Part shown: positions 1 to 64,000 of the stretch, piece by piece
Numbering within the stretch: position 1 is the first letter of the stretch
Layout: every line of letters starts with the position of its first letter
Assembly: GCA_051294905.1 (NCBI GenBank)
Contig: CM119382.1
Span: 7,626,001-7,690,000, forward strand
Length of the DNA: 64,000 bases
Direction: 5' to 3'
From: Botryllus schlosseri
Lineage: Eukaryota
Position numbers and translations under genes: made by a program
The notes under the pieces: generated by a model
What the model was told of the DNA's origin: nothing
What the model saw: the letters and a program-made list of their open reading frames with translations, nothing else
Databases searched by the model: none

Positions 1-23
1 TCGAAAAAGGTTGGGAACCACTG
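1..23. mobile_element. Terminal inverted repeat of a hAT-type element running off the window start
   Basis: aaggttgggaaccactg, same TIR family as the elements at 1709 and 44286. Confidence 0.55.
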
Positions 24-1226
24 ATATAGACGGTTTCCAGGGTTCCAGCCACTCCATATCGTATACGTCGACTATAGTGGCTCCAACTCGTCTGTAGGCT
101 TATGCTACAGGTTTCGCAAAAGTATTTACACAATTATGGCATGATTATACAACGTTTGAAAAAATATTCAAACGCCGTTTGTTATGCAATCCTAATTTGC
201 AACTGGTAATATTTTCTTTGTGATCACTGAAAGATACGTATTTGATCTTTCCAAATTCCCCATAGTGTGAGGACGTTATATAATGAATGATACTGCCATA
301 CTGGAATATTCGACCAGACGAGAAGACCCATTGATAGATATTGATACGAATAAACGATATCGGTAGATGGCGGTAATAATTCGTTGATGACCACAGTCTG
401 ACAACCTGGAAGCTCCAGGGGTCGTTCAAAATACTGGTAAATTAAATCAATTACAATACTTAAATATTTAAAGACCAGTTGAGAATGGAAGACAAAAGAA
501 CCATATTGGTATCTCAAAGTAGTGGTGAGGTGAGCCATTCGAAAGTAGCAAATCTACAAGCCTAGACACATTGCAAGCCCAAATCGCGAATTCTTGTCGC
601 CCAGATATTTTTAGCGCTTCAATTCCCGAAAGCCGGCAATCAATAAGCAATTGGCGCGAACAAAGATGGATATCACATCCCAAATTGGGTGATACAGCGA
701 TAGGCTTAAACCCAAGAATATCCAAACGACCGGTTTCGAATATCTCAAATACCACGAGAGACAACTAATCAATGATTCATAACAAACTAATTTCGCGACT
801 GCGAAGGCCGCACTACATTGGATGTGTGTCATATGCACGATTTTATCGCACACGAGAATCATGATGTATTATTAAATGTTGTTTACAGACGAAATGAATG
901 TTAAATGACATATATACAGCGTTTAATTTCAAGCGGTATTGCGTAGAAGTCAAATCGCCTTGGTGGTCCCGCGGTATGAAGTGGCATTTCACACAGCAAT
1001 GAAAAGAGGCTTTTAATTACAATCTGGCAGAGAGCTTGCAACCGTAAAATGCGAGGAAATTAACGAAATCAGATAGCGTTTCAGAATACGGCGATGAGGC
1101 CTAGGGGCTAAACAGACTATCGACTAGCAATCCTGATTAATTGCCGGAACCATTGTGGTTATACGGAAACGCTACCGGAATATTTCGGCGACCGAAAACC
1201 AGGTTTTGACACAATCGGTTAAGCGA

Positions 1227-1338
1227 TTATGCGCTCGATGTGACCTTTCGAGCGTATGCGGAATTGAAACGATATGCGTCACTTCGAATATACAAAATGT
1301 CTTGTAATAAGCGCCCGAAATTCCGCACAGCACAGGAA
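1227..1338 (-). CDS. Tentative terminal exon of the EP-like receptor
   Basis: Good pyrimidine tract ttttcttcacatatccag, phase-compatible, gives SCAVRNFGRLLQDILYIRSDAYRFNSAYARKVTSSA-stop. No homology support. Confidence 0.4.
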
Positions 1339-4300
1339 CTGGATATGTGAAGAAAACTGCATGACGTGCACATTTGTGTTTATGCGACATATACAAAAGT
1401 GTTCGAAGAAGTCAACATTGCTACTCAAGTAGAAGTAAAAGTAGCTCAGTCAAGTTATACTCATTAAAGAAGCGATTTACAAAGCATGTCAAGCTAATTT
1501 GAGATTACCCCGATAATGAAGGAATTAAAAGTACTCAAGTTAGTAATTTCATAAAGTAGATTTGGCCAAGGGGTCGCATACCTTCAGCAGTTAATAAGCG
1601 GTGGCTACTTTGAAAATGAGAAATATCGTGTGGTAGGGTCGAATTTTATATCTAATTAGAGTTTAGCAACTGAGGAGAATATATCATAGCACCAATGACA
1701 CTTTAGATCCGTGGTTCTCAACCTTTTTTTAGACACGCCCCCCTTTATGATAGTGAAGAATTTCGCGCCCCCCTTATCGTCATATCACAAAATCCAACCG
1801 AGATGCTAGCAACCCCAACAGATTGTTTGATGGCATAGAAGGTTATGACTGTTGATGAGAGAATTCTAATATATGAAATTCGGTCTATATATAGAGAGAA
1901 ACACGCGTGAATTGAAGGTAAATCGCGCATAGCGCGCAAAAAATTTCAGTTGACCACTTCTTCGCGCCCCTCAGGTTGAGAACCACTGCTTTAGATGGAA
2001 GTGTATAAACTGTGTCGAATTGTACCTTCTGAAATCTCTGTTGCTCAGGCAAAGCTCCTGAAATTCTTCTTTCCGGAACCGGCACAGAAACACCAGTTTC
2101 AGGAAGCGGAAGGCTTTTGAAAACACCGACCGCCGACACAAAATATACACCTGCAATTCATGAAATATACAGTATATCGCAGTCAAGTGAGGCAGTGTCG
2201 CACTTGTCGTCAGGATGAGTAAAATGAAATTGGGAAAACCTTCAGTAATTGTAAACCAATAAGTATCGGTATTTTCTATAAATGTATTTCAATGAAATTT
2301 TCAGACAAAATCTTGGAATTTGCATATTTATTGTTCAGAAAATAGCGCGTAAGGAGGGGTTGGCCATGGATGAGGCACAGACGGGCTAAGCCTCACTTGT
2401 TAAACAGCTCAGAATTTATAACAACTGGTAATAATCGAATGCTATTGTCGCACTCATGACGAAAATATAAATAATAATAATGTCAGAGAACTAGAACCAT
2501 CTCAATATTGTCAAGGAATATGACATTAAATCGTGTAGTTTCGACGGCCAACATATGGTGTAGCGGAAAACATTCCCTTACTGATATATATGTTTTGCAT
2601 TTTCCATCCGTACCTATACTATCAATCGTGGACATGCGAATGTGATAAGGAATAGTTCGCTAGCGGAGTCAGCTATCATTTTGGGTTTATATATTTGTAT
2701 ACCGGACTTTAAAGGGTCAGTGTCTCGCCAAAAATGAACCTCACCGCAAATCACTAATAAGAATATCTGCTTGGAATGAGGAAATTAATACAGGTAAACA
2801 TCCAGATGAAATGATATTCATACTATAGTGATAACACAAACTCTTATACACGTAAAGAGCACGTTCGATTTCCCAGTAAATCGCTCTCACCCATGGATCT
2901 ATGATTGGATTGATGCTGGCCATCCTCACAGCGAACAGATCCCACTGAGACGGGTTAGCATGAACAGACTCTGGGTGCGCGATTGCCGTTGCTTGGTTAA
3001 TTACGATCCGCAACTGTAATGCAGGCATCTCCAAGTTATGTGAATTTCATGGTACAATAAAAACGCTATCAGTATAATGAAGACGTGGGCAAATATTTTG
3101 ATCAGTGTGTCCTACAATTGCAACAAGTTTTCGACGCGGGTCACTCAGCCTACTAAAGACCGCCGGGTTTTTATAAATCACAGCGATTCCTAATCTTTAG
3201 TAACTAGGCTATAATCTACCATAACGTTCTACATCTGACCACACATCTAATACATCACCATAGTTTACTGGTGTACTGAATGAACTATGCATCAACAGTG
3301 TGTTAAAAGAGCAAGAGCATCAAAATATGATTTCCACACGCAACGAAAACGTTATAATGAATATTATTGCATATTAGTGTGACTTCCACGGTTGCCTTTC
3401 AGAGACCATCGTTCAGAAATGCGAGGATTCGCCAGGCGCGAAATGTGTTTACAAATTGAAAAATATAGTTGAAATTACAATGAAGTAAGCATATTTTCTT
3501 TTTAACTTCAAACAGCCGTTGGCGGTTGGGCATTATCAGTCCTTATTTCAAAATGTTGAAATTGCTAGCAAATTTACATTGACTGTTATGAAGTTGTATA
3601 AAGTCGGTCGAAAACTTCTTGTATTTCATCTCGTTGCTACACGCATTATGGCGTTTCGAGACATCAGTCTGTAGTAGCCATTGCTTTTTCGCAATTGGTC
3701 ATTGCATTAGCTTCGATTTCTACCAGCACCGATGTGTCTGTCAATCAGAAAGATGAACGATTGGCATGGCCCCTATGGATTATGCGAACCTAAGCATCGC
3801 AGGTGTACACTGTTACCAAAATACCTTCATCATCTCAACTACAGTTTTAAATAGTCTGTTAGACATTCTTTCGTGTATATGTGAAGTTAAAAGCAGTCGC
3901 CATGTACACGCAGACATTGTTTTGCGTTTCGACCGCCGTTTGATTATGTTTACATGGGCGCCGAGCTCCGTTACAGTCCCGTAAGTTGAAAACGTCGCAT
4001 TAGATTTACTTCAGCTGCTAGATTTGCGAGTTCGTCTATTAACGCGGATATCAAAGCATGTTTAGAGCTGTTGCTCATGTAAACCGCGCTGGCGCAAATT
4101 GAATTAAGGCACGAAATTGACTGGATCTCTTGGGAATACGCGATTCGTTTGTCACACTACGCGGATACCCGTATACCGGCAATTACTGACCATAATACAG
4201 GGTTTTACCAATTTCGTAACACATTAAAGGCGGGTAGGGGTGAGATACAACGTGTATCGTATTGATCAGGTCGACTTTTCGTCCGGTTTTTGTGACACGA

Positions 4301-7300
4301 ACATAGCGCAAACGTTTATTTGAGTCACAATAGATAACACCAACATTGGCAAATAAGTGAGATAATTGATAATTCGAATTGTACGTCCTTCAATTTCCAT
4401 ACTGAAAAGTCCTCTCCTGGTGATATGGATCAATAATCATAAAAGAGTCGGATTGAAGTTGGCAGGAAAAGGATGCAAACTTTGTCAAGCAGTTTATCGC
4501 GAGCTTACCGAAAAAGATAGCCAGAAACAAAATTGAAACATCCGACAGCAAAATATTCAACACCCTTGCATGACCCTTAGGAATTACACAGTCTGCGAAT
4601 GACGCGCTGACGCAATTGTATAGTCCAAATATTACAAGCTATTTAAGTTGATTTAGTATTTAAACGCGTTTAAATAGTTAGTAAACGCGAGCAATTGCGG
4701 ATCTCCCACGGGATGATGTAAGGCGCCGGTGGCATACGCCAGTCACGAAGTTAGATCATCATACAATCATACATACAATGGTGTATCGTGTTGACAGAAT
4801 TGTTTTTCAGTGCTTGACATTCGTAAGAGATCATAACACTCAGAAGAATTATCGCGGATTTACAGTGCTTCCGACGACGTAAATTCGTAATATATGGAAT
4901 CAACAATGAATTATACAGATGGGCTACTTGTTTTCGCACTTAGGTCCCTTGCAATAGAACTCGCGAAGTGTGGAAGAAATGGGCGGCTGGATGTAATGAC
5001 GTCAATACATATGTGAGGGTGGCGTGAGGATCGAAGTGGTCGTGGAAATAATCCTATAGAGCCCGGTAGACGCTTTGTATGCCCCAAGGGATGTTATGAC
5101 CCGATGTTCTTACTAAGGCGCTGGTATTGGGCATTGGAGTAGAGTAGGACCGGGGCCTACGATGAATATCGTAGGCCCCGGTAGGAGGCCTTCCCCCTAA
5201 ATTCTATCAATGTTCATGTCGGTGTGTGCCCTCAAATGCCCAAAATAGTTTCATCCTGTCTAGTGTCTACGCCTATAGCACTTAACGTGTGTTTTAAGAA
5301 GAGGAGTCATGGGCACCAGTGTTACCGTACTTAGCTTAATGGTATAAATCGAAATGTTGGATATTTTCGCTGTATAAGGTGGTTCACGCTTTCAACCACA
5401 AATGGTGGAATGATAATGCTCCCTCGAATATGGTGGAAATACTATCGGGACGGCATATGTTCCGAATGGAACGCATGATGTGATTCCCAGCCAGCATAAC
5501 AGAAAACGGGGCTGATTATAAACCGGGGACAATGTATATTTTATGCCAATCGGTCGTTGTGTTAAAAATCTATTTGATCTTGTATATTTCTTGGGCACAC
5601 CATGAATTCTAATCGTATCCGTCGGTTGGTGTTACCGGATTTGGTCAGAAAACATACTTTTGCAAGTATATTGGTACATAATAATCGGGAAACGATCACA
5701 AAGATCAATCGATGACTTTCAAACCCCACGCATTGTCATTGCCTGATAACTAGGGCAATTTTTTTTTACCTAAAAAACGGAAGATTTTGACCTAAAAAAA
5801 CTGAAATTTGACCAAATTTTGACCTCACGTATGCAAATTAGGTGTTTTCGCATATAATGCTAAAATTGTACTACTTATCTTCATTTCTGGTTGGAACTGT
5901 CTGTCCTTACAAAGTAGATTGGCCTGAAAAACGTTTTTGGCTCAAAAACTGACAGATTTTTCCATGAAAAACTAGTATTTTAACGAAATCTGGCCCTATG
6001 GAGAATTCCAGTAGTTACATTACGTATTCTGGAGGAAATAATTAAAATTTGTTGTAGTACAACGAAAGATCCTTTCCTACATTCTCGGGTAGAAAGTGTC
6101 TGTCCTTACTACGTAGCTTGCCAAGAACGGAGAAAGAACGTTCAACAGCAGCATTTGTTGACTGACACACTCAAGTTGTGTGCACACTGCTGGTGACAAA
6201 CCGTGTTGCTTCATTCTGACAATGTTGTCTATATCACAATTTTTCAGCTTGCGCTTCTAGATATAAGAACCATGCAATGTCCAAGCAGTCTTGCTTCAGC
6301 TAGGATATTGCGGTACGTTGACCATAAAACCATGTCACTATTTGAATAATTTGACCATTTATGATTCACAATGAGCAGACGATGGTCCGTTTACAACGGT
6401 AGGCCTATAAAGTAGGCTACAAGCTGTAAAATATCAAATGATAAGTTCACCGACAGCGCAAAATCTACGATACAAACGAAATGCAGAGGTCAAAAAATGT
6501 TTGACTTTGTAAACAATTTTGACAAATTTTGACCTAACGCTACAATTTTGACCTAATTTCGACTTTTTTTGACATGTCAAAAAAAAAATTGCCCTACTGA
6601 TAACCAATGTAATCGCGAACCTGAAACATAACACAACTTTAATTCTACCCCTAGTCTAACCCTAACGTCAACCCATGCGCTGAGGTCCCACGTGCCCAAA
6701 TGCCGTATGCTAAAGTCAGTCATATGTCCATACGCCAAAAAATGACCTCGCTGAGAACCGCTTGATACACTGTCATACGAAGGTTACCAGCCGGTCGCTT
6801 CGAACTCATTACCGCTGAGCTGCAATACCGTAATTCAACATAGCGCTTGAAGTGGTTTAAAGGGGGATTAAGGCTAAATTACTTGCGTACATATCGACCG
6901 GCTGCGAGTCGAACGCATACCAGCAGCATTGCTGGCATTCAAGACTTCACTTACCAATAGCGGAAGATAGCACACGACAAACACGGACGTCATCAGACCC
7001 AGTAGCACCATCATTTGAATCTCCTGCTGAGATATCTTTTTCTTCTTGCCTTTCGAAAGCAGGCCGTGGCTGGAATTTTTGCTTCTCATCCGCCTGTAAA
7101 CGGGAGAGCCCATTCTCATCGAAAGGCGCGGAATGGTTTGCGTACCGCACAGGCGGTTTCTCATGATTAGAGACACAAACATCCGCTTTCTTCAACACAT
7201 AATCCCGGGCCGGACGGATGACGTATAAGAGCGCGGCATATCTAATTAGAAATTTTATCGCGGATGATTAGCAAGACACGATGTAGATGGTAATAGAATT

Positions 7301-10300
7301 TACCGTGTCCCGATTGTGTTTATTTTTTTCACTGACGCAGGTCTTTCTCGTAACTAACCGCGTGTAGGTGACAATAAATTGAGTTAATAATAATTTTGGC
7401 GGGAAATGTGTATATACGCGGCGTGTCCAAGGTAGAAATTTGAATGATCTCGACGTGTTTCACAAGGAAATTCTGCTTATTCAATTACCAATTTCCGTAA
7501 AATGTTTTCTTTGTAGTTTTCAAGGACGTAATCTCCAACTCGTGTCGGGAAGAGAAATATCCCGAGATAAGTGGGTAAATATCTTCCAACACACCCGAAA
7601 TAACGTAATATACATTATTTTGTAAAGGGGTTCGCTTAAAATATTGTCATCAACCGCTCGAGATCTCCAACTAGACGTTATTATATCACATGTGAATGTT
7701 CCATTAAGAGGCGTTAATATTGCACAAAATTCATATCATAGCCATCCAATCCCAGATACAAAAAATCTAATACACAACGCATGGTCGCTATTGCAAAGAT
7801 TAATGCAGTTCTTGATGATTACACACGGTTACACATGCGGTATCAGCCGCCCCCAAAGCGCTCTGAAAACTATACTACTCCGATCACGTCATATAATCAA
7901 GTCTTCGTTAAAAAGCTGTGTCGTATATACCAACACAACATATTGCGAATGTGTATAGGGGATTACATACGTGCTGCATGTTCTCACGCTAGGATATATA
8001 TACCAATAAATATATAACTAGACTACAAACGAACCGTCTTGTTGTGCTGACTCGAATCACCACAATGATGTTGCATGCGATCGTGCCCAGCATGAGTGTG
8101 ATACCCAAAAATGCCACCAAAAAGTTGAAAATCTAAACGCAAAACAAGACTTTTGCATTTACTTGCGTCACAGAAGTAAAATGCAGCTTGAATAAATGAT
8201 TTTTGAGGGCGTATCATATTCCAAGCCGAAACGGAGTTGAGGTTATTTACTGACTACACTGTATAGGTTTAATTTGTTGACGCTTTTAAAAAAAATTCTC
8301 CTCTTACGATGACTAAAATATGTTTTTCTCTTGGATGAATTCCAAATGAGGTCATACACACAATTTCCAAGTCAAGTGCTATCAATCTAATTTGCGTATT
8401 TACACTATATATATCTCTATAAGGTGGCGGAGAGGCGTGCTCAAAAATTCATGACGACTTATAATTCCTGTTTGCATCAGAATGGAGAATAATGCCATCG
8501 GCGAAGTGTCACCGGAGCGATTTTTACGACGCCTTGACGATACAGCTGGATTTGAATGTTGAAACTCTGTCAACAAAAGGAGTTCGTGTACCACCTAAAA
8601 ATAATACATTGAACGCTATCTCATTCACGAAATTTCATGCTGGTGACGTCATATTTTGTGATACGATTGTTGATATACAATGTTCTTTCCAATTCTCTAC
8701 TAGTTGCTGACGATTACCCCTGACGAGTGTCAGCCGAAAATATTCGGGTTCATTTCAATATGAATATACTATTCAATTGAATGTTGATTTAGTAAATCCA
8801 ATATGTTATTTAATATATTATCGAATATATGATCGTATCATTCCCACGGCCTGTAAACATGACAAGAACGATATTAGTAAATACGAATTGTGTTGTTCAT
8901 ATCATTCCCGGAACTATATGGACTGTACTTTTCAAAATACGAAGGACGGAGGAGAAACATAAAAGCAATCTTCAAATTAGCCACTTATAGGGATTAGCAC
9001 ACCTAACTACGTCTATATATATAAGTCTAATCAAAAGTAGTAAAACGATTCTTCCTTCTTCATCTAGTACTGTGTGTCTGTCACGATTAAATGCGACCCA
9101 ATACAAATCCCAAAAAAGTACATGGGTTTATCGTAACTATTTACTATATAGCTAACCTGATGTTTGATATTGGTCGATTTCCAGTTAAGAAAGCACCAAG
9201 ACCCCGGGAATTGCTGCGCGACGTCCCCGAACCCTAACAGCGGCAGGGCCGACAACGTTAACAGAGCGACAATGATGATCGTTAAGAACATCCGCGTCTT
9301 GTGTGTCGTCATAGAACGCTGCAAAGAAGCGAATAGGTCACGTGATTGCGAACAAAAATCATGAGTGTTACTGCGCTTCAAGATTATCATGTCACCGAGT
9401 CATATATGTTGTGTATTGTGTATTGGCTGCTGGTTTACATCGGGGAATCTTCACCAAATTAGTTACTTCAGTTTCTCTATCCATGCATCACCAATCGCCA
9501 TGTACTGATTCTTAATCCGGGTTGAGTTTACCCGTGCGGGTGGATTTCATTTTAGGAGGGTACATGAAAACAAATCAAAATAGCGAAAAACAGAAAAGCA
9601 ACATCAAAGGTTCTTAATTAGCACCAGTAACCCTATTGTTCGGGAAATATGAGAAAAATGCAAGTAATCACATATCTAAGGTGTAAATGCGCGAAGGCAG
9701 TAGGCTGTGCGCGAATGGAGAAAGAAAATACAGAGATTCCTTCGCATTTTTTGTATATAATTCGCCTGACAAATTCCACAACGTGCGTGTTCCAACGGAC
9801 GAAGTAATTCCTGATCCGGGCCAGCAGACAGAGCAGTTGAAATGAGCACACGGTACCACACCATCATATCGGCAATTATAATTGTTGCGTAAATGATATT
9901 AGTTCTTGGGAACTTCTCAAATGGGATCGGATTCAGGGTTTTTGGTAGGGTTTGAGCCCCATGCACCCGCACTCGGTCGGTTTGCGTTTTTGATGCAAAC
10001 TACGCAGAGGTGGTCAGTAACGAAGTAGCCTACTTCTGCTTTTTTCAAGGTACTCAAGTAGGTTTTGCGCCCACTTACAGTATGCACTCCAGTGGTAAAC
10101 CTTTAGTTTAGACTATACTCCCTCTTCTGCTTGAACATTTTTTTTCTGGAAAAACTGCTTACATTGTAAATTTTGATTTTGAAAAGTAAAAGAAATTAGT
10201 TTTGGAATAAGCTTCCATTACTTCTATAAGTGAATACGTCATAAAACCCATGCTGAATAGCCACCATGGTACCTTCTGAATATATTTTCGAAGACTGCAG

Positions 10301-13300
10301 CTATTTGTATAGCGTTATTAGTCATACGTCAGCCGCAAAGATGGATCTTGCAATCACTAAAGTATAGTCACCTGCGATTAACTGTTAAATGTGTGCGGTC
10401 TGTCGAAGTGATTTTGCCGCGTCTTGGAAATGGTTACTTCTACGTATACAGTAATTGAGTGGCAAAGCTATACTTTTACCAATTCTGTAATTACGAATGA
10501 CGCTTACCTGATAAAACATTGTGAACCTTATCGCTATGAATCTTTCCAGCGACATTGCAAACACAATCGCCACCGATCCGATACCGAAAAACATCATCGC
10601 AAAACCGGAGTAACGGCACAGTGACACTCCGCCCAGTTCCACCAGCTGTAAAATAATCCGGAAATGGTAGAAATGTAGTCATCGGCCTGTAACCAGGAAT
10701 GATATACACTTTAAGTGAATCACACCTCTTGCTTAGAGGTGAGTGTTTGCTGGTATCGCAGCGCGCGGATGCATGACTTGTGTAGCTCATCTAATCCTGG
10801 ACGCTTCTTATTGACCCCTTAATCGGTGCGGTGACAGTGTTGCGCAAGGGAATGCGATCGATTTCGATGAATTATTCAACATAGGGGACCCCTAATTGGT
10901 CATGATGATGTCGAAATTAAACTCATTGAAAAGGCGTTTGAAATCGGAACCACAGGTCGAAAACTCATGGGATTCAACGATAATTGTATGAAGTTATGCG
11001 TATATGGTGCAATCCACTGCTACTACATAGCATCATGACGTTTTCGGGACCGCAATACAGCTTAATGATAATTATAATTGAAACGCGACGCTACAAACAT
11101 AACCCAAATCGCTCCACAATTAATATCATTGTTGACATTCGTAAATTCCATAATGACTTGTAGACCTCTTAAAGTTGCCCCGTGCTATCCAATATCAATG
11201 GGGTTGTTAAATCCATTCACTACCTCCATTCAATACCCAGCGTTTATATCGAGTGATATGATTTCCAACACTCGACTACTTTTGTGATTCGATTCCATGC
11301 TGGATATCCGAGTACCGCTCATTGAGATGTCCTAAGAGTCTGGATGATGTGGAAAGTTCGAATATGTACCTTTTATACAACCACGAAGGAAATTACTCCA
11401 GTTGTTCACCATTAAAGATAAATTGGTAGTTGTTAGAGTTTGTTTGACCTTACCTATTTCCTTGCGCCTTATAACAAGGATGTGAAATTGTGCATGGGAT
11501 GATCAAGACTTCACAAAATGTCATGTGCACCATTATGCATATAGCTTTATGCAACAATATACTGCAATGTATGCATTGCTACATATCTGGATGCTGTGAT
11601 ACGATCGATCGGGGGCTACCAGGCTCAAGGTGGGAAGAAGTATAGACACCCAGATTTCTTGTTCATGATATAACTATCGAATCTAAACATGGAATGGCAA
11701 CGATTGCAGCTTCGTTCCGCTTCGCTGGGGCTAGATTTTGGCTTGATTTGCGTCTGCGACTGTAGGACTTCTGGCATTCCAAATTATATCATACAGATTA
11801 CAGACCGCAGAATTTACTGAATTTGGTTTTGAGCGAAAGCTATTGTCGCACTGATTCCGAAACTATAAATTAAAATAGGATCAGCGCTCCGGAACATGCT
11901 AAAAAATCAACCTCAACATCTGAAATATGCACTTTTCAGAACATTCGAATGACCGCAGAACAGTGCCCCATTGCGGCTCCCGAATTGTTCGGACAATGCC
12001 GATATTACAGACTTGGACGGCGAATTCAGGGTGGTTCCAGGGCATTATCCTATTTTACTATATATTCTCGTAATCAGTGCGACTGCAGCTTTCGCTCAAG
12101 ACCAAATTCACTAAATTCTGCGCTCCGTATGATATATTTTGGAACGCCAGAAATCATATAATCGCAGACGTGAATCCATCCAGTCTGCAGCCTCAGCGAA
12201 GCGGAACGAAGAAACAAAATCGGTCGTTGCCATTCCATGTTTACATTCGATAATATAACTCTTGGTGGGAAGGAGCTTATAATTTCAGGGCTCGAAAGCA
12301 TGGTCTCTCACTCAACTCGACTAGAATCATTCAAAATAATACTCTATGCGGAAAGGAGTACTCGAATCATTTTTTCCATTCTTAGTTAAGCTATGTAAGT
12401 CGTAACTCGCAACTGTGCTGATGTATTTACAGACCAGGGTCGTTTTCGCGCGGTCATACCAGTCAGGAAGTCAATCCTGCCTGTACTACAGGGCTCAATT
12501 ACGGATTACCAAAGGTGTCATCGTGCGTTGGCATATCTGCTATTCAGAACTTCCTTTAGTCACGATTTTCCGCATTGCATGGTGTTCCCATAAGTGTCAG
12601 GCTTAAAGTCTCGTTGAGTAAAAGTCACCATGATCTCCATAATTTCAAGTTGCTACTGGGGTAAGCCATGACTTCGCAACGTAAGAAGTCACAAGCACTA
12701 AAAACCATACACTATTATGCTACAGCGCGATTTAGATTAATTTGGGATAATCGTACCGCAAATGATTTGTTATTACAGATTATAGATCTTAAATTTTCAT
12801 ATAAGACACCAGCGAGCGTGAGCTATATCACACGACCCCACATTTAGCAACAATACTCGCTGTAGATATATAATCTGACGTTCATGAATCGCTCGTTACG
12901 CGGTTGCAAATGCTCTTGACATGAACCAAAACAAGGCAACCGTACCCATAAAGTAATGCTCGTGTTAGTCAGAAATTGGGACCTGTAATACAGTTGAAGT
13001 CAATCATGCACGTTGATACCAAAGGATAGCAATCGTGATAACTTGTATCCTATTTTGAAACGTGTTGCCTTACGATTTACAGTGAATGCACGAGTACTTA
13101 AGAAGTCATTCCCGACACCTTGTTATCTGCTGTTTGAAAAATATAGTCTAGCAACGAATAGATTTCTGCCGATATTCAGCTGCGTGCTATATCTCTCTTA
13201 GTTTCGTGAGCCGTCTTTTCACGCATTTGCCAAGTATAGTTGTCGACAGGATGTGATGTTTGAGATATATCGCGCCATATGCGCCGCACGTCACGTGACA

Positions 13301-16300
13301 AATTGCCCAATACAAACTACCTGACCCCTCTACTGGTAATGGAGTGGTATTCTCCATCATGCGAGCCCATAATTAAAAACTAAGGTAACATTAAAAGAGA
13401 GATATTCGAAAAAACGTGGGAATTCTAAGCTGAAAACAATGCGATTGTGGTAACGCGCCGCGATCGTATGATAATTCGATTATCGTAAAGCCATTTGTTT
13501 TGTCACGTACCACAGCTGAATACGCAGACATCCTTAATCCAACTCCATTCTAAGCGTCTGGTGTCAAAGGCCGCATAGACCGTCATCAAAAATAATAAAG
13601 ATTGCGTTGAGGTTACTTACATCACATTTTGACTCGTGATATACATATAAACCTATATAGTGTTTAGTGTGCCACATGTATGTATATTCTATTGTATATG
13701 CATGCCCCCCATATGAATGATACATACTCGTATTGGGCGCATTTAAAGTGGATTTCTCGCTTTGAAGCAACACATAATGGTTTCAACGCATCATTTGCGA
13801 TGAAATGACAACAACACGGATTCGCACTCGTTCTTGTTTGTCACGTCGACGATTTCAAAACGAATCTGACGCCACATGCCTAGGTGGTGGGTACCGGTGG
13901 ATTTTGCGATAGAGACCTACCCAGTTGTGAATACATTGATTTCAAGTCGATCAACTTGGCAAACGCAAAACCTACTTCTAACCATAAGTCAGACTTCAAA
14001 AGATATTTTGAATTGGGTTAGAAGATATTGAATCAGCAATAAACAGGCTATGTCTTTATGGAAATCTCTGAATTGAACTTAAAGAACTATTTTCCAGACG
14101 GTTTTCTATAGAGTACGAATTAACTAGTCCGATCCTTCTGATTCTATGAGAAACCAAACTTTATCACTTGGCTTACCACTGTGGGCACACGACGACAAAT
14201 TGTTGAAATCAATTTGAAGACGGGTGAGCAGAGCATTTCTGTACATACCGATTGCTTATTCATTTATTGTTGTATAACTGACAATGTATGTTTACAATAC
14301 TATCATAGAGTACTGTTTGAATTACCAACTACATGAATTGATCAATGTCCCCTGTAGATAGGCCAATATACCAGCTTGGACGAATCATTATATCGTCTGT
14401 GAAGCTATACAGTGATTTGTATAGTAAATTATGCAATGCATACTTAGGGTATTTGGAAAATGCATAAGGGTAGCAGTAATCGGAAAATATCTGCTTATTC
14501 TGCGATATCATTATGGGTGAGAGAGAGTGAATGCGGTATATCAACTTTAGTGCCCTATGAAAATAGAGCGGCTTTGTGTATTTCACCTTGAGAACACCAC
14601 ATATCGTCAGTTTCAGGACTGTATGAAAAGGAAAATCTCACCAGATTAGCACCTATCCCACTGTCACTTTTACTGAGAAAGTTATCAGGTACGCGATCTC
14701 TCGCGAATGCCGCAAATCCTATAATACCACGGAATAGAACATTTACGATTGCTATAATCTTGTAGAATTGAACGATTTCCGTATTGAACGCAACCTGAGT
14801 GTCATTCGCATTCAGCTTCGGAATCTATATAGAAAGTATGTCGCTAATCCATTTGCACGGACAAAAGCAGGCTCTATACGTTGTCGAAACAAACCTGATT
14901 ATGCCGCACTAAGGATGAAAAATTGAATTTGAATTCCTATCGGATATGCAGACATTGATTATTCCGACTTCGCGTGTGTAAGAAAGTAAACGTATAGTCT
15001 AGGTGGGTTTTCCGAGGTGACAATACACGAAATATAGCTGAATATACACTACAAAATGATTTGGAATGATGAGTGATTCGATTCAGTCAAGTCAAGCAAT
15101 AGAGTACCATTTCTTACGACGTCATATCAGGATGTACTATTCGGAATGTTCAAATGTATGTATCTTTTATGTAGCTATCAAGACAATTATGCCAGTTTCA
15201 CAACATCAACAATAATTTTGTGTTTTTTCCCATCTCTTCGTAGTGCATAATGACAATGCTGCGAGTCGATCACTGTACCACAGAAATGTCGTATCAGCGA
15301 TCATGGACACGAAACGTGTGCTACGCGTTTTGTATGTCGTGATATACTACCGATTGGCGTTTCAGGGCTCCCGCAGTATCGAAACGATGTATTTTGTTGA
15401 CAAAATAACTTTTACGGTCAAGCAGCGCATGACTTCGATACTCGACAATGTCGTCAACACTACTCCAACCGAATCATTACAGTTGGTACCCGATTCGGAT
15501 TCGGGTATACTTGAATCGAAGCGCCCAGCCATGCACGACCATAAGAGTAAACAATGACGGCGGAAGAGCTCTTTTTGCTCTGGCAAATTTCGGATGACAT
15601 TTACTTTATGACGACACACTTGGTGAAAAGCAGTCTCGCTAATTAAACATGGCTTGAAGCGCAACGTAGGCAATTCTGATAAAAGATTACAGAATTAGAT
15701 GGTGGTTACAATTAGACAGTATAACACAGCTTTTCAGCACGTCATGGATTTAGCAATAATTTGACAAAGTTACATCCTAATTTCAAAGTAGCATTATCCT
15801 GTAGTCTTGATTTTAATAACCCGGTATATATGCCCGATTAAGGTTGATTTCAGAAAGCTATCCTATAATCGTAACTACGAAAGCAACAATTGTCTAGGCG
15901 TTTACAGGTATAACCTAAAAATGGGTTTACGCTGACAAAAATCAGCGAGTATATCGTTTACAATTCTAGATTCCAGAATCTAAAATATTTGCTCATTGAC
16001 AGCCATATATATTATATTTTACTGTATGGTACCATTGTATACCGTATTCATATTGAAATGAACCCGAGTTTTTCAACATGAAGGTACTATTCAATTGTAT
16101 ATTCGGGTTTATTTCAATATGAATATACTATTCAGTCAATTGTATATTGAAGTTCTGTACCTCCAAGAAGCTCTTGTATGGTATTAGTAATTCTTACGTT
16201 ACATTTCACGGGCACTCTAATCGTGATAGACTATTATGTGGCAGTTTCCATACCATTGTCACACACAAACACAACAGACATATCTATCTGTACCTGATAT

Positions 16301-17105
16301 CATTATATTAGTCAAGCGATACGGAAAACTTTCAGATACTAAAAAAATCAAACAGGGCGAGGTTATGGTTATTGGTTATACTTACGCATCTCCCGCTCAT
16401 ATACGCCACGAACGTGACCGGCGAAGTTACGATAACACTGACGAAATCACAGCACGCCAGCGTCATGATCAAGGTGTAGAAAATGTGATGCTGGAATACC
16501 AAAAGTATGTGTTTTCGAAACGGAAGTTAACGATATATGAAACGAATTGAGTTTGATAGGGCTTGAATTGGAGTAGAAAGGATGAGAAAACTTGCCGGAC
16601 TGGAGATTACAAACATATCCGGTTGAGAAATCCAGCTGATGATGAATAACATATGAATGGGATATCGTGGATAATGCGATGCCTACACCTGAAGCATTCA
16701 TCCACTTCGTAGCCATCGTGGTCACCATATAGGTATATTCGTCATAGTGAAGACACTTTATTTTACATTGTTCTTATCTTCCAATTCAGATCCAAAAAAT
16801 ATGTGTAAGGGCAAGATGATGTAGATCAATTGACGAGCAGTCATTCCATTTGAGCTTACCTTTTTATCAGATCTCTGGTTACTGCGCCAGAGAAAAATGA
16901 TGGCGAATAAGTTTCCTGCCACGCAAATACTGAACGTCGTAAACGGAATAGTCATGTTAACCATCGGATTGCCCTCGTCGTTACGAATCCTGCATTCGTC
17001 GAATGACTTGTTCTGCGATCCATACTCGGTGGCTGTAGGTTCTATGACGTCTGTGTATTGTGACGACACCAACGTGTCTTGCGGCGTCGCTAAGTTATAT
17101 CGCAT
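1227..17105 (-). CDS. PTGER4-like: Prostanoid (prostaglandin E2 EP4-like) receptor, class A GPCR; spliced model join(17105-16860,16490-16386,10645-10508,9318-9157,8132-8035,7189-6955,3013-2891,2150-2026,1338-1227), ~447 aa
   Basis: Exons assembled by hand with GT-AG boundaries and matching phases give 7 TM segments. Prostanoid-family motifs: TM3 SLERF, ECL2 QFPGSWCF, TM7 DLFAVRMASINPIIDPWVY (conserved Arg, DPxxY). Subtype orthology is not established. The last exon and the 7189 acceptor are less certain. Confidence 0.88.
1709..1988. mobile_element. hAT-type MITE (CAGTGGTTCTCAA TIR family)
   Basis: TIRs plus perfect 8-bp TSD ctttagat; a related copy lies at 28513-28821. Confidence 0.85.
2026..2150 (-). 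CDS. PTGER4-like: EP-like receptor exon 8 (helix 8, C-tail)
   Basis: ttgcag|VYILCRRSVFSKAFRFLKLVFLCRFRKEEFQELCLSNRDFR(AG)|gtacaa; 125 nt. Confidence 0.85.
2891..3013 (-). CDS. PTGER4-like: EP-like receptor exon 7 (ECL3, TM7)
   Basis: cattacag|LRIVINQ...WDLFAVRMASINPIIDPW|gtgaga; 123 nt. Confidence 0.92.
5751..6596. mobile_element. Non-autonomous hAT element (TAGGGCAATTTTT TIR, subterminal ttttgacc repeats)
   Basis: TIRs plus perfect 8-bp TSD ctgataac. Confidence 0.88.
6955..7189 (-). CDS. PTGER4-like: EP-like receptor exon 6 (ICL3, TM6)
   Basis: KRMFVSLIMRNR...KISQQEIQMMVLLGLMTSVFVVCYLPLL|gtaagt. The 5' boundary uses a weak AAG acceptor, chosen because it restores frame. Confidence 0.8.
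8035..8132 (-). CDS. PTGER4-like: EP-like receptor exon 5 (TM5)
   Basis: gcgtttag|IFNFLVAFLGITLMLGTIACNIIVVIRVSTTR(CG)|gttcgt; 98 nt, ends in phase 2. Confidence 0.85.
9157..9318 (-). CDS. PTGER4-like: EP-like receptor exon 4 (TM4, ECL2)
   Basis: ctttgcag|RSMTTHKTRMFLTIIIVALLTLSALPLLGFGDVAQQFPGSWCFLNWKSTNIKHQ|gttagc; 162 nt. Confidence 0.92.
10005..10268. mobile_element. Degenerate copy of the CAGAGGTGGTCA hAT family
   Basis: Left end matches the ends of the 25091 and 62322 elements; right end decayed. Related relics at ~1405-1620 and ~40650-41158. Confidence 0.55.
10508..10645 (-). CDS. PTGER4-like: EP-like receptor exon 3 (TM3)
   Basis: ttttacag|LVELGGVSLCRYSGFAMMFFGIGSVAIVFAMSLERFIAIRFTMFYQ|gtaagc; 138 nt. 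Confidence 0.92.
11670..12257. repeat. Imperfect inverted repeat (~190-bp arms, ~210-bp spacer), old foldback MITE
   Basis: 11670-11857 is the diverged reverse complement of 12070-12257; related sequence at ~2400-2520. Confidence 0.75.
16386..16490 (-). CDS. PTGER4-like: EP-like receptor exon 2 (TM2)
   Basis: ttccag|HHIFYTLIMTLACCDFVSVIVTSPVTFVAYMSGRC|gtaagt; 105 nt; too short for the ORF track. Confidence 0.88.
16860..17105 (-). CDS. PTGER4-like: EP-like receptor coding exon 1 (N-terminus, TM1)
   Basis: MRYNL...IPFTTFSICVAGNLFAIIFLWRSNQRSDKK; donor AAG|GTAAGC; 246 nt, phase 0. A pyrimidine-rich CAG acceptor lies 6 nt upstream of the ATG. Confidence 0.8.
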
Positions 17106-18210
17106 TATGACCTGCGGAGAATAGGAGATCTGCATTATGGTGTCCCCGTTAACTGTCGGAGCTAGGTCGAAAATTTATTGTGTATATCCTTCCGTACAAT
17201 CATTCTCTTACTCAAGAAACGTACAAATGTATCAAACGCAAGTGAACAACTGAACAATCACTTATAAAACCATCAATAGACGTACGAATCTTATAAGCCA
17301 ATGTGTTTACAAGCTGTATTACATGGATTATTATTATTTTCACACATTTGCCCAGGAGGGGGGATTATCAGGTTTTATGTTCAATGAATTCCGTAGATCT
17401 ATCAACAGAGCGAAAGCAGGTGTTGCATCGGGACCAAACTCGGCCGGGTAATCTCGAAGGTAAATGTTGCGATCTAACTGGAACGTAATAAATTAGTTTC
17501 GGTACGATATATACGACAATGCTATATATGTTTTTTGCTGTATAAATTTTAGCAACATAGTTATTAGAAGCCAATGTCTTAATGAAACTGTCATGACCAA
17601 GTGAGCAAAAAAACATACGGATTTGAAAACTCGACTAAATGTAGACACCTTAAAATATTACTCGGATCGGGGCCTACGCTACCGTAGGCCCCGCTCGGAT
17701 AGTCGTAAACCAAGCGGATAAAGCGTGATAAATCGACACTCCCTTATAGAATAGAGTACCAGAGAAGAATTTCGGAAAGAATCCTATGGGTGAGTATATG
17801 ACCCGCACGGTAAACTCTATCTGTGCCAGAAAAACGTCCACACTCTGACTTCCCGACCAGGCATTATCATACCAGTGATAATGAAATCACTTACCCGACT
17901 GCAAAGTCTACCTCTACCTATACACAGTATACACCAGAGGTATGCACTAAGCAGTGCATACCGTGCGACCTGCGGCACAGATGCGGCCCACCGAAATCAA
18001 TTATGCGGCCCGCGAAGAAGTGCCAGTTTGGAATTTGGAATAGTTTCTAATTTTGTTTGCTGTGATGCATTTTATATTAGCTCCGATGGGCTAAAAGAAG
18101 GGACAAAAACACCACAATCACTAAAATATGCATATGCCGTCTTTGCGAAAGAATATCGTTATTAAAGTTATTCGATAACCGGAAAAATATTCATGTTTTT
18201 ACATCAATTA

Positions 18211-19765
18211 CACTGGTCAACACAATTTTTGTTGACTTTGGTCAGACAATTGATTTCGACTAACTTTTGGGCGCTGAATTCAAAAATGACTTCCGTTTTT
18301 GTCTATCACGTCACGTTTTTGGGTTAGGCACCCCCACATTGCCTAAAACCCACATAATAGCACTACTTTTAATATTTTGTGTTTATTGTATAAAACTTTT
18401 CAAAAACTAAAACCAGTCGAAAGTAAATCATTAGACTTCAAATAAACATTTGCACTGCTTTATTTCGTTGATTTAAAATCATATTGCTTGTACAGGACAA
18501 ATAAAGTGCTAGTTTCAGGGTTCAAATTTACGCTAATAACCCATAATTCTGTAGGTTGTCTAGTTTGATACTCGAGCAATAGTCAGCTAATATATGTAAG
18601 CTCCAATCTACTCTGGTATCTTATCCCCATCATCTTCAGATGTTGGGGGACATTTTCACCTTGACCATGTCTGACTATGTCAAGGTTTTCATGGAAATTC
18701 TTAAAATATTTTACTTTTTTTTTTGAATGTCTGCCGTCCGACATAAACATATTGCAGTGGCACATGTGTATCAGGGTTGCATGTGCTGTGCATCCTTATT
18801 GTCTGAAAAACAATTCTATGTTTCTGTATTGTTCTCAATGTTTCTGTATTATTCAGGAAGAATAACTGAGTGTGCAATTGTTACTGCACCCAAGACGTTG
18901 GCATTTTGGAGAATGCCACACTTTAGGATCCTTTTTGAGCTACCTATAGCCATTTGCCATTCACTTGAGTTCTAAATCGGGATTCCTAACTCCTCCAGTA
19001 ATCCATGGTGACAGTATCATGCCAATACCAGTGTCACGGCAATACAAAAAGCTACCGAAAGTAGGCCGACGAAGGAAAGGCTGATTCTCCTGATCGAAAG
19101 TGAGATACTTTCTTTACCTTGCCAAGTAATCTTTTTTCACTTCGTGAGGATGTTAAAAGTTCCGAAAATATCTATTTCAAGTCCCAAAGCTTATGTCAGA
19201 TCAATAACTTGTGTTGATGGACTACTCTACATTCTGAATCATCTTCGATTTCAAAATCTACATCATCAGGCCTGCTATCCCTAAGATCTTCATCTTGATC
19301 CAAATTATCGATCATAGGCTATAGCAGTTTAAAGTGACACGGGATAAGCTGAATGGGGTATTGGACCTATAGCTGATAGTAAATGTAATGTTTATTTTTC
19401 TTGCCATATTCTGTAGTTTGCATCAAATATGTGCGTGAAATATCCTCAGATGGTTGCATCCTCTAATCAAAAATGGGAGAAAGCATCGGCCTAGATCGAT
19501 ACTAATACCTTTTTTCTTAATAATTCAATTGATCTCTGGGCTAGGTAACTTATTATATGGTAAAAGTGTGGATTTTTATATGGTATGGAAAAGTAATATG
19601 GCTAAATTCGTGAAAATTTGCATATTTTGGGCATATGTCGTAGAGCAAAAACTTAACGTGATAAAAGAAAACCAGTGGCATTTTGGAATCAGCACGCCAA
19701 AATTAGCCTAAATCAAGTGCAAAATCGAAGTCAACAAATTTTTCGTTCAAAATTGTTGCCCAGTG
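18211..19765 (-). mobile_element. Internally deleted, decayed DNA transposon with CACTG...CAGTG termini (Tc1/mariner-like)
   Basis: TIR cactgg(t/g)caaca; TA on the left flank. Transposase remnants EWQMAIGSSKRILKCGILQN...IAHSV and CNM...FHENL...GE..PQHLKMMGIRYQSR...LADYC. The superfamily assignment is tentative. Confidence 0.72.
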
Positions 19766-22088
19766 TTATTCACGATTGTTATGTGTATCCCGATATTCAA
19801 GTTGACCTATAAGTCCCGCCATCATGGTTACTGATTCTGAACGAGATAGGTGTCGAAACGATAAAGAAACAATATGTGCAGCCCGCGGTTTAACTGCGAT
19901 ATTTATACCATCTCAAAGGGATCGATTCGATGATCTGCAGTTACGAATGACCCGGACTAATTCAGTTCAGTACATACTTAAGCATCAACATTATATCCGC
20001 CTTTGACATGAAATCAGCATCGAAGAATAGATATGTCTACGCTCAGGACTACGAGTACAAAGCTGGCACACAGATTCACCTAAAATCCTTACACTATCGA
20101 CACGAGCTATATATAGTGATGAGCCTTCAACGACCACCAATTCATCGAAGTAAAATCGGCTGCATGGTCTCGGTGGATATACCACATGAACACTTATACC
20201 AATGCATCACTCGGCTAGCAACGAACAGTCAGTTATTGCAGATGTTCGATCATTTATCATCATCTCAATAAAATAAATTTTATCGTGTGCGTACTTAGAA
20301 TAACAGAATATATCGCACAGATGGCCTTTAATACACAATACCATATCGATTCTTTCCCACTCGATTCCGAAGTCTTTTTTGTATGAGAAATGCTGCTCCA
20401 GTCTGCCATTCACTCAATATAAGGTCGTAGGTACCAGGACACTGAATCATCCGTGGTCATATGTAAATATATATGGCAGATAACAGTGACAAAGATATGT
20501 CTTACAAAGCCCCGTACGAATTCCTCACAGAATAATCAAACACGACCCTCTCAATTCAATGAGTTTAGGTTTTCGCAATCAAAACAATGGATGAAAAATA
20601 TTGGTTATTTCGGTTATTTTCAGGAGGATATATTTCAACTCTTCCTCAAATATATTTGCCAATGGTCGTTATCAGCGACTAGCTCCATGTCATAAGGTAG
20701 TCTGACTCATTAGTTTAGTATCCATTTCGATCGTTAGTCAAATACCAAAGAATAATGGCATTGATAGACTTACTTTATTTGAAAAAAAACTACCGTCATA
20801 TCGTCAATATGATTCATAAAATATCGACAAATGCAGCAAAAAGAAGACATTGATGAACCCCTCGGCTCTATGTTATTATACTGTAACACCATGAGCTACA
20901 TATTTGTTAGAAACCATCTTATTTCTTGTCAGTGTGTATCGCTTCCGATTTATTCCTTACAAAAGAATCGACCTCTCAAAGTCAATGATTAGACCACAAA
21001 CACGAACACAGCTCTAAGTCTAAGTAATATTGAGGGAATTCATCAGTCACCGAACATTATCCAATTTTAAACACCACCTCGCCTAGAATGAAGTCAGACA
21101 CACGACCCTTTTCTTATTGCATTCCATTTTTGATGTCATAGTTAAAAGTCACCGATGATATACCAGAAACCTGGTCGAGACTGAATCTTGCTGATAGCAG
21201 AACTACATGCACGAGCCTTGACTGTATACCAGATCTTCACTTGGAATAGATTATCGCAACTTCTCTGGCGAAATTAGCTAAGCGTTCGTAGCATTAAACT
21301 GAAAAACTTCTCAAATCCTAACTTGGTCTACATGTTTTGTGTGTATGACTATCCGTAATTATTAAATTGAGCGGAGACCAAAGGTTGACTTACACCCATA
21401 ATCAGGAATACTGTGCTTCAGCTACACAAAACTCGAATTTTCCTAGCGGCAGTTTGCATCTACTACAACTTCATAACACGAATGGCCGGAAGCTTACGGA
21501 TTCTAAATATGAGGCGCAGAATCGCCGGCGCTGTACTACGCGCTACCTGATTCGAAACAGTTTGTCACTCAAGGCGGATTTCCCCGCGCTACTTCAGGCC
21601 TTCGACACGGCGTTTTTTCAATTGCTGCCCGGCCATCGAGTGTCGTGTCTCGCCGGTAGACATTACGTATAGTCGTATACTATAGCAAGTGATAGCAATG
21701 TGCGAATTTACTGTGAACACGACCCCGATCGCTTCATACAAAACATGCACGCGTTTTTAATGTTTATTGCTAGTTATGTGCTGATGTACGGATGGTATTG
21801 TGACGCGTTGCATCGTTCTGGATTGAGGCCTAACGCAGCTACACTAGACTGATATGTAGTGAGCTCTCTCGCATGCAATCGATACAGTTTCGTAGACATC
21901 GATGTAAAATTCAATCATAGTGCCTATCAAGTTTGACCTGTTGAGTGTGGGTGCACCAGAGTTCCAAGTGTAACTTGGCAAATCAGACTCTGCTCACGTG
22001 AAGGGAACTTTATAACCAAGGGAACATTTACCGACAGTGAGACAGTTCGTTCGACTTGGTAAATATTTAAAATGAAACTGCACAATAC

Positions 22089-23083
22089 TATAGGGTTACT
22101 ATATTTTGGAATCGGGAAAGGAGGACACTTTTGCGAAATCAGAAAAGTCGATTTTGCTATTTTTGCTAAAAAAAATTGTTGAGTTGACTAAAAAAAGGCC
22201 ATCGCTGTTACTCGACTCCCGATTTATCAATTTTTACTTGGATTTTGTAGAAAAAAGGTCGTCACTGTCATTCGACTCCCGAATGACCCGCTCGAACGTC
22301 CGTAGTCCCCGTCATATATGCTGAATTAGGGTTGTTCAAAAATAACTTTTTTTCCCCGATTCAAGCCGGTCACCTCTTAAATCGTCAGGTTGCAGTAGAA
22401 AACCTTGCTCACCAAATTTCACTCGATTCCAACCAGTAATGGCCTCCGCAGATCCAATTAAAATTTTTAATTTATTATGGAAAATTAAAAAAAAAATTTT
22501 CCAAATTTTTCTGCCAATCCCATGAAATTGTTGAGCTGTCTTCAAAGACGTTGCAAAACAAATTTGAGTCAATTCCGACCAGTAGAAGCGGAGTTATGTG
22601 AGTTTTTCGATGATATTCCCCGGATTATCCTTGATCGGTGGATAATCCGCGATTTGTCAACGAAAAACTCACATAACTCCGCTTCTACTGGTCGGAATTG
22701 ACTCAAATTTGTTTTGCAACGTCTTTGAAGACAGCTCCACAATTTCATGGGGTTGGCAGAAAAATTTGGAAAATTTTTTTTTTAATTTTCCATAATAAAT
22801 TAAAAATTTTAATTGGATCTGCGGAGGCCATTACTGGTTGGAATCGAGTGAAATTTGGTGAGCAAGGTTTTCTACTGCAACCTGACGATTTAAGAGGTGA
22901 CCGGCTTGAATCGGGGAAAAAAAGTAATTTTTGAACAGCCCTAAGCTGATTGTCAGTTGAACCTGTCGATTATCGCATCTGTAAAAGCTGTAAAGGAGGA
23001 CGAGTTTCCAAAAAGGAGGATATTTAGTCGTCCTCGGAGGACCTTTTCAAAACTCTGAAAAGGGAGGACGTATGGCAACAGTA
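22089..23083. mobile_element. Probable outer non-autonomous hAT element hosting the foldback
   Basis: Degenerate TIR (tagggttactata / tactgttgccata); flanks cacaatac and cacaataa (7/8). Confidence 0.45.
22327..22943. mobile_element. 617-bp foldback element: two 304-bp inverted arms and a 9-nt loop
   Basis: 22327-22630 vs 22640-22943, about 9 mismatches by my count; TAGGG termini; degenerate 8-bp TSD tgctgaat/agctgatt. This explains the mirror ORFs at 22336(-) and 22698(+). Confidence 0.92.
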
Positions 23084-24582
23084 CACAATAATAAAGCGAG
23101 TACGGTAGTGTACAGTACATCCCGCGAATTCATTCAATTCAATCCCCTGGCCTCTGTCCACTCTCCACGTCCAGTCGCCTTTACTGATATAAGTCAGTAG
23201 GAACATAAATACCAGACCTGAGGAGTCTATCATACGCTGTCGGGGTGTTCCGGAAGATGAGTCTAATGTCTGCACAGTGCACAGTGAATGACACGGGCCC
23301 AAGAAGTAAGTCCGCATAAACGCCTAAAGATATAAGACATTTGCGCACAATTCGTAAAACAATGCGCCAAGCGCCAAACAAGCTATTTTATGTTCCGGCG
23401 TTCTAGTCTGACTTGTTGGAAGACGATAACTCAACACCTTTTCCGTTAATAATGAACGGAATACCTAAAGTAATATATTTTGATACAAAACCGCTCTAGT
23501 TTTGATTTGGAATTCTCCGAATTGGACTCATGACATTCAACGTGGGCCTCCGAAGATTAGCCTACTAGACTCGATCATTCAGCGGCTATAGTCCCGCTGT
23601 GAAGCCTTCTTCCATAACTATATTGCCGTCTACATATCCGAGATGATGATGCATAAAGGTGATGCATGGGGAGAGTATACTCTCATAATGTTATGATTCC
23701 GAATTGAGATCATGGTGACAACAATAACACATTCTCTCCGAGACGGGTATCATAGCCTTTGAATGGAAAGCTTCCATGGTCGAACAACATCGAATTTTCC
23801 AATTCAAACAACAACACGATAATGCATTGCCTGCCATATTTATTCTGTCAACAAAATTTCGCTGAAAGCGCCAACTTTCAATTGAATAGACCAGGGGTGC
23901 CAAACATACAGCAAGCGGGGCGCATCTGGCCCACGAGACGATTAAATCAGGCCCGCGAAGCAATTCTGAAGAAATGCAAATTTACTCGAATTATCCAGCA
24001 CATTTCTAACGAAAGTTGAGATTAATTTGACGTAAATAATCCCTCAAGACAGTACATGTCGGACATGTTCATAGTCCTAATTATAACCATCGGACGGCAC
24101 AGCAGTGTTGAGTTTTTACGCCACATATCGGCAAGGCGAAAAATAGCACACCTAATTCTGAATAATTGGAACAATCGGCCAAAACATTGTTATTCGCAGA
24201 GGCGAAAACGCCAATGCGAAACCGTTTGTGTGTGGTACATGAATATTCTTATATAGTTACATGTAGAATACAATTCAAATATATCTTTGGTCACACCGTT
24301 GTAGAGCTTCTCCTTGTCAAAATCACCCCATACCCGGCCCCAGGATTATTTGAAAAAATGAATCATAATCCATCGTCCGCGTTCACAGCTAAATATATTT
24401 TATTTCTCACGAGTACGAGAGGCCAAGGCTGCATCAAGACTATAAAACAAGGGTAGTATCATAGAAATATGCCTACGTTCATTGTTGTTGAAACTAGTGT
24501 TTTAGTGGTTTATAACTGAATTAATTAGGCCCATCATCGCATTTCTGCCAATTTCGTTGTTTGCGAATAACGTTGTTTCTAA

Positions 24583-26628
24583 AAGGGATGGTTTGAACCT
24601 CTGAAAGATTCAGGTTCGTGTGAACGCGAACCTTTTTGAAAGGTTCTGAGTGAACGCGAACGTGAACCTCATGACGTCATGTGACGTCATATTGCTAATT
24701 CCAATCCTACATTTCGGTACAGTGATAGCCTGAAAAATGTACGGGATACCTGGCGACGACTCGGGCCACATAATGCCACAGTGCTGAAGTACATATTGAA
24801 GTTTTAATCGTCGCCAAATGTATCAGCTGGGGCAATCAAATGATATAATAATTCAATAAAATCAATATCTTCCGTCGCTGCGCCAACAATTTCACCGAGG
24901 ACTTGCAAGGAAATATAAGCTTACGCCTGAACGGTCTAGGCCAGACAGGACAATGCATTCGGTGTCGGAGTATTGCTACATTGATATTGAGCAGAGTGTA
25001 AAACGCTGCTACCGGTATTACCCCATTAACAAGTTATGCAGCAGTAGCCAACACCCCAATCGCACGGATTTGGTTTTTATGATACAATAACAGAGGTGGT
25101 CAGTAACGAAGGACTTCTACTTTTTCGAAGTACTCAAGTAGTTTTCCTCTACTCCTGGTACTTACTCAAGTAGATCTTTTATTTAGAAGTAGAAGGAGAA
25201 GTAGAAGTAGTTTAATCCCCCGATGAGAAAGATAACCTAAGGAACTTCGGAGCTGTTTTCATGTAGTACCAACATTGAATTTTCATAAAAGTCATGTAAT
25301 GCCTGGATTTTTCGTTGCGCTTCGCGAATAGTAGATATGGAGTGACAAATATCTTTAATGAAGGTATCGCTGAATATAATTTAGATGCCACGTTGCGTGG
25401 TTCCGTTCACATCGCACTGTCGCCTATATCAAATATTTCATCACAGCATATATGCCCCCCCCCCCCAATAACGTTTGAAACTACTGTTGGACAATCTAGC
25501 AATTAGCTATCATACTTAGCAGCACAGCCTATGACATGTCCTAATATGGAAAAGTGGACTTGGAGGACTTCTTTTAACGTTTCCGCTTTTTAGAAGTAAC
25601 ATTTGTATTTTTCTTTCAATTACGAGTATTATACGTTGGGTTTTAATTATATAATTTCAGTTCTTTTGTCTGGAGCACATATGTTGAAGTATAAAAGCAA
25701 GTGTAATAATGCCTTATATGTTACGAAAATAAAGCTATTCACTATACGGCATTTTTACGATCTGCCATATTTTTAATTACGTAAACTAATCGCGCGAAGT
25801 GTTAAAGCCGGATACCGACACAACTATTCCGTATTGCTTTTCGACTAAAATAGGGGCTTTATAATATGGGGGAGGGCGCCATGCCATGATATATTCTCCA
25901 AAACAGGGTGTTCAAGTAAACAAAGGATTAGTATCGCATTTCCATATCAATACTATCATTTACATCTCATGATGTGGACAACTGCTTATTCTGTCAAAAA
26001 TTGACATCTCCTGAGATGCATCAATGAATCAAGCTCTCTTTACCTTCCGCGTAGCTCCATTTGCAGCTTTCGACAGTCAATGCGAACGAATTACGACCGT
26101 TTTCACAACTACTTACTTACTTGAGTAGATTTAAAGTCATTCAATTCTACTTCTACCTCAAGTAGTTTAAAGTTGCTTATGGAAGAAGTACTTCTACTCG
26201 TACTCGAGTAGATTTTGTCGTCGCTACTTGTACTTCTACTTGAGTAGCTTTCGTGACTACTTTTACCACCTCTGTACAATAAACATATACAAAATCCAGG
26301 TGGACAACGTACGCCTGCCAGATTTTTTACATCAAACAACGATATCAATTTCATTGATTGGTTGAATAAGGATCATTTGCTGACTACCTACGTGTACTGT
26401 ATTTCGCTCTTGTTGATTTTTATGCTGTCAGCGCCATGCATAGAGTGGCCCGCAGTTGATATGCAATAAATTTCCACCAAAGATGGTTATAATGAAGTGA
26501 AAATTGTAATCTATGAAAAAGGTTCACAGTATAGATCCTACCAAGGTTCGTTTGTGAACGTGAACCTCTAAATTTCTAAGGTTCACACACAGAATGCGAA
26601 CGTGAATCTCACACTCACACCATCCCTA
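24583..26628 (+). mobile_element. TAGGGATG hAT family copy carrying a nested element
   Basis: Family ends with gtgaacgcgaac subterminal repeats; degenerate TSD gttgtttc/gttgctac. Confidence 0.8.
25091..26274. mobile_element. CAGAGGTGG hAT family element, nested
   Basis: TIRs plus perfect TSD tacaataa; homologous to 62322-63611 in the opposite orientation. Confidence 0.88.
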
Positions 26629-27434
26629 GTTGCTACCATAAAACCTGCATCTGCCTGATCTGCTGTAACATATTGTATATGGGAGATGTGATAGCGATCG
26701 ATCAACAATTGCAAAATTATCTCTGGCTCTCAAATCTGCAGCCGAGAAGAGCGGATCTTTTGCTGTCTCAAAACTTTGATACAAGATCTAACTATCGCGG
26801 GAATTTACATGGATATCTTCCATTTCAAAAAATATTTATAAGCGTTTAAAATCTGTTGCTCGAACGTATCAACCCCACACGGGGGGTCCAATGCCACACG
26901 GCCATGGGACTTATAAGACATACGCTCAAAACTCAAAAATGTTTCGTCGCCACCTACAAGAATAAAATAAAACAACAACAATAAATCAACAAATAAAATA
27001 TCAACTCCAATGTTGGGATAAAATCACGTTTTGATTTCCGCCTAAACTTACAAAATTAATGCCACATACATATTACCGGAAAATCGACATTTTGACTTTC
27101 AAATACCTCGTAATAGCGGTAAAACACCATACAGGTAGCTATGATATACAGCAGGGGTCACCAACGTGGTGCCCGTGGGCCCCAGGTAGCCCGCGAGGAC
27201 CAGATGAGTAGCCCGCGAGCCTGTTTTAAAAATAGATCGAATAGCAGCATTTACCAATTCGTCTGATTACTACCAGTGAGCTTTCAAATATATAGATTGA
27301 TTGATTTAGCTATTCTTGTTTAAATCATACAAACACCTAACATACAAATTTTATACATATACATAAACACTTGAAATGATGATATCAAATATCCTCAAAC
27401 TCAATTACAATTAGTAATATACCAACATGTAATA

Positions 27435-29007
27435 CAGGGGTTCTCAACTTCCCTTGTGTAACGGGCCGCATTTCAACAGCAGAAGACGCTGCGGGCCGCA
27501 GAAAAATATTTACATGTATTTGTGGGCTAATGTTAAATTTAGGCTAATGTAGCCCATTTACCAGTCGTATACGGCCATGTAGTACGTTTTTATACATTCT
27601 AAAGCATTAATGGGCAGCGTTCGTAAGTTGGCATCTGCTGCTTGTTGTAAGACTATGTAGGCCTATCTTCTTGCGGCGCAAGTAAATCACTTCACGAAGC
27701 GTGCATTGCATTCGATACCAAGTCGGTATATTCAACTTCACACCCTTCCACCAGACAACCGAACTCTCTGTTTCAATGCGTGAGAGAGCAAGTATAAAAT
27801 TACGGTAACTTTTGCGTTACGGAGGCCATTATCACATTGAGCTCTGAGTGATATGTGAAGAAGTCTGGTGATTGGGGCCATTTCTGAGCAAACCAATCGG
27901 CCCTTTTTCTTTCCTTCCAAGCCTGGAGCCCTGCATCATTAATTACAGTAGGCAGCTTTGTCAAGTTAATATTTTTGCTGGTCCCCTCCCCACGTTTGCC
28001 CAGCCTTATTTACTCAGCATATACGTCCACTCTGATAAAATTCAACCAGATGATTAGTTATGCAATATCGGTGGATTCGTCCGAGGCTGGGTTAAGTAGT
28101 CTACGCGGCAATGTGTTTCAGAACATGCTATAAAATACCGACTGACATTGATGTTTCTCGTCTGGTCACGATTGAATCCGATGACTGTATCTTCGCAATT
28201 CGTCGGGTGATCTTGTCCTTGCTACTAAGTTCCGAAAGCAGCAGATATTCGCACATAATGTTGAGATTTTATTGAAATAACACCTTCTTTAGCAGATTTC
28301 TTGCTTCTAGCGATATTCCAATCAATTTTGAACGATTGGTCTGTATCGTCATCGGCAATCTCAACAAACGTTTACACTGAGTCTAATACTCTTTAAAAAT
28401 GTAGGCCTACTACGTTGCGAAATTCTCTTGAACTAGAGTCCAGTCGAATACCGATTCAAATCAATACCAATCTTAAGTCGAGCATACATCAAGAAACGAG
28501 AACACGTTAAAGCAGGGGTTCTCAAACTATTTTAGACACGCCCCCGTTTTTGATAGGTAAAATTTAGTGCCCCCTTATCGTCATATAACAAAATGCAACC
28601 AGAATGCTAGCAACACATACGGCTAGTTCGATGGCTAGGAAGGTTGGCTGTTGAGAGAAATCTCAAATATGAAATTCTGACTATACACCGAGAAATAACT
28701 AGGAAACGGAGATAAATTGCGAAGAGCGCAAATTTTTTTGCTCAGTTGACCGCATCTTCGCCCCTCCCTCAGATGCTTTCAGGCCCCCAAGGCAGCGCAT
28801 CCTCCAGTTTGAGAACCACTGTTTTCAAGAATGAGTAATCAAATGAAAGAGAGACGGTGCGATAAAAGTGCTAAGTATTAAGATAAAATTAATTTGTAAA
28901 AATACCGTGTTAGAAGTAATTGCGTTTATAATGAAAGATGTCGCGGGCCGTAAAATATTAGTCTGCGGGCCGCATGCGGCCCGCGGGCCGCGGGTTGAGA
29001 ACCCCTG
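27435..29007. mobile_element. hAT element nested in 27152-29995
   Basis: TIR caggggttctcaac; perfect TSD atgtaata. Confidence 0.88.
28513..28821. mobile_element. hAT MITE, innermost nested, same family as 1709-1988
   Basis: Shared ends and internal sequence; TSD degenerate (5/8). Confidence 0.75.
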
Positions 29008-32000
29008 ATGTAATAGAATCACAAGATATCGAAGACGTAGAAAACGACGTAGTGCATATACAGGCGAAATACGGTCTTTTTGAAATGGCGTAGGGTTCCG
29101 TAAACAGTAGCTCGGCGTCCAGGACAATGCCAAAGTGGTAAACAACGTCACTTTTCGGTCGCAGATAGCGGTGAAGTACTAGCAGATCTTCAATATCTGT
29201 ATGCCCATTAAGTATTGTATCTTTTGACACAGCTTGTCTCTCTTACTCTCGACGAAGTTTAGTACCATGTTTCTAACTTTCTGTAATCGATGCTGGTGTC
29301 AGATATAATGAAATCTGCAATGTCTGGATTCTGAACAGTTGGTGACTGAAATTGTAACACCGCAAAATGACCTCCACCTCAAAGCTCATAAGACTGCAGC
29401 AAACTTTTGGTGCCTTGTTGACACGGAAAATTACAGTGGTGTATGCGCAGCAGCTATGGAGGTTGCAAGCGTGTTTGGTTCAACTTAGCGTTGTGAATTA
29501 GCCTTTGCGGACATGACTTCATCAAAACTTCATCAAAAACAAACACAGAGCTCGCCTCACTAATGAACCTCTGGAACACTCATTCAGAGTTGCAGTGTCA
29601 AGTTACATACCAGAGTACAGCACATTAGTTGACGGCATGCAATGACAGGCCTCCCACTGGCTGATATAGAAACAGATAACATGATGTCCAGTCTAACGTG
29701 TGACATGATTTATTTTAAAATTTGAGCTCACTGTTGTTGTATAATTTATATAAATATGGTGCAAATTAATTCGTGATTTCTTAAAAAGTCTTGGTGGCTA
29801 GCTAGTTGAAATGATATGTTGTGATTTAAAAGACTCTCTTAGAAGTCTTGCCGCAATGTGATTCATGCCCAGTGCTATGAATATCACAGCGGAAATTCAG
29901 TCTGGTACGGGTAAACGGCGGGAGCAAATGGTAGCCCGTCGATTCAATCAGTACCCAAAAGTAGCCCGTGGTTGCATAAAGGTTGGTGACCCCTGATATA
30001 CAGCCTCTATATATATAGGCGTTTTTCTGTTCTTAAGTGATTAGTTGGTCCAACTATTTTGCTTGATTTGGCTATGATACCATAGATCCCCCACGCTATA
30101 AATATTGTAATTGAATTGAGAAAAGTCCACTCGAGGATGGTATTGATTCAAAAGATATGTGCCATTATATACCCTGATACAAGCCCTATAATACACATCA
30201 AAAACCATTGCGGGTTTGCTGGTCTGGAAGGGGATTGTCGATCCAAATTTACAACTCCTATAACGTAAATCATTTGTCACAGACCCCATAACTCACGCAG
30301 GTCAATTTTTTTTAATGTGAGGAAAGATTCTGCATGCATGCCAGTGTAGACAAAGTCGCATACTGTAATCATGGATTATCACAGATCATTTTCGTTTGTA
30401 CTATAATGAATAGTTTTGATAATAATAAAGCATTCCTGTGAAAAATAAAGGTGTGGATTTTACGGTGACATTTTGAACTCATTTGACTGGCGCGACCCGC
30501 TAGCGATCGAATTGCTTGAAGCCCTAGCCGCGACGCAAGTTTAGTTTGACATCCCTGGAATAGATACCTTGCTTCGTATCATCGATAGATATAAGTTTAC
30601 TGGTACGTAGCTGGTTGTCACAAAATCGTTTCACAATTTCGAAAACTACTGCAAGTCGTTTCGACACCTCCCTATCTTTCCATTGTATGGCAGTCTGGTG
30701 GTATTTGAATTGATGAAAATTCCTAATAAACGGAACTGAACAATAGACATGCGCGTAGGCTAAGGGGCGGGGTGCATCCCTGAAATGGCTCGTGACAAAG
30801 TTCAGGTGACGAAATTGAAATATGATTCATTTTCTATAGAATTATACGAGAAGGACTTAAAAAGATTTGCAATATATTCCAAATCAACCTAGTGGTAGTG
30901 TTGCTGCGAAATCACAAGCCTAAAAATTCAATTAGAATAACACTGAACAGCTACATCTGGGCGTGCACGTAGTATGGTGTGCATACTATAATGTGATAAC
31001 AAAAGCTGGAATGCTTTGGATATTATTCTCGATATAGTACATATTTGTAGGAACTTACAACTATGATACTTGTACTTTTTGAATGGTGATACTAGACTAC
31101 GAGCAACAAAGTTAGTTTTGGCCACTGGTAGAAGTCGGGTCGGGCGTGACACTCGCGCCCCTCGATCAGCATTTCCGTGATAGCATGTGGATTGTAGGGG
31201 TTGGTCAAGAATGCCTTTCAAGGCTATTTCTGCACCTTCCTTGTCCAGCTGCAATGCACTGCACATGCACATGATGTGCATATGATGGTATGCATATGTA
31301 GTATGCACATGATCATGTATCATGCGTATAGGCTACATGGATCGGTGTAGGGCAAAAATATAAAAAAGTTCATATTATGCCTTCGTGCTCGAATTTGCAA
31401 AAAATATCTCGGGAACAAATCCGGCCGAACCACCGGTTTTCGGGCTTAAACCGGCACCACTGTAAACCCGCGGGTTTGGGCCGGGCTCAGACCCAGCATA
31501 CACGGCCGGATCTCTGGAAGGATGGAAGCCGCGAAGTTGTATTATGTTGAGTCGTTACCCCTCCGTATAGGCTATACCTATACGAGTAATATTATGAAAG
31601 GCGGCCGCTGGAAACTGCGACGAACTACTCTAGCAGAACAATCGAATTAAGTTTTCAGAAATGGCATATTGATATGGTGTTGGGAAATGCATTACTCAAT
31701 GTATTTTGATCCCAGTAATACTTGGGTAATAAGATGTCAGGTGTATTTCCGCTAAACACACAATTGGTGATATATCCGGTTCCATACTATGCAATGTGTG
31801 GCACGAGTAGCTACTTTAGCCGACTGATAATCTCAGTACTATGGTGGTACGTCGAGTGGGTGTTACATGACAATATTGAGGACAAGTTTAGTTTTGGATA
31901 AAATGCGGTACAGATCGGTTTATCAGTTGAATGTGAATGTATTTAAATAAAGTAATGTGATTTTTAGTGATGGTTCGAACTGCGAACCCCTGAAAGGTAC

Positions 32001-32611
32001 TACGTGAACGCGAACGTGAACACTGAACAGTGAACACGAATCTATGACGTCCCGGGATGTCATATTGCTATGTCCACGATACCTTGCGACGACGCGGGCC
32101 ACAATGATCAAAAACATGCTTAACTGGTGAACTGCAGAGCGCTCTATATGTCGCTTAGAGATAGTCATTAGAATGCATCTGCAAAGTTCATCCTAAGATA
32201 CCGTCTCTGAGATAGCTTGTTGATATAGCGTTCCGCTTCTCGGTCGCTGTTGGGCTGGGAAATCACGCCCCAGCCGGGTCATGTAGCCTACGGTAAGTTG
32301 GAAATTGCTATTTTCCTACTTGTAAAATTTATATCCGTGGCTTCCTCTCGCGCCCCCGACACTTCGGCATAACGTGAAGAGCGTGCTGAGTCCATACATT
32401 TGTGGTTTATTCGCATTCCCATTTTCCACAGCTGCGGACCTGGTCATGTCATCCGCAACGACAGGTTGCATCAAAATGAGTCGAGGCATTTTCGATATTT
32501 TAGTAATGGGCTCGATCGAGCCGAGTCACCAAGAATCGAGTCATTACAACCCTGGTAATGACTCAAATACAAGTTGAGTCAATGCACATATTAACTCAAG
32601 TCGAATCATTT

Positions 32612-34915
32612 TCATCATCATCATCATTGGTTTATTAGCAATTTTATCAGTTCAATACACCACAAAAATGCGATACAATGAAAAGACAGGAAGATGTCGA
32701 AGCGACAAGGAGTAGTCTATGGAATCTGACACCCACCTTGGCCTAGGCGATGTGAAGAGGAGGCATGCACACTGAATGAAAGTAAAGAAGATAGTATAGA
32801 AGAAGAATGCGACAAGAAATAGGGCGGCATGTCATGGGAAGCGAGATCGATAGGTCAGTCGTGGTCCGGTAATCTTGAGGATGGACTGTATTTATTTAGT
32901 AGTAATTGCTTGTATTTCGACTTGAATGTGGACATGCTCGTCGACTGTCGGATGGCCGGCGGGATACTGTTCCACACATCAGGTCCGGCATATTTGATGG
33001 AGCGATGATCTTTTCGGTCGATCATATGATATTTGGACGACGTGGACGCGCGTGTGTTGTACTTGTGCGCTTTTGATTCAGAGGTAAAGAAGTCATTGAA
33101 ATATTCGGGGCAACGACCGCAGTGAAACTGATACATAAACTTGGCGATTTCTAGTTTCCGCATATCTTCTATGTTTAGGACGCCGAATCTCTTCAGCAGC
33201 GACTTATTGGATGGCAGCCAGGCCCCTTTGGGGCCCTAGCTATGATTCGGAGCACTTTATGCTGTAGTTTCTGCAGTGGCTTGAGTGCAGTTTTACTGGC
33301 AGCCCCTAGGGATGGTGTGAACGCGAGGTTCACGTTCGTGTTCTGTGTGTGAACCTCGGAAATTTAGAGGTTCGCGTTCACAACAGAACCTTGGTAGGTT
33401 CTGCACTGTGAACCTTTTGGTAAATTGTAATTTTCACTCCATTATAAGATCTCTGGCTCAAATTTATTGCATTTCAACTGCGGGCTACTCCATGCATGGT
33501 GCCGGCAGCATAATAAATCAACACTAAACGAGCATGCACCATGCACCTCGACAACCTTAAAAGTTTTACTTGCTTTGTTGCAAAAATTTTCTCGGAATAT
33601 CCAGCTTTCCGTTTGTGAATATTTAGTGACTCTCTGCTGTGAGCCTGACCCGCAATCGATATACGTAGTCACTAGTCAGCGAATGATGCTTAGTCAACCA
33701 ATCAATGACATTGATATCGTCTTCTGATGTAATAAATCGAACGGTCGAACTGGGTCAATCTTGACTTCATATCTTTACTGTATCATTAAAACCAAATCCG
33801 TGCTATTAAGGTGCGTGCTACTGCTGCATAACTTGTTGTTTGTGGTATCGGTAGCGAGTATAGAAACCCGTTAAGGCGTAAGCTTATATTCCTTAGTAAG
33901 TCCTCGTCGAAATTGTTGGCAAAGCGACGGAATGTACTGATTTTATGCAATTATTATATCCTTTGATTACCGCGGTTGATACATTTAGCGACGTTTAAAA
34001 CGCCGATATGTACTTCAGCATTGTGGCATTATGTGGGCCGAATCTTCGCTAGGTGTCATGTACATTAATATAGGGCATATTAGGCTATCACTTCATTGAA
34101 AGAAAGGGTTGGAATTAGCAATATGACGTCACGTGACGTCACGAGGTTCACGTTCGTGTTCACACAGAACCTTTCAAAAAGGTTCGCGTTCACACGAACC
34201 CGAACCTTTCAGAGGTTCACACCATCCCTAGCAGCCCCCCAACAGAGGATGCCATAATGTAACTTCGATTGGATTAAGGATTTGAAGAGTATCAGAAGAA
34301 CCCATGCTGGCATGAAGCGCCCAAGGCTGTAGAACAGGCCGCACTTTGGTGATAATTTAGTTTCTAGGGACTGAATATGACTCTTCCAGGACATGTTCGA
34401 GTCCAGTAAAACTCCGAGATATTTGGCATTATCTGTGTTGGAAACGGGCTGACCAGCGATATTAACGGTTAGGTTATTTTTTGAATTAACTGTCAGCAAT
34501 TGCGATTTCGAGGCGTTTATGCAAAGGTTGTTCTGGGCCGTCCACTCATGGACTTTGGGCATTTGGTCACCAGTCAGGGCATCCAGCTCTGCCGTCGAAG
34601 ATGCGGAAGAGAGGAGGTGAGTATCATCAGCGAACAGTGTGGTGTTCAATGAGGAGGTTTCAAAAATGTCGTTGACATATAAGGTGAAAAGGACCGGTCC
34701 AAGTACTGAGCCCTGGGGCACACCACAGGTCACCGGGTGAGGAGAGGACAAGGTGTCTGAGATCGCAACCATTTGTTGGCGTCCAGTGAGGTAACTTTTC
34801 ATGAGCTCAAGTTGTGGGCCCCGAAGTCCGTATCGCGCCAATTTCGAGATGAGAATTTTATGATCTACGCAGTCAAACGCTTTTTTTAGGTCGAGAAAAA
34901 TGCTACATCCCACAT
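32612..34915 (-). mobile_element. 5'-truncated non-LTR retrotransposon (CR1/L2-like LINE), RT C-terminal part, 3' UTR and (ATG)n tail
   Basis: RT motifs FLDLKKAFD, GVPQGSVLGP, LFADD and YLG in ORF 34209-34913. It continues at 33306-32856 after a hAT insertion, with one 1-nt frameshift near 33220. Confidence 0.92.
33307..34230 (-). mobile_element. TAGGGATG hAT family element inserted into the LINE RT
   Basis: TIR tagggatggtgtgaac; perfect TSD gcagcccc; removing it rejoins the RT frame (CWGAA|SKTALKPL). Confidence 0.93.
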
Positions 34916-35668
34916 TTCATTTCCATTTTTTTTTTAGAAAATATGCCTCGAGTCATCAAAAGGCTATAGGTAGGCCTACCGAGTCCATTCCATAAGATTT
35001 ATAATTGAAGTGAAGTCTATTCGATACAGGCCTTACAATTCATATTATAAATGATTGTGGGTTGAAGGTTTGAAACAAAAAATGTTTACGTCGACCTAAA
35101 GTTACTTGAACAACCAATAGAAAAGAAAATCTCTGTCACACACCCGGTAGCTTCCACAAGCAGAAGTAAATGGCTCATGAAGAAAACATCAATAAGAATA
35201 GTAAATGAATGGAACGATTGTATTATCATTGAGTCGAAGGTGTATCGACAAAAGTGGTCCGATGTGAGGCCATAATTGCCATTTTCGAAAATGTTGAAAG
35301 CCAGAGAAATACAACACACAGCACGATCAGCAGGACTCACATCAGCCGGGTAGCAGTCACGTCATGTGGATTATTAAACCGCTGGGTGGAACGAAAGAGC
35401 AGTCAGTGGGCAAATATTTGGGTTTGTTTATTGAACCGCAGATATCAGGGGCCGAGGTGCGTGAGTGGAGCTGCAATAACGGTATCAGGTTTTATTGCCC
35501 CGGAATGAAATTTGGAAGACTGAATTTTGGATATGTAACCATGCTTACCTAGAGCGTATTACATAATGAACGTAACTGTGATGATAGTAGTTAGTGTAGG
35601 CCTACTAATGAACAACCGCGCTTTCAACCGACCGTATTGAATTATTCAATAGACTGAGAATATGTACT

Positions 35669-35949
35669 CATCATCATCATCATTGGTTTATTAGCAATTT
35701 TATCAGTTCAATACACCACAAAAATGCGATACAATGAAAAGACAGGAAGATGTCGAAGCGACAAGGAGTAGTCTATGGAATCTGACACCCACCTTGGCCT
35801 AGGAGATGTAAAGAGGAGGCATGCACACTGAATGAAGGTAAAGAAGATAGTATAGAAAAAGAATGCGACAAGAAATAGGGCGGCATGTCATGGGAAGCGA
35901 GATCGATAGGTCAGTCGTGGTCCGGTAATCTTGAGGATGGACTGTATTT
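35669..35949 (-). mobile_element. Second, short 3'-end copy of the same LINE
   Basis: Near-identical to 32612-32893 including the (CAT)n tail; absent from the paralogous position in unit B. Confidence 0.88.
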
Positions 35950-36151
35950 GAGCAAGCCGATTTGAGCAAGCAATATTGAACATTTAAGATCTGATATAGA
36001 TGTAAAGTGTCATTCTCATACTATACGATGACGGGTGACCTGACGTATCGGTGACCGTAGTTCTTTGACTTCTTTCCATGTTATTAAAGCGTTCAAATTT
36101 AAAAGAGCCATTGAATGTGCTATATTCATACGCATTTGTGAAGGTCTAGAC

Positions 36152-36578
36152 CAGAGGTTGCCAAGACCAAGTCGCTTTGAAAACGACTTGAGGCTTCCCC
36201 ACCCCACAAGATCAAGCTTTACGAGGAGATAGTTTTTCATTTCAGCAAGTAGGCCTACCATGTCTAGCTAACCCCAATATCGATTCTTTAGCTGTTCAAC
36301 TGTGTTGTCAGGTATCGTGCACCACTCATTGTTAAAAATAAAGTGAAAGTGATGAGAATACTATTTTTGTTGTATTTGGCAATAAGAGATTATTTCTATT
36401 GTGGTAACTATGTCCGTCGGCCGTCGCCCATGTTAAAGAGCGCAGCGTTATACTGGCTTGAAGTTTTTCAAACGTGGTTGTTAATATATGTGACCTATTT
36501 AATCTCGATATTGAACTCATGCGGCCTGTACGAAATTTTGAAAGTGGTCCGCGACCCGGTTGGAGTTGGCGACCCCTG
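36152..36578. mobile_element. hAT MITE upstream of JAK-A
   Basis: TIR cagaggttgccaa / ttggcgacccctg; perfect TSD gtctagac; empty site gtctaaac in unit B (~53142). Confidence 0.85.
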
Positions 36579-36919
36579 GTCTAGACCAGTAGCACCATCA
36601 TGTAATTATTCATTTGTCAGGGTTCGTAGCTCTTTCCATGTTATTAAGACATGTGAATGTGCAATCTTGTTGAAGAACTGAGTGTAGTCTAGGCCTAATT
36701 TCTGAAATTCAACTAAAGCCTTTGAATGTGATATTCTTATGATTTTGTGCAGGTCTATACCAGCTGTGTTTTATTTTCTTGAGGAATTATTTATTTATCA
36801 GAGTTGATCATTGTTGTGAGCTATTGCCTCCTAGGAAACGTTATATATATATATATAATATAGGCCTATATAGGCAATGATGAAGCAAAAGATAGACTTC
36901 AAATGGTATTGATAAATGT

Positions 36920-36948
36920 CTCTAAGTCGTTGTATTATTCTACCACAG
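36920..36948 (+). promoter_or_regulatory. Putative branch point and 3' splice (cis or trans) acceptor 60 nt upstream of the JAK-A ATG
   Basis: ctaag...attctaccacAG. Conserved in copy B (ctaac...attctaccacAG, AG at 53323-53324), also exactly 60 nt before the ATG. Confidence 0.6.
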
Positions 36949-37008
36949 TAAACTTCATCAGCATCATGGAAAGTTCATACAATTAGTTAATAATCATCAA
37001 TAAGAACC

Positions 37009-40000
37009 ATGAGTGTTCCGGTGAAGGTATTCACCGGTTTAAGGAAGGCTCACAATATCGCCGACCATATGATCAATCACGAAATAATACACGTTGTCGT
37101 CACGACATCTTCCAAATTCGACGAACTGGCTGAAAAATGCTCCGTCCATTGCGGCATCAAGCCCATGTACGCTTCCTTATTCGCCATATGGGACGCGCGT
37201 AACAAAGTTTGGGCGAATCTGGGAAATTACATTTTCCCGTTGCAGGACTATAACGGTATGGCCGGAGAGGATACCACAGATGGATGTACTTTCGAGTTCA
37301 GAATACGTTTTCTCATGAAAACAGAAACCACAGTGAATGGGCAAAAAGGTGAATCACAAAGATGGGACGCTTACATTGAAGGCGCCAGCCGCGTTATGGA
37401 CAAAGTAATCGTTGACTATTTGTACCGACAAAAGCGCAATGACTTTTTGTTTGATAACATCGCACTGGCGTTAGGCACTGGCGCCGACGATGACTCATTT
37501 TCTTTGGCACTCGGAGTCGCAGCATTAGATCTGTTGTGTCTGTCTCAAATATCTAAAACTAAACTTTCTAACCTCGAAAAGAGTGTTCCCGTGAAGCAGT
37601 TGTTGTCGAAATCGTTCAGAGACCGCCTGCGCGAATACAGCTTTGTAAACCGTTGGCAGATCAAACTAAAATTCAAACACTTCGTAAAGTATCTGATACC
37701 AGCCGCGCAACGTTGGGAAGAAAACGGGCATGAGTTAGACTTCTTCCTGCAACGTTACCTCCTTAATTTAGAACTCTGCACCACGACGTACGGTGTGGAA
37801 CGTTACAATTTAGCCAGGAATGGATACATCACAGTGTCAGCTGATAATGGAATAACTCTTCACGGTGATGAGAATAAGGAAGAGAAATGGTGCGATTTCT
37901 CGGAAATCACGCACATGACGCTGCAGGTTCGGTCGCATGACGATACCGGGTCCGGACAGGTTGTTGAACAAGACACGGCCCAAGAAAATTTTCCGCAAAA
38001 CGCATACATCGTTTGCATCAGTAAGCTTGACGGCACTTGCAAAAATTTCAGCATGGAATCGGGCACAAGCGCCGGGAATCTAGCGTCTTGCATTGATGGT
38101 TATTACAGATTATTAGTTGACGCTCATCATTACTTATGCAAGGACGTGTGCTCACCTGATTTAGTGCGGCATCTACGTTTGAAGTGTCACGGGCCTATAA
38201 CGTGCGGGTACGCTGAGGATCTGCTCCAGGAAAGACACAAGCTAGGAGTAGCGACCATTGGTGATTGCATAATACGTAAGAGCAGAGAAAGCTGGGATGA
38301 GTACTTCGTGAATTCGGTGCATTCTGTAGACCCGTTCAAGACTCGCAACTACAAAATGGACCGGTCTGATGAAAACTTACTGGGGCTTTACGGCTGGCCA
38401 GAGTCGCACAAGCACGAAAACTTGGAAAGTCTGTTAGAAGAATGTGCCGACGGTCGATATGATAACCGCAGAATACCGATAAACCCAAACAAAATAGTGG
38501 CGCCCAAACCGAAACACAAAAGCAATCTTATCGTCCGGCTTGCGCGCGACTCGCTGATCGCGATATATCCAACGGACGACCAGCAGATAAAGCCACGAGC
38601 TGTTCTTATCGAGCTTGACTCTAATGAGAAACAAAACGTCAAACACCTAGGCACTGGCACATTCACAATAGTGAAGCGGTACAAAAACGAGAACACGGGT
38701 CGATGCATGGTCTTCAAAAGCATACTTGAACAGAACGAGCCACAGCAGAACCACCACATTCACATGTCCTTTCAGGACTCCACCGCGCTGCTGAATCGCA
38801 TAAGTCATCGCCATTTCGTGCAGCACCTGGGAATGACTATGAGCCACGTTACCGGGATATGGCTCGAGTACCTGCCTCTCAAATCCATCACGCAGTATCT
38901 GGAGTCGCGCAATCTCGACCTGCGGAACAGTCCTTCGTGGTTTCTACAAGCTCTGTGGCAGGTGACGCACGCATGCCACTATCTTGAAGAAATGGGGTAC
39001 GCACACGGTAATTTACAGGGCAAAAACGTGCTGCTGCAGTGTGACACGCCGCAGCCGCATGTTAAGATATCTGACTCTGGCGTGCGTACCAGGCGGCGAG
39101 TTATTAACGATGGCCGGGACGCCAAGAAGTCTGTCGTGGAACCGATGCTGCCAGCGCCATGGCTGGCGTACGAATTTTGCTTTCGAGATAGAACTTCCGA
39201 TGTCAAATACCCTACCATAGAAGCCGACAAATGGAGTTATGGCGCGACGGTTTGCGAGATTTTGAACTGGGGTAAAATACGATTGGGACCTGTGTACGGT
39301 GGCGAGCTGTATGACCCTATGCGGCAATTTTACAAGCGCGGCGACTTGCGTGGCTGTCTTGGCCTGCCGGAATTGATTACAGGCAGTCAGGAGTTGTGCG
39401 ATTTAATCACAGCATGCTGGTCAGTGGTGCCTGATCAGAGACCGCCGTTTCAGAAAATTCTCAGAGAAATTGGCTCTGCGCTAACGGGCGATTATGTCTT
39501 ACTGTCAATGGCCAGTGAGCCAATCGTCGACGCTGTCAATGAGTTAGACCTCGATGTCCCGACTTACGAAGACGAGAAGCTAACCCGAATCTCCATACTG
39601 GGGGCTGGACATTTTGGTACCGTTGAGCTTTTCGCGTATGATCGTCATCGCAACACCATGACCGAGAAGGTAGCGATAAAGGAGCCGAAGTCGCCTTCTA
39701 TGAAACAGCACAAGGAGTTTATGCAGGAGATCGAAACCATGAAACGCATGAACCATCCGTACGTGGTAAGGCTTTTGGGAGTCACCGAACCGTCGGGACG
39801 TATCGTGATGGAGTATTTGAAAAACGGATCATTAGCGGACTTCATGAAGCGACGTAGGAATGAGGGTAATTGGCTGCCTACATCGCAGTTGCTGAGATAC
39901 TGCTCACAGATTGCCGAAGGCATGACTGCGTTGCAAGAAAAGCGTCTCGTCCATCGAGATCTCGCGCTTAGGAATATCTTACTCGCGGATAATCCAGCCG

Positions 40001-40452
40001 ATATTAAGATATCGGATTTTGGGTTGTCTCGTTTTGTACGAGAGGATCGGGAGTATTACTCTGGAAAGTTGGACGAGTTTCCGGCGTACTGGTACGCGCC
40101 CGAGTGCCTGCGCGCTGACTCAGTGCGGACGTTCGGGTTTGAATCTGACGTCTGGTCGTACGGCATTACGGTGTGGGAGTTATTTTCGTACGGCGATCGG
40201 CCCTGCCATAGAAATCTCGGTCCGATCGACCGGCCCGAGATGGTGGACAGGCTGCGGCGCTTGCTTGAGGACGGCGCTAGGTTGCCGCAGACGGAAAGAT
40301 GCCCCGACGAGGTGTACAAGATGATGCTCGCGTGCTGGGCGTATGACAAGCGCGGTCGGTTGAAGTTTGCCGAGATTAAAGCGGAATGCGACATGATGGT
40401 GCCGCTCGCGAACGCAAACCAACTGACGTACACCCGCAATTTCGAGGGGTGA
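37009..40452 (+). CDS. JAK: Janus kinase, copy A (FERM-SH2-JH2 pseudokinase-JH1 tyrosine kinase), single coding exon, 1147 aa
   Basis: FERM FEFRIRF and ALGVAALDL; SH2-like CHGPIT and IIRKS; JH2 LGTGTF, HGNLQGKNVLL, KISDSG (no HRD/DFG); JH1 GAGHFG, VAIK, HRDLALRN, DFG, activation loop EYY, WYAPEC, SDVWSYG. Start context ACCATG. Confidence 0.96.
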   Translation: MSVPVKVFTGLRKAHNIADHMINHEIIHVVVTTSSKFDELAEKCSVHCGIKPMYASLFAIWDARNKVWANLGNYIFPLQDYNGMAGEDTTDGCTFEFRIRFLMKTETTVNGQKGESQRWDAYIEGASRVMDKVIVDYLYRQKRNDFLFDNIALALGTGADDDSFSLALGVAALDLLCLSQISKTKLSNLEKSVPVKQLLSKSFRDRLREYSFVNRWQIKLKFKHFVKYLIPAAQRWEENGHELDFFLQRYLLNLELCTTTYGVERYNLARNGYITVSADNGITLHGDENKEEKWCDFSEITHMTLQVRSHDDTGSGQVVEQDTAQENFPQNAYIVCISKLDGTCKNFSMESGTSAGNLASCIDGYYRLLVDAHHYLCKDVCSPDLVRHLRLKCHGPITCGYAEDLLQERHKLGVATIGDCIIRKSRESWDEYFVNSVHSVDPFKTRNYKMDRSDENLLGLYGWPESHKHENLESLLEECADGRYDNRRIPINPNKIVAPKPKHKSNLIVRLARDSLIAIYPTDDQQIKPRAVLIELDSNEKQNVKHLGTGTFTIVKRYKNENTGRCMVFKSILEQNEPQQNHHIHMSFQDSTALLNRISHRHFVQHLGMTMSHVTGIWLEYLPLKSITQYLESRNLDLRNSPSWFLQALWQVTHACHYLEEMGYAHGNLQGKNVLLQCDTPQPHVKISDSGVRTRRRVINDGRDAKKSVVEPMLPAPWLAYEFCFRDRTSDVKYPTIEADKWSYGATVCEILNWGKIRLGPVYGGELYDPMRQFYKRGDLRGCLGLPELITGSQELCDLITACWSVVPDQRPPFQKILREIGSALTGDYVLLSMASEPIVDAVNELDLDVPTYEDEKLTRISILGAGHFGTVELFAYDRHRNTMTEKVAIKEPKSPSMKQHKEFMQEIETMKRMNHPYVVRLLGVTEPSGRIVMEYLKNGSLADFMKRRRNEGNWLPTSQLLRYCSQIAEGMTALQEKRLVHRDLALRNILLADNPADIKISDFGLSRFVREDREYYSGKLDEFPAYWYAPECLRADSVRTFGFESDVWSYGITVWELFSYGDRPCHRNLGPIDRPEMVDRLRRLLEDGARLPQTERCPDEVYKMMLACWAYDKRGRLKFAEIKAECDMMVPLANANQLTYTRNFEG

Positions 40453-41199
40453 CAGTAAGTCAGTTGAGAAATGATTCCGCTCTGATAACTTGAGTAGGTA
40501 ATAGGTATTGCTTACCGAATCAGCACTACCCACTCAAACGATCGCGTTTTTAGACTGCTGCCTGTTGTACAATATTTTCAATGGTTATATGAAATCTAGG
40601 CAATAGCCGTACCCGGACATCGTTTGATCAGTAACATAATACGGTACCTATACTTTTTCGGAGTATTCAAAGTAGGATTTACTTCCACTTCTACTTGAAC
40701 AGATTCTAGGCAAAACTGCTTGCGTTTTGAGCCTAAATTGTGAAAAGTAGAAATAATGCGGTGATGATCTTGAAGATGCGTGCCGCGATTTAGCGAGTCG
40801 CTACCTCCATCTCTAATTACTGCTGAAAACATGCTACCCCTTGACCAAATCTGCTTTTTGGAACTACTTGAGTAAGTAGTTTTGGATCATATATTTCTAC
40901 GTCCAGTTGAGGTAGTTTTGATGTGTTTCGGAAACTAATATTTATAAGTTTTTAATTGAAGTAGAAATTTGTGGCGTTACTTCTACTCCTGCCTGAGTAG
41001 CAATGATGACTTATTTGACCACTTTGCTCATAAAACCGTTTAGTAGAAGCGGAAGTCTTCGTGAAACAGCCATTTGAATATGCAGTGCAAGTCGGCCAGA
41101 CGAAATTGAGTAGGCCTACTCAAAAACAGGAAGAAGTATTTGTCATTGACCACCTCTGCGCACTACTGCCCTATTCACTGTATTCAGCTTAAGAATTGC

Positions 41200-44150
41200 C
41201 GGTTCTGTCACTCCTGGGTATTTTCAGCCGATTAGCGTCGAGATTGATCAGCATTAACGGGTACCACGTTCCTTGCATTATTATTATTAATAACATCATG
41301 TTCAGGCACCGCTAGCAACTATATTTTCATGGTCAATCGGGGATTCTAGATTCGCGATAAATGGAAATGCGGTGGTTGGTATTTCTACGCAATATGGTAC
41401 AAGAGGAAATGTGATGTATAGTACGTGTCGTACTGCGTTATCATGGTATGTTTGGTGTCATGTACACTTTTTACAGTATTCCCTATACCTCGTTGTCGTT
41501 ATCTGATTATCTGTCGCTGTGTGAAATGATATCAACCTTCCGACAGGGTTTACCGTCGCATTTCGTTGCCCGAAAACCCAGCGTTTTTTTATAAGATTGA
41601 CGCGGCGAAATCCTTGTTGCGTCACATATCAATATCAATACGTGAGCATTTCTGCTCGTGCTAGTCCTAACTCTTTTAAATCAACTTCGTCCAACGATTG
41701 AGCTCTTTCATAATTTTAAACTCGCTTCAAGCTGTGCAGCACAGCAGCGGCTTTCGACCCGTACTGGGTCGCAGGTCTGCTTTACGTCATCACTATTTTC
41801 GTACATTTTTAGCTATATTTTTACGATAGCCGAAACTACGTTTGCTGTCGCCAGTGTGATGTTTATTTTATCGCATATCGCCGTTCCGAGTCTCGGCCGT
41901 TCTCCTGCCTGTTTCACTGGTGACCTTTTGTTTCCTGTAATTTTCACGCGTCCGCCATGCCTCCGTGAGTAACAGCGATGCAGTCGTTAGCGCCAGTCTT
42001 TGAAAAAGACGAACTCTTGCCATACTTCGCCCGGTACGTTGTGCAACAATATTGAATCCATATGTTCCCGCGCGTCTTAAGGAACGGATTTTCTCACCGT
42101 TCCAGAAAGTTTCGGTAATTCACGCAGTTGGCCGTAAAGCTCGTTGCGGTTGCCTTAGTCATGCCCGCGGGCCCAACCGTAATCAAACACGGCGTTACCA
42201 ATATATGTGCTAATTTTCGATTGTGGGTAGGTTTACTTCGAAAGCAATCTTATTTTAGTGTCAGTCGCCTTGCAGTGTGCCTCAATCTGTGATTATTTTT
42301 GTACCGACGCGATGCATTCCCTAACAGTATTAAGATGCGTCTGGTGTGGTGTAGTTTCAGATCATCGCAGTTATTATTTTCAATTATTGGTCGCCGATAT
42401 TGTGTATGTGATATATTTTTCATCTTGTCAACCTTGACGTGTTTTTTTTTAAATCAAAAGTTGCCCAACCCAACTACTCGTCTACGGTAATTTTGTGATG
42501 AGAATAGGTGTTGAGCGGAATTTGAATTTATCAACATTATTCCCAAATTGCGTGCTGCACCCTGGGTGACTTCAGCCAAGCTTGCTATTCGGGTACAATC
42601 ATGTAATTCTATGGTACCGTCAGAAAATTCACCTTGTGTCTGTCACGCATCGTTGTTTTCTTTATGATACGTCACAGTGCTCGCTCATCGGTCATCGCTT
42701 TGCCTTGAGCCGACTGATCTAGAAGTTGGCAACGGCAACATTATGAGAGTATCGCATAGCTTGTTGAATGATCTCAACGGTGGGTTATGAAATATTCAGT
42801 CGTGTTGCGTGTGTCACCACTTCGTGCACGCAATCAGTTGCATTTTTGTGGCTCCAATAAAGTATTGATGCCCGATTGCATTATCACAACAAGGGTAGGA
42901 CCAGCCACGATCCAGTAGACAGGGACAGATGCAGCGCGTGTTGGAGCCTTCAGTAATCGTTGCTCAAATGCTCATATTGTTGAAGAAATGTAACCGATGT
43001 AACACAGCACGGCTATGTATTTCATGTCCACTGTTGGAAGTTCCGTCACTGTCTTCCAACGTAACCATAGGGAGTAAATCACACGCAGACAGCAGTATTG
43101 CTGGCAATCAGAAAATGATAGAACTCGCAACTGCAGGGAGGAAATCGCAGCGCTGATGCAACAAGAGGCTCGTTTGATTGCTGCAGCGGCGGACATTAAC
43201 GTTAGTCAACATCCTGTGTAATCATTGTGAGGTCACATATTTCGCGGCATTATGCAGAACGCAGCAATGTCTGGTCACAGGAAATGATCCATGCGGCATC
43301 GGGTGGGCTATGTATTGCAGAAGATGCTTTGGTCCTAGAATTCTGATGATTAAAAGTGACGCGCCGAAATAGGGAACCGCTAGCCCCAATGAGTGATCGC
43401 GTGCACGCATTAACGTTGAAGTAGAGATACTGTGATATTATTACTTGGGAATAATAAGTAGGCTATCTATACCTTGAATTGAACGCATCAAGTAGTTTAG
43501 CCTGTATGGCGTCATTCTGTCTACGTCCGAAAATTGGGGGGGGGAGGGGGGGAAACTACGCCCCTTCTGAAAGCAACACGCACTGCAGGGTCTTCGCAGA
43601 ACTGAAAATTCAACCTGCAATCTTGGATCATCTTTTGAAACTATGAACCCTAGCCTACTTTCGCAACGTTCCTCGGAACGTTTCATGGATCTTCGTTATT
43701 TACGCGTTAGTTTTTCTAAATCAGTAGGCATACTTGTACTTTTGCTTATATCTTGACCACTTTTGATAACCTTATGTCATGACATGGGTCTATCTATATG
43801 TGTTCTGTGTTTGGAATTGCGCGCACACGCGAAATCGCTCATCCATATTATAGCTTGGCTTTCGGCGCTAGTCAAGGTGGTGCATGATTTAGCTTTAGAC
43901 AAATCTCCCTTAAAGCAGATTTCGCACTCTTCGAAAATTTACCAACATTACTCGTAATTCTGATTTAGTAGCATCAATGACAACTTGGCAATCGCTGGTT
44001 ACATATATGGTGACGTCTGACGTGGCTATCAGCTGCATCTGAGGACCACAATCGATTGCAGTGATTGACCCCAAGTCTGTGGCAGGAAGGTAATCCGGCG
44101 TAAAAACTGCTGCCAAATAAAAATGCGGACCAGTCATCCACTGTAACAGT
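41200..44150 (-). pseudogene. Possible decayed intronless gene with TIR-like, death-domain-like and kinase-like segments (unit A copy)
   Basis: By-eye translation only: 41993-42130 VP*DAREHMDSILLHNVPGEVWQEF (death-domain-like); 41246-41337 DHENIV...GTWYPLMLI (kinase IV-V-like); ~43770-44030 DVTIYV...EICFKGDL...QAIIWMSDF (TIR-like). Many stops and frameshifts. Confidence 0.3.
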
Positions 44151-44261
44151 CACTACGTGACGAAGAAGAGTTAATAAATATGTATTGTAACTCAATTCTC
44201 ATTTCAGTCATATTTAATTGTCACCCGAGTTTTGGGAATTATAAGCTGCACAAGTGCACAT

Positions 44262-47035
44262 TAGGGATGGTGTGAACCTCTAAAACAGTGGTTCCCAACC
44301 TTTTTTGACTCATCGCCCCCTTATGAAGCTCAAAACATTTTCATCGCCCCCCTATAAGAAAGTGTCCCAAATCAGAGTTTTATTGACCTCTCGTTACCAT
44401 AGTTCCCTCTAAGCTGCGCGCATGCCCAAAGCGCATTGCTGACATGGCCTCTGCGCACAAAAAATAAAATACGATGTGATGACGTACTTTTAGTCAACAC
44501 CACAAAATTAAGAAGAAAATAGGGAATTCAGTAGTCAAATCAAAGTGATGACCTCTTTTAGTCGTTAGGCACTGCTGTCCAATGGACCGCGCAGTGAGTT
44601 GGTGATTGCGCAGCGCGCAGAGACAGGGGTTTGCCTAAATCCTTAACGTTCGACAATAAGTTAGATGGCCATTACTGTACTATTCGGTATCATAACAACT
44701 TACTGTCCTCCACAAATCTAACCGCACAGCTGGGTTATCAACGTTTTGGCAACCATTGTAGTTACTAGTAGGCTATAAAAATAAGGCACATCAAGAAGCA
44801 ATGTTGTGTCACGTCTAAAAAGTAGACGAATGAAAACTACATCGGTGATTGAAAATCAACTGTTTCGCTTGCTTCAAATGTCATGCATAGGGTTGCCAAC
44901 TGTGCGAAAGCTCTGGGAGTCAAATATTGCAAAACATAAGGCCAAACTGACTGAAATATAACTAAATTATCTTCATCGTTCGAGATGTCTTTACATGTTC
45001 ATAGAAATCAGTTTCAATTGTTCAATTTCGCTTATATTACGCTGCAAGAAAGTGGTGGAATTCATTTCCGTGCGCATAAGGTCGTCAAGCTCAAGGTACA
45101 TTTAGAGACGTCAAGAATTCTACTACCAAATCGACGCGAAAACGAACCAGCAAATTTTTCAATATATCAGCTTGCTTAGGTAGGCCTGGTAGCCTAAATG
45201 ATAACCTACACAACTAATTGACTCTTGCAATGCGGGAAGCAGATAAAGTGACTCGGGACCTATGATATCGATGTTATATATGACAACGGTTTGTGGGGCG
45301 TAATACCCCAGTATGCCAACTGCAGGTCAAAATTATGTAAAACAACCCCAATATGTTCTTGTGTGCGCGAGTAAGCACCACTTGCTACTTATGTAAATGC
45401 TGAAAACAAATTTTCACAGTGATAGTTGAAGAAATTCGAACGATCTGAAATAGTGCCAACGTGCCAATATTCCCAAATTTGGCCCAAATATGCGCTAATT
45501 GACAACACTGGCTACTTCGCAACGACACGACACACTAATTAGCAGTTCTGACAGAAGTGTTCGTGCTTGCTGGCTCACGCAGAAACTGCTGATGTTTGAT
45601 TATGATGTAACTATTGCGTTATAGCCATTGACAATAAACGTACGCCAACAACTCGATGGTATGAGGTTGAGAGAGCTCGTTAACAAGTGGAATAGATGTA
45701 ATATGATGCAAATTTGGACTTTAAATCTTTTTCAGGTATCACAGGCTAAATTGGGTCAAATATTGAGTCACTTTTCTATCAATATCGATCTCATATAACT
45801 TGAACTAAGCAATAAACCAAGCATATAATGAATAATATTTGATTGAAAGGTCCATTTTCGCCCCCTTCGTCCGTTTTCGCCCCCCTATCGCCCCCTTAGT
45901 TATTTTCGCCCCCCTAGATCGCCAAATCGCCCCCTGGGGGGCGATATCGCCCACGTTGGGAACCACTGCTCTAAAAGGTTCAGGTTCGTGTGAACGCGAA
46001 CCTTTTTGAAAGGTTCTGTGTGAACGCGAACGTGAACCTCATGACGTCACGTGACGTCATATTGCTAATTCCAAGCCTATCTTTCAATGTAGGGATAGCC
46101 TATATTAATGTACACACGATACGTAGCAACGACTCCTGCCACATAATGCCACAATTCTGAAGTACATATTGCCGTTTTAAACGTCGCTAAATGTATCAAC
46201 TGATGCAATCAAATGATATAATGCTCCCATAGAATGAATATCATCCGTCGCTTTTCACAATTTCGACGATGACTTGCCAGGGAATATAAGCTTACGCCCT
46301 AACGGTCTTGGCCAGATCGGACAATGTAGTCGGCTTCTGAGTATTGTTTCATTGATATTGAGCAGGGTGTAAATCAGATTTTTGTACTTGATACCGATGT
46401 TAGGCTACCCCACAAGTTATACAGCTGTAGCCAACACATTGCTGGCACGGGTTTAGTTTTAATGATATACAGTAAACATATGAAGTCAAGATTGACCCCG
46501 TACGCCTGCTAGATTTGTTACATCAAAAAACGATATTAATTTCATAGATTGGTTGAATAAGCATCATTCGCTGACTACATGTATAGTGTATGTCGCTCGT
46601 GATGCTGTGTGATTGTGGGCCAAGCTCACAGCAGAGAGTCACTAAACAATAAACATTCACGAACGGAAAGCTAGTAAAATCTTTGAGATTGTCAAGGTGC
46701 ATGCTCGTTTTGTGTTGATTTCTTATGCTGCCAGCCCCATGCATAGACCGCAGTTGAAATGCAATAAATTCGAACCACAGATGTCATAATGAAGTGAAAA
46801 TTCTAATATATGAAAAATGTCCACAGTGCAGAACCTACCAAGGTTCTGTTGCGAACGCGAACCTCTCAATTTCCGAGGTTCACACACAGAACGCGAACGT
46901 GAACCTCACGTTCACCTTCACATCACCCCTAGTCTACCTTGCATGTCGCATTTCACTGTTACATTTTTGTAGTGTTATGTTGATATGTAATGTATACGAA
47001 TAAAGATTCTCTCTCTCTCTCTCTCTCTCTCTCTA
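44262..47035 (+). mobile_element. TAGGGATG hAT family copy with nested insertions
   Basis: TSD gtgcacat on both sides; empty site at ~61733 in unit B. Carries an AATAAA+(CT)n retroposon 3' fragment at ~46932-47032. Confidence 0.85.
44286..45968. mobile_element. hAT element (CAGTGGTTCCCAAC TIR) nested in 44262-47035
   Basis: Perfect TSD ctctaaaa; further hAT-like ends inside (~44399, ~44886, ~45510). Confidence 0.88.
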
Positions 47036-47382
47036 GTGCACATGTTCCGCGCTACTAAGTTACATACGCGACGTCCTGAAGATATCTGACTAAATTTTGT
47101 AGGTTATGTTATTGCGTCTGCAATTAACCTCGACGGACGCTACTTTTCCGCAGCTGGTCGTCAATTGCCATATAACAATGCTCAATTGCTAATTCGTGAA
47201 TGTATTAAAGTAGTTACAGGACACCACAGTTGCATTCATTTCTTAGACTCGATGTCAGGGTTGTCAAACTCATCCGTAGCCTACTCCATACCCAATTACG
47301 AGATCGAATGACCAGACCATCTCCTTGGAACGGATCGTGGCGTGAACTCATCATACTCGCTCCTCAAACGAGAGGAATTGAA

Positions 47383-47846
47383 CAGGGTTGAAACCAAGTA
47401 ACAAGGTTCCGAGTCACAAGTCAATCTCACTTTATAGTTTTGACTCGAGTCAAGTGAGTCGCGTCATTTTCAATTCAGCACCGTGATAAGTCCAAAGTCA
47501 CGGAGTATAGAGTGTCGAGCCCGAGTCACGGTGTTTTGACTAGAGTCCAAGTCATTTTGCTGACTGTTCAATGTTCAGTTTCGAGTTAATGTCCTATAAA
47601 ACCTACTTTTTACAACTCTGCCCGTTGATATCGAATGCTTCGCATTCATAATATATATATATACAATTTTTCACACTTTTAACAGCTTCTATGGTAGCAT
47701 TTTCAAGTACTAGTACTGATAGACGAAATAATAATAGTGTGATAACTTTACTATTCTTTGAAATTACAATGAAATGCCTGTCTTGGTTTGGTAGACCCAG
47801 TCTCGGGCCAAAAAATCGCGACTCTAGTCGAGTCATTACAAGCGTC
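47383..47846. mobile_element. hAT-type MITE with gagtc subterminal motifs
   Basis: TSD gaattgaa/aaattgaa (7/8); absent from unit B (~62020). Confidence 0.65.
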
Positions 47847-48293
47847 AAATTGAATGAACGGTTATGATATTGTACTAGGGATGGGCAAAATGTATCATAA
47901 GTGCCGTACTCGAATCTGAATTGAGTCGAGAAGGAAGCTACGATTTTCTCGGGTTCTAGAATTGAATGACACAGCGAGATATTTTAACAGATAGTATTAC
48001 TCAGTTTCGTTACTTTCTCTTGCTAGAAGCCTTTAAAGTTAATCCCAGAGCGTTAGCCTAAGACTGCGTCCGTCGGTGGAAGCGGCATTTCTGTGAAATA
48101 GTGATTGAAGCTCAGTATGAAGTAGATATGGTCGAAAAATACCAAACCATCTTCAAAGTCAAGTGACTGTGTCAAGTGTGTATTACTCTGGAAATCTAGA
48201 CGAATTCCTGGCGTACTGGTACTGCGTACGCGCCTCAGTGCCTGCGCGCTCACTCAGTGCGGACATTATGATATGAATCTGGTGTCTGGTCGT

Positions 48294-51200
48294 TAGGGAT
48301 GGTGTGAACAGCTGAAAGGTTCAGGTTCGTATGAACGCGAACCTTTTTTAAAGTTTCTGCGTGAACGCGAACGTGAACCTATGGCGTCACGTGATGTCAT
48401 ATTGCTATTTCCATCCTTACACTTCGGTGAAGTGATATATTAATGCACAGTACACGATACCTAGCCACATTATGCTACAATAATTCTGAAGTACGTGATG
48501 ACTTCTTAAACGTTAGCCAATGTATCAACTGGAACAATCAAATGCTATAAATCTCATAAAGTCAGCACAGCATCTTAAGTCAATTTGCCAACAATTTCGA
48601 CGAGGACTTTCATGGAAATATAAGCTTACGCCTTAACGGTAGAGGCCAGACCGGGCAACGTATTCGGCGTCTGACTATTGATACATTGATATTGGGGTTT
48701 CTATACTCTCTACTGATATTACCCAATAAACAAGTTATACTGTACACAACACCCCAATCGCACGGACTTGGTTTTATGATGCATCAAACATATCAAATCA
48801 AGATGGATCACGTGAGCCTACTGGATTAAACAACGATGTATTATTTAAACCAGTGGTTCTTAACCTTTTTGGCTTCGCGGACCCCTTTTGACCGTCGCGG
48901 ACTCTCGCGGACCCCCTGAAGTTTTAGTTCAATTTTAGCTCTATTATGGTGCAACCTCCATATCTGTCTTGTGCAAATATGAACTGTAGGCTTGTGATAA
49001 ACAGCAAAATATTCACTTTTCTTGAAAATAACATCATAGAAATTGGTAGACTTTTATTATTTCAAAGCTAATTTTGCTGCAGTATTTCTTGAAGTACGTG
49101 GTCGTGTCTTGAAAATCCACGTCTTCGTTTTGATAGAAACGAGGAGTGCCGAAAACCATTTCCGCAAAGATAGATGGAGGCTAATGCAATATTACCGCAT
49201 AACGCTTCCGACGATACTTTTGGTGTGATCGCAACATTTATGGCACCAAAATGAAGAAACATATATTTCATGAACATATCACGTCCAGCATCTAGCGCAG
49301 GGACGAGCAACATACAGACCACGGGCCGGACTCGGACCGCGACGGCATTTTGATCGGCACGCAGAGAGTTTCTACCGTCAAAGTAAAATCCTAATCTAAG
49401 AGTATAGACAAATTTTATGCGCCAAAGAATGGATCCAAGTTTTCCAACCTGAGAAAGACTGTCATCAAACTACTTGTTCTGTTCGGGTTTACATATAGGC
49501 TATATTTACGAGCAAACATTTTCGGCCATGAACAATTGAACATTAACAAGACAAGGCTGCATACCAATGTAACTGGTGATATGAATTTCAGGAATGAAGC
49601 GTAATGCTTTGATAGCAACGAAACACTCCTTTTTCATCAAAAAAGCAGCCTTATTGTCGATAGGGCATCCGCAATAAGAATGCGCCAAATTTGATAGCCG
49701 AGCTTTAAGAGCAGGTATATCATTGTCCGATTTATGACGGGTGTCAGCCGAAAATATCCGGGTACATTTCAATATGAATATACTATTCAATTGTATATTG
49801 AAGTTCTGTACCTCCAAGAAGCTGTTTAAATAGTGGTTATGTATATCACAGGATAAAATGGATTTCGTGGCGAGGTTTCAATCCCTGCATTGGGACAAAT
49901 TAGGGATATAATTCGGAAATTTTTATTTCAAACGACTGTACTGTACACTAATTTGATGAGACTGACAACTTCAAATCGAGAAGGTTTCGCAGACATTACG
50001 AAGTCGCCATGATTGACGTTACTATCTCCATAACAAAACGTCTCTAAACAGCAATATGTTGGTATCAGCAGGTTAATGGAAAACTGGCAATGAAAATGAA
50101 TTTCTACACTACGATAGTTCATGCCAGACGATTATTATGGCGGTATGTGAGTACGAGGTTTTAGCAGTTGTGGTGCGAAACTACCTCATGCTTTCCAAAT
50201 TAAGAAATAAAATAAGAATTAGAATATAAACCATACTAAAAATTTAGAGGTCTCGTGGACCCCCTGAAATTGCTTCGCGGATCCCCGGTTGAGAACCGCT
50301 GGTTTAAACGGATTTCATTGATTAGTTGAATAAGCATTAGGGATGGTATGAACCTCTGAAAGGTTCAGGTTCGTGTGAACGCGAACCTTTTTGGAAGGTT
50401 TTGTGTGAACGCGAACTTGAACCTCATGGCGTCACGTGACGTGATATTGCTAATTCCAGCCATACATTTCAGTGAAATGATTGTTTATATTTTGTACACG
50501 ATACCCAGCGACGACTCGGGCCACATAATGCAACATGCTGAAACTGCCATTTTAAACGTAGCCAAATGTATCAACTGGGGCAATTAAATGATATAATAAT
50601 CCCATCAATGTCAAAATCAATGTCATCCGTCGCTTTGCCAACAATTTCGACGGGGACTTGCAAAGGAATATAAGCTTACGGTCAAGGCCAAACCAGAAAA
50701 TGCATTCGGCATCTGAGTATTGCTACGCTGATATCGAGCAGAGTGTAAAACGGGTTTTCATACTTGCTATCGATATTACCTCATCCACTGTAGTAGCCAA
50801 CACCACAATCGCACGGTTGTGGTTTTATGATAAAATTAACATTGAACATATGAAATCAAGGCTGACCCCGTAGGCGTGCTAGAATTTTTACATCGGACAA
50901 CGATATCTACTTTGATTGATTAGTTGAATAAGCATCATTCGCTGACTGTCTATTGTACCTACATGTAGTGTATTTCGCTCCTGATGTTGCTTGATTGCGG
51001 GTCCAGCTCCCAGCAGATAGTCAGTAAATTTTCGAGCAAACTTTTGTAACAAAACAAGTAAAATTTTTGAGATTGTCAAGGTGCATGCTCGTCTTGTGTT
51101 GATTTTTATTTGCTCCTAGACCTATCCATATAGTGGCCGGCAGTTGAAATGCAATAAATTTCTACCAAATATGTTATAATGAAGTGAAAATTGTAATATA

Positions 51201-51320
51201 TATAAAAAAAAAGGTTCACAGTGCAAAACCAACCAAGGTTCGATTGTGAACGTGAACCTCTAAATTTCGGAGGTTGACACACAGAACGCGAACGTGAACT
51301 TCACGTTCACACCATCCCTA
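48294..51320 (+). mobile_element. Composite of two TAGGGATG hAT copies (partial 48294-50337, full 50338-51320) splitting the JAK fragment
   Basis: Outer TSD ctggtcgt/ctggtcat (7/8). Confidence 0.85.
48851..50301. mobile_element. hAT element nested in the composite
   Basis: TIR cagtggttcttaacc / ggttgagaaccgctg; TSD atttaaac/gtttaaac. Confidence 0.82.
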
Positions 51321-51539
51321 CTGGTCATATACGGCGATTGACCCTGCCGCAGAAATCTCGGTCCGACCGATCGCCCGAGATGGTGGACAGGCCGCTCGAA
51401 GATGGCGCTAGGTTTCCGGAGACGAAAATAACCCCCAACTATGTGTACAGGATGATGCGAGATTGCTGGGCGTATGACAAGTGCGGGCGGTTGAAGTTTG
51501 CCGAGAGCGGAACGCGACAGGCTGGTGCCGCTCGCGAAC

Positions 51540-52374
51540 GGGATATTCCGAACCTGGACAACAAAAGTTGGAAGCACCGCATTCCCAAATCTTCCGAAAT
51601 TTGGTGCATGCATCGATGAGTCAATTTCGATGAAAATAAAGTTTATTTGAGGGAAATTGAACTCCGGGGTCAAAAGTTAGGTCATTTTGAAAATTGACGA
51701 TTTTCTGTTCATTTTAGTTCTGCAGCATTCAGGTTTTATCAATGTAAAATTAGACAAGGTGTAAACAGACGTTGGATTACGGTTGAGATTTGGCACTGAG
51801 TTTTCTGAGAAGCTAGTCTATTGGTCTATATCCCCATGTGGTATTAAATGCCATGTGGTGTAGTGTTAAAGGTGAAATTGGGGTGGAACTTGATCGGTAG
51901 TCTGAAATCGGTCAAGCATTACACAATTAGGAATGCGAATTGTTCAAAACCCTTTAAAAATATTCCAGCGAGTAGGGTATCATATGACTCAACTTATATT
52001 CATCACTGCCACTGAAGACAATATATGTCAAGTTTCAACTACCTATTTGAAACCAAGAGCTGTTCCGTGGGTATATATTAATGAGAATAGATATTAGCTA
52101 CTCATTGCTCCCGCCGTTTATCCGCCCGTTGCTAAATTTCTCAACTTTGACATTCAGAGTTTTCTTTTTTATAAGGAGCACAACTTTACCGGAAGCAGAA
52201 AATGAGCAGAAAATCGTCAATTATCAAAATGACGTGACTTTTGACCCCAGATTTCAATTTTCCTCAAATAAACTTTTTTGTGTTTGAAATTATCTCATCT
52301 ATGCATGTACAAAATTTCAGAAGATTTAGGAATGTGGTGGTTCCAACTTTTGTTGTCCAGATTGGGAATGGCCC
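51540..52374. mobile_element. MITE with ~140-bp TIRs (GGG...CCC termini) at the junction of the JAK fragment and unit B
   Basis: 51540-51680 is the reverse complement of ~52240-52374; no TSD, consistent with an adjacent deletion. Confidence 0.75.
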
Positions 52375-53384
52375 GATAGTGAATAAAAAAACGTTACAAT
52401 ATGAAGCCAGTGATGTTCGATCTTTGGTAGAGTTGAAAGGATATCGTCAACATTGGTCCAATGCAAAGCCATATTGTCATTTTCGAACATGTTGAAACCG
52501 ATAGAAATAATGCACAGCACGATTTGCGGGACGCATATCAACCGGGGTTGCAGTCACGTCGTGTGGATTATAAACCGCTGGATGGAACGAAAGAGCAACC
52601 AGAGTGGGCACATATTTGGGTCTGTTTATTTATAGATAACCAACCTACTATAAAATAGTTATCTATAGTCTGTCGAACTGCAGATATCAGGAGCGTGCGT
52701 GGAGCTGCAGTGCAAGTGTCCAGGCGAGGGAGATTATTTTATTGCTCCGGAATGAGATTTAAGAGACCGAATTTTGGATATGCAGCTATGCTGTCCTAGA
52801 ACATGCTACATAATGGACGTAACTCTGATGATATAGTAGTTCGTGTACTAATTTACAACCTCCCTTACAACATATTTAGGCTATGCATGGCATTGAATAT
52901 AGACTGTGAATAGGAACTTAACGATTTAAGCAAGCAATATTGCACATTTGAGTTCTGATTTGGCTGTGAAGTGTCATACAATGACGGGTGACCTCTGACC
53001 TCATACATCGTTAGCCTTAGTGCCATGTCATTGAAGCATTTAAATCTGTAATCTTGTTCATCAACTTGAACAGTGTGTATAGCCTATTTTCTGAAATTGA
53101 ACTAAAGTCAATGAATGTGCTATTCATGGGCATTTGTGAAGGTCTAAACCAGCTGCGCTTTAGTTTTATCATGGAATTATTCATTTAACGGAGTCGCATA
53201 CTTTGTGAGCTATTACCTCGTTGGATAGGCCTACACTATATATATAATGAATCGAAAGATTGACTTCGAATCATCGAATGGTATTGATAAATGTCTCTAA
53301 CTCGTTGAATTAATTCTACCACAGTGAACTTCATCACAATCACGGAAAATCCATACTATTAAGTAATAATCAGAATTAACAACC

Positions 53385-56300
53385 ATGAGTGTTCCGGTTA
53401 AAGTCTTCACCGGATTAAAGAAGGCTCAGAATATCACCGAGCATATGATCAATCACGAGATAATAGACGTTATCGTCACAACATCTTCAAAATTCGATGA
53501 GCTGGTTCAAAAATGCTCCGTCCATTGCGGCATCAAGCCCATGTACGCTTCCTTATTCGCCATATGGGACGCGCGCAACAAAGTTTGGACAAATCTGGGA
53601 AATGACATTTTCCCGTTGCAGGACCATAACGGTATGGCCGGAGAGGATACCACAGCTGGATGTACTTTCGAGTTCAGAATACGTTTTCTCATGAAAACAG
53701 AAACTACAGTAAATGGACAAAAAGGGGAATCACAAAGATATGACGCCAGCCGGGTTATGGACAAAGTAATCGTTGAATATTTGTACAGACAGAGGCGCGA
53801 TGACTTTTTGTTTGATAACATCGCACTTGCGCCAGGGACTGACGCCGACGATGACTCATATACTTTGGCACTCGGAGTCGCAGCATTAGATCTGTTGTGT
53901 CTGTCTCAAATATCTAAAACTAAGCTTCAGATCCTCGAAAAGAGGGTTCCCGTGAAACGGTTGTTGTCAAAATCATTCAGAAATCGCCTGCGCCACTGCG
54001 GCTTGGTAAACCGTTGGCAGATCAAAGTAAAATTCAAACACTTCGTACGGTATCTGATACCAGTCGCGCAACGTTGGGAAGATAGCGGACATGACTTGGA
54101 CTTATTCCTGCGACGTTACCTCCTTAATTTAGAACTCTTCACCGCGACGTATGGCGTGGAACGTTACGATTTAGCCACGAAAGGGTACATCACAGTGTCA
54201 GCTGATAATGGAATAACTCTTCATGGTGATGGGAAAAAGGAAGAGAAATGGTGCGATTTCTCCGAAATCACGCACATGACACTGCAGGTCCGGTCGCATG
54301 ACGATACTGGGTCTGTCCAGGTTGTTGAACAAGACGCCGCCCAAGAAAATGTTCCCCAAAGCGCATTCATTGTTAACATCAGTAAGCTTGACGGCACTTG
54401 TAAAACATTCAGTATGAACTCGGGCACAAGCGCCGAAAATCTAGCGTCTTGCATTGACGGGTATTACAGATTGTTAGTTGACGCTCATCATTACTTATGC
54501 AAGGGCGTGTGCTCAACTGATTTAGTACAACACATACGTTTGAAGTGTCACGGGCCTATAACGTGCGGGTATGCTGAGAAACTGCTCCAGGAAAGACACA
54601 AGCTAGGAGTAGCAACAGTTGGTGATTGTGTAATACGTAAGAGCAGAGAAAACTGGGATGAGTACTTTGTGAACTCGGTACTTTCTGTAGACCCGTTCAA
54701 GACTGGCAACTACAAAATGGACCGGTCCGACGATAACCTGCTGGGACTTTACGGCTGGCAGGAGTCGCACAAGCATGAAAACTTGGAAAGTCTGTTAGAA
54801 GAATGTGCCGAAGGGCGGCATGATAACCGCAAAATACCGATAAACAAAAGCAAAATCTTAGCGCCAAAACCGAAACACAAAAGCAATCTTATCGTCCGTC
54901 TATCGCGTGACTCGTTGATCGCGATATATCCGACGGACGACCAGCAGATAGGGCCACGGGCTGCTCTTATCGAGCTTGACGCTAATGCGAAACAAAACGT
55001 TAATCATTTAGGCACTGGCGCATTCACAATAGTGAAGCGATACAAAAACGAGAACACGGGCCGATGCATGGTCTTCAAAAGCATACTTGAACAGAACGAG
55101 CCACAGCAGAACCACCACATTCACACGTCCTTTCAAGACTCTACCGCGCTGCTGAATCGTATAAGTCATCGGCATTTCGTGCAGCACCTTGGAATGACTA
55201 TGAGCCACGTTACAGGGATATGGCTCGAGTACCTGCCTCTCAAATCCATCACGCAGTATCTGGAGTCGCGTAATCTCGAACTGCGGAACAGTCCTGCGTG
55301 GTTTTTACACGCTCTGTGGCAGGTGACGCACGCATGCCACTATCTGGAAGAGATGGGGTTAGCGCACGGTAATCTACGGGGAAAAAACATACTTCTGCAG
55401 TGTGACGCGCCACAGCCGCATGTTAAGATATCCGACTCTGGCGTGCGTACCAGGCGGCGAGTTATGAACGATGGCCGGGTCGCTAAGACTTCGATTGTGG
55501 ATCCGATGCTGCCAGCGCCGTGGCTCGCGTACGAGTTTTGCTTTCGAGATAGATCTTCTGGTATCAAATACCCTACCATAGAAGCCGACAAATGGAGTTA
55601 CGGCGCTACGGTTTGCGAGATTTTAAACTGGGGTAAAATACGATTGGGGCCTGTGTACGGCGGTGAACTGCATGGCCCTATGCGGCAATTCTACCAGCAC
55701 GGCGACTTGCGTGGCTGTCTTGGCCTGCCGGAATTGATTACAGGCAGTCAGGAGTTATGTGATTTAATCACAGCATGCTGGTCAGTGGCGCCTGATCAAA
55801 GACCGCCGTTTCAGAAAATTCTCAGAGAAATTGGCTCTATACTAACGGGCGGTTATGTCTTACTGTCAGTGGCTAGTGAGCCAATCGTCGAAGCTGTCAT
55901 TGAGTTAGACCTCGATGTCCCGACTTACGAAGACGAGAAGCTAACACGGATTTCCATATTAGGGGCTGGACGTTATGGTACTGTTGAGCTTTCCGCATAT
56001 GATCGTCATCGTAACACTTTGACAGAGAAGGTAGCGATAAAAGAGCCGAAGGATTCTTCTTCTATGAAACAGCACAATGAGTTTATTCAGGAGATCGAAA
56101 CCATGAAACGCACGAACCTCCCGTACGTGGTAAGGCTTTTGGGGGTCACCGAACCATCGGGACGTATCGTGATGGAGTATTTGAAAAATGGATCATTAGC
56201 GGACTTCATGAGGCGACGTAGGAATGAGGGTAATTGGCTTCCAACATCACAGTTGCTGAGATACTGCTCGCAGATTGCCGAAGGCATGACTGCGTTGCAA

Positions 56301-56816
56301 GAAATGCGCCTCGTCCATCGAGACCTTGCGCTTAGGAATATCTTACTCGCTGATAATCCTTCCTATATTAAGATATCGGATTTTGGGTTGTCCCGTTTTG
56401 TACGAGAGGATCGGGAATATTACTCTGGAATAATAGACCATTTTCCGGCGTTCTGGTACGCGCCTGAGTGCCTTCGCCCTGACTTAGTGCGGTCATTTGG
56501 CTTTGAATCTGACGTCTGGTCGTACGGCATTACAGTGTGGGAGTTATTTACGTACGGTGACTTTCCCTGTCATGAAAATCTTCGTTCGGTCAGCAAGTCC
56601 GAGATTGCGGACAAGCTGCGGCGCTGGCTCGAGGATGACGGTAGGTTGCCGCAGACAGTCAAGTGCCCCGACGAGGTTTACAAGATGATGCACGAGTGCT
56701 GGGCGTATGACAAGCTCAAGCGGTGGAAGTTTGATAAGATTAAAGCGGAATGCGACAGGCTGGTGCCGCTCGCGAACGCAAACCAACTGACATACACCCG
56801 CAATTCCGAGGGGTGA
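53385..56816 (+). CDS. JAK: Janus kinase, copy B (tandem paralog), single coding exon, 1143 aa
   Basis: Same architecture with catalytic motifs intact (GAGRYG, VAIK, HRDLALRN, DFG, EYY). Colinear with copy A apart from a 15-nt and a 3-nt in-frame indel. Confidence 0.96.
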   Translation: MSVPVKVFTGLKKAQNITEHMINHEIIDVIVTTSSKFDELVQKCSVHCGIKPMYASLFAIWDARNKVWTNLGNDIFPLQDHNGMAGEDTTAGCTFEFRIRFLMKTETTVNGQKGESQRYDASRVMDKVIVEYLYRQRRDDFLFDNIALAPGTDADDDSYTLALGVAALDLLCLSQISKTKLQILEKRVPVKRLLSKSFRNRLRHCGLVNRWQIKVKFKHFVRYLIPVAQRWEDSGHDLDLFLRRYLLNLELFTATYGVERYDLATKGYITVSADNGITLHGDGKKEEKWCDFSEITHMTLQVRSHDDTGSVQVVEQDAAQENVPQSAFIVNISKLDGTCKTFSMNSGTSAENLASCIDGYYRLLVDAHHYLCKGVCSTDLVQHIRLKCHGPITCGYAEKLLQERHKLGVATVGDCVIRKSRENWDEYFVNSVLSVDPFKTGNYKMDRSDDNLLGLYGWQESHKHENLESLLEECAEGRHDNRKIPINKSKILAPKPKHKSNLIVRLSRDSLIAIYPTDDQQIGPRAALIELDANAKQNVNHLGTGAFTIVKRYKNENTGRCMVFKSILEQNEPQQNHHIHTSFQDSTALLNRISHRHFVQHLGMTMSHVTGIWLEYLPLKSITQYLESRNLELRNSPAWFLHALWQVTHACHYLEEMGLAHGNLRGKNILLQCDAPQPHVKISDSGVRTRRRVMNDGRVAKTSIVDPMLPAPWLAYEFCFRDRSSGIKYPTIEADKWSYGATVCEILNWGKIRLGPVYGGELHGPMRQFYQHGDLRGCLGLPELITGSQELCDLITACWSVAPDQRPPFQKILREIGSILTGGYVLLSVASEPIVEAVIELDLDVPTYEDEKLTRISILGAGRYGTVELSAYDRHRNTLTEKVAIKEPKDSSSMKQHNEFIQEIETMKRTNLPYVVRLLGVTEPSGRIVMEYLKNGSLADFMRRRRNEGNWLPTSQLLRYCSQIAEGMTALQEMRLVHRDLALRNILLADNPSYIKISDFGLSRFVREDREYYSGIIDHFPAFWYAPECLRPDLVRSFGFESDVWSYGITVWELFTYGDFPCHENLRSVSKSEIADKLRRWLEDDGRLPQTVKCPDEVYKMMHECWAYDKLKRWKFDKIKAECDRLVPLANANQLTYTRNSEG

Positions 56817-57787
56817 CAGTAAGTCTGTTGTGATGGGCTTCCGCTCTGATAGCATGAAAAGGTTTTGATTACATTATTTGTCCACTCAAACGGTGACGTT
56901 TCTACACTACTGCCAGTTCTACAATATTTTGTCTGGTTATATGAAATTTAGGCAATGGCCATACCCGGAGATCGTTTGTCCGTGATGAAATACATATACT
57001 TTTTCTGAGTATTTAATGTAGGTTTTACTTTTACTTCTATTTGAACAGTTTCTAGCCGAATATTGCTTTTTGCGTTTTATAGAAAATAGTTTTGTGCTGT
57101 TTTTGCGTCACTTTTGTGATTGAAATAAAGTACGAATTTGTTTAAATATGTAAGTATTTTGTCACTGACCGCCTATGCGTATTACTGCTGTATTCGGAAT
57201 TAGCGTTGCCGGTTATGTCACTCCTAGGTATTTTCGGCCCCAGGGTACTCGGTTATCAACATCAACGGGGACCACGTTCCTTGCATTATTATCAATAACC
57301 TCATGTGTTCAATCACCGCTGGTAACTTATTTTCATGGTCAATCGGGGATTCTCGATTCGTGATAAATGGAAATGCGGCGATTGGTATTTCTACGCCATA
57401 TCGTACAAAAGGAAATGTGATATATAATACGTGTCGTACTGCGTTATCATGGTATGTTTGCTGTCATGTACAGTTTTTACAGTATTCCTTATACCTCGTC
57501 GTTATCCGATTATTACCTATCGCTTCATGAAATGATATCAACCTTCCAACAAGGTGTAATATCGCATTTCATTGCCCTGAAACCGATCATTTTCATCAGA
57601 TTGATGGGCGAAATCCTTACTGCGTCACGTCGATATTGATACATGAGCATTACTGCTCGTACTAGGGCTAACCCTTTTTCATCAACTTCGTTCAACGATT
57701 GGGCTCTTTCATAATTTTAAGCTTGCTTCAAGCTGTGCTGCACAGCCACGGCCTACGGCTTGCATTGGGTCGCAGGTCTTCTTTACG

Positions 57788-58215
57788 GGTTCCATACTAT
57801 TACCGAGAATGCTATTACCGAGATGGACATTACCGAGAATGCTACTACCGAGAATGGACATCACCGAGAACGGACTTTACCGAGAATGGACATTACCGAG
57901 AACGGACATTACCGAGAATTGACATTACCGAGAATGGCCAATGCCAAGAATCTAGCTTAATGTAACGGAAACTGTCGAGAAATTTATAACTGAGAGTCGA
58001 TACCGAATGTGACAACGCCGTGATGCACATACACGACCTGTTCACGTGCATAACAAGCCTGCATTGCATTCTCGGTAATGTCCATTCTCGGTAGTGTCCA
58101 TTCTCGGTAATGTATATTCTCGGTATTGTCCATTCTCGGTAATGTCCATTCTCGGTATTGTCCTTCTCGGTAATAGCATTCTCGGTAATAGCATTCTCGG
58201 TATTGACCGGACACC
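57788..58215. mobile_element. Foldback/Mutator-like MITE with inverted arrays of a 15-16-bp tandem unit
   Basis: (cattaccgagaatgga)n on the left and its reverse complement on the right; GG...CC ends; perfect 9-bp TSD ttctttacg; empty site at ~41779 in unit A. Confidence 0.88.
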
Positions 58216-59426
58216 TTCTTTACGTCATCACTATTTTCGTATATTTTGGCTATATTTTTACGCGTTCTGAAACTACGTTTACTGTCGCCGGTATGATCTT
58301 GATTTTATCGCATATCGTCATTCCCAAGTCTCGGCCGTTCTCCTGCCTGTTTCACTGGTGACGTTATGTTTCCTTTTTCGCGCGCCCGTCGTGCCTCCGC
58401 GAGTAACAACGATGCAGTCATTGGCGCCAGTCTTTAAGAAAGACGAACTCTCGCCATACCTCGCCCGGTACATTGTGAGACATTATTAAACCCATTTGTT
58501 TCCGCGCGTCTGAAGGAACGAATTTTCTCACCGTTCCAGAAGGTTTCGGTAATTAACGCAGTTGACTGTAGAGTGTAGAGCTTGTTGCGGGTTCTTCAGT
58601 GAAGCTCACAGGCCCAACTGTAATCACCATGGCGCTACCAGTATATGTGCTAATTTTCAATTGTGGATACGTTTACTTCGAAAGCTAATATATTTTAGTC
58701 TCATTCGTGCTCCAGCCCCCGTCGCCATGTAGGGTGCCTCAATTTGTTATGTATTTTGTACTGACGCGATGCATTCCCTAACAATATGATTGGAAGTCTG
58801 GTGTGGTGTAGTTTCGTATCATCACAGTTATTATTTTCAATTATTATTGGTCGTCGGTATTGTGGTAAATGTTGAATCTTGTCAACCGTGTCGTATTTAT
58901 TATATAAATCAAATGCATCTCAACGCAACTACTCGCCTACCGTACTGTTATTTTGTGATGGGACTACCGGTGTAATGTGGAATTTGAATTTATCAATATC
59001 ATTCCTAAATTGCGTGCCGCACTATAAATAACTAACTTACGGGGTTGCGTAGGTTAGTTGTCTGTCTATAGCCGCACGTCGGGTAAATTCAGCCAAGCTT
59101 GCTATTCCGAGTAAGAGCAAGTATTTCTATGGCGTCGTTAGAAAAATCCCCTTGTGCCTGTCACGGATCGTTGATTTCTTCATGTAACGTCGCCGTACTC
59201 GTTCATCACTCACCATAATCGCTTTGCCCTTACAATCTGATCTAGAAGTTGGCAACATTGTGCGGGTATGACATAATTTGTCGAATGATCTCCGCGGTGG
59301 ATTCTGAAATGTTCTGTCGTTTTGCATGTGTCACCACTTCGTACACGCAATCAGTTGCATTTTTGTGGCTCAAATAAAGTATTGATATCCGATTGCATTA
59401 TCATGACTACCCGCGATACTTTACGC

Positions 59427-60283
59427 CAGTGGTTCGCAACCTTTTTGGATGTCGGAACCGCATTTCAAACTTCACAGTACTGATGGAGCCGCATGAAAAC
59501 ACTCGAGTAGGCTACTTATAACGAAAATTTTAAGGTAGCTTAGCTAGCCTAGCCTACGTCTGGATCTCACCAATCACCATCCAGCTAGTTCCAAAGCATG
59601 CATAATCGCAACGTTTTGTTAGGGTAACCTGACAATCTGATTAGTGAATGGCTGGAATCCGGAGAAAAAGACATTTTCGAACAACCCTACTGCACATAGA
59701 CTAATATAGATTATATATCGGTTATTTTAGCATTGATAGACGCAAATTGGCGAGTGCTATACACTGAAATAAACTGCAAATGCATATCATTAATATAATG
59801 TATACTATTATGTCGTTGTGTGATAGCTCTTTATCCATCTTAAGGCACGGGTTTGCCGGGAATTATACGCTGAGTTTTATTGGACTTATTGCAATTTATA
59901 CTTGACTATGAGCCGTTATTTTGATGTTAGTAAAATTGTGTCGAAATTCAATCTTGACAGAGACGATATATAAAGGTATATGACCACCAGAACTCAAGAT
60001 CCGGCGGGTATTCAATTCATCCATGCGCTTAAGACGCAGTCTGCAAGAATTCTCCTTTCCGGTTTTCAGAAGTGGGCTTGGACGACTTTAGAAAACCTGA
60101 TATCGCTCATTTTAGCATTCATATACATAAATTGACTATAACCGCTCATAGAAAGAAGCAATAACAACAACAACTGTCGTCTAGTATATTTTGGTGGCAT
60201 ATTTAGAGGTTAATAAGAGCCGCATCCAAGACGGCTACCTTGAAGACGCATGCGGCTCTGAGAGCCGCGGTCGGGAATCACTG
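59427..60283. mobile_element. hAT-type non-autonomous element, unit B only
   Basis: TIR cagtggttcgcaacc / tcgggaatcactg; TSD degenerate (5/8); empty site at ~42912. Confidence 0.75.
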
Positions 60284-61132
60284 CTGTAGACAGAGACAGA
60301 TGAAGCGCGTGTTGGAGCCTTCAGTAATCGTTGCTCATATTGCTGAACAAATTTTGAGAAGGATATAGACTGTATACAACACAGCACAGTTATGTATTTT
60401 CATGTACACGTACGTGTACACTGTACGTACAGTGTTGGAAGTTTTGTCACTGTCTTCGAACGTACCCATCGGGAGTAAATCACACCCAGACAGCGGTGTT
60501 GCAATCAGATAGTGATGGAGCTCGCCGATGCAGGGAGGAACTCCAGGCGCTGGTGTAACGAGAGACTAATTTAATTGTTGCAGCGGCGGACAGTAACGTT
60601 AGCCAGCATCCCGTGTAATCAGAGTGAGGTCTCATAATATTTCGCAGCGTTATGCAGAACACAGGAATGTCTGGTCACAGGAAATGAGCCTCGCGGCATC
60701 GGGTATGCATTACAGAGGATGCTTTAGTCCTAGAATTCTGATGAATAACAGTGACACCGAAACAGGGAACCGCAAGCCCCACTGACTGATTGAGGGGGAG
60801 CCACTACGCCCCTTCTAGAAGTAACATGCGGTTTGTTTACATTATCCAGTTAATCATCTGGGTATTCATAGAACTGAAAATTCAACCGGCAATCTTGAGT
60901 CATATTTGGAAACCAAGAACCTCAGCCTGCTTTTTTACCCGTTCATCGGTACGTTTCATGGACCATCGTTATTTGCACGCCAGTCTTGCTAGATGAGTAA
61001 GCCTACTTCTACTTTCGCCTATGTCTTGACCGCTTCTGATAATCCATATGCTACGACATGGGTAGCCTATACGTGTTCCGTGTTTGGAATTGCGCGTACA
61101 CGTGCAGGGCATCCATATTATAGCTTGACTTT

Positions 61133-61330
61133 GCTCACTCATTCCCGTATAACCCCGTAAGCCGTTGCATTCGCGCTATTTGTAACCTGATTGTTTCTAC
61201 TCCATTTTGTTATTGATCGTTATTTCGTGTTACCTCCTTTCTTTGTGTACAGTGTTCAATGACCATGGTGCAAAAGGCAGTCAGGCCAAAAGCGCGAATT
61301 TTTTGTTTCAAAAACAACAACAAAAACAGC
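61133..61330 (+). mobile_element. Short retroposed insertion (SINE or LINE 3' end)
   Basis: 11-bp TSD agcttgacttt; A/C-rich tail; empty site at ~43852 in unit A. Confidence 0.8.
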
Positions 61331-62321
61331 AGCTTGACTTTCGGCGCTAGTCAAGGTGATATATGATATGATTCAGATTTACAAATCTCCCTTGAAGCAG
61401 ATTTCGCACTCCTCGAAAATTTCCCGACATTACTCGTACTTCTGATTTAGTAGAATCAATGACAACTAAGGCAGTCGCTGGTTAAATATATATGGTGACG
61501 TGACTATCACCTGTATCTGATGACCACGATACATTGCCATGACAGTAATGGACCCAAGTCTCCAGCAGGACGGTAATCCGGCGTAAAAACTCTACGGCCA
61601 AATTAGAATGCGGACCAATCATCCAGTGTGACAGTCGCTACATGACAGAGAAGAGTTATGGATATTGTGCTTCAATTATCATTTCAGTCATATTTAATTG
61701 TCACCCGAGTTTTGGGAATTGTGAGCAATGAGACACACATGTTACGCGCTACTAAGTTTCATACACGACGTCCTGAAGATATCTGACTAAATTTTGTAGG
61801 ATATCCTTATTGCGTCTGTAATTTAAACCTCGACGGATGCTACTTTTCCGCATCTAGTGCTGAACTGCCATATAACAATGCTCGATATCAGGGTTGCCAA
61901 ATCATAACCATGTCAAACAAATCCGTATTCCACTACTCATTTACGATATCGAATGACTATATGTTCCTTGGAACGGATAGGGGCATGAACTCAGCATACC
62001 TCGTTCCGCAAACGAGAGAAAATGAATGAACGGTTATGATTTTCTGCTAGGGTTGGGCAATGGGCAGGGCATAGTGAATCATACTATAGATAACCAACCT
62101 ACTTAGGTTAGTTATCCGTAGGTTAGCTATCTATAGTATCTATAATCAGTTAATCACACTTACTCGAATCTGAATTGAGTCGAGCACTGAGGTACGGTTT
62201 TTACGGGTGGTAAAATTATCCGCCGACTGACACTGCGAGTTGTTTTAACAAATAGAATCATAGTTTCAATACTTCCTCTTGCTGGAAACCTTAAAAGTTA
62301 AATACATCCTATAGCTTTAGC

Positions 62322-63611
62322 CAGAGGTGGTCAAAGTAGTCAAGAAAGCTACTCAAGTAGAAGTAGAAGTAGCGACGAAAAAAATCTACTCGAGTACGAG
62401 TAGAAGTACTTCTTCCATGAGCAACCTAAAACTACTTGAAGTAGAAGTAGAATTGACTGACTATAAAAGTACTCAAGTAAGTAGTTGTGAAAACGATCCT
62501 AATTCGTTCACATGGATTGTAAAAAGGCGCAAATTGAGCTATGCGAAAGGTGACGAACTTGATTCATTCTATTGATGCATACCAGCATATGTATCCAATT
62601 TTTGATAGCATAAGGATAAGCATTCGTCCACATCATGGGATGAAAATGATAGTATTGATATGGAAATGCGATACTAATCCTCTGTTTACTCAAACAGCAC
62701 ATTTTAGAAAATATCATGGTATTGCGCACTCCCCCATATTATAAGGCTTGTAGTTTAGTCGAAGAGCAATACGGAGATGGTGTGTTTGATACGGTGTAAA
62801 CACATTGTGCGATTAGTAATCGTTAATAAAAAATATGGTGTGCCGTGAAATGCTATATTGTGTAGCTTTATTTTTGGAAATTGAAGGCATTACTACACTT
62901 GCTTTTATACTTCAACATGTACGTTATCGAAACAAAAGTGCTGATATTAATTCGAAATCAAAATATATGGTACTGGGAATTGAAAGTGAAATATAAATTT
63001 AAAAACGGAACATGTATTTAATGTCTTTAGTCCGGAAAGTTTCGAAGGTTGGTATGCTAAAACAGCTCTAACACTAAAGAAAAGTCAGAGTCCACTTTTC
63101 CGGATTAGAATACGCCATGGACAGCTAGATTACGATATGACAAGTATAATTCTAGATTGCGAAACATCAGTTTCAAACATTATGATAAGCCATATATACT
63201 GTGATGAAATATTTGATATGGCGAAGGGTGACAATGCGGTGTGAACGGAACTACGCCAACCCGCTACCTAAATTATATTCACCGATACTTTCGTGAAATC
63301 ATACTGGATACTCCGCATTCACTGCGCGCGAGGCGCGACCAAAATTCTAGGCTTAACTCGACTTTTATGAAAATTAATTGTCGATACTCCGTGAAACCAG
63401 CCCCGAAATGTCTCAGGCTCTCTTTCTGATTGGGAGATATAAACTACTTTTACTTGACAAACTGAAAATAGCGAAAAGTAAGTAAGTAGATCATCAATAT
63501 TATGAAGTAGAAGTAGTGAAATTCAGATCTACTTGAGTAAGTAACAGAAGTAGAGGAAAACTACTTGAGTACTTCGAAAAAGTAGAAGTACTTCGTTACT
63601 GACCACCTCTG
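62322..63611. mobile_element. CAGAGGTGG hAT family element, unit B only
   Basis: TIRs plus perfect TSD gctttagc; empty site at ~48050. Confidence 0.9.
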
Positions 63612-63780
63612 GCTTTAGCACAAGGCTGCGTCGGTTGGCGGAAGCGGCATTTCCTTGAAATAGTGATTGATGCTCAGTATGGAGTAGATATGTTCGAAAA
63701 ATACCAGAATATCTTTAATGTCAAGTTACCGGTATTACGTTTTTGTGGTCACATAAGTTTGCGTATGTGGACTTGCTAGT

Positions 63781-64000
63781 CAGAGGTTCTCAACCGCGGG
63801 TCCGCGAAGCATTTTCAGGGGGTCCGCGAAGACTCTAAATTTTCAAAATGATTAATAAACTAATTTGTATTTCTTTAAATTAGGGAAATCATGAGGCAGA
63901 TTCACTTCATCGCTGCTAAAACTTCAGGTCTCACATCAACAGAATGGATGTTTTGTTGGGGTTAGTAGTGAAATATAAAAGTCGCAGTCGTGCAGGTCAA
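63781..64000. mobile_element. Left end of a hAT-type element running off the window end
   Basis: cagaggttctcaaccgcgggtccgcg, resembling the ends of the 48851-50301 element. Confidence 0.6.

What the first reader, a model, noticed from the sequence alone, without database searches (positions are those of the whole stretch)
37009..56816. Tandem pair of full-length Janus kinases with the entire CDS in one exon
Seen: two uninterrupted 3.4-kb ORFs with complete JAK architecture and intact catalytic motifs, 16.4 kb apart inside a segmental duplication, in a genome whose neighbouring GPCR is intron-rich. Known: vertebrate JAK1/2/3/TYK2 have more than 20 exons. Inference: a retroposed or fully intron-stripped JAK was amplified in tandem and both copies were kept functional. 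This may be a lineage-specific JAK expansion serving an independently evolved cytokine or immune system.
Basis: partly seen in the sequence, partly recalled or inferred. Interest (0 to 1): 0.8.

Follow-up and report, generated by a model that had tools for sequence, protein, structure and literature searches.

The report
Two single-exon sea-squirt JAK genes
This sea-squirt genome has two intact, intron-free Janus kinase genes side by side, but intron-free JAKs occur in every sea squirt checked and other species have duplicated theirs too, so this is an ordinary local gene duplication.

Summary
ORF A (37009-40452, 1147 aa) and ORF B (53385-56816, 1143 aa) are uninterrupted. Both have the full JAK layout (FERM, SH2-like, pseudokinase, kinase) with intact catalytic motifs, and they are 86% identical.

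- **Only JAKs in the genome.** They are the only JAK loci in the 495-Mb assembly, so no intron-containing parent exists.
- **Single-exon state is old.** Seven JAK genes from five or more other tunicate lineages, including Styela clava and Clavelina lepadiformis, are also single ORFs on genomic DNA.
- **Not unusual here.** Syk-, Tec- and RYK-type kinases of this genome also sit in one open frame.
- **DNA-level duplication.** A roughly 9-kb unit was copied, flanks included. Flanks and 4-fold sites diverge equally (K2P about 0.2-0.28), which argues against conversion limited to the coding sequence. A decayed third JAK 3' fragment lies between the copies.
- **Lineage-specific but not unique.** Styela has its own tandem pair and Clavelina its own unlinked pair.
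- **Selection.** Overall dN/dS is 0.26. A is conservative (about 0.18). B evolves faster (about 0.47, still below 1).
- **Expression of B.** B had only a few RNA reads in the samples read, in the sense orientation where the library shows it.

No link to cytokine or immune function was tested. This is a new member of a known kind, of modest interest.

The parts
37009..40452 (+). JAK-A: complete single-exon CDS, 1147 aa. FERM about aa 1-380, SH2-like about 381-540, JH2 pseudokinase about 545-830, JH1 kinase 861-1125. This is the conservative copy.
53385..56816 (+). JAK-B: complete single-exon CDS, 1143 aa, same architecture (JH1 856-1121). This is the faster-evolving copy and had few RNA reads.
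35231..44246 (+). Duplicated unit A: upstream block 35231-35628, 5' flank from 36636, the CDS, about 275 bp of 3' flank, and downstream blocks 41134-44246.
52430..61726 (+). Duplicated unit B, collinear with unit A. Non-coding blocks are 77-84% identical (K2P 0.18-0.28).
48180..48304 (+). Pseudo-JAK fragment 1, matching JAK-A codons about 1015-1054 (A 40053-40159, 80% nt identity), with an in-frame stop.
51297..51540 (+). Pseudo-JAK fragment 2, matching JAK-A codons about 1050-1122 (A 40189-40414, 80.5% nt identity), with a stop and a frame break. About 3 kb of retroelement DNA separates it from fragment 1.
45969..46938 (+). Retroelement 3' piece in the spacer. Sister copies lie at 48293-48827, 50337-51320, 24584-26649 and 33286-34230 (-). 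The (-) copy sits next to an RVT_1 ORF at 34209-34913.
50337..51320 (+). Retroelement piece that abuts pseudo-JAK fragment 2.

Best explanation
A and B are the only two Janus-kinase genes of a tunicate genome. By JAK phylogeny it is a stolidobranch ascidian whose nearest named relative is Styela. The intron-free coding sequence was inherited: all ascidian JAKs examined share it, so the introns were lost before these lineages split. I infer reverse-transcriptase-mediated loss or replacement of the parent gene by a retrogene. In this lineage a DNA segment of about 9 kb, holding the whole gene and its flanks, was later duplicated in tandem, when neutral divergence was about 0.2-0.28 per site lower than now. 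A third copy survives only as a decayed 3' fragment, and retroelement insertions widened the spacer. Both full copies stayed under purifying selection. A is the slow, ancestral-like copy. B accumulates twice as many amino-acid changes, most densely in the JH1 C-lobe, and had only a few RNA reads in the samples read. This fits a specialised or partly relaxed paralogue. By homology, not tested here, both should bind the Box1/Box2 tails of gp130-type cytokine receptors through FERM-SH2, trans-phosphorylate on the activation-loop YY pair, and phosphorylate STATs.
For: Architecture and motifs. Only two JAK loci in the 495.5-Mb assembly: the full-length query, the N-terminal 850 aa and fish JAK2 each hit only A and B outside the kinase domain. 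Tunicate affinity: Styela clava 50%, Ciona 41%, fish JAK2 29% identity, and a tunicate JAK clade at 98-100% support. Single uninterrupted JAK ORFs on genomic DNA elsewhere: L021/L022 (16-23 kb contigs), L023 (20 kb), two Styela clava genes on chromosome OZ123521.1, two Clavelina genes on two chromosomes whose neighbours are intron-bearing, and L042 on a 1.1-Mb contig. The frames were checked. DNA-level duplication of the whole unit. K2P is 0.26 at 4-fold sites and 0.18-0.28 in eight non-coding blocks. No poly(A) tract at the unit's 3' end. Lineage-specific timing: A+B form a clade at 100/100, sister to P0001+P0002. Selection: dN/dS 0.26, dS 0.26. Polarised with the L025 outgroup, A has 43 nonsynonymous and 66 synonymous changes and B has 86 and 52 (Fisher p 5e-4). 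Both are below neutral expectation (p 5e-18 and 2e-5). At sites invariant in 13 other tunicate JAKs, B has 3 private changes and A has none. The pseudo-JAK fragment at similar divergence carries stops, which shows what unconstrained decay looks like here. Expression: probable RNA runs from several studies hold 0.30-0.60 of A's words and 0.06-0.32 of B's. Raw RNA reads on B are few, and the single-cell reads lie in the sense orientation with a small pile just 3' of the stop. Contigs from two independent runs cover B at 95-99% identity with no indel in the CDS.
Against: The Ciona JAK gene structure could not be fetched, so 'all ascidians' is extrapolated from the lineages that could be read. The taxa behind P0001, P0002, P0004, P0006, P0034 and P0035 are unnamed. 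The route of intron loss (retroposition or cDNA recombination) is inferred. No biochemical function was tested.
Confidence: 0.85

Rival explanations
1. B is a non-functional or dying copy: an unexpressed duplicate that has simply not yet been hit by a disabling mutation.
For: B has twice the amino-acid changes of A at an equal synonymous rate. dN/dS is 0.64 in the last 90 codons. Only a handful of RNA reads lie on the CDS in 12.9 M bulk and 22 M single-cell reads. RNA-like runs hold fewer of B's words than of A's.
Against: The 1143-codon frame is open at about 13% nucleotide divergence, whereas the pseudo-JAK fragment of similar divergence has stops. The B-branch N:S ratio is below neutral expectation (p 2e-5). 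All catalytic motifs are intact. B has only 3 private changes at tunicate-invariant sites, within the range of other JAKs (1-15). The single-cell reads are sense-oriented and pile up just 3' of the stop. No CDS indels appear in contigs of two other runs.
Confidence: 0.12
2. The tandem pair is old, shared with the Styela tandem pair, and looks young because gene conversion keeps homogenising the two coding sequences.
For: Styela clava also has two single-exon JAKs in tandem on one strand. In each of three or four lineages the two copies group together, which is the pattern concerted evolution produces.
Against: About 5 kb of non-coding flank is duplicated as well and diverges as much as the 4-fold sites (K2P 0.18-0.28 against 0.26). 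4-fold divergence varies only moderately along the gene (0.19-0.36) and no stretch is near-identical. Clavelina's two copies are on different chromosomes yet still group together. tblastx finds no flank similarity between the Styela locus and this window.
Confidence: 0.05
3. One reading: a recent retrocopy of an intron-rich parental JAK was made in this lineage and then amplified.
For: The CDS has no introns. Reverse-transcriptase elements surround the locus.
Against: No other JAK locus, with or without introns, is found in 495.5 Mb using three different queries. There is no poly(A) tail at the 3' end. Seven single-exon JAK genes occur in other tunicate lineages.
Confidence: 0.02
4. A and B are two haplotypes of one locus that were wrongly assembled in tandem.
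For: Tunicates are highly heterozygous. Read depth could not be checked.
Against: The copies show 13% nucleotide divergence with indels and asymmetric protein evolution. Their spacers and retroelement content differ, and a pseudo-JAK fragment lies between them on one contig. Runs from several independent studies hold words of both copies. Tandem JAK pairs are real in Styela.
Confidence: 0.02

Closest known systems
Tunicate JAK genes: Ciona intestinalis jak (F6TV83), Phallusia mammillata 'JAK Janus kinase', and the Styela clava and Clavelina lepadiformis 'JAK2-like' RefSeq genes
   Same: They share domain order and length (1111-1166 aa) and form one well-supported clade. Where genomic DNA could be read, the CDS is a single exon. 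Styela has a tandem pair, as this genome does.
   Different: Identity to named species is only 39-52%. The duplication here is independent of those in Styela and Clavelina. The spacer here is about 13 kb with a pseudo-JAK remnant, against 1.35 kb in Styela. The literature found here counts a single JAK for sea squirts, based on Ciona (PMC3296744).
Vertebrate JAK1/JAK2/JAK3/TYK2
   Same: They share the FERM, SH2-like, JH2 and JH1 layout, the HGN pseudokinase motif, the activation-loop YY pair and the HRDLAxRN and DFG motifs.
   Different: Identity is 27-33%. Vertebrate genes have a shared multi-exon structure (PMC3296744; more than 20 exons by general knowledge) and arose by whole-genome duplication rather than local duplication. 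The tunicate JH1 lacks part of the vertebrate insertion loop in the alignment. Pfam's SH2_1 score is below its cut-off.
Drosophila hopscotch
   Same: It is an invertebrate JAK with the same architecture (P0025).
   Different: It is very divergent (27% identity, long branch) and is a single-copy gene.
'Orphan' retrogenes, where an intronless copy replaced its intron-bearing parent (PMC3548309)
   Same: The gene is intronless and functional with no parental copy in the genome. This could explain how the ascidian ancestor lost all its JAK introns.
   Different: No retroposition hallmark survives. The event, if it happened, predates the ascidian lineages sampled. cDNA-mediated intron loss in place fits equally well.

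Membership tests
Janus kinase (JAK) family | N-terminal FERM domain (F1, F2, F3/PH-like) | tested here: met
   FERM_F2 E 4e-12 (A) and 8e-11 (B), Jak1_Phl E 5e-7 and 1e-6, FERM_F1 E 2e-4 and 4e-4, the last slightly below the Pfam cut-off.
Janus kinase (JAK) family | Atypical SH2-like domain between FERM and JH2 | tested here: inconclusive
   SH2_1 (JAK type) matches profile positions 2-90 of 108 at the right place, but at 19 bits against a cut-off of 27. The stretch aligns to mouse JAK1 in 7t6f. The HGP motif and Arg423 are invariant across JAKs.
Janus kinase (JAK) family | JH2 pseudokinase with an altered catalytic loop (HGN) and DPG-type motif, placed before JH1 | tested here: met
   Two PK_Tyr stretches per protein. 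H666-G667-N668 are invariant, with DSG at 689-691.
Janus kinase (JAK) family | C-terminal active tyrosine kinase (JH1) with a tandem YY in the activation loop | tested here: met
   PK_Tyr E 1e-106 and 4e-103. GxGxxG, VAIK, HRDLALRN, DFG, EYY and APE are all present in A and B.
Janus kinase (JAK) family | Groups with known JAKs in a phylogeny | tested here: met
   Best hits in three searches are JAKs. A and B nest inside the tunicate JAK clade. In the tree of JAK-family sequences, that clade and the vertebrate-plus-hopscotch sequences are the two sides of the midpoint-rooted tree.
Janus kinase (JAK) family | Binds cytokine-receptor Box1/Box2 and phosphorylates STAT | not testable with these tools
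   Needs biochemistry. Other readers' unchecked notes say STAT and SOCS genes exist in this genome.
Processed retrogene (recent retrocopy) | An intron-bearing parent elsewhere in the genome | tested here: not met
   Three whole-genome searches find only A and B.
Processed retrogene (recent retrocopy) | Poly(A) tail remnant at the 3' end, target-site duplications, and homology ending at the transcript ends | tested here: not met
   There is no A-tract at the 3' end. A/B homology runs about 1.8 kb upstream and 3.8-4.9 kb downstream of the CDS. Target-site duplications were not searched for.

The most novel reading that the evidence does not exclude
Ascidians repeatedly and independently duplicated an ancestrally single-exon JAK: a tandem pair here, a separate tandem pair in Styela, an unlinked pair in Clavelina and possibly P0001/P0002. 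Each time one copy stayed conservative and the other evolved fast. This would be a convergent route to two-JAK signalling, comparable to vertebrate heteromeric JAK pairs, with the fast copy adapted to lineage-specific receptors such as those of immunity, allorecognition or regeneration.
Probability: 0.25. Interest if true: 0.5.

Novelty: new member of a known kind. Interest (0 to 1): 0.3.

Why it matters
Reviews of JAK-STAT evolution count one JAK for sea squirts, based on Ciona (PMC3296744). This locus and the loci fetched from Styela and Clavelina show that several ascidians carry two, gained independently. They also show that the ascidian JAK lost every coding intron, whereas the vertebrate genes are multi-exon. 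This gives a tidy natural case for studying complete intron loss and asymmetric divergence after duplication of a signalling kinase. It also names the two kinases to consider in any JAK-inhibitor or STAT study in this animal. It does not point to a new kind of system.

Tried and rejected
- **Intron-containing parent or further JAK copies.** Whole-genome searches with full-length A, its N-terminal 850 aa and fish JAK2 found none.
- **Retroposition hallmarks.** There is no poly(A) tract at the 3' end.
- **Synteny.** tblastx of the Styela, Clavelina and L022 flanks against the window gave no hits. The DUF7802 neighbour of L021 is absent from the window and from L023.
- **Convergent gene downstream of each JAK.** The ten longest ORFs there have no Pfam match at E 0.1, and the region diverges at the neutral rate. 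No coding gene is supported.
- **Gene structures and exact records.** Ciona F6TV83, Styela P0003 and the exact A and B proteins are not on record in the contig collection.
- **Literature.** Searches for intronless or tandem tunicate JAKs and for the SRA/ENA accessions of the unnamed contigs found nothing relevant.
Full report
**1. Is it there?**

Yes. Their starts are 16,376 bp apart.

Each has FERM_F1/F2, the JAK1 PH-like F3 piece and two tyrosine-kinase stretches. A JAK-type SH2_1 match sits in the right place at a sub-threshold score (19 bits against 27). The best full-length solved relative is mouse JAK1, 7t6f (E 6e-99).

The two proteins are 86% identical. In a 12-sequence alignment with tunicate, fish and insect JAKs, all catalytic residues of JH1 are invariant: GxGxxG, VAIK Lys891, Glu907, HRDLAxRN, DFG, the second activation-loop Tyr and APE. 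The JAK pseudokinase marks HGN and DxG are also present, and both A and B carry EYY.

**2. What genome is this, and are there other JAKs?**

The window is C12:7626001-7690000 of a 495.5-Mb, 219-contig assembly. The nearest named homologues are Styela clava JAK2-like (50%) and Ciona (41%). Fish JAK2 is at 29%. So this is a tunicate. By the JAK tree it is a stolidobranch ascidian close to but outside Styela. Other readers' notes on this genome also call it a sea squirt (unchecked).

Searching the whole assembly with full-length A, with its N-terminal 850 residues and with fish JAK2 finds only A and B outside the kinase domain. They are therefore the genome's JAK genes, not retrocopies of a surviving intron-bearing parent.

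**3. Is the single exon special to this lineage?**

No. Proteins from collections built with prokaryote-style gene calling can only be full length if the gene has no introns. Several such tunicate-clade JAKs turned up. Fetching their DNA gave these loci:
- P0004 is one ORF on 16- and 23-kb contigs.
- P0006 is one ORF on a 20-kb contig.
- P0035 is one ORF on a 1.1-Mb contig.
- Styela clava chromosome OZ123521.1 carries two JAK genes whose annotated ranges equal their coding lengths (3336 and 3339 bp).
- Clavelina lepadiformis has two JAKs on two chromosomes (3339 and 3414 bp). Their annotated neighbours span far more DNA than their proteins need.

I confirmed that all these frames are open. In the tree these sequences cover both major branches of the tunicate JAK clade. 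The intron-free coding sequence therefore predates their split.

Vertebrate JAKs share one multi-exon structure (PMC3296744). The introns were thus most likely lost on the tunicate stem. How they were lost, by retrogene replacement or by cDNA recombination, is inference.

Single-exon multi-domain tyrosine kinases are also common in this genome. A Syk-type (SH2-SH2-kinase), a Tec-type (PH-BTK-SH3-SH2-kinase) and a RYK-type (WIF-kinase) gene each lie in one open frame.

**4. How was the pair made?**

Self-BLASTN shows collinear homology well beyond the ORFs. It runs from 35231/52430 upstream to 44246/61726 downstream, interrupted by insertions. The 3' flank has no poly(A) tract.

K2P distance in eight non-coding blocks is 0.18-0.28. 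At 428 four-fold sites of the CDS it is 0.26, and no window is near-identical. Hence one DNA-level duplication of the whole unit, followed by independent divergence. Conversion limited to the coding sequence does not fit.

Between the copies lie two decayed JAK 3' fragments, at 48180-48304 and 51297-51540. They match codons of about 1015-1122, are about 80% identical to A, and contain a stop and a frame break. About 3 kb of retroelement DNA splits them. They are the remnant of a third copy, and they serve as an internal example of neutral decay at this age.

**5. When?**

A and B are sisters (100/100). Together they are sister to P0001+P0002, two unnamed relatives at about 70% identity. Styela's two genes are sisters (65% identical), and so are Clavelina's (45%). 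So JAK was duplicated independently at least three times in ascidians. In each pair one branch is several times longer than the other.

**6. Selection.**

Between A and B, dN/dS is 0.26 and dS is 0.26. Polarising differences with the P0001 coding sequence (L025) gives 43 nonsynonymous and 66 synonymous changes on A, and 86 and 52 on B. Synonymous rates are equal, and the N:S ratios differ (Fisher p 5e-4).

Both branches have fewer nonsynonymous changes than neutrality predicts (p 5e-18 and 2e-5). This corresponds to omega of roughly 0.18 for A and 0.47 for B.

B's excess is densest in alignment columns 1001-1100, the JH1 C-lobe. At sites invariant in 13 other tunicate JAKs, A has no private change and B has three: D823G, F864Y and S1056T. 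That is within the range seen in other species.

**7. Expression.**

Runs from nine studies hold A's words. Probable RNA runs hold 0.30-0.60 of them. The same kinds of runs hold 0.06-0.32 of B's words. Their RNA status is a guess.

- In about 12.9 M bulk RNA reads, about 5 lie on or just upstream of the CDS.
- In about 22 M single-cell reads, about 8 lie on the CDS and about 5 pile up at 56831-57027, just 3' of the stop. All are in the orientation I take to be that of a + strand mRNA (general knowledge of 3'-end single-cell libraries, not stated by the tool).
- Short contigs from two other runs cover much of B at 95-99% identity with no indel inside the CDS.

B is thus probably transcribed at a low level.

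**8. Verdict.**

The interpretation needs revising. This is a lineage-specific DNA tandem duplication of an ancestrally single-exon ascidian JAK, and it is one of several such duplications in ascidians. It has a conservative copy, a faster copy and a dead third copy. Function as a receptor-associated kinase upstream of STAT is inferred from homology only, and any tie to a novel cytokine system is untested.

I found no paper describing intron-free or duplicated tunicate JAKs. However, the Styela and Clavelina genes are already in public annotation as 'JAK2-like'. I class this as a new member of a known kind, of modest interest.

Noticed in passing
L004:1468-3234 (-), L005:361-2289 (+), L007:1450-3390 (-) (G000 C5, C15, C10): Syk-type (SH2-SH2-kinase, 588 aa), Tec-type (PH-BTK-SH3-SH2-kinase, 642 aa) and RYK-type (WIF-kinase, 646 aa) genes each lie in a single open frame. 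14 of the 38 non-JAK kinase hits sit in open frames of 500 aa or more. Wholesale intron loss seems common among this genome's tyrosine kinases.
   Followed up: partly
L039:10001-13336 and L039:14689-18027 (Styela clava OZ123521.1): Styela clava has its own tandem pair of single-exon JAK genes 1.35 kb apart on one strand. They are 65% identical, and the upstream copy has the longer branch.
   Followed up: partly
L040:10001-13339 and L041:10001-13414 (Clavelina lepadiformis OX392443.1, OX392439.1): Two single-exon JAK paralogues on different chromosomes are 45% identical and sisters in the tree. This is a third independent duplication.
   Followed up: partly
window 48180-48304 and 51297-51540: The decayed 3' end of a third JAK copy is split by about 3 kb of retroelement DNA. 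Nothing of its first ~1015 codons was detected.
   Followed up: yes
window 24584-26649, 33286-34913 (-), 45969-46938, 48293-48827, 50337-51320, 62322-63611 (-): Six or more copies or pieces of one retroelement family (70-84% identical). One carries an RVT_1 ORF (34209-34913, -). Mostly 3' pieces, as expected for 5'-truncated non-LTR or Penelope-like elements. The family was not typed.
   Followed up: no
window 41134-44246 and 57152-61726: The duplicated downstream flank was flagged by another note as a possible decayed TIR/death/kinase gene. Its longest ORFs have no Pfam match, and the two copies diverge at the neutral rate.
   Followed up: partly
window 36940-36960 and 53315-53335: A conserved pyrimidine-rich ...TTCTACCACAG sits about 60 nt upstream of each ATG and looks like a 3' splice or trans-splice acceptor. 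Its use was not tested.
   Followed up: no
   Followed up: partly
window 57800-58200: A highly expressed or high-copy repeat: depth reaches thousands in RNA-like contig sets, and there are many chimeric reads and back-joins.
   Followed up: no
P0038 (2911 aa; ENA contigs up to 801 kb): A giant ORF matches the tunicate JAK profile in 10 stretches (1138 bits). This is an unidentified multi-kinase protein from an unnamed assembly.
   Followed up: no

What the first reader, a model, noticed from the sequence alone, without database searches (positions are those of the whole stretch)
40060..40449. Paralog divergence is concentrated in the JH1 C-lobe (substrate and SOCS-docking surface)
Hand counts: about 12 differences in the first 100 aa, about 15 in the ~170 aa from the JH1 start to EYYSG, but about 34 in the last ~133 aa. 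The densest block is RPCHRNLGPIDRPEMVDRLRRLL (A) vs FPCHENLRSVSKSEIADKLRRWL (B), plus KLDEFPAY vs IIDHFPAF right after the activation-loop YY. Known: this JAK-insertion/alpha-G region holds the GQM motif of JAK1/JAK2/TYK2 that SOCS3 binds; neither copy has GQM. Inference: diversifying selection on inhibitor or substrate specificity, or a gene-conversion tract boundary.
Basis: partly seen in the sequence, partly recalled or inferred. Interest (0 to 1): 0.72.

Follow-up and report, generated by a model that had tools for sequence, protein, structure and literature searches.

The report
Fast-evolving docking surface in duplicated JAK
Two neighbouring copies of a sea-squirt Janus kinase differ most in the outer surface of the kinase's lower lobe, because one copy has changed there at close to the neutral rate while keeping an intact kinase; selection for a new function is possible but not shown.

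Summary
The window holds two intronless full-length JAK genes: A (37009-40452) and B (53385-56816). They differ at 34 of the last 129 residues (26%), against 12% elsewhere. A scan statistic puts the strongest cluster of amino-acid-changing differences there (p about 2e-4 to 8e-4). Silent differences do not cluster.

dN is 0.15 in the C-lobe and 0.057 elsewhere. dS is 0.29 and 0.25. A codon-model test favours a change in omega (0.59 vs 0.28, p=0.02) over a change in age (p=0.43). Both noncoding flanks have the same divergence as the gene body. A gene-conversion or age boundary is therefore not supported.

Omega stays below 1, so diversifying selection is not shown. In a related control pair the same region has omega 0.03, so the acceleration followed the duplication. 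It lies mainly on copy B.

A previously unnoted pseudogene fragment of this same C-lobe (48180-48293 plus about 51321-51540) agrees with A at 20 of 22 informative sites.

The changes fall in the insertion loop, helix G and the P+1 region, at the positions where vertebrate JAK1 binds SOCS1. Catalytic motifs and the buried helix F are untouched.

Most likely B has lost constraint on this docking surface or re-specialised it. This is a lineage-specific paralog story of modest interest.

The parts
37009..40452 (+). JAK copy A, 1147 aa, in a single ORF. Domains are FERM F1/F2/PH-like, SH2-like, JH2 and JH1. This is the conservative copy.
   Evidence: ORF found, Pfam domains. Catalytic motifs are intact. 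Its tree branch is short at 0.03. It has 27 derived residues against 68 in B.
53385..56816 (+). JAK copy B, 1143 aa, in a single ORF with the same architecture. This is the fast-evolving copy.
   Evidence: ORF found, Pfam domains. Motifs are intact. Its tree branch is 0.12. Tajima relative-rate test gives p=3e-5. Both indels are derived in B.
40060..40449 (+). JH1 C-lobe of A (aa 1018-1147), the region of the finding.
   Evidence: 34 of 129 residues differ from B. dN is 0.153, dS is 0.291, omega is 0.52.
56424..56813 (+). JH1 C-lobe of B (aa 1014-1143), the counterpart of 40060-40449.
   Evidence: The alignment is gapless here. 16 residues are polarised as derived in B against 5 in A. The lineage leading to B has Nd 24.5, Sd 8.5 and omega 0.79.
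40186..40305 (+). Densest block, aa 1060-1099: the shortened JAK insertion loop, helix G and the G-H loop. It includes the GQM-equivalent triplet (RPE in A, KSE in B).
   Evidence: Nd is 21.3 and Sd is 9.7 in 40 codons, with omega 0.6-0.67. Secondary structure comes from the pLDDT-90 model.
48180..48293 (+). Pseudogene fragment psiC, part 1. It is homologous to A 40053-40160 (aa 1015-1050).
   Evidence: blastn gives 79.8% identity to A and 76% to B. It carries a 7-nt insertion and an in-frame stop.
51321..51540 (+). Pseudogene fragment psiC, part 2. It is homologous to A about 40186-40414 (aa 1060-1135). About 3 kb of interspersed repeats (48294-51320) separate it from part 1.
   Evidence: blastn gives 80.5% identity to A and 77% to B. 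It carries three deletions and an in-frame stop. Its omega is 1.02. It agrees with A at 20 of 22 informative amino-acid differences.
37564..37743 (+). Secondary, weaker cluster of amino-acid differences in FERM F2 (aa 186-245).
   Evidence: Nd is 19 and Sd is 7, with omega 0.69 by NG86 and 1.05 by ML. Scan p is 0.03 after the C-lobe is removed. The changes are split evenly between A and B.

Best explanation
After a tandem duplication of an intronless JAK gene in a stolidobranch sea squirt, the two copies evolved asymmetrically. Copy A kept the ancestral sequence. Copy B evolved about 2.5 times faster overall.

On the exposed C-lobe surface of B's kinase domain, amino-acid substitutions accumulated at close to the neutral rate, with omega about 0.8. 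This surface comprises the P+1/alpha-EF region, the short JAK insertion loop, helix G, and the H-I loop. The catalytic machinery, the buried helix F and the reading frame were preserved.

The most likely mechanism is loss of purifying selection on a partner-docking surface in one redundant copy. In vertebrate JAKs this surface holds the substrate peptide and the SOCS1/3 pseudosubstrate. The result would be a still-active kinase with altered or lost partner recognition.

Shown here: the local rise in dN without a matching rise in dS, the asymmetry between copies, normally strong constraint on this region, and intact catalytic motifs. Inferred only: that the surface docks partners in tunicates, and that B is expressed and active.
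For: - dN is 0.153 in the C-lobe against 0.057 elsewhere, while dS is 0.291 against 0.254.
- The scan statistic gives p 2e-4 to 8e-4 for nonsynonymous differences and nothing for synonymous ones.
- In the codon-model test, omega differs with time left free (p=0.02; 0.59 vs 0.28). Time does not differ with omega left free (p=0.43).
- The flanks have K=0.226 (5') and 0.219 (3'), equal to the gene-body dS. The whole unit is therefore one age.
- In the control pair L001/L002 the same region has omega 0.03, against 0.06 for the whole gene. The C-lobe is normally very constrained.
- The matched-divergence pair P0001/P0002 shows 15 of 129 differences in the C-lobe, against 34 of 129 for A-B (p=0.004).
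- Branch dN in the C-lobe is 0.046 for A, 0.107 for B and 0.188 for the outgroup path. Outside it the values are 0.019, 0.037 and 0.173.
- Polarised changes are 27 in A and 68 in B (p=3e-5). In the C-lobe they are 5 and 16.
- Using psiC as a third taxon gives omega 0.22 for A, 0.79 for B and 1.02 for psiC. psiC equals A at 20 of 22 informative residues.
- B has no indel or stop in the region, whereas psiC has 4 indels and 2 stops. P(0 indels) is 0.006 if B were evolving neutrally.
- HRDL, DFG, APE, VAIK, the glycine loop and the YY pair are intact in both copies.
- 27 of 33 differences fall on columns that vary among 60 JAKs. Only 1 falls among the 33 most conserved columns. Helix F has none.
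Against: - The region was chosen after the fact on amino-acid differences, which biases omega upward.
- The test separating omega from time reaches only p=0.02.
- YN00 estimates dS at 0.40 in the C-lobe, giving omega 0.35 against 0.31. By that one method dS rises nearly in step.
- The densest block has a somewhat raised dS of 0.46-0.51.
- Relaxation and positive selection predict the same pairwise numbers when omega is near 1.
- The substitutions are rather radical (R to F, G to R, two L to W). 53% have a negative BLOSUM62 score against 33% elsewhere (p=0.07). This also fits adaptive change.
- There is no expression evidence for either copy. Neither protein is on record.
- The surface location rests on secondary structure and column variability. 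Solvent exposure was not computed.
Confidence: 0.5

Rival explanations
1. Adaptive diversification. Positive selection reshaped B's C-lobe surface, and to a smaller degree A's, to change substrate or inhibitor specificity. This could mean escaping or switching a SOCS-like pseudosubstrate or a phosphatase, or specialising towards one of the two tunicate STATs.
For: - The changes sit at the alignment equivalents of JAK1 F1046, G1097, Q1098, T1100 and V1101, which contact the SOCS1 KIR and SH2 domain (PMC5908791).
- In the dense block dN is 0.28-0.30. That is at or above the noncoding neutral divergence of 0.15-0.23.
- Eleven of the 34 differing codons carry 2-3 nucleotide changes.
- The substitutions are radical.
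- The frame and the fold core are strictly kept.
- The region is normally under omega 0.03.
Against: - Omega is never significantly above 1. It is 0.59 for the C-lobe, 0.67-0.71 for the dense blocks and 0.79 on the B lineage.
- Only two sequences are available, so no site model is possible.
- The substituted columns are those that vary freely among JAKs.
- All tunicate JAKs lack GQM and have a shorter loop, so SOCS docking at this site is unproven for tunicates.
Confidence: 0.3
2. An age or gene-conversion effect. Either the first 3 kb of the two genes were homogenised by conversion and the C-lobe escaped, or the C-lobe of one copy was overwritten from a more diverged donor. Under this reading the excess reflects time, not selection.
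For: - YN00 gives dS 0.40 in the C-lobe against 0.20 elsewhere.
- ML neutral time is 0.81 against 0.65, and 1.30 in the dense block.
- A partial C-lobe copy, psiC, lies 1.8 kb upstream of B. Its limits (A 40053-40414) nearly coincide with the divergent region.
Against: - The time difference is not significant (p=0.43), whereas the omega difference is (p=0.02).
- Synonymous differences show no clustering.
- Both flanks have K of about 0.22, equal to the gene-body dS.
- In the C-lobe, A and B are still each other's closest full-length relatives, and P0001/P0002 remain closest to each other.
- psiC resembles A, not the divergent copy B, so it cannot be the donor of B's changes.
- A itself is under omega 0.22 since its node with psiC.
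Confidence: 0.07
3. Copy B is simply on its way to becoming a pseudogene. The C-lobe happens to be where the decay shows first.
For: - B is faster in nearly every domain and carries both indels.
- Whole-gene omega for the A-B pair is 0.26, against 0.06 in the control pair.
- Changes on the B lineage in the C-lobe are spread evenly over codon positions, 12:15:12, as in psiC.
- No expression record exists.
Against: - B has an intact 1143-codon ORF after a dS of about 0.25.
- There are no indels or stops in the C-lobe, where the neighbouring true pseudogene has 4 and 2 (P=0.006).
- Omega outside the C-lobe is about 0.23-0.3.
- All catalytic motifs and the conserved core columns are kept.
Confidence: 0.1

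Closest known systems
Vertebrate JAK1/JAK2/TYK2 versus JAK3: GQM motif and SOCS1/SOCS3 sensitivity
   Same: Paralogous JAKs differ in the insertion-loop and helix-G surface of JH1. In vertebrates that difference decides whether the SOCS KIR/SH2 pseudosubstrate inhibitor can bind (PMC5908791). The A/B differences fall on the aligned positions.
   Different: No tunicate JAK examined has GQM, and the loop is about 7 residues shorter with no alpha-FG helix predicted. Ciona has only one SOCS1/2/3/CISH-like gene (PMC3296744). Whether that gene uses a KIR is not known. The duplication here is a recent, local, lineage-specific tandem event, not a whole-genome duplication.
Single-copy Ciona JAK and the other tunicate JAK2-like genes (Styela clava, Clavelina lepadiformis)
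   Same: The domain architecture is the same. A and B nest inside the tunicate JAK clade with 100% support.
   Different: Ciona is reported to have one JAK (PMC3296744). Here there are two intact tandem copies plus a C-lobe fragment, all without introns. Styela's older pair shows no special C-lobe excess: 0.35 there against 0.23-0.55 in the other domains.
Asymmetric evolution of tandem duplicates (relaxation or neofunctionalisation of one copy)
   Same: One copy is conservative and one is accelerated. Omega for the pair is raised 4-fold over the orthologue control. The acceleration is concentrated on an interaction surface rather than the catalytic core.
   Different: Nothing unusual. This is the textbook pattern. 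The only special asset is the junction pseudogene fragment, which serves as a same-age neutral reference.

Membership tests
Janus kinase (JAK) family | FERM (F1, F2, PH-like F3) plus SH2-like domain plus pseudokinase JH2 plus tyrosine kinase JH1, in that order | tested here: met
   Both ORFs hit Pfam FERM_F1, FERM_F2 and Jak1_Phl, with two PK_Tyr_Ser-Thr stretches. FERM_F2 and Jak1_Phl pass the curated cut-off. FERM_F1 is just below it. The SH2-like hit is weak and seen only in B.
Janus kinase (JAK) family | Catalytically competent JH1: glycine loop, VAIK lysine, HRDLAxRN, DFG, APE and the tandem activation-loop tyrosines | tested here: met
   All motifs are present in A and B. The model built on the 62-sequence alignment has pLDDT 90 and matches JAK3, JAK1, JAK2 and TYK2 kinase domains at TM 0.82-0.84.
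Janus kinase (JAK) family | Phylogenetic placement among JAKs | tested here: met
   A and B form a clade sister to P0001/P0002. This lies inside the tunicate JAKs, which are sister to vertebrate JAKs.
SOCS1/SOCS3-sensitive JAKs (JAK1, JAK2, TYK2) | GQM motif at the start of helix G | tested here: not met
   The aligned triplet is RPE in A and KSE in B. All the tunicate sequences lack GQM.
SOCS1/SOCS3-sensitive JAKs (JAK1, JAK2, TYK2) | Full-length JAK insertion loop with an alpha-FG helix between helices F and G | tested here: not met
   The loop is about 7 residues shorter than in vertebrate JAKs. No helix is predicted between aa 1060 and 1075. EGFR and ErbB4 kinases match the model as well as JAKs do.
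Positively selected (diversifying) region | Omega significantly above 1 for the region or for a class of sites | tested here: not met
   Omega is 0.44-0.59 for the C-lobe, 0.6-0.71 for the dense blocks and 0.79 for the B lineage. Omega=1 is not rejected (p=0.10 to 0.44). Site models are not possible with two sequences.
Gene-conversion tract boundary | A step in synonymous and noncoding divergence coinciding with the step in dN | tested here: not met
   The synonymous Fisher test gives p=0.58. The likelihood test on time gives p=0.43. Flank K of 0.22 equals the gene-body dS. Only YN00 shows a 2-fold dS rise.

The most novel reading that the evidence does not exclude
Copy B's kinase C-lobe was remodelled by positive selection so that it no longer binds, or binds a different, pseudosubstrate regulator or substrate. 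That would be an independent tunicate parallel to the vertebrate split between JAK1/2/TYK2 and JAK3 in SOCS sensitivity. The junction pseudogene psiC preserves the pre-divergence sequence and so offers a natural ancestral-state reference.
Probability: 0.2. Interest if true: 0.55.

Novelty: new member of a known kind. Interest (0 to 1): 0.33.

Why it matters
Tunicates are the closest invertebrate relatives of vertebrates and are usually described as having a single JAK. A recent tandem pair would be a small natural experiment if one copy keeps the kinase core while rewriting the surface used in vertebrates for substrate and SOCS docking. It would show how JAK regulation diversifies after duplication. 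As it stands, the result is a well-supported but ordinary case of asymmetric paralog divergence. Its value is as a lead for expression and binding studies, not as a new mechanism.

Tried and rejected
- Single-sequence AlphaFold of the A JH1 domain failed (pLDDT 33). It was replaced by a run on a 62-sequence alignment.
- Synonymous polarisation with the outgroup L001 is impossible. pS is above 0.9, so the sites are saturated. Only dN was decomposed by branch.
- More close relatives for site models were sought in three protein searches and one cluster look-up. Only P0001, P0002 and P0123 exist in the collection. DNA for P0002 was not retrievable.
- Expression or annotation evidence for A and B was sought. 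Neither protein is on record.
- psiC was tested as the donor of a conversion explaining the excess. This was rejected because psiC matches A, not the divergent B.
- The position of psiC relative to A and B is unresolved. Quartet patterns are 12 (A+psiC), 6 (A+B) and 1 (B+psiC), with a saturated outgroup and a long B branch.
Solvent exposure and spatial clustering of the substitutions could therefore not be computed.

Full report
**What is there.** The window carries two uninterrupted ORFs on the + strand. A is 37009-40452 (1147 aa) and B is 53385-56816 (1143 aa). Both have the complete JAK architecture: FERM F1/F2, a PH-like F3, a pseudokinase and a kinase domain. Only B gave a weak SH2-like Pfam hit. 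Their nearest named relatives are the JAK2-like proteins of the ascidians Styela clava, Ciona and Clavelina. In a maximum-likelihood tree A and B are sisters. Their clade is sister to a pair of unnamed Logan proteins, P0001 and P0002. All of these lie inside the tunicate JAKs. Since the split, A's branch is 0.03 and B's is 0.12.

**Checking the observation.** There are 12 differences in the first 100 residues, 15 in 183 residues for 836-1018, and 34 in 129 residues for 1019-1147. The quoted peptides are exact.

By Nei-Gojobori, dN is 0.153 in the last 129 codons and 0.057 in the rest. dS is 0.291 and 0.254. Fisher's test gives p=6e-7 for nonsynonymous differences and p=0.58 for synonymous ones.

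Because the region was picked by eye, I ran a gene-wide scan statistic with codon-column permutation. The maximum nonsynonymous cluster is always in this region, peaking at aa 1063-1122. The p-values are 2e-4 to 8e-4 for windows of 30 to 129 codons. Synonymous differences show no cluster at all (p 0.65-0.95).

A weaker second cluster lies in FERM F2 at aa 186-245, with p=0.03 after removing the C-lobe.

**Age or conversion versus selection.**
- I fitted a Goldman-Yang type codon model (F3x4 frequencies, kappa 2.44) with two partitions. Letting omega differ while neutral time is free improves the fit (p=0.02; omega 0.59 vs 0.28). Letting time differ while omega is free does not (p=0.43).
- Omega=1 cannot be rejected for the C-lobe (p=0.10). 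The background omega of 0.278 is rejected (p=0.012).
- The estimates depend somewhat on method. NG86, LWL85 and ML give omega 0.44-0.52 against 0.23-0.30. YN00 gives dS 0.40 and omega 0.35 against 0.31. This is the main caveat.
- Independent of codon models, the noncoding flanks are the same age as the gene body. K is 0.226 just upstream, 0.219 just downstream of the stop codon, and 0.15-0.18 further downstream. An older tract would have to be confined to the C-lobe alone.

**Is the C-lobe simply a loosely constrained region?** It is not.
- A third relative, P0123, came with DNA (L002). It gives a control pair with L001 at dS 0.88. Omega there is 0.06 for the whole gene and 0.03 for the C-lobe, one of the lowest of all domains.
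- P0001 and P0002 have the same overall protein divergence as A and B, yet show only 15 differences in the 129 C-lobe residues. A-B shows 34 (p=0.004). The two pairs do not differ in the rest of the protein (p=0.58).
- Three-point decomposition of dN with L001 gives, in the C-lobe, 0.046 for A, 0.107 for B and 0.188 for the long path to the outgroup. Outside it the values are 0.019, 0.037 and 0.173. The acceleration is therefore post-duplication, present in both copies, and strongest in B.

**Which copy changed.** With three outgroup proteins, 27 differences are derived in A and 68 in B (Tajima relative-rate p=3e-5). In the C-lobe the counts are 5 and 16, with 13 unresolved. The 5-residue deletion and the 1-residue insertion are both derived in B.

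**A new piece of evidence: psiC.** A self-comparison of the window turned up a fragment of a third JAK C-lobe between the two genes. It lies at 48180-48293 and about 51321-51540, split by 3 kb of interspersed repeats. It is homologous to A 40053-40160 and 40186-40414.
- It has four indels and two in-frame stops, so it is a pseudogene fragment.
- It sits at the junction of the two duplication units, which are roughly 35231-48167 and 52430-63729.
- Its nucleotide distances are 0.152 to A and 0.239 to B, against 0.18 for A-B.
- In a three-taxon comparison over 96 codons, A has Sd 5 and Nd 4 (omega 0.22). The lineage leading to B has Sd 8.5 and Nd 24.5 (omega 0.79). psiC has omega 1.02, as a pseudogene should.
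- At the amino-acid differences between A and B, psiC agrees with A at 20 sites and with B at 2.
- Changes on the B lineage are spread evenly over codon positions (12:15:12), as in psiC. Yet B has no indel or stop where psiC has six lesions. P(0 indels) is about 0.006 if B were unconstrained.
- psiC's limits nearly coincide with the divergent region. I could not connect this to the excess, because psiC resembles the conservative copy. I leave the coincidence unexplained.

**Where the changes sit.** A model of A's JH1 built on a 62-sequence alignment has pLDDT 90. It matches JAK3, JAK1, JAK2 and TYK2, and equally EGFR and ErbB4 kinase domains, at TM 0.82-0.84.

| Element | Residues (A) | A/B differences |
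|---|---|---|
| P+1 / alpha-EF region | about 1020-1027 | 4 |
| Following loop | about 1036-1041 | 3 |
| Helix F | 1044-1059 | 0 |
| Insertion loop | 1060-1075 | 8 |
| Helix G | 1076-1087 | 5 |
| G-H loop | 1088-1099 | 4 |
| Helix H | 1100-1109 | 2 |
| H-I loop | 1110-1119 | 3 |
| Helix I | 1120-1135 | 4 |

The alignment to mouse JAK1 can be read against the published SOCS1-JAK1 contacts: F1046, G1097, Q1098, M1099, T1100 and V1101 (PMC5908791). The equivalents in A/B are Y/F 1027, R/K 1075, P/S 1076, E/E 1077, M/I 1078 and V/A 1079. Five of the six positions differ.

Of the 33 differences, 27 fall on columns that vary among 60 other JAKs (2 bits or more). Only 1 falls among the 33 most conserved C-lobe columns. 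All catalytic motifs are intact in both copies.

**Limits of the SOCS reading.** No tunicate JAK in the alignment has GQM. All have an insertion loop about 7 residues shorter than in vertebrates. The absence of GQM is therefore not a feature of this pair. Ciona is reported to have one JAK, two STATs and one SOCS1/2/3/CISH-like gene (PMC3296744). Whether that SOCS inhibits through this surface is unknown. The surface is best described as the generic substrate and regulator docking face of the C-lobe.

**Conclusion.** The conversion or age reading is not supported. The excess reflects a local rise in omega after duplication, mostly in copy B, on a normally well-conserved docking surface of an otherwise intact kinase. 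Omega does not exceed 1, so relaxed constraint or subfunctionalisation is the economical reading (about 0.5). Adaptive re-specialisation is a live alternative (about 0.3). The data available here cannot separate the two.

Noticed in passing
window 48180-48293 and 51321-51540: Pseudogene fragment of a third JAK JH1 C-lobe (aa about 1015-1135 only). It has 4 indels and 2 stops. It lies at the junction between the two tandem duplication units and 1.8 kb upstream of copy B. It may be a remnant of a lost third copy or a templated insertion at the duplication junction.
   Followed up: partly
window 24584-26637, 33307-34230 (-), 45969-46938, 48294-48830, 50337-51320: An interspersed repeat family of about 0.5-1 kb with 70-84% identity between copies. 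Two copies interrupt the psiC fragment and one interrupts the region downstream of A.
   Followed up: no
window 51539-51715 and 52199-52375: An inverted repeat of about 177 bp at 86% identity, between psiC and the upstream region of copy B.
   Followed up: no
window 37564-37743 (A aa 186-245) and the B counterpart: A second, weaker cluster of amino-acid differences in FERM F2. This subdomain binds receptor Box1 in vertebrate JAKs (from my own knowledge, not checked here). Omega is 0.7-1.05, and the changes are split evenly between A and B, unlike the rest of the gene.
   Followed up: partly
window 37369-37383 (A aa 121-125) and B aa 895: B has a derived 5-residue deletion in the F1-F2 junction and a derived 1-residue insertion in the JH1 N-lobe.
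   Followed up: yes
window 37009-40452 and 53385-56816; L001 251-3679; L002 214-3645: Whole-gene omega for the A-B pair is 0.26, against 0.06 for the related pair L001/L002. The entire gene, not only the C-lobe, is under weaker constraint after the duplication. All four CDSs are uninterrupted on their contigs, but the Logan contigs may be transcripts.
   Followed up: partly
window 40186-40236 (A aa 1060-1076): The tunicate JAK insertion loop is about 7 residues shorter than in vertebrate JAKs and has no predicted alpha-FG helix. The JH1 model therefore matches EGFR and ErbB4 kinase structures as well as it matches JAK structures.
   Followed up: partly
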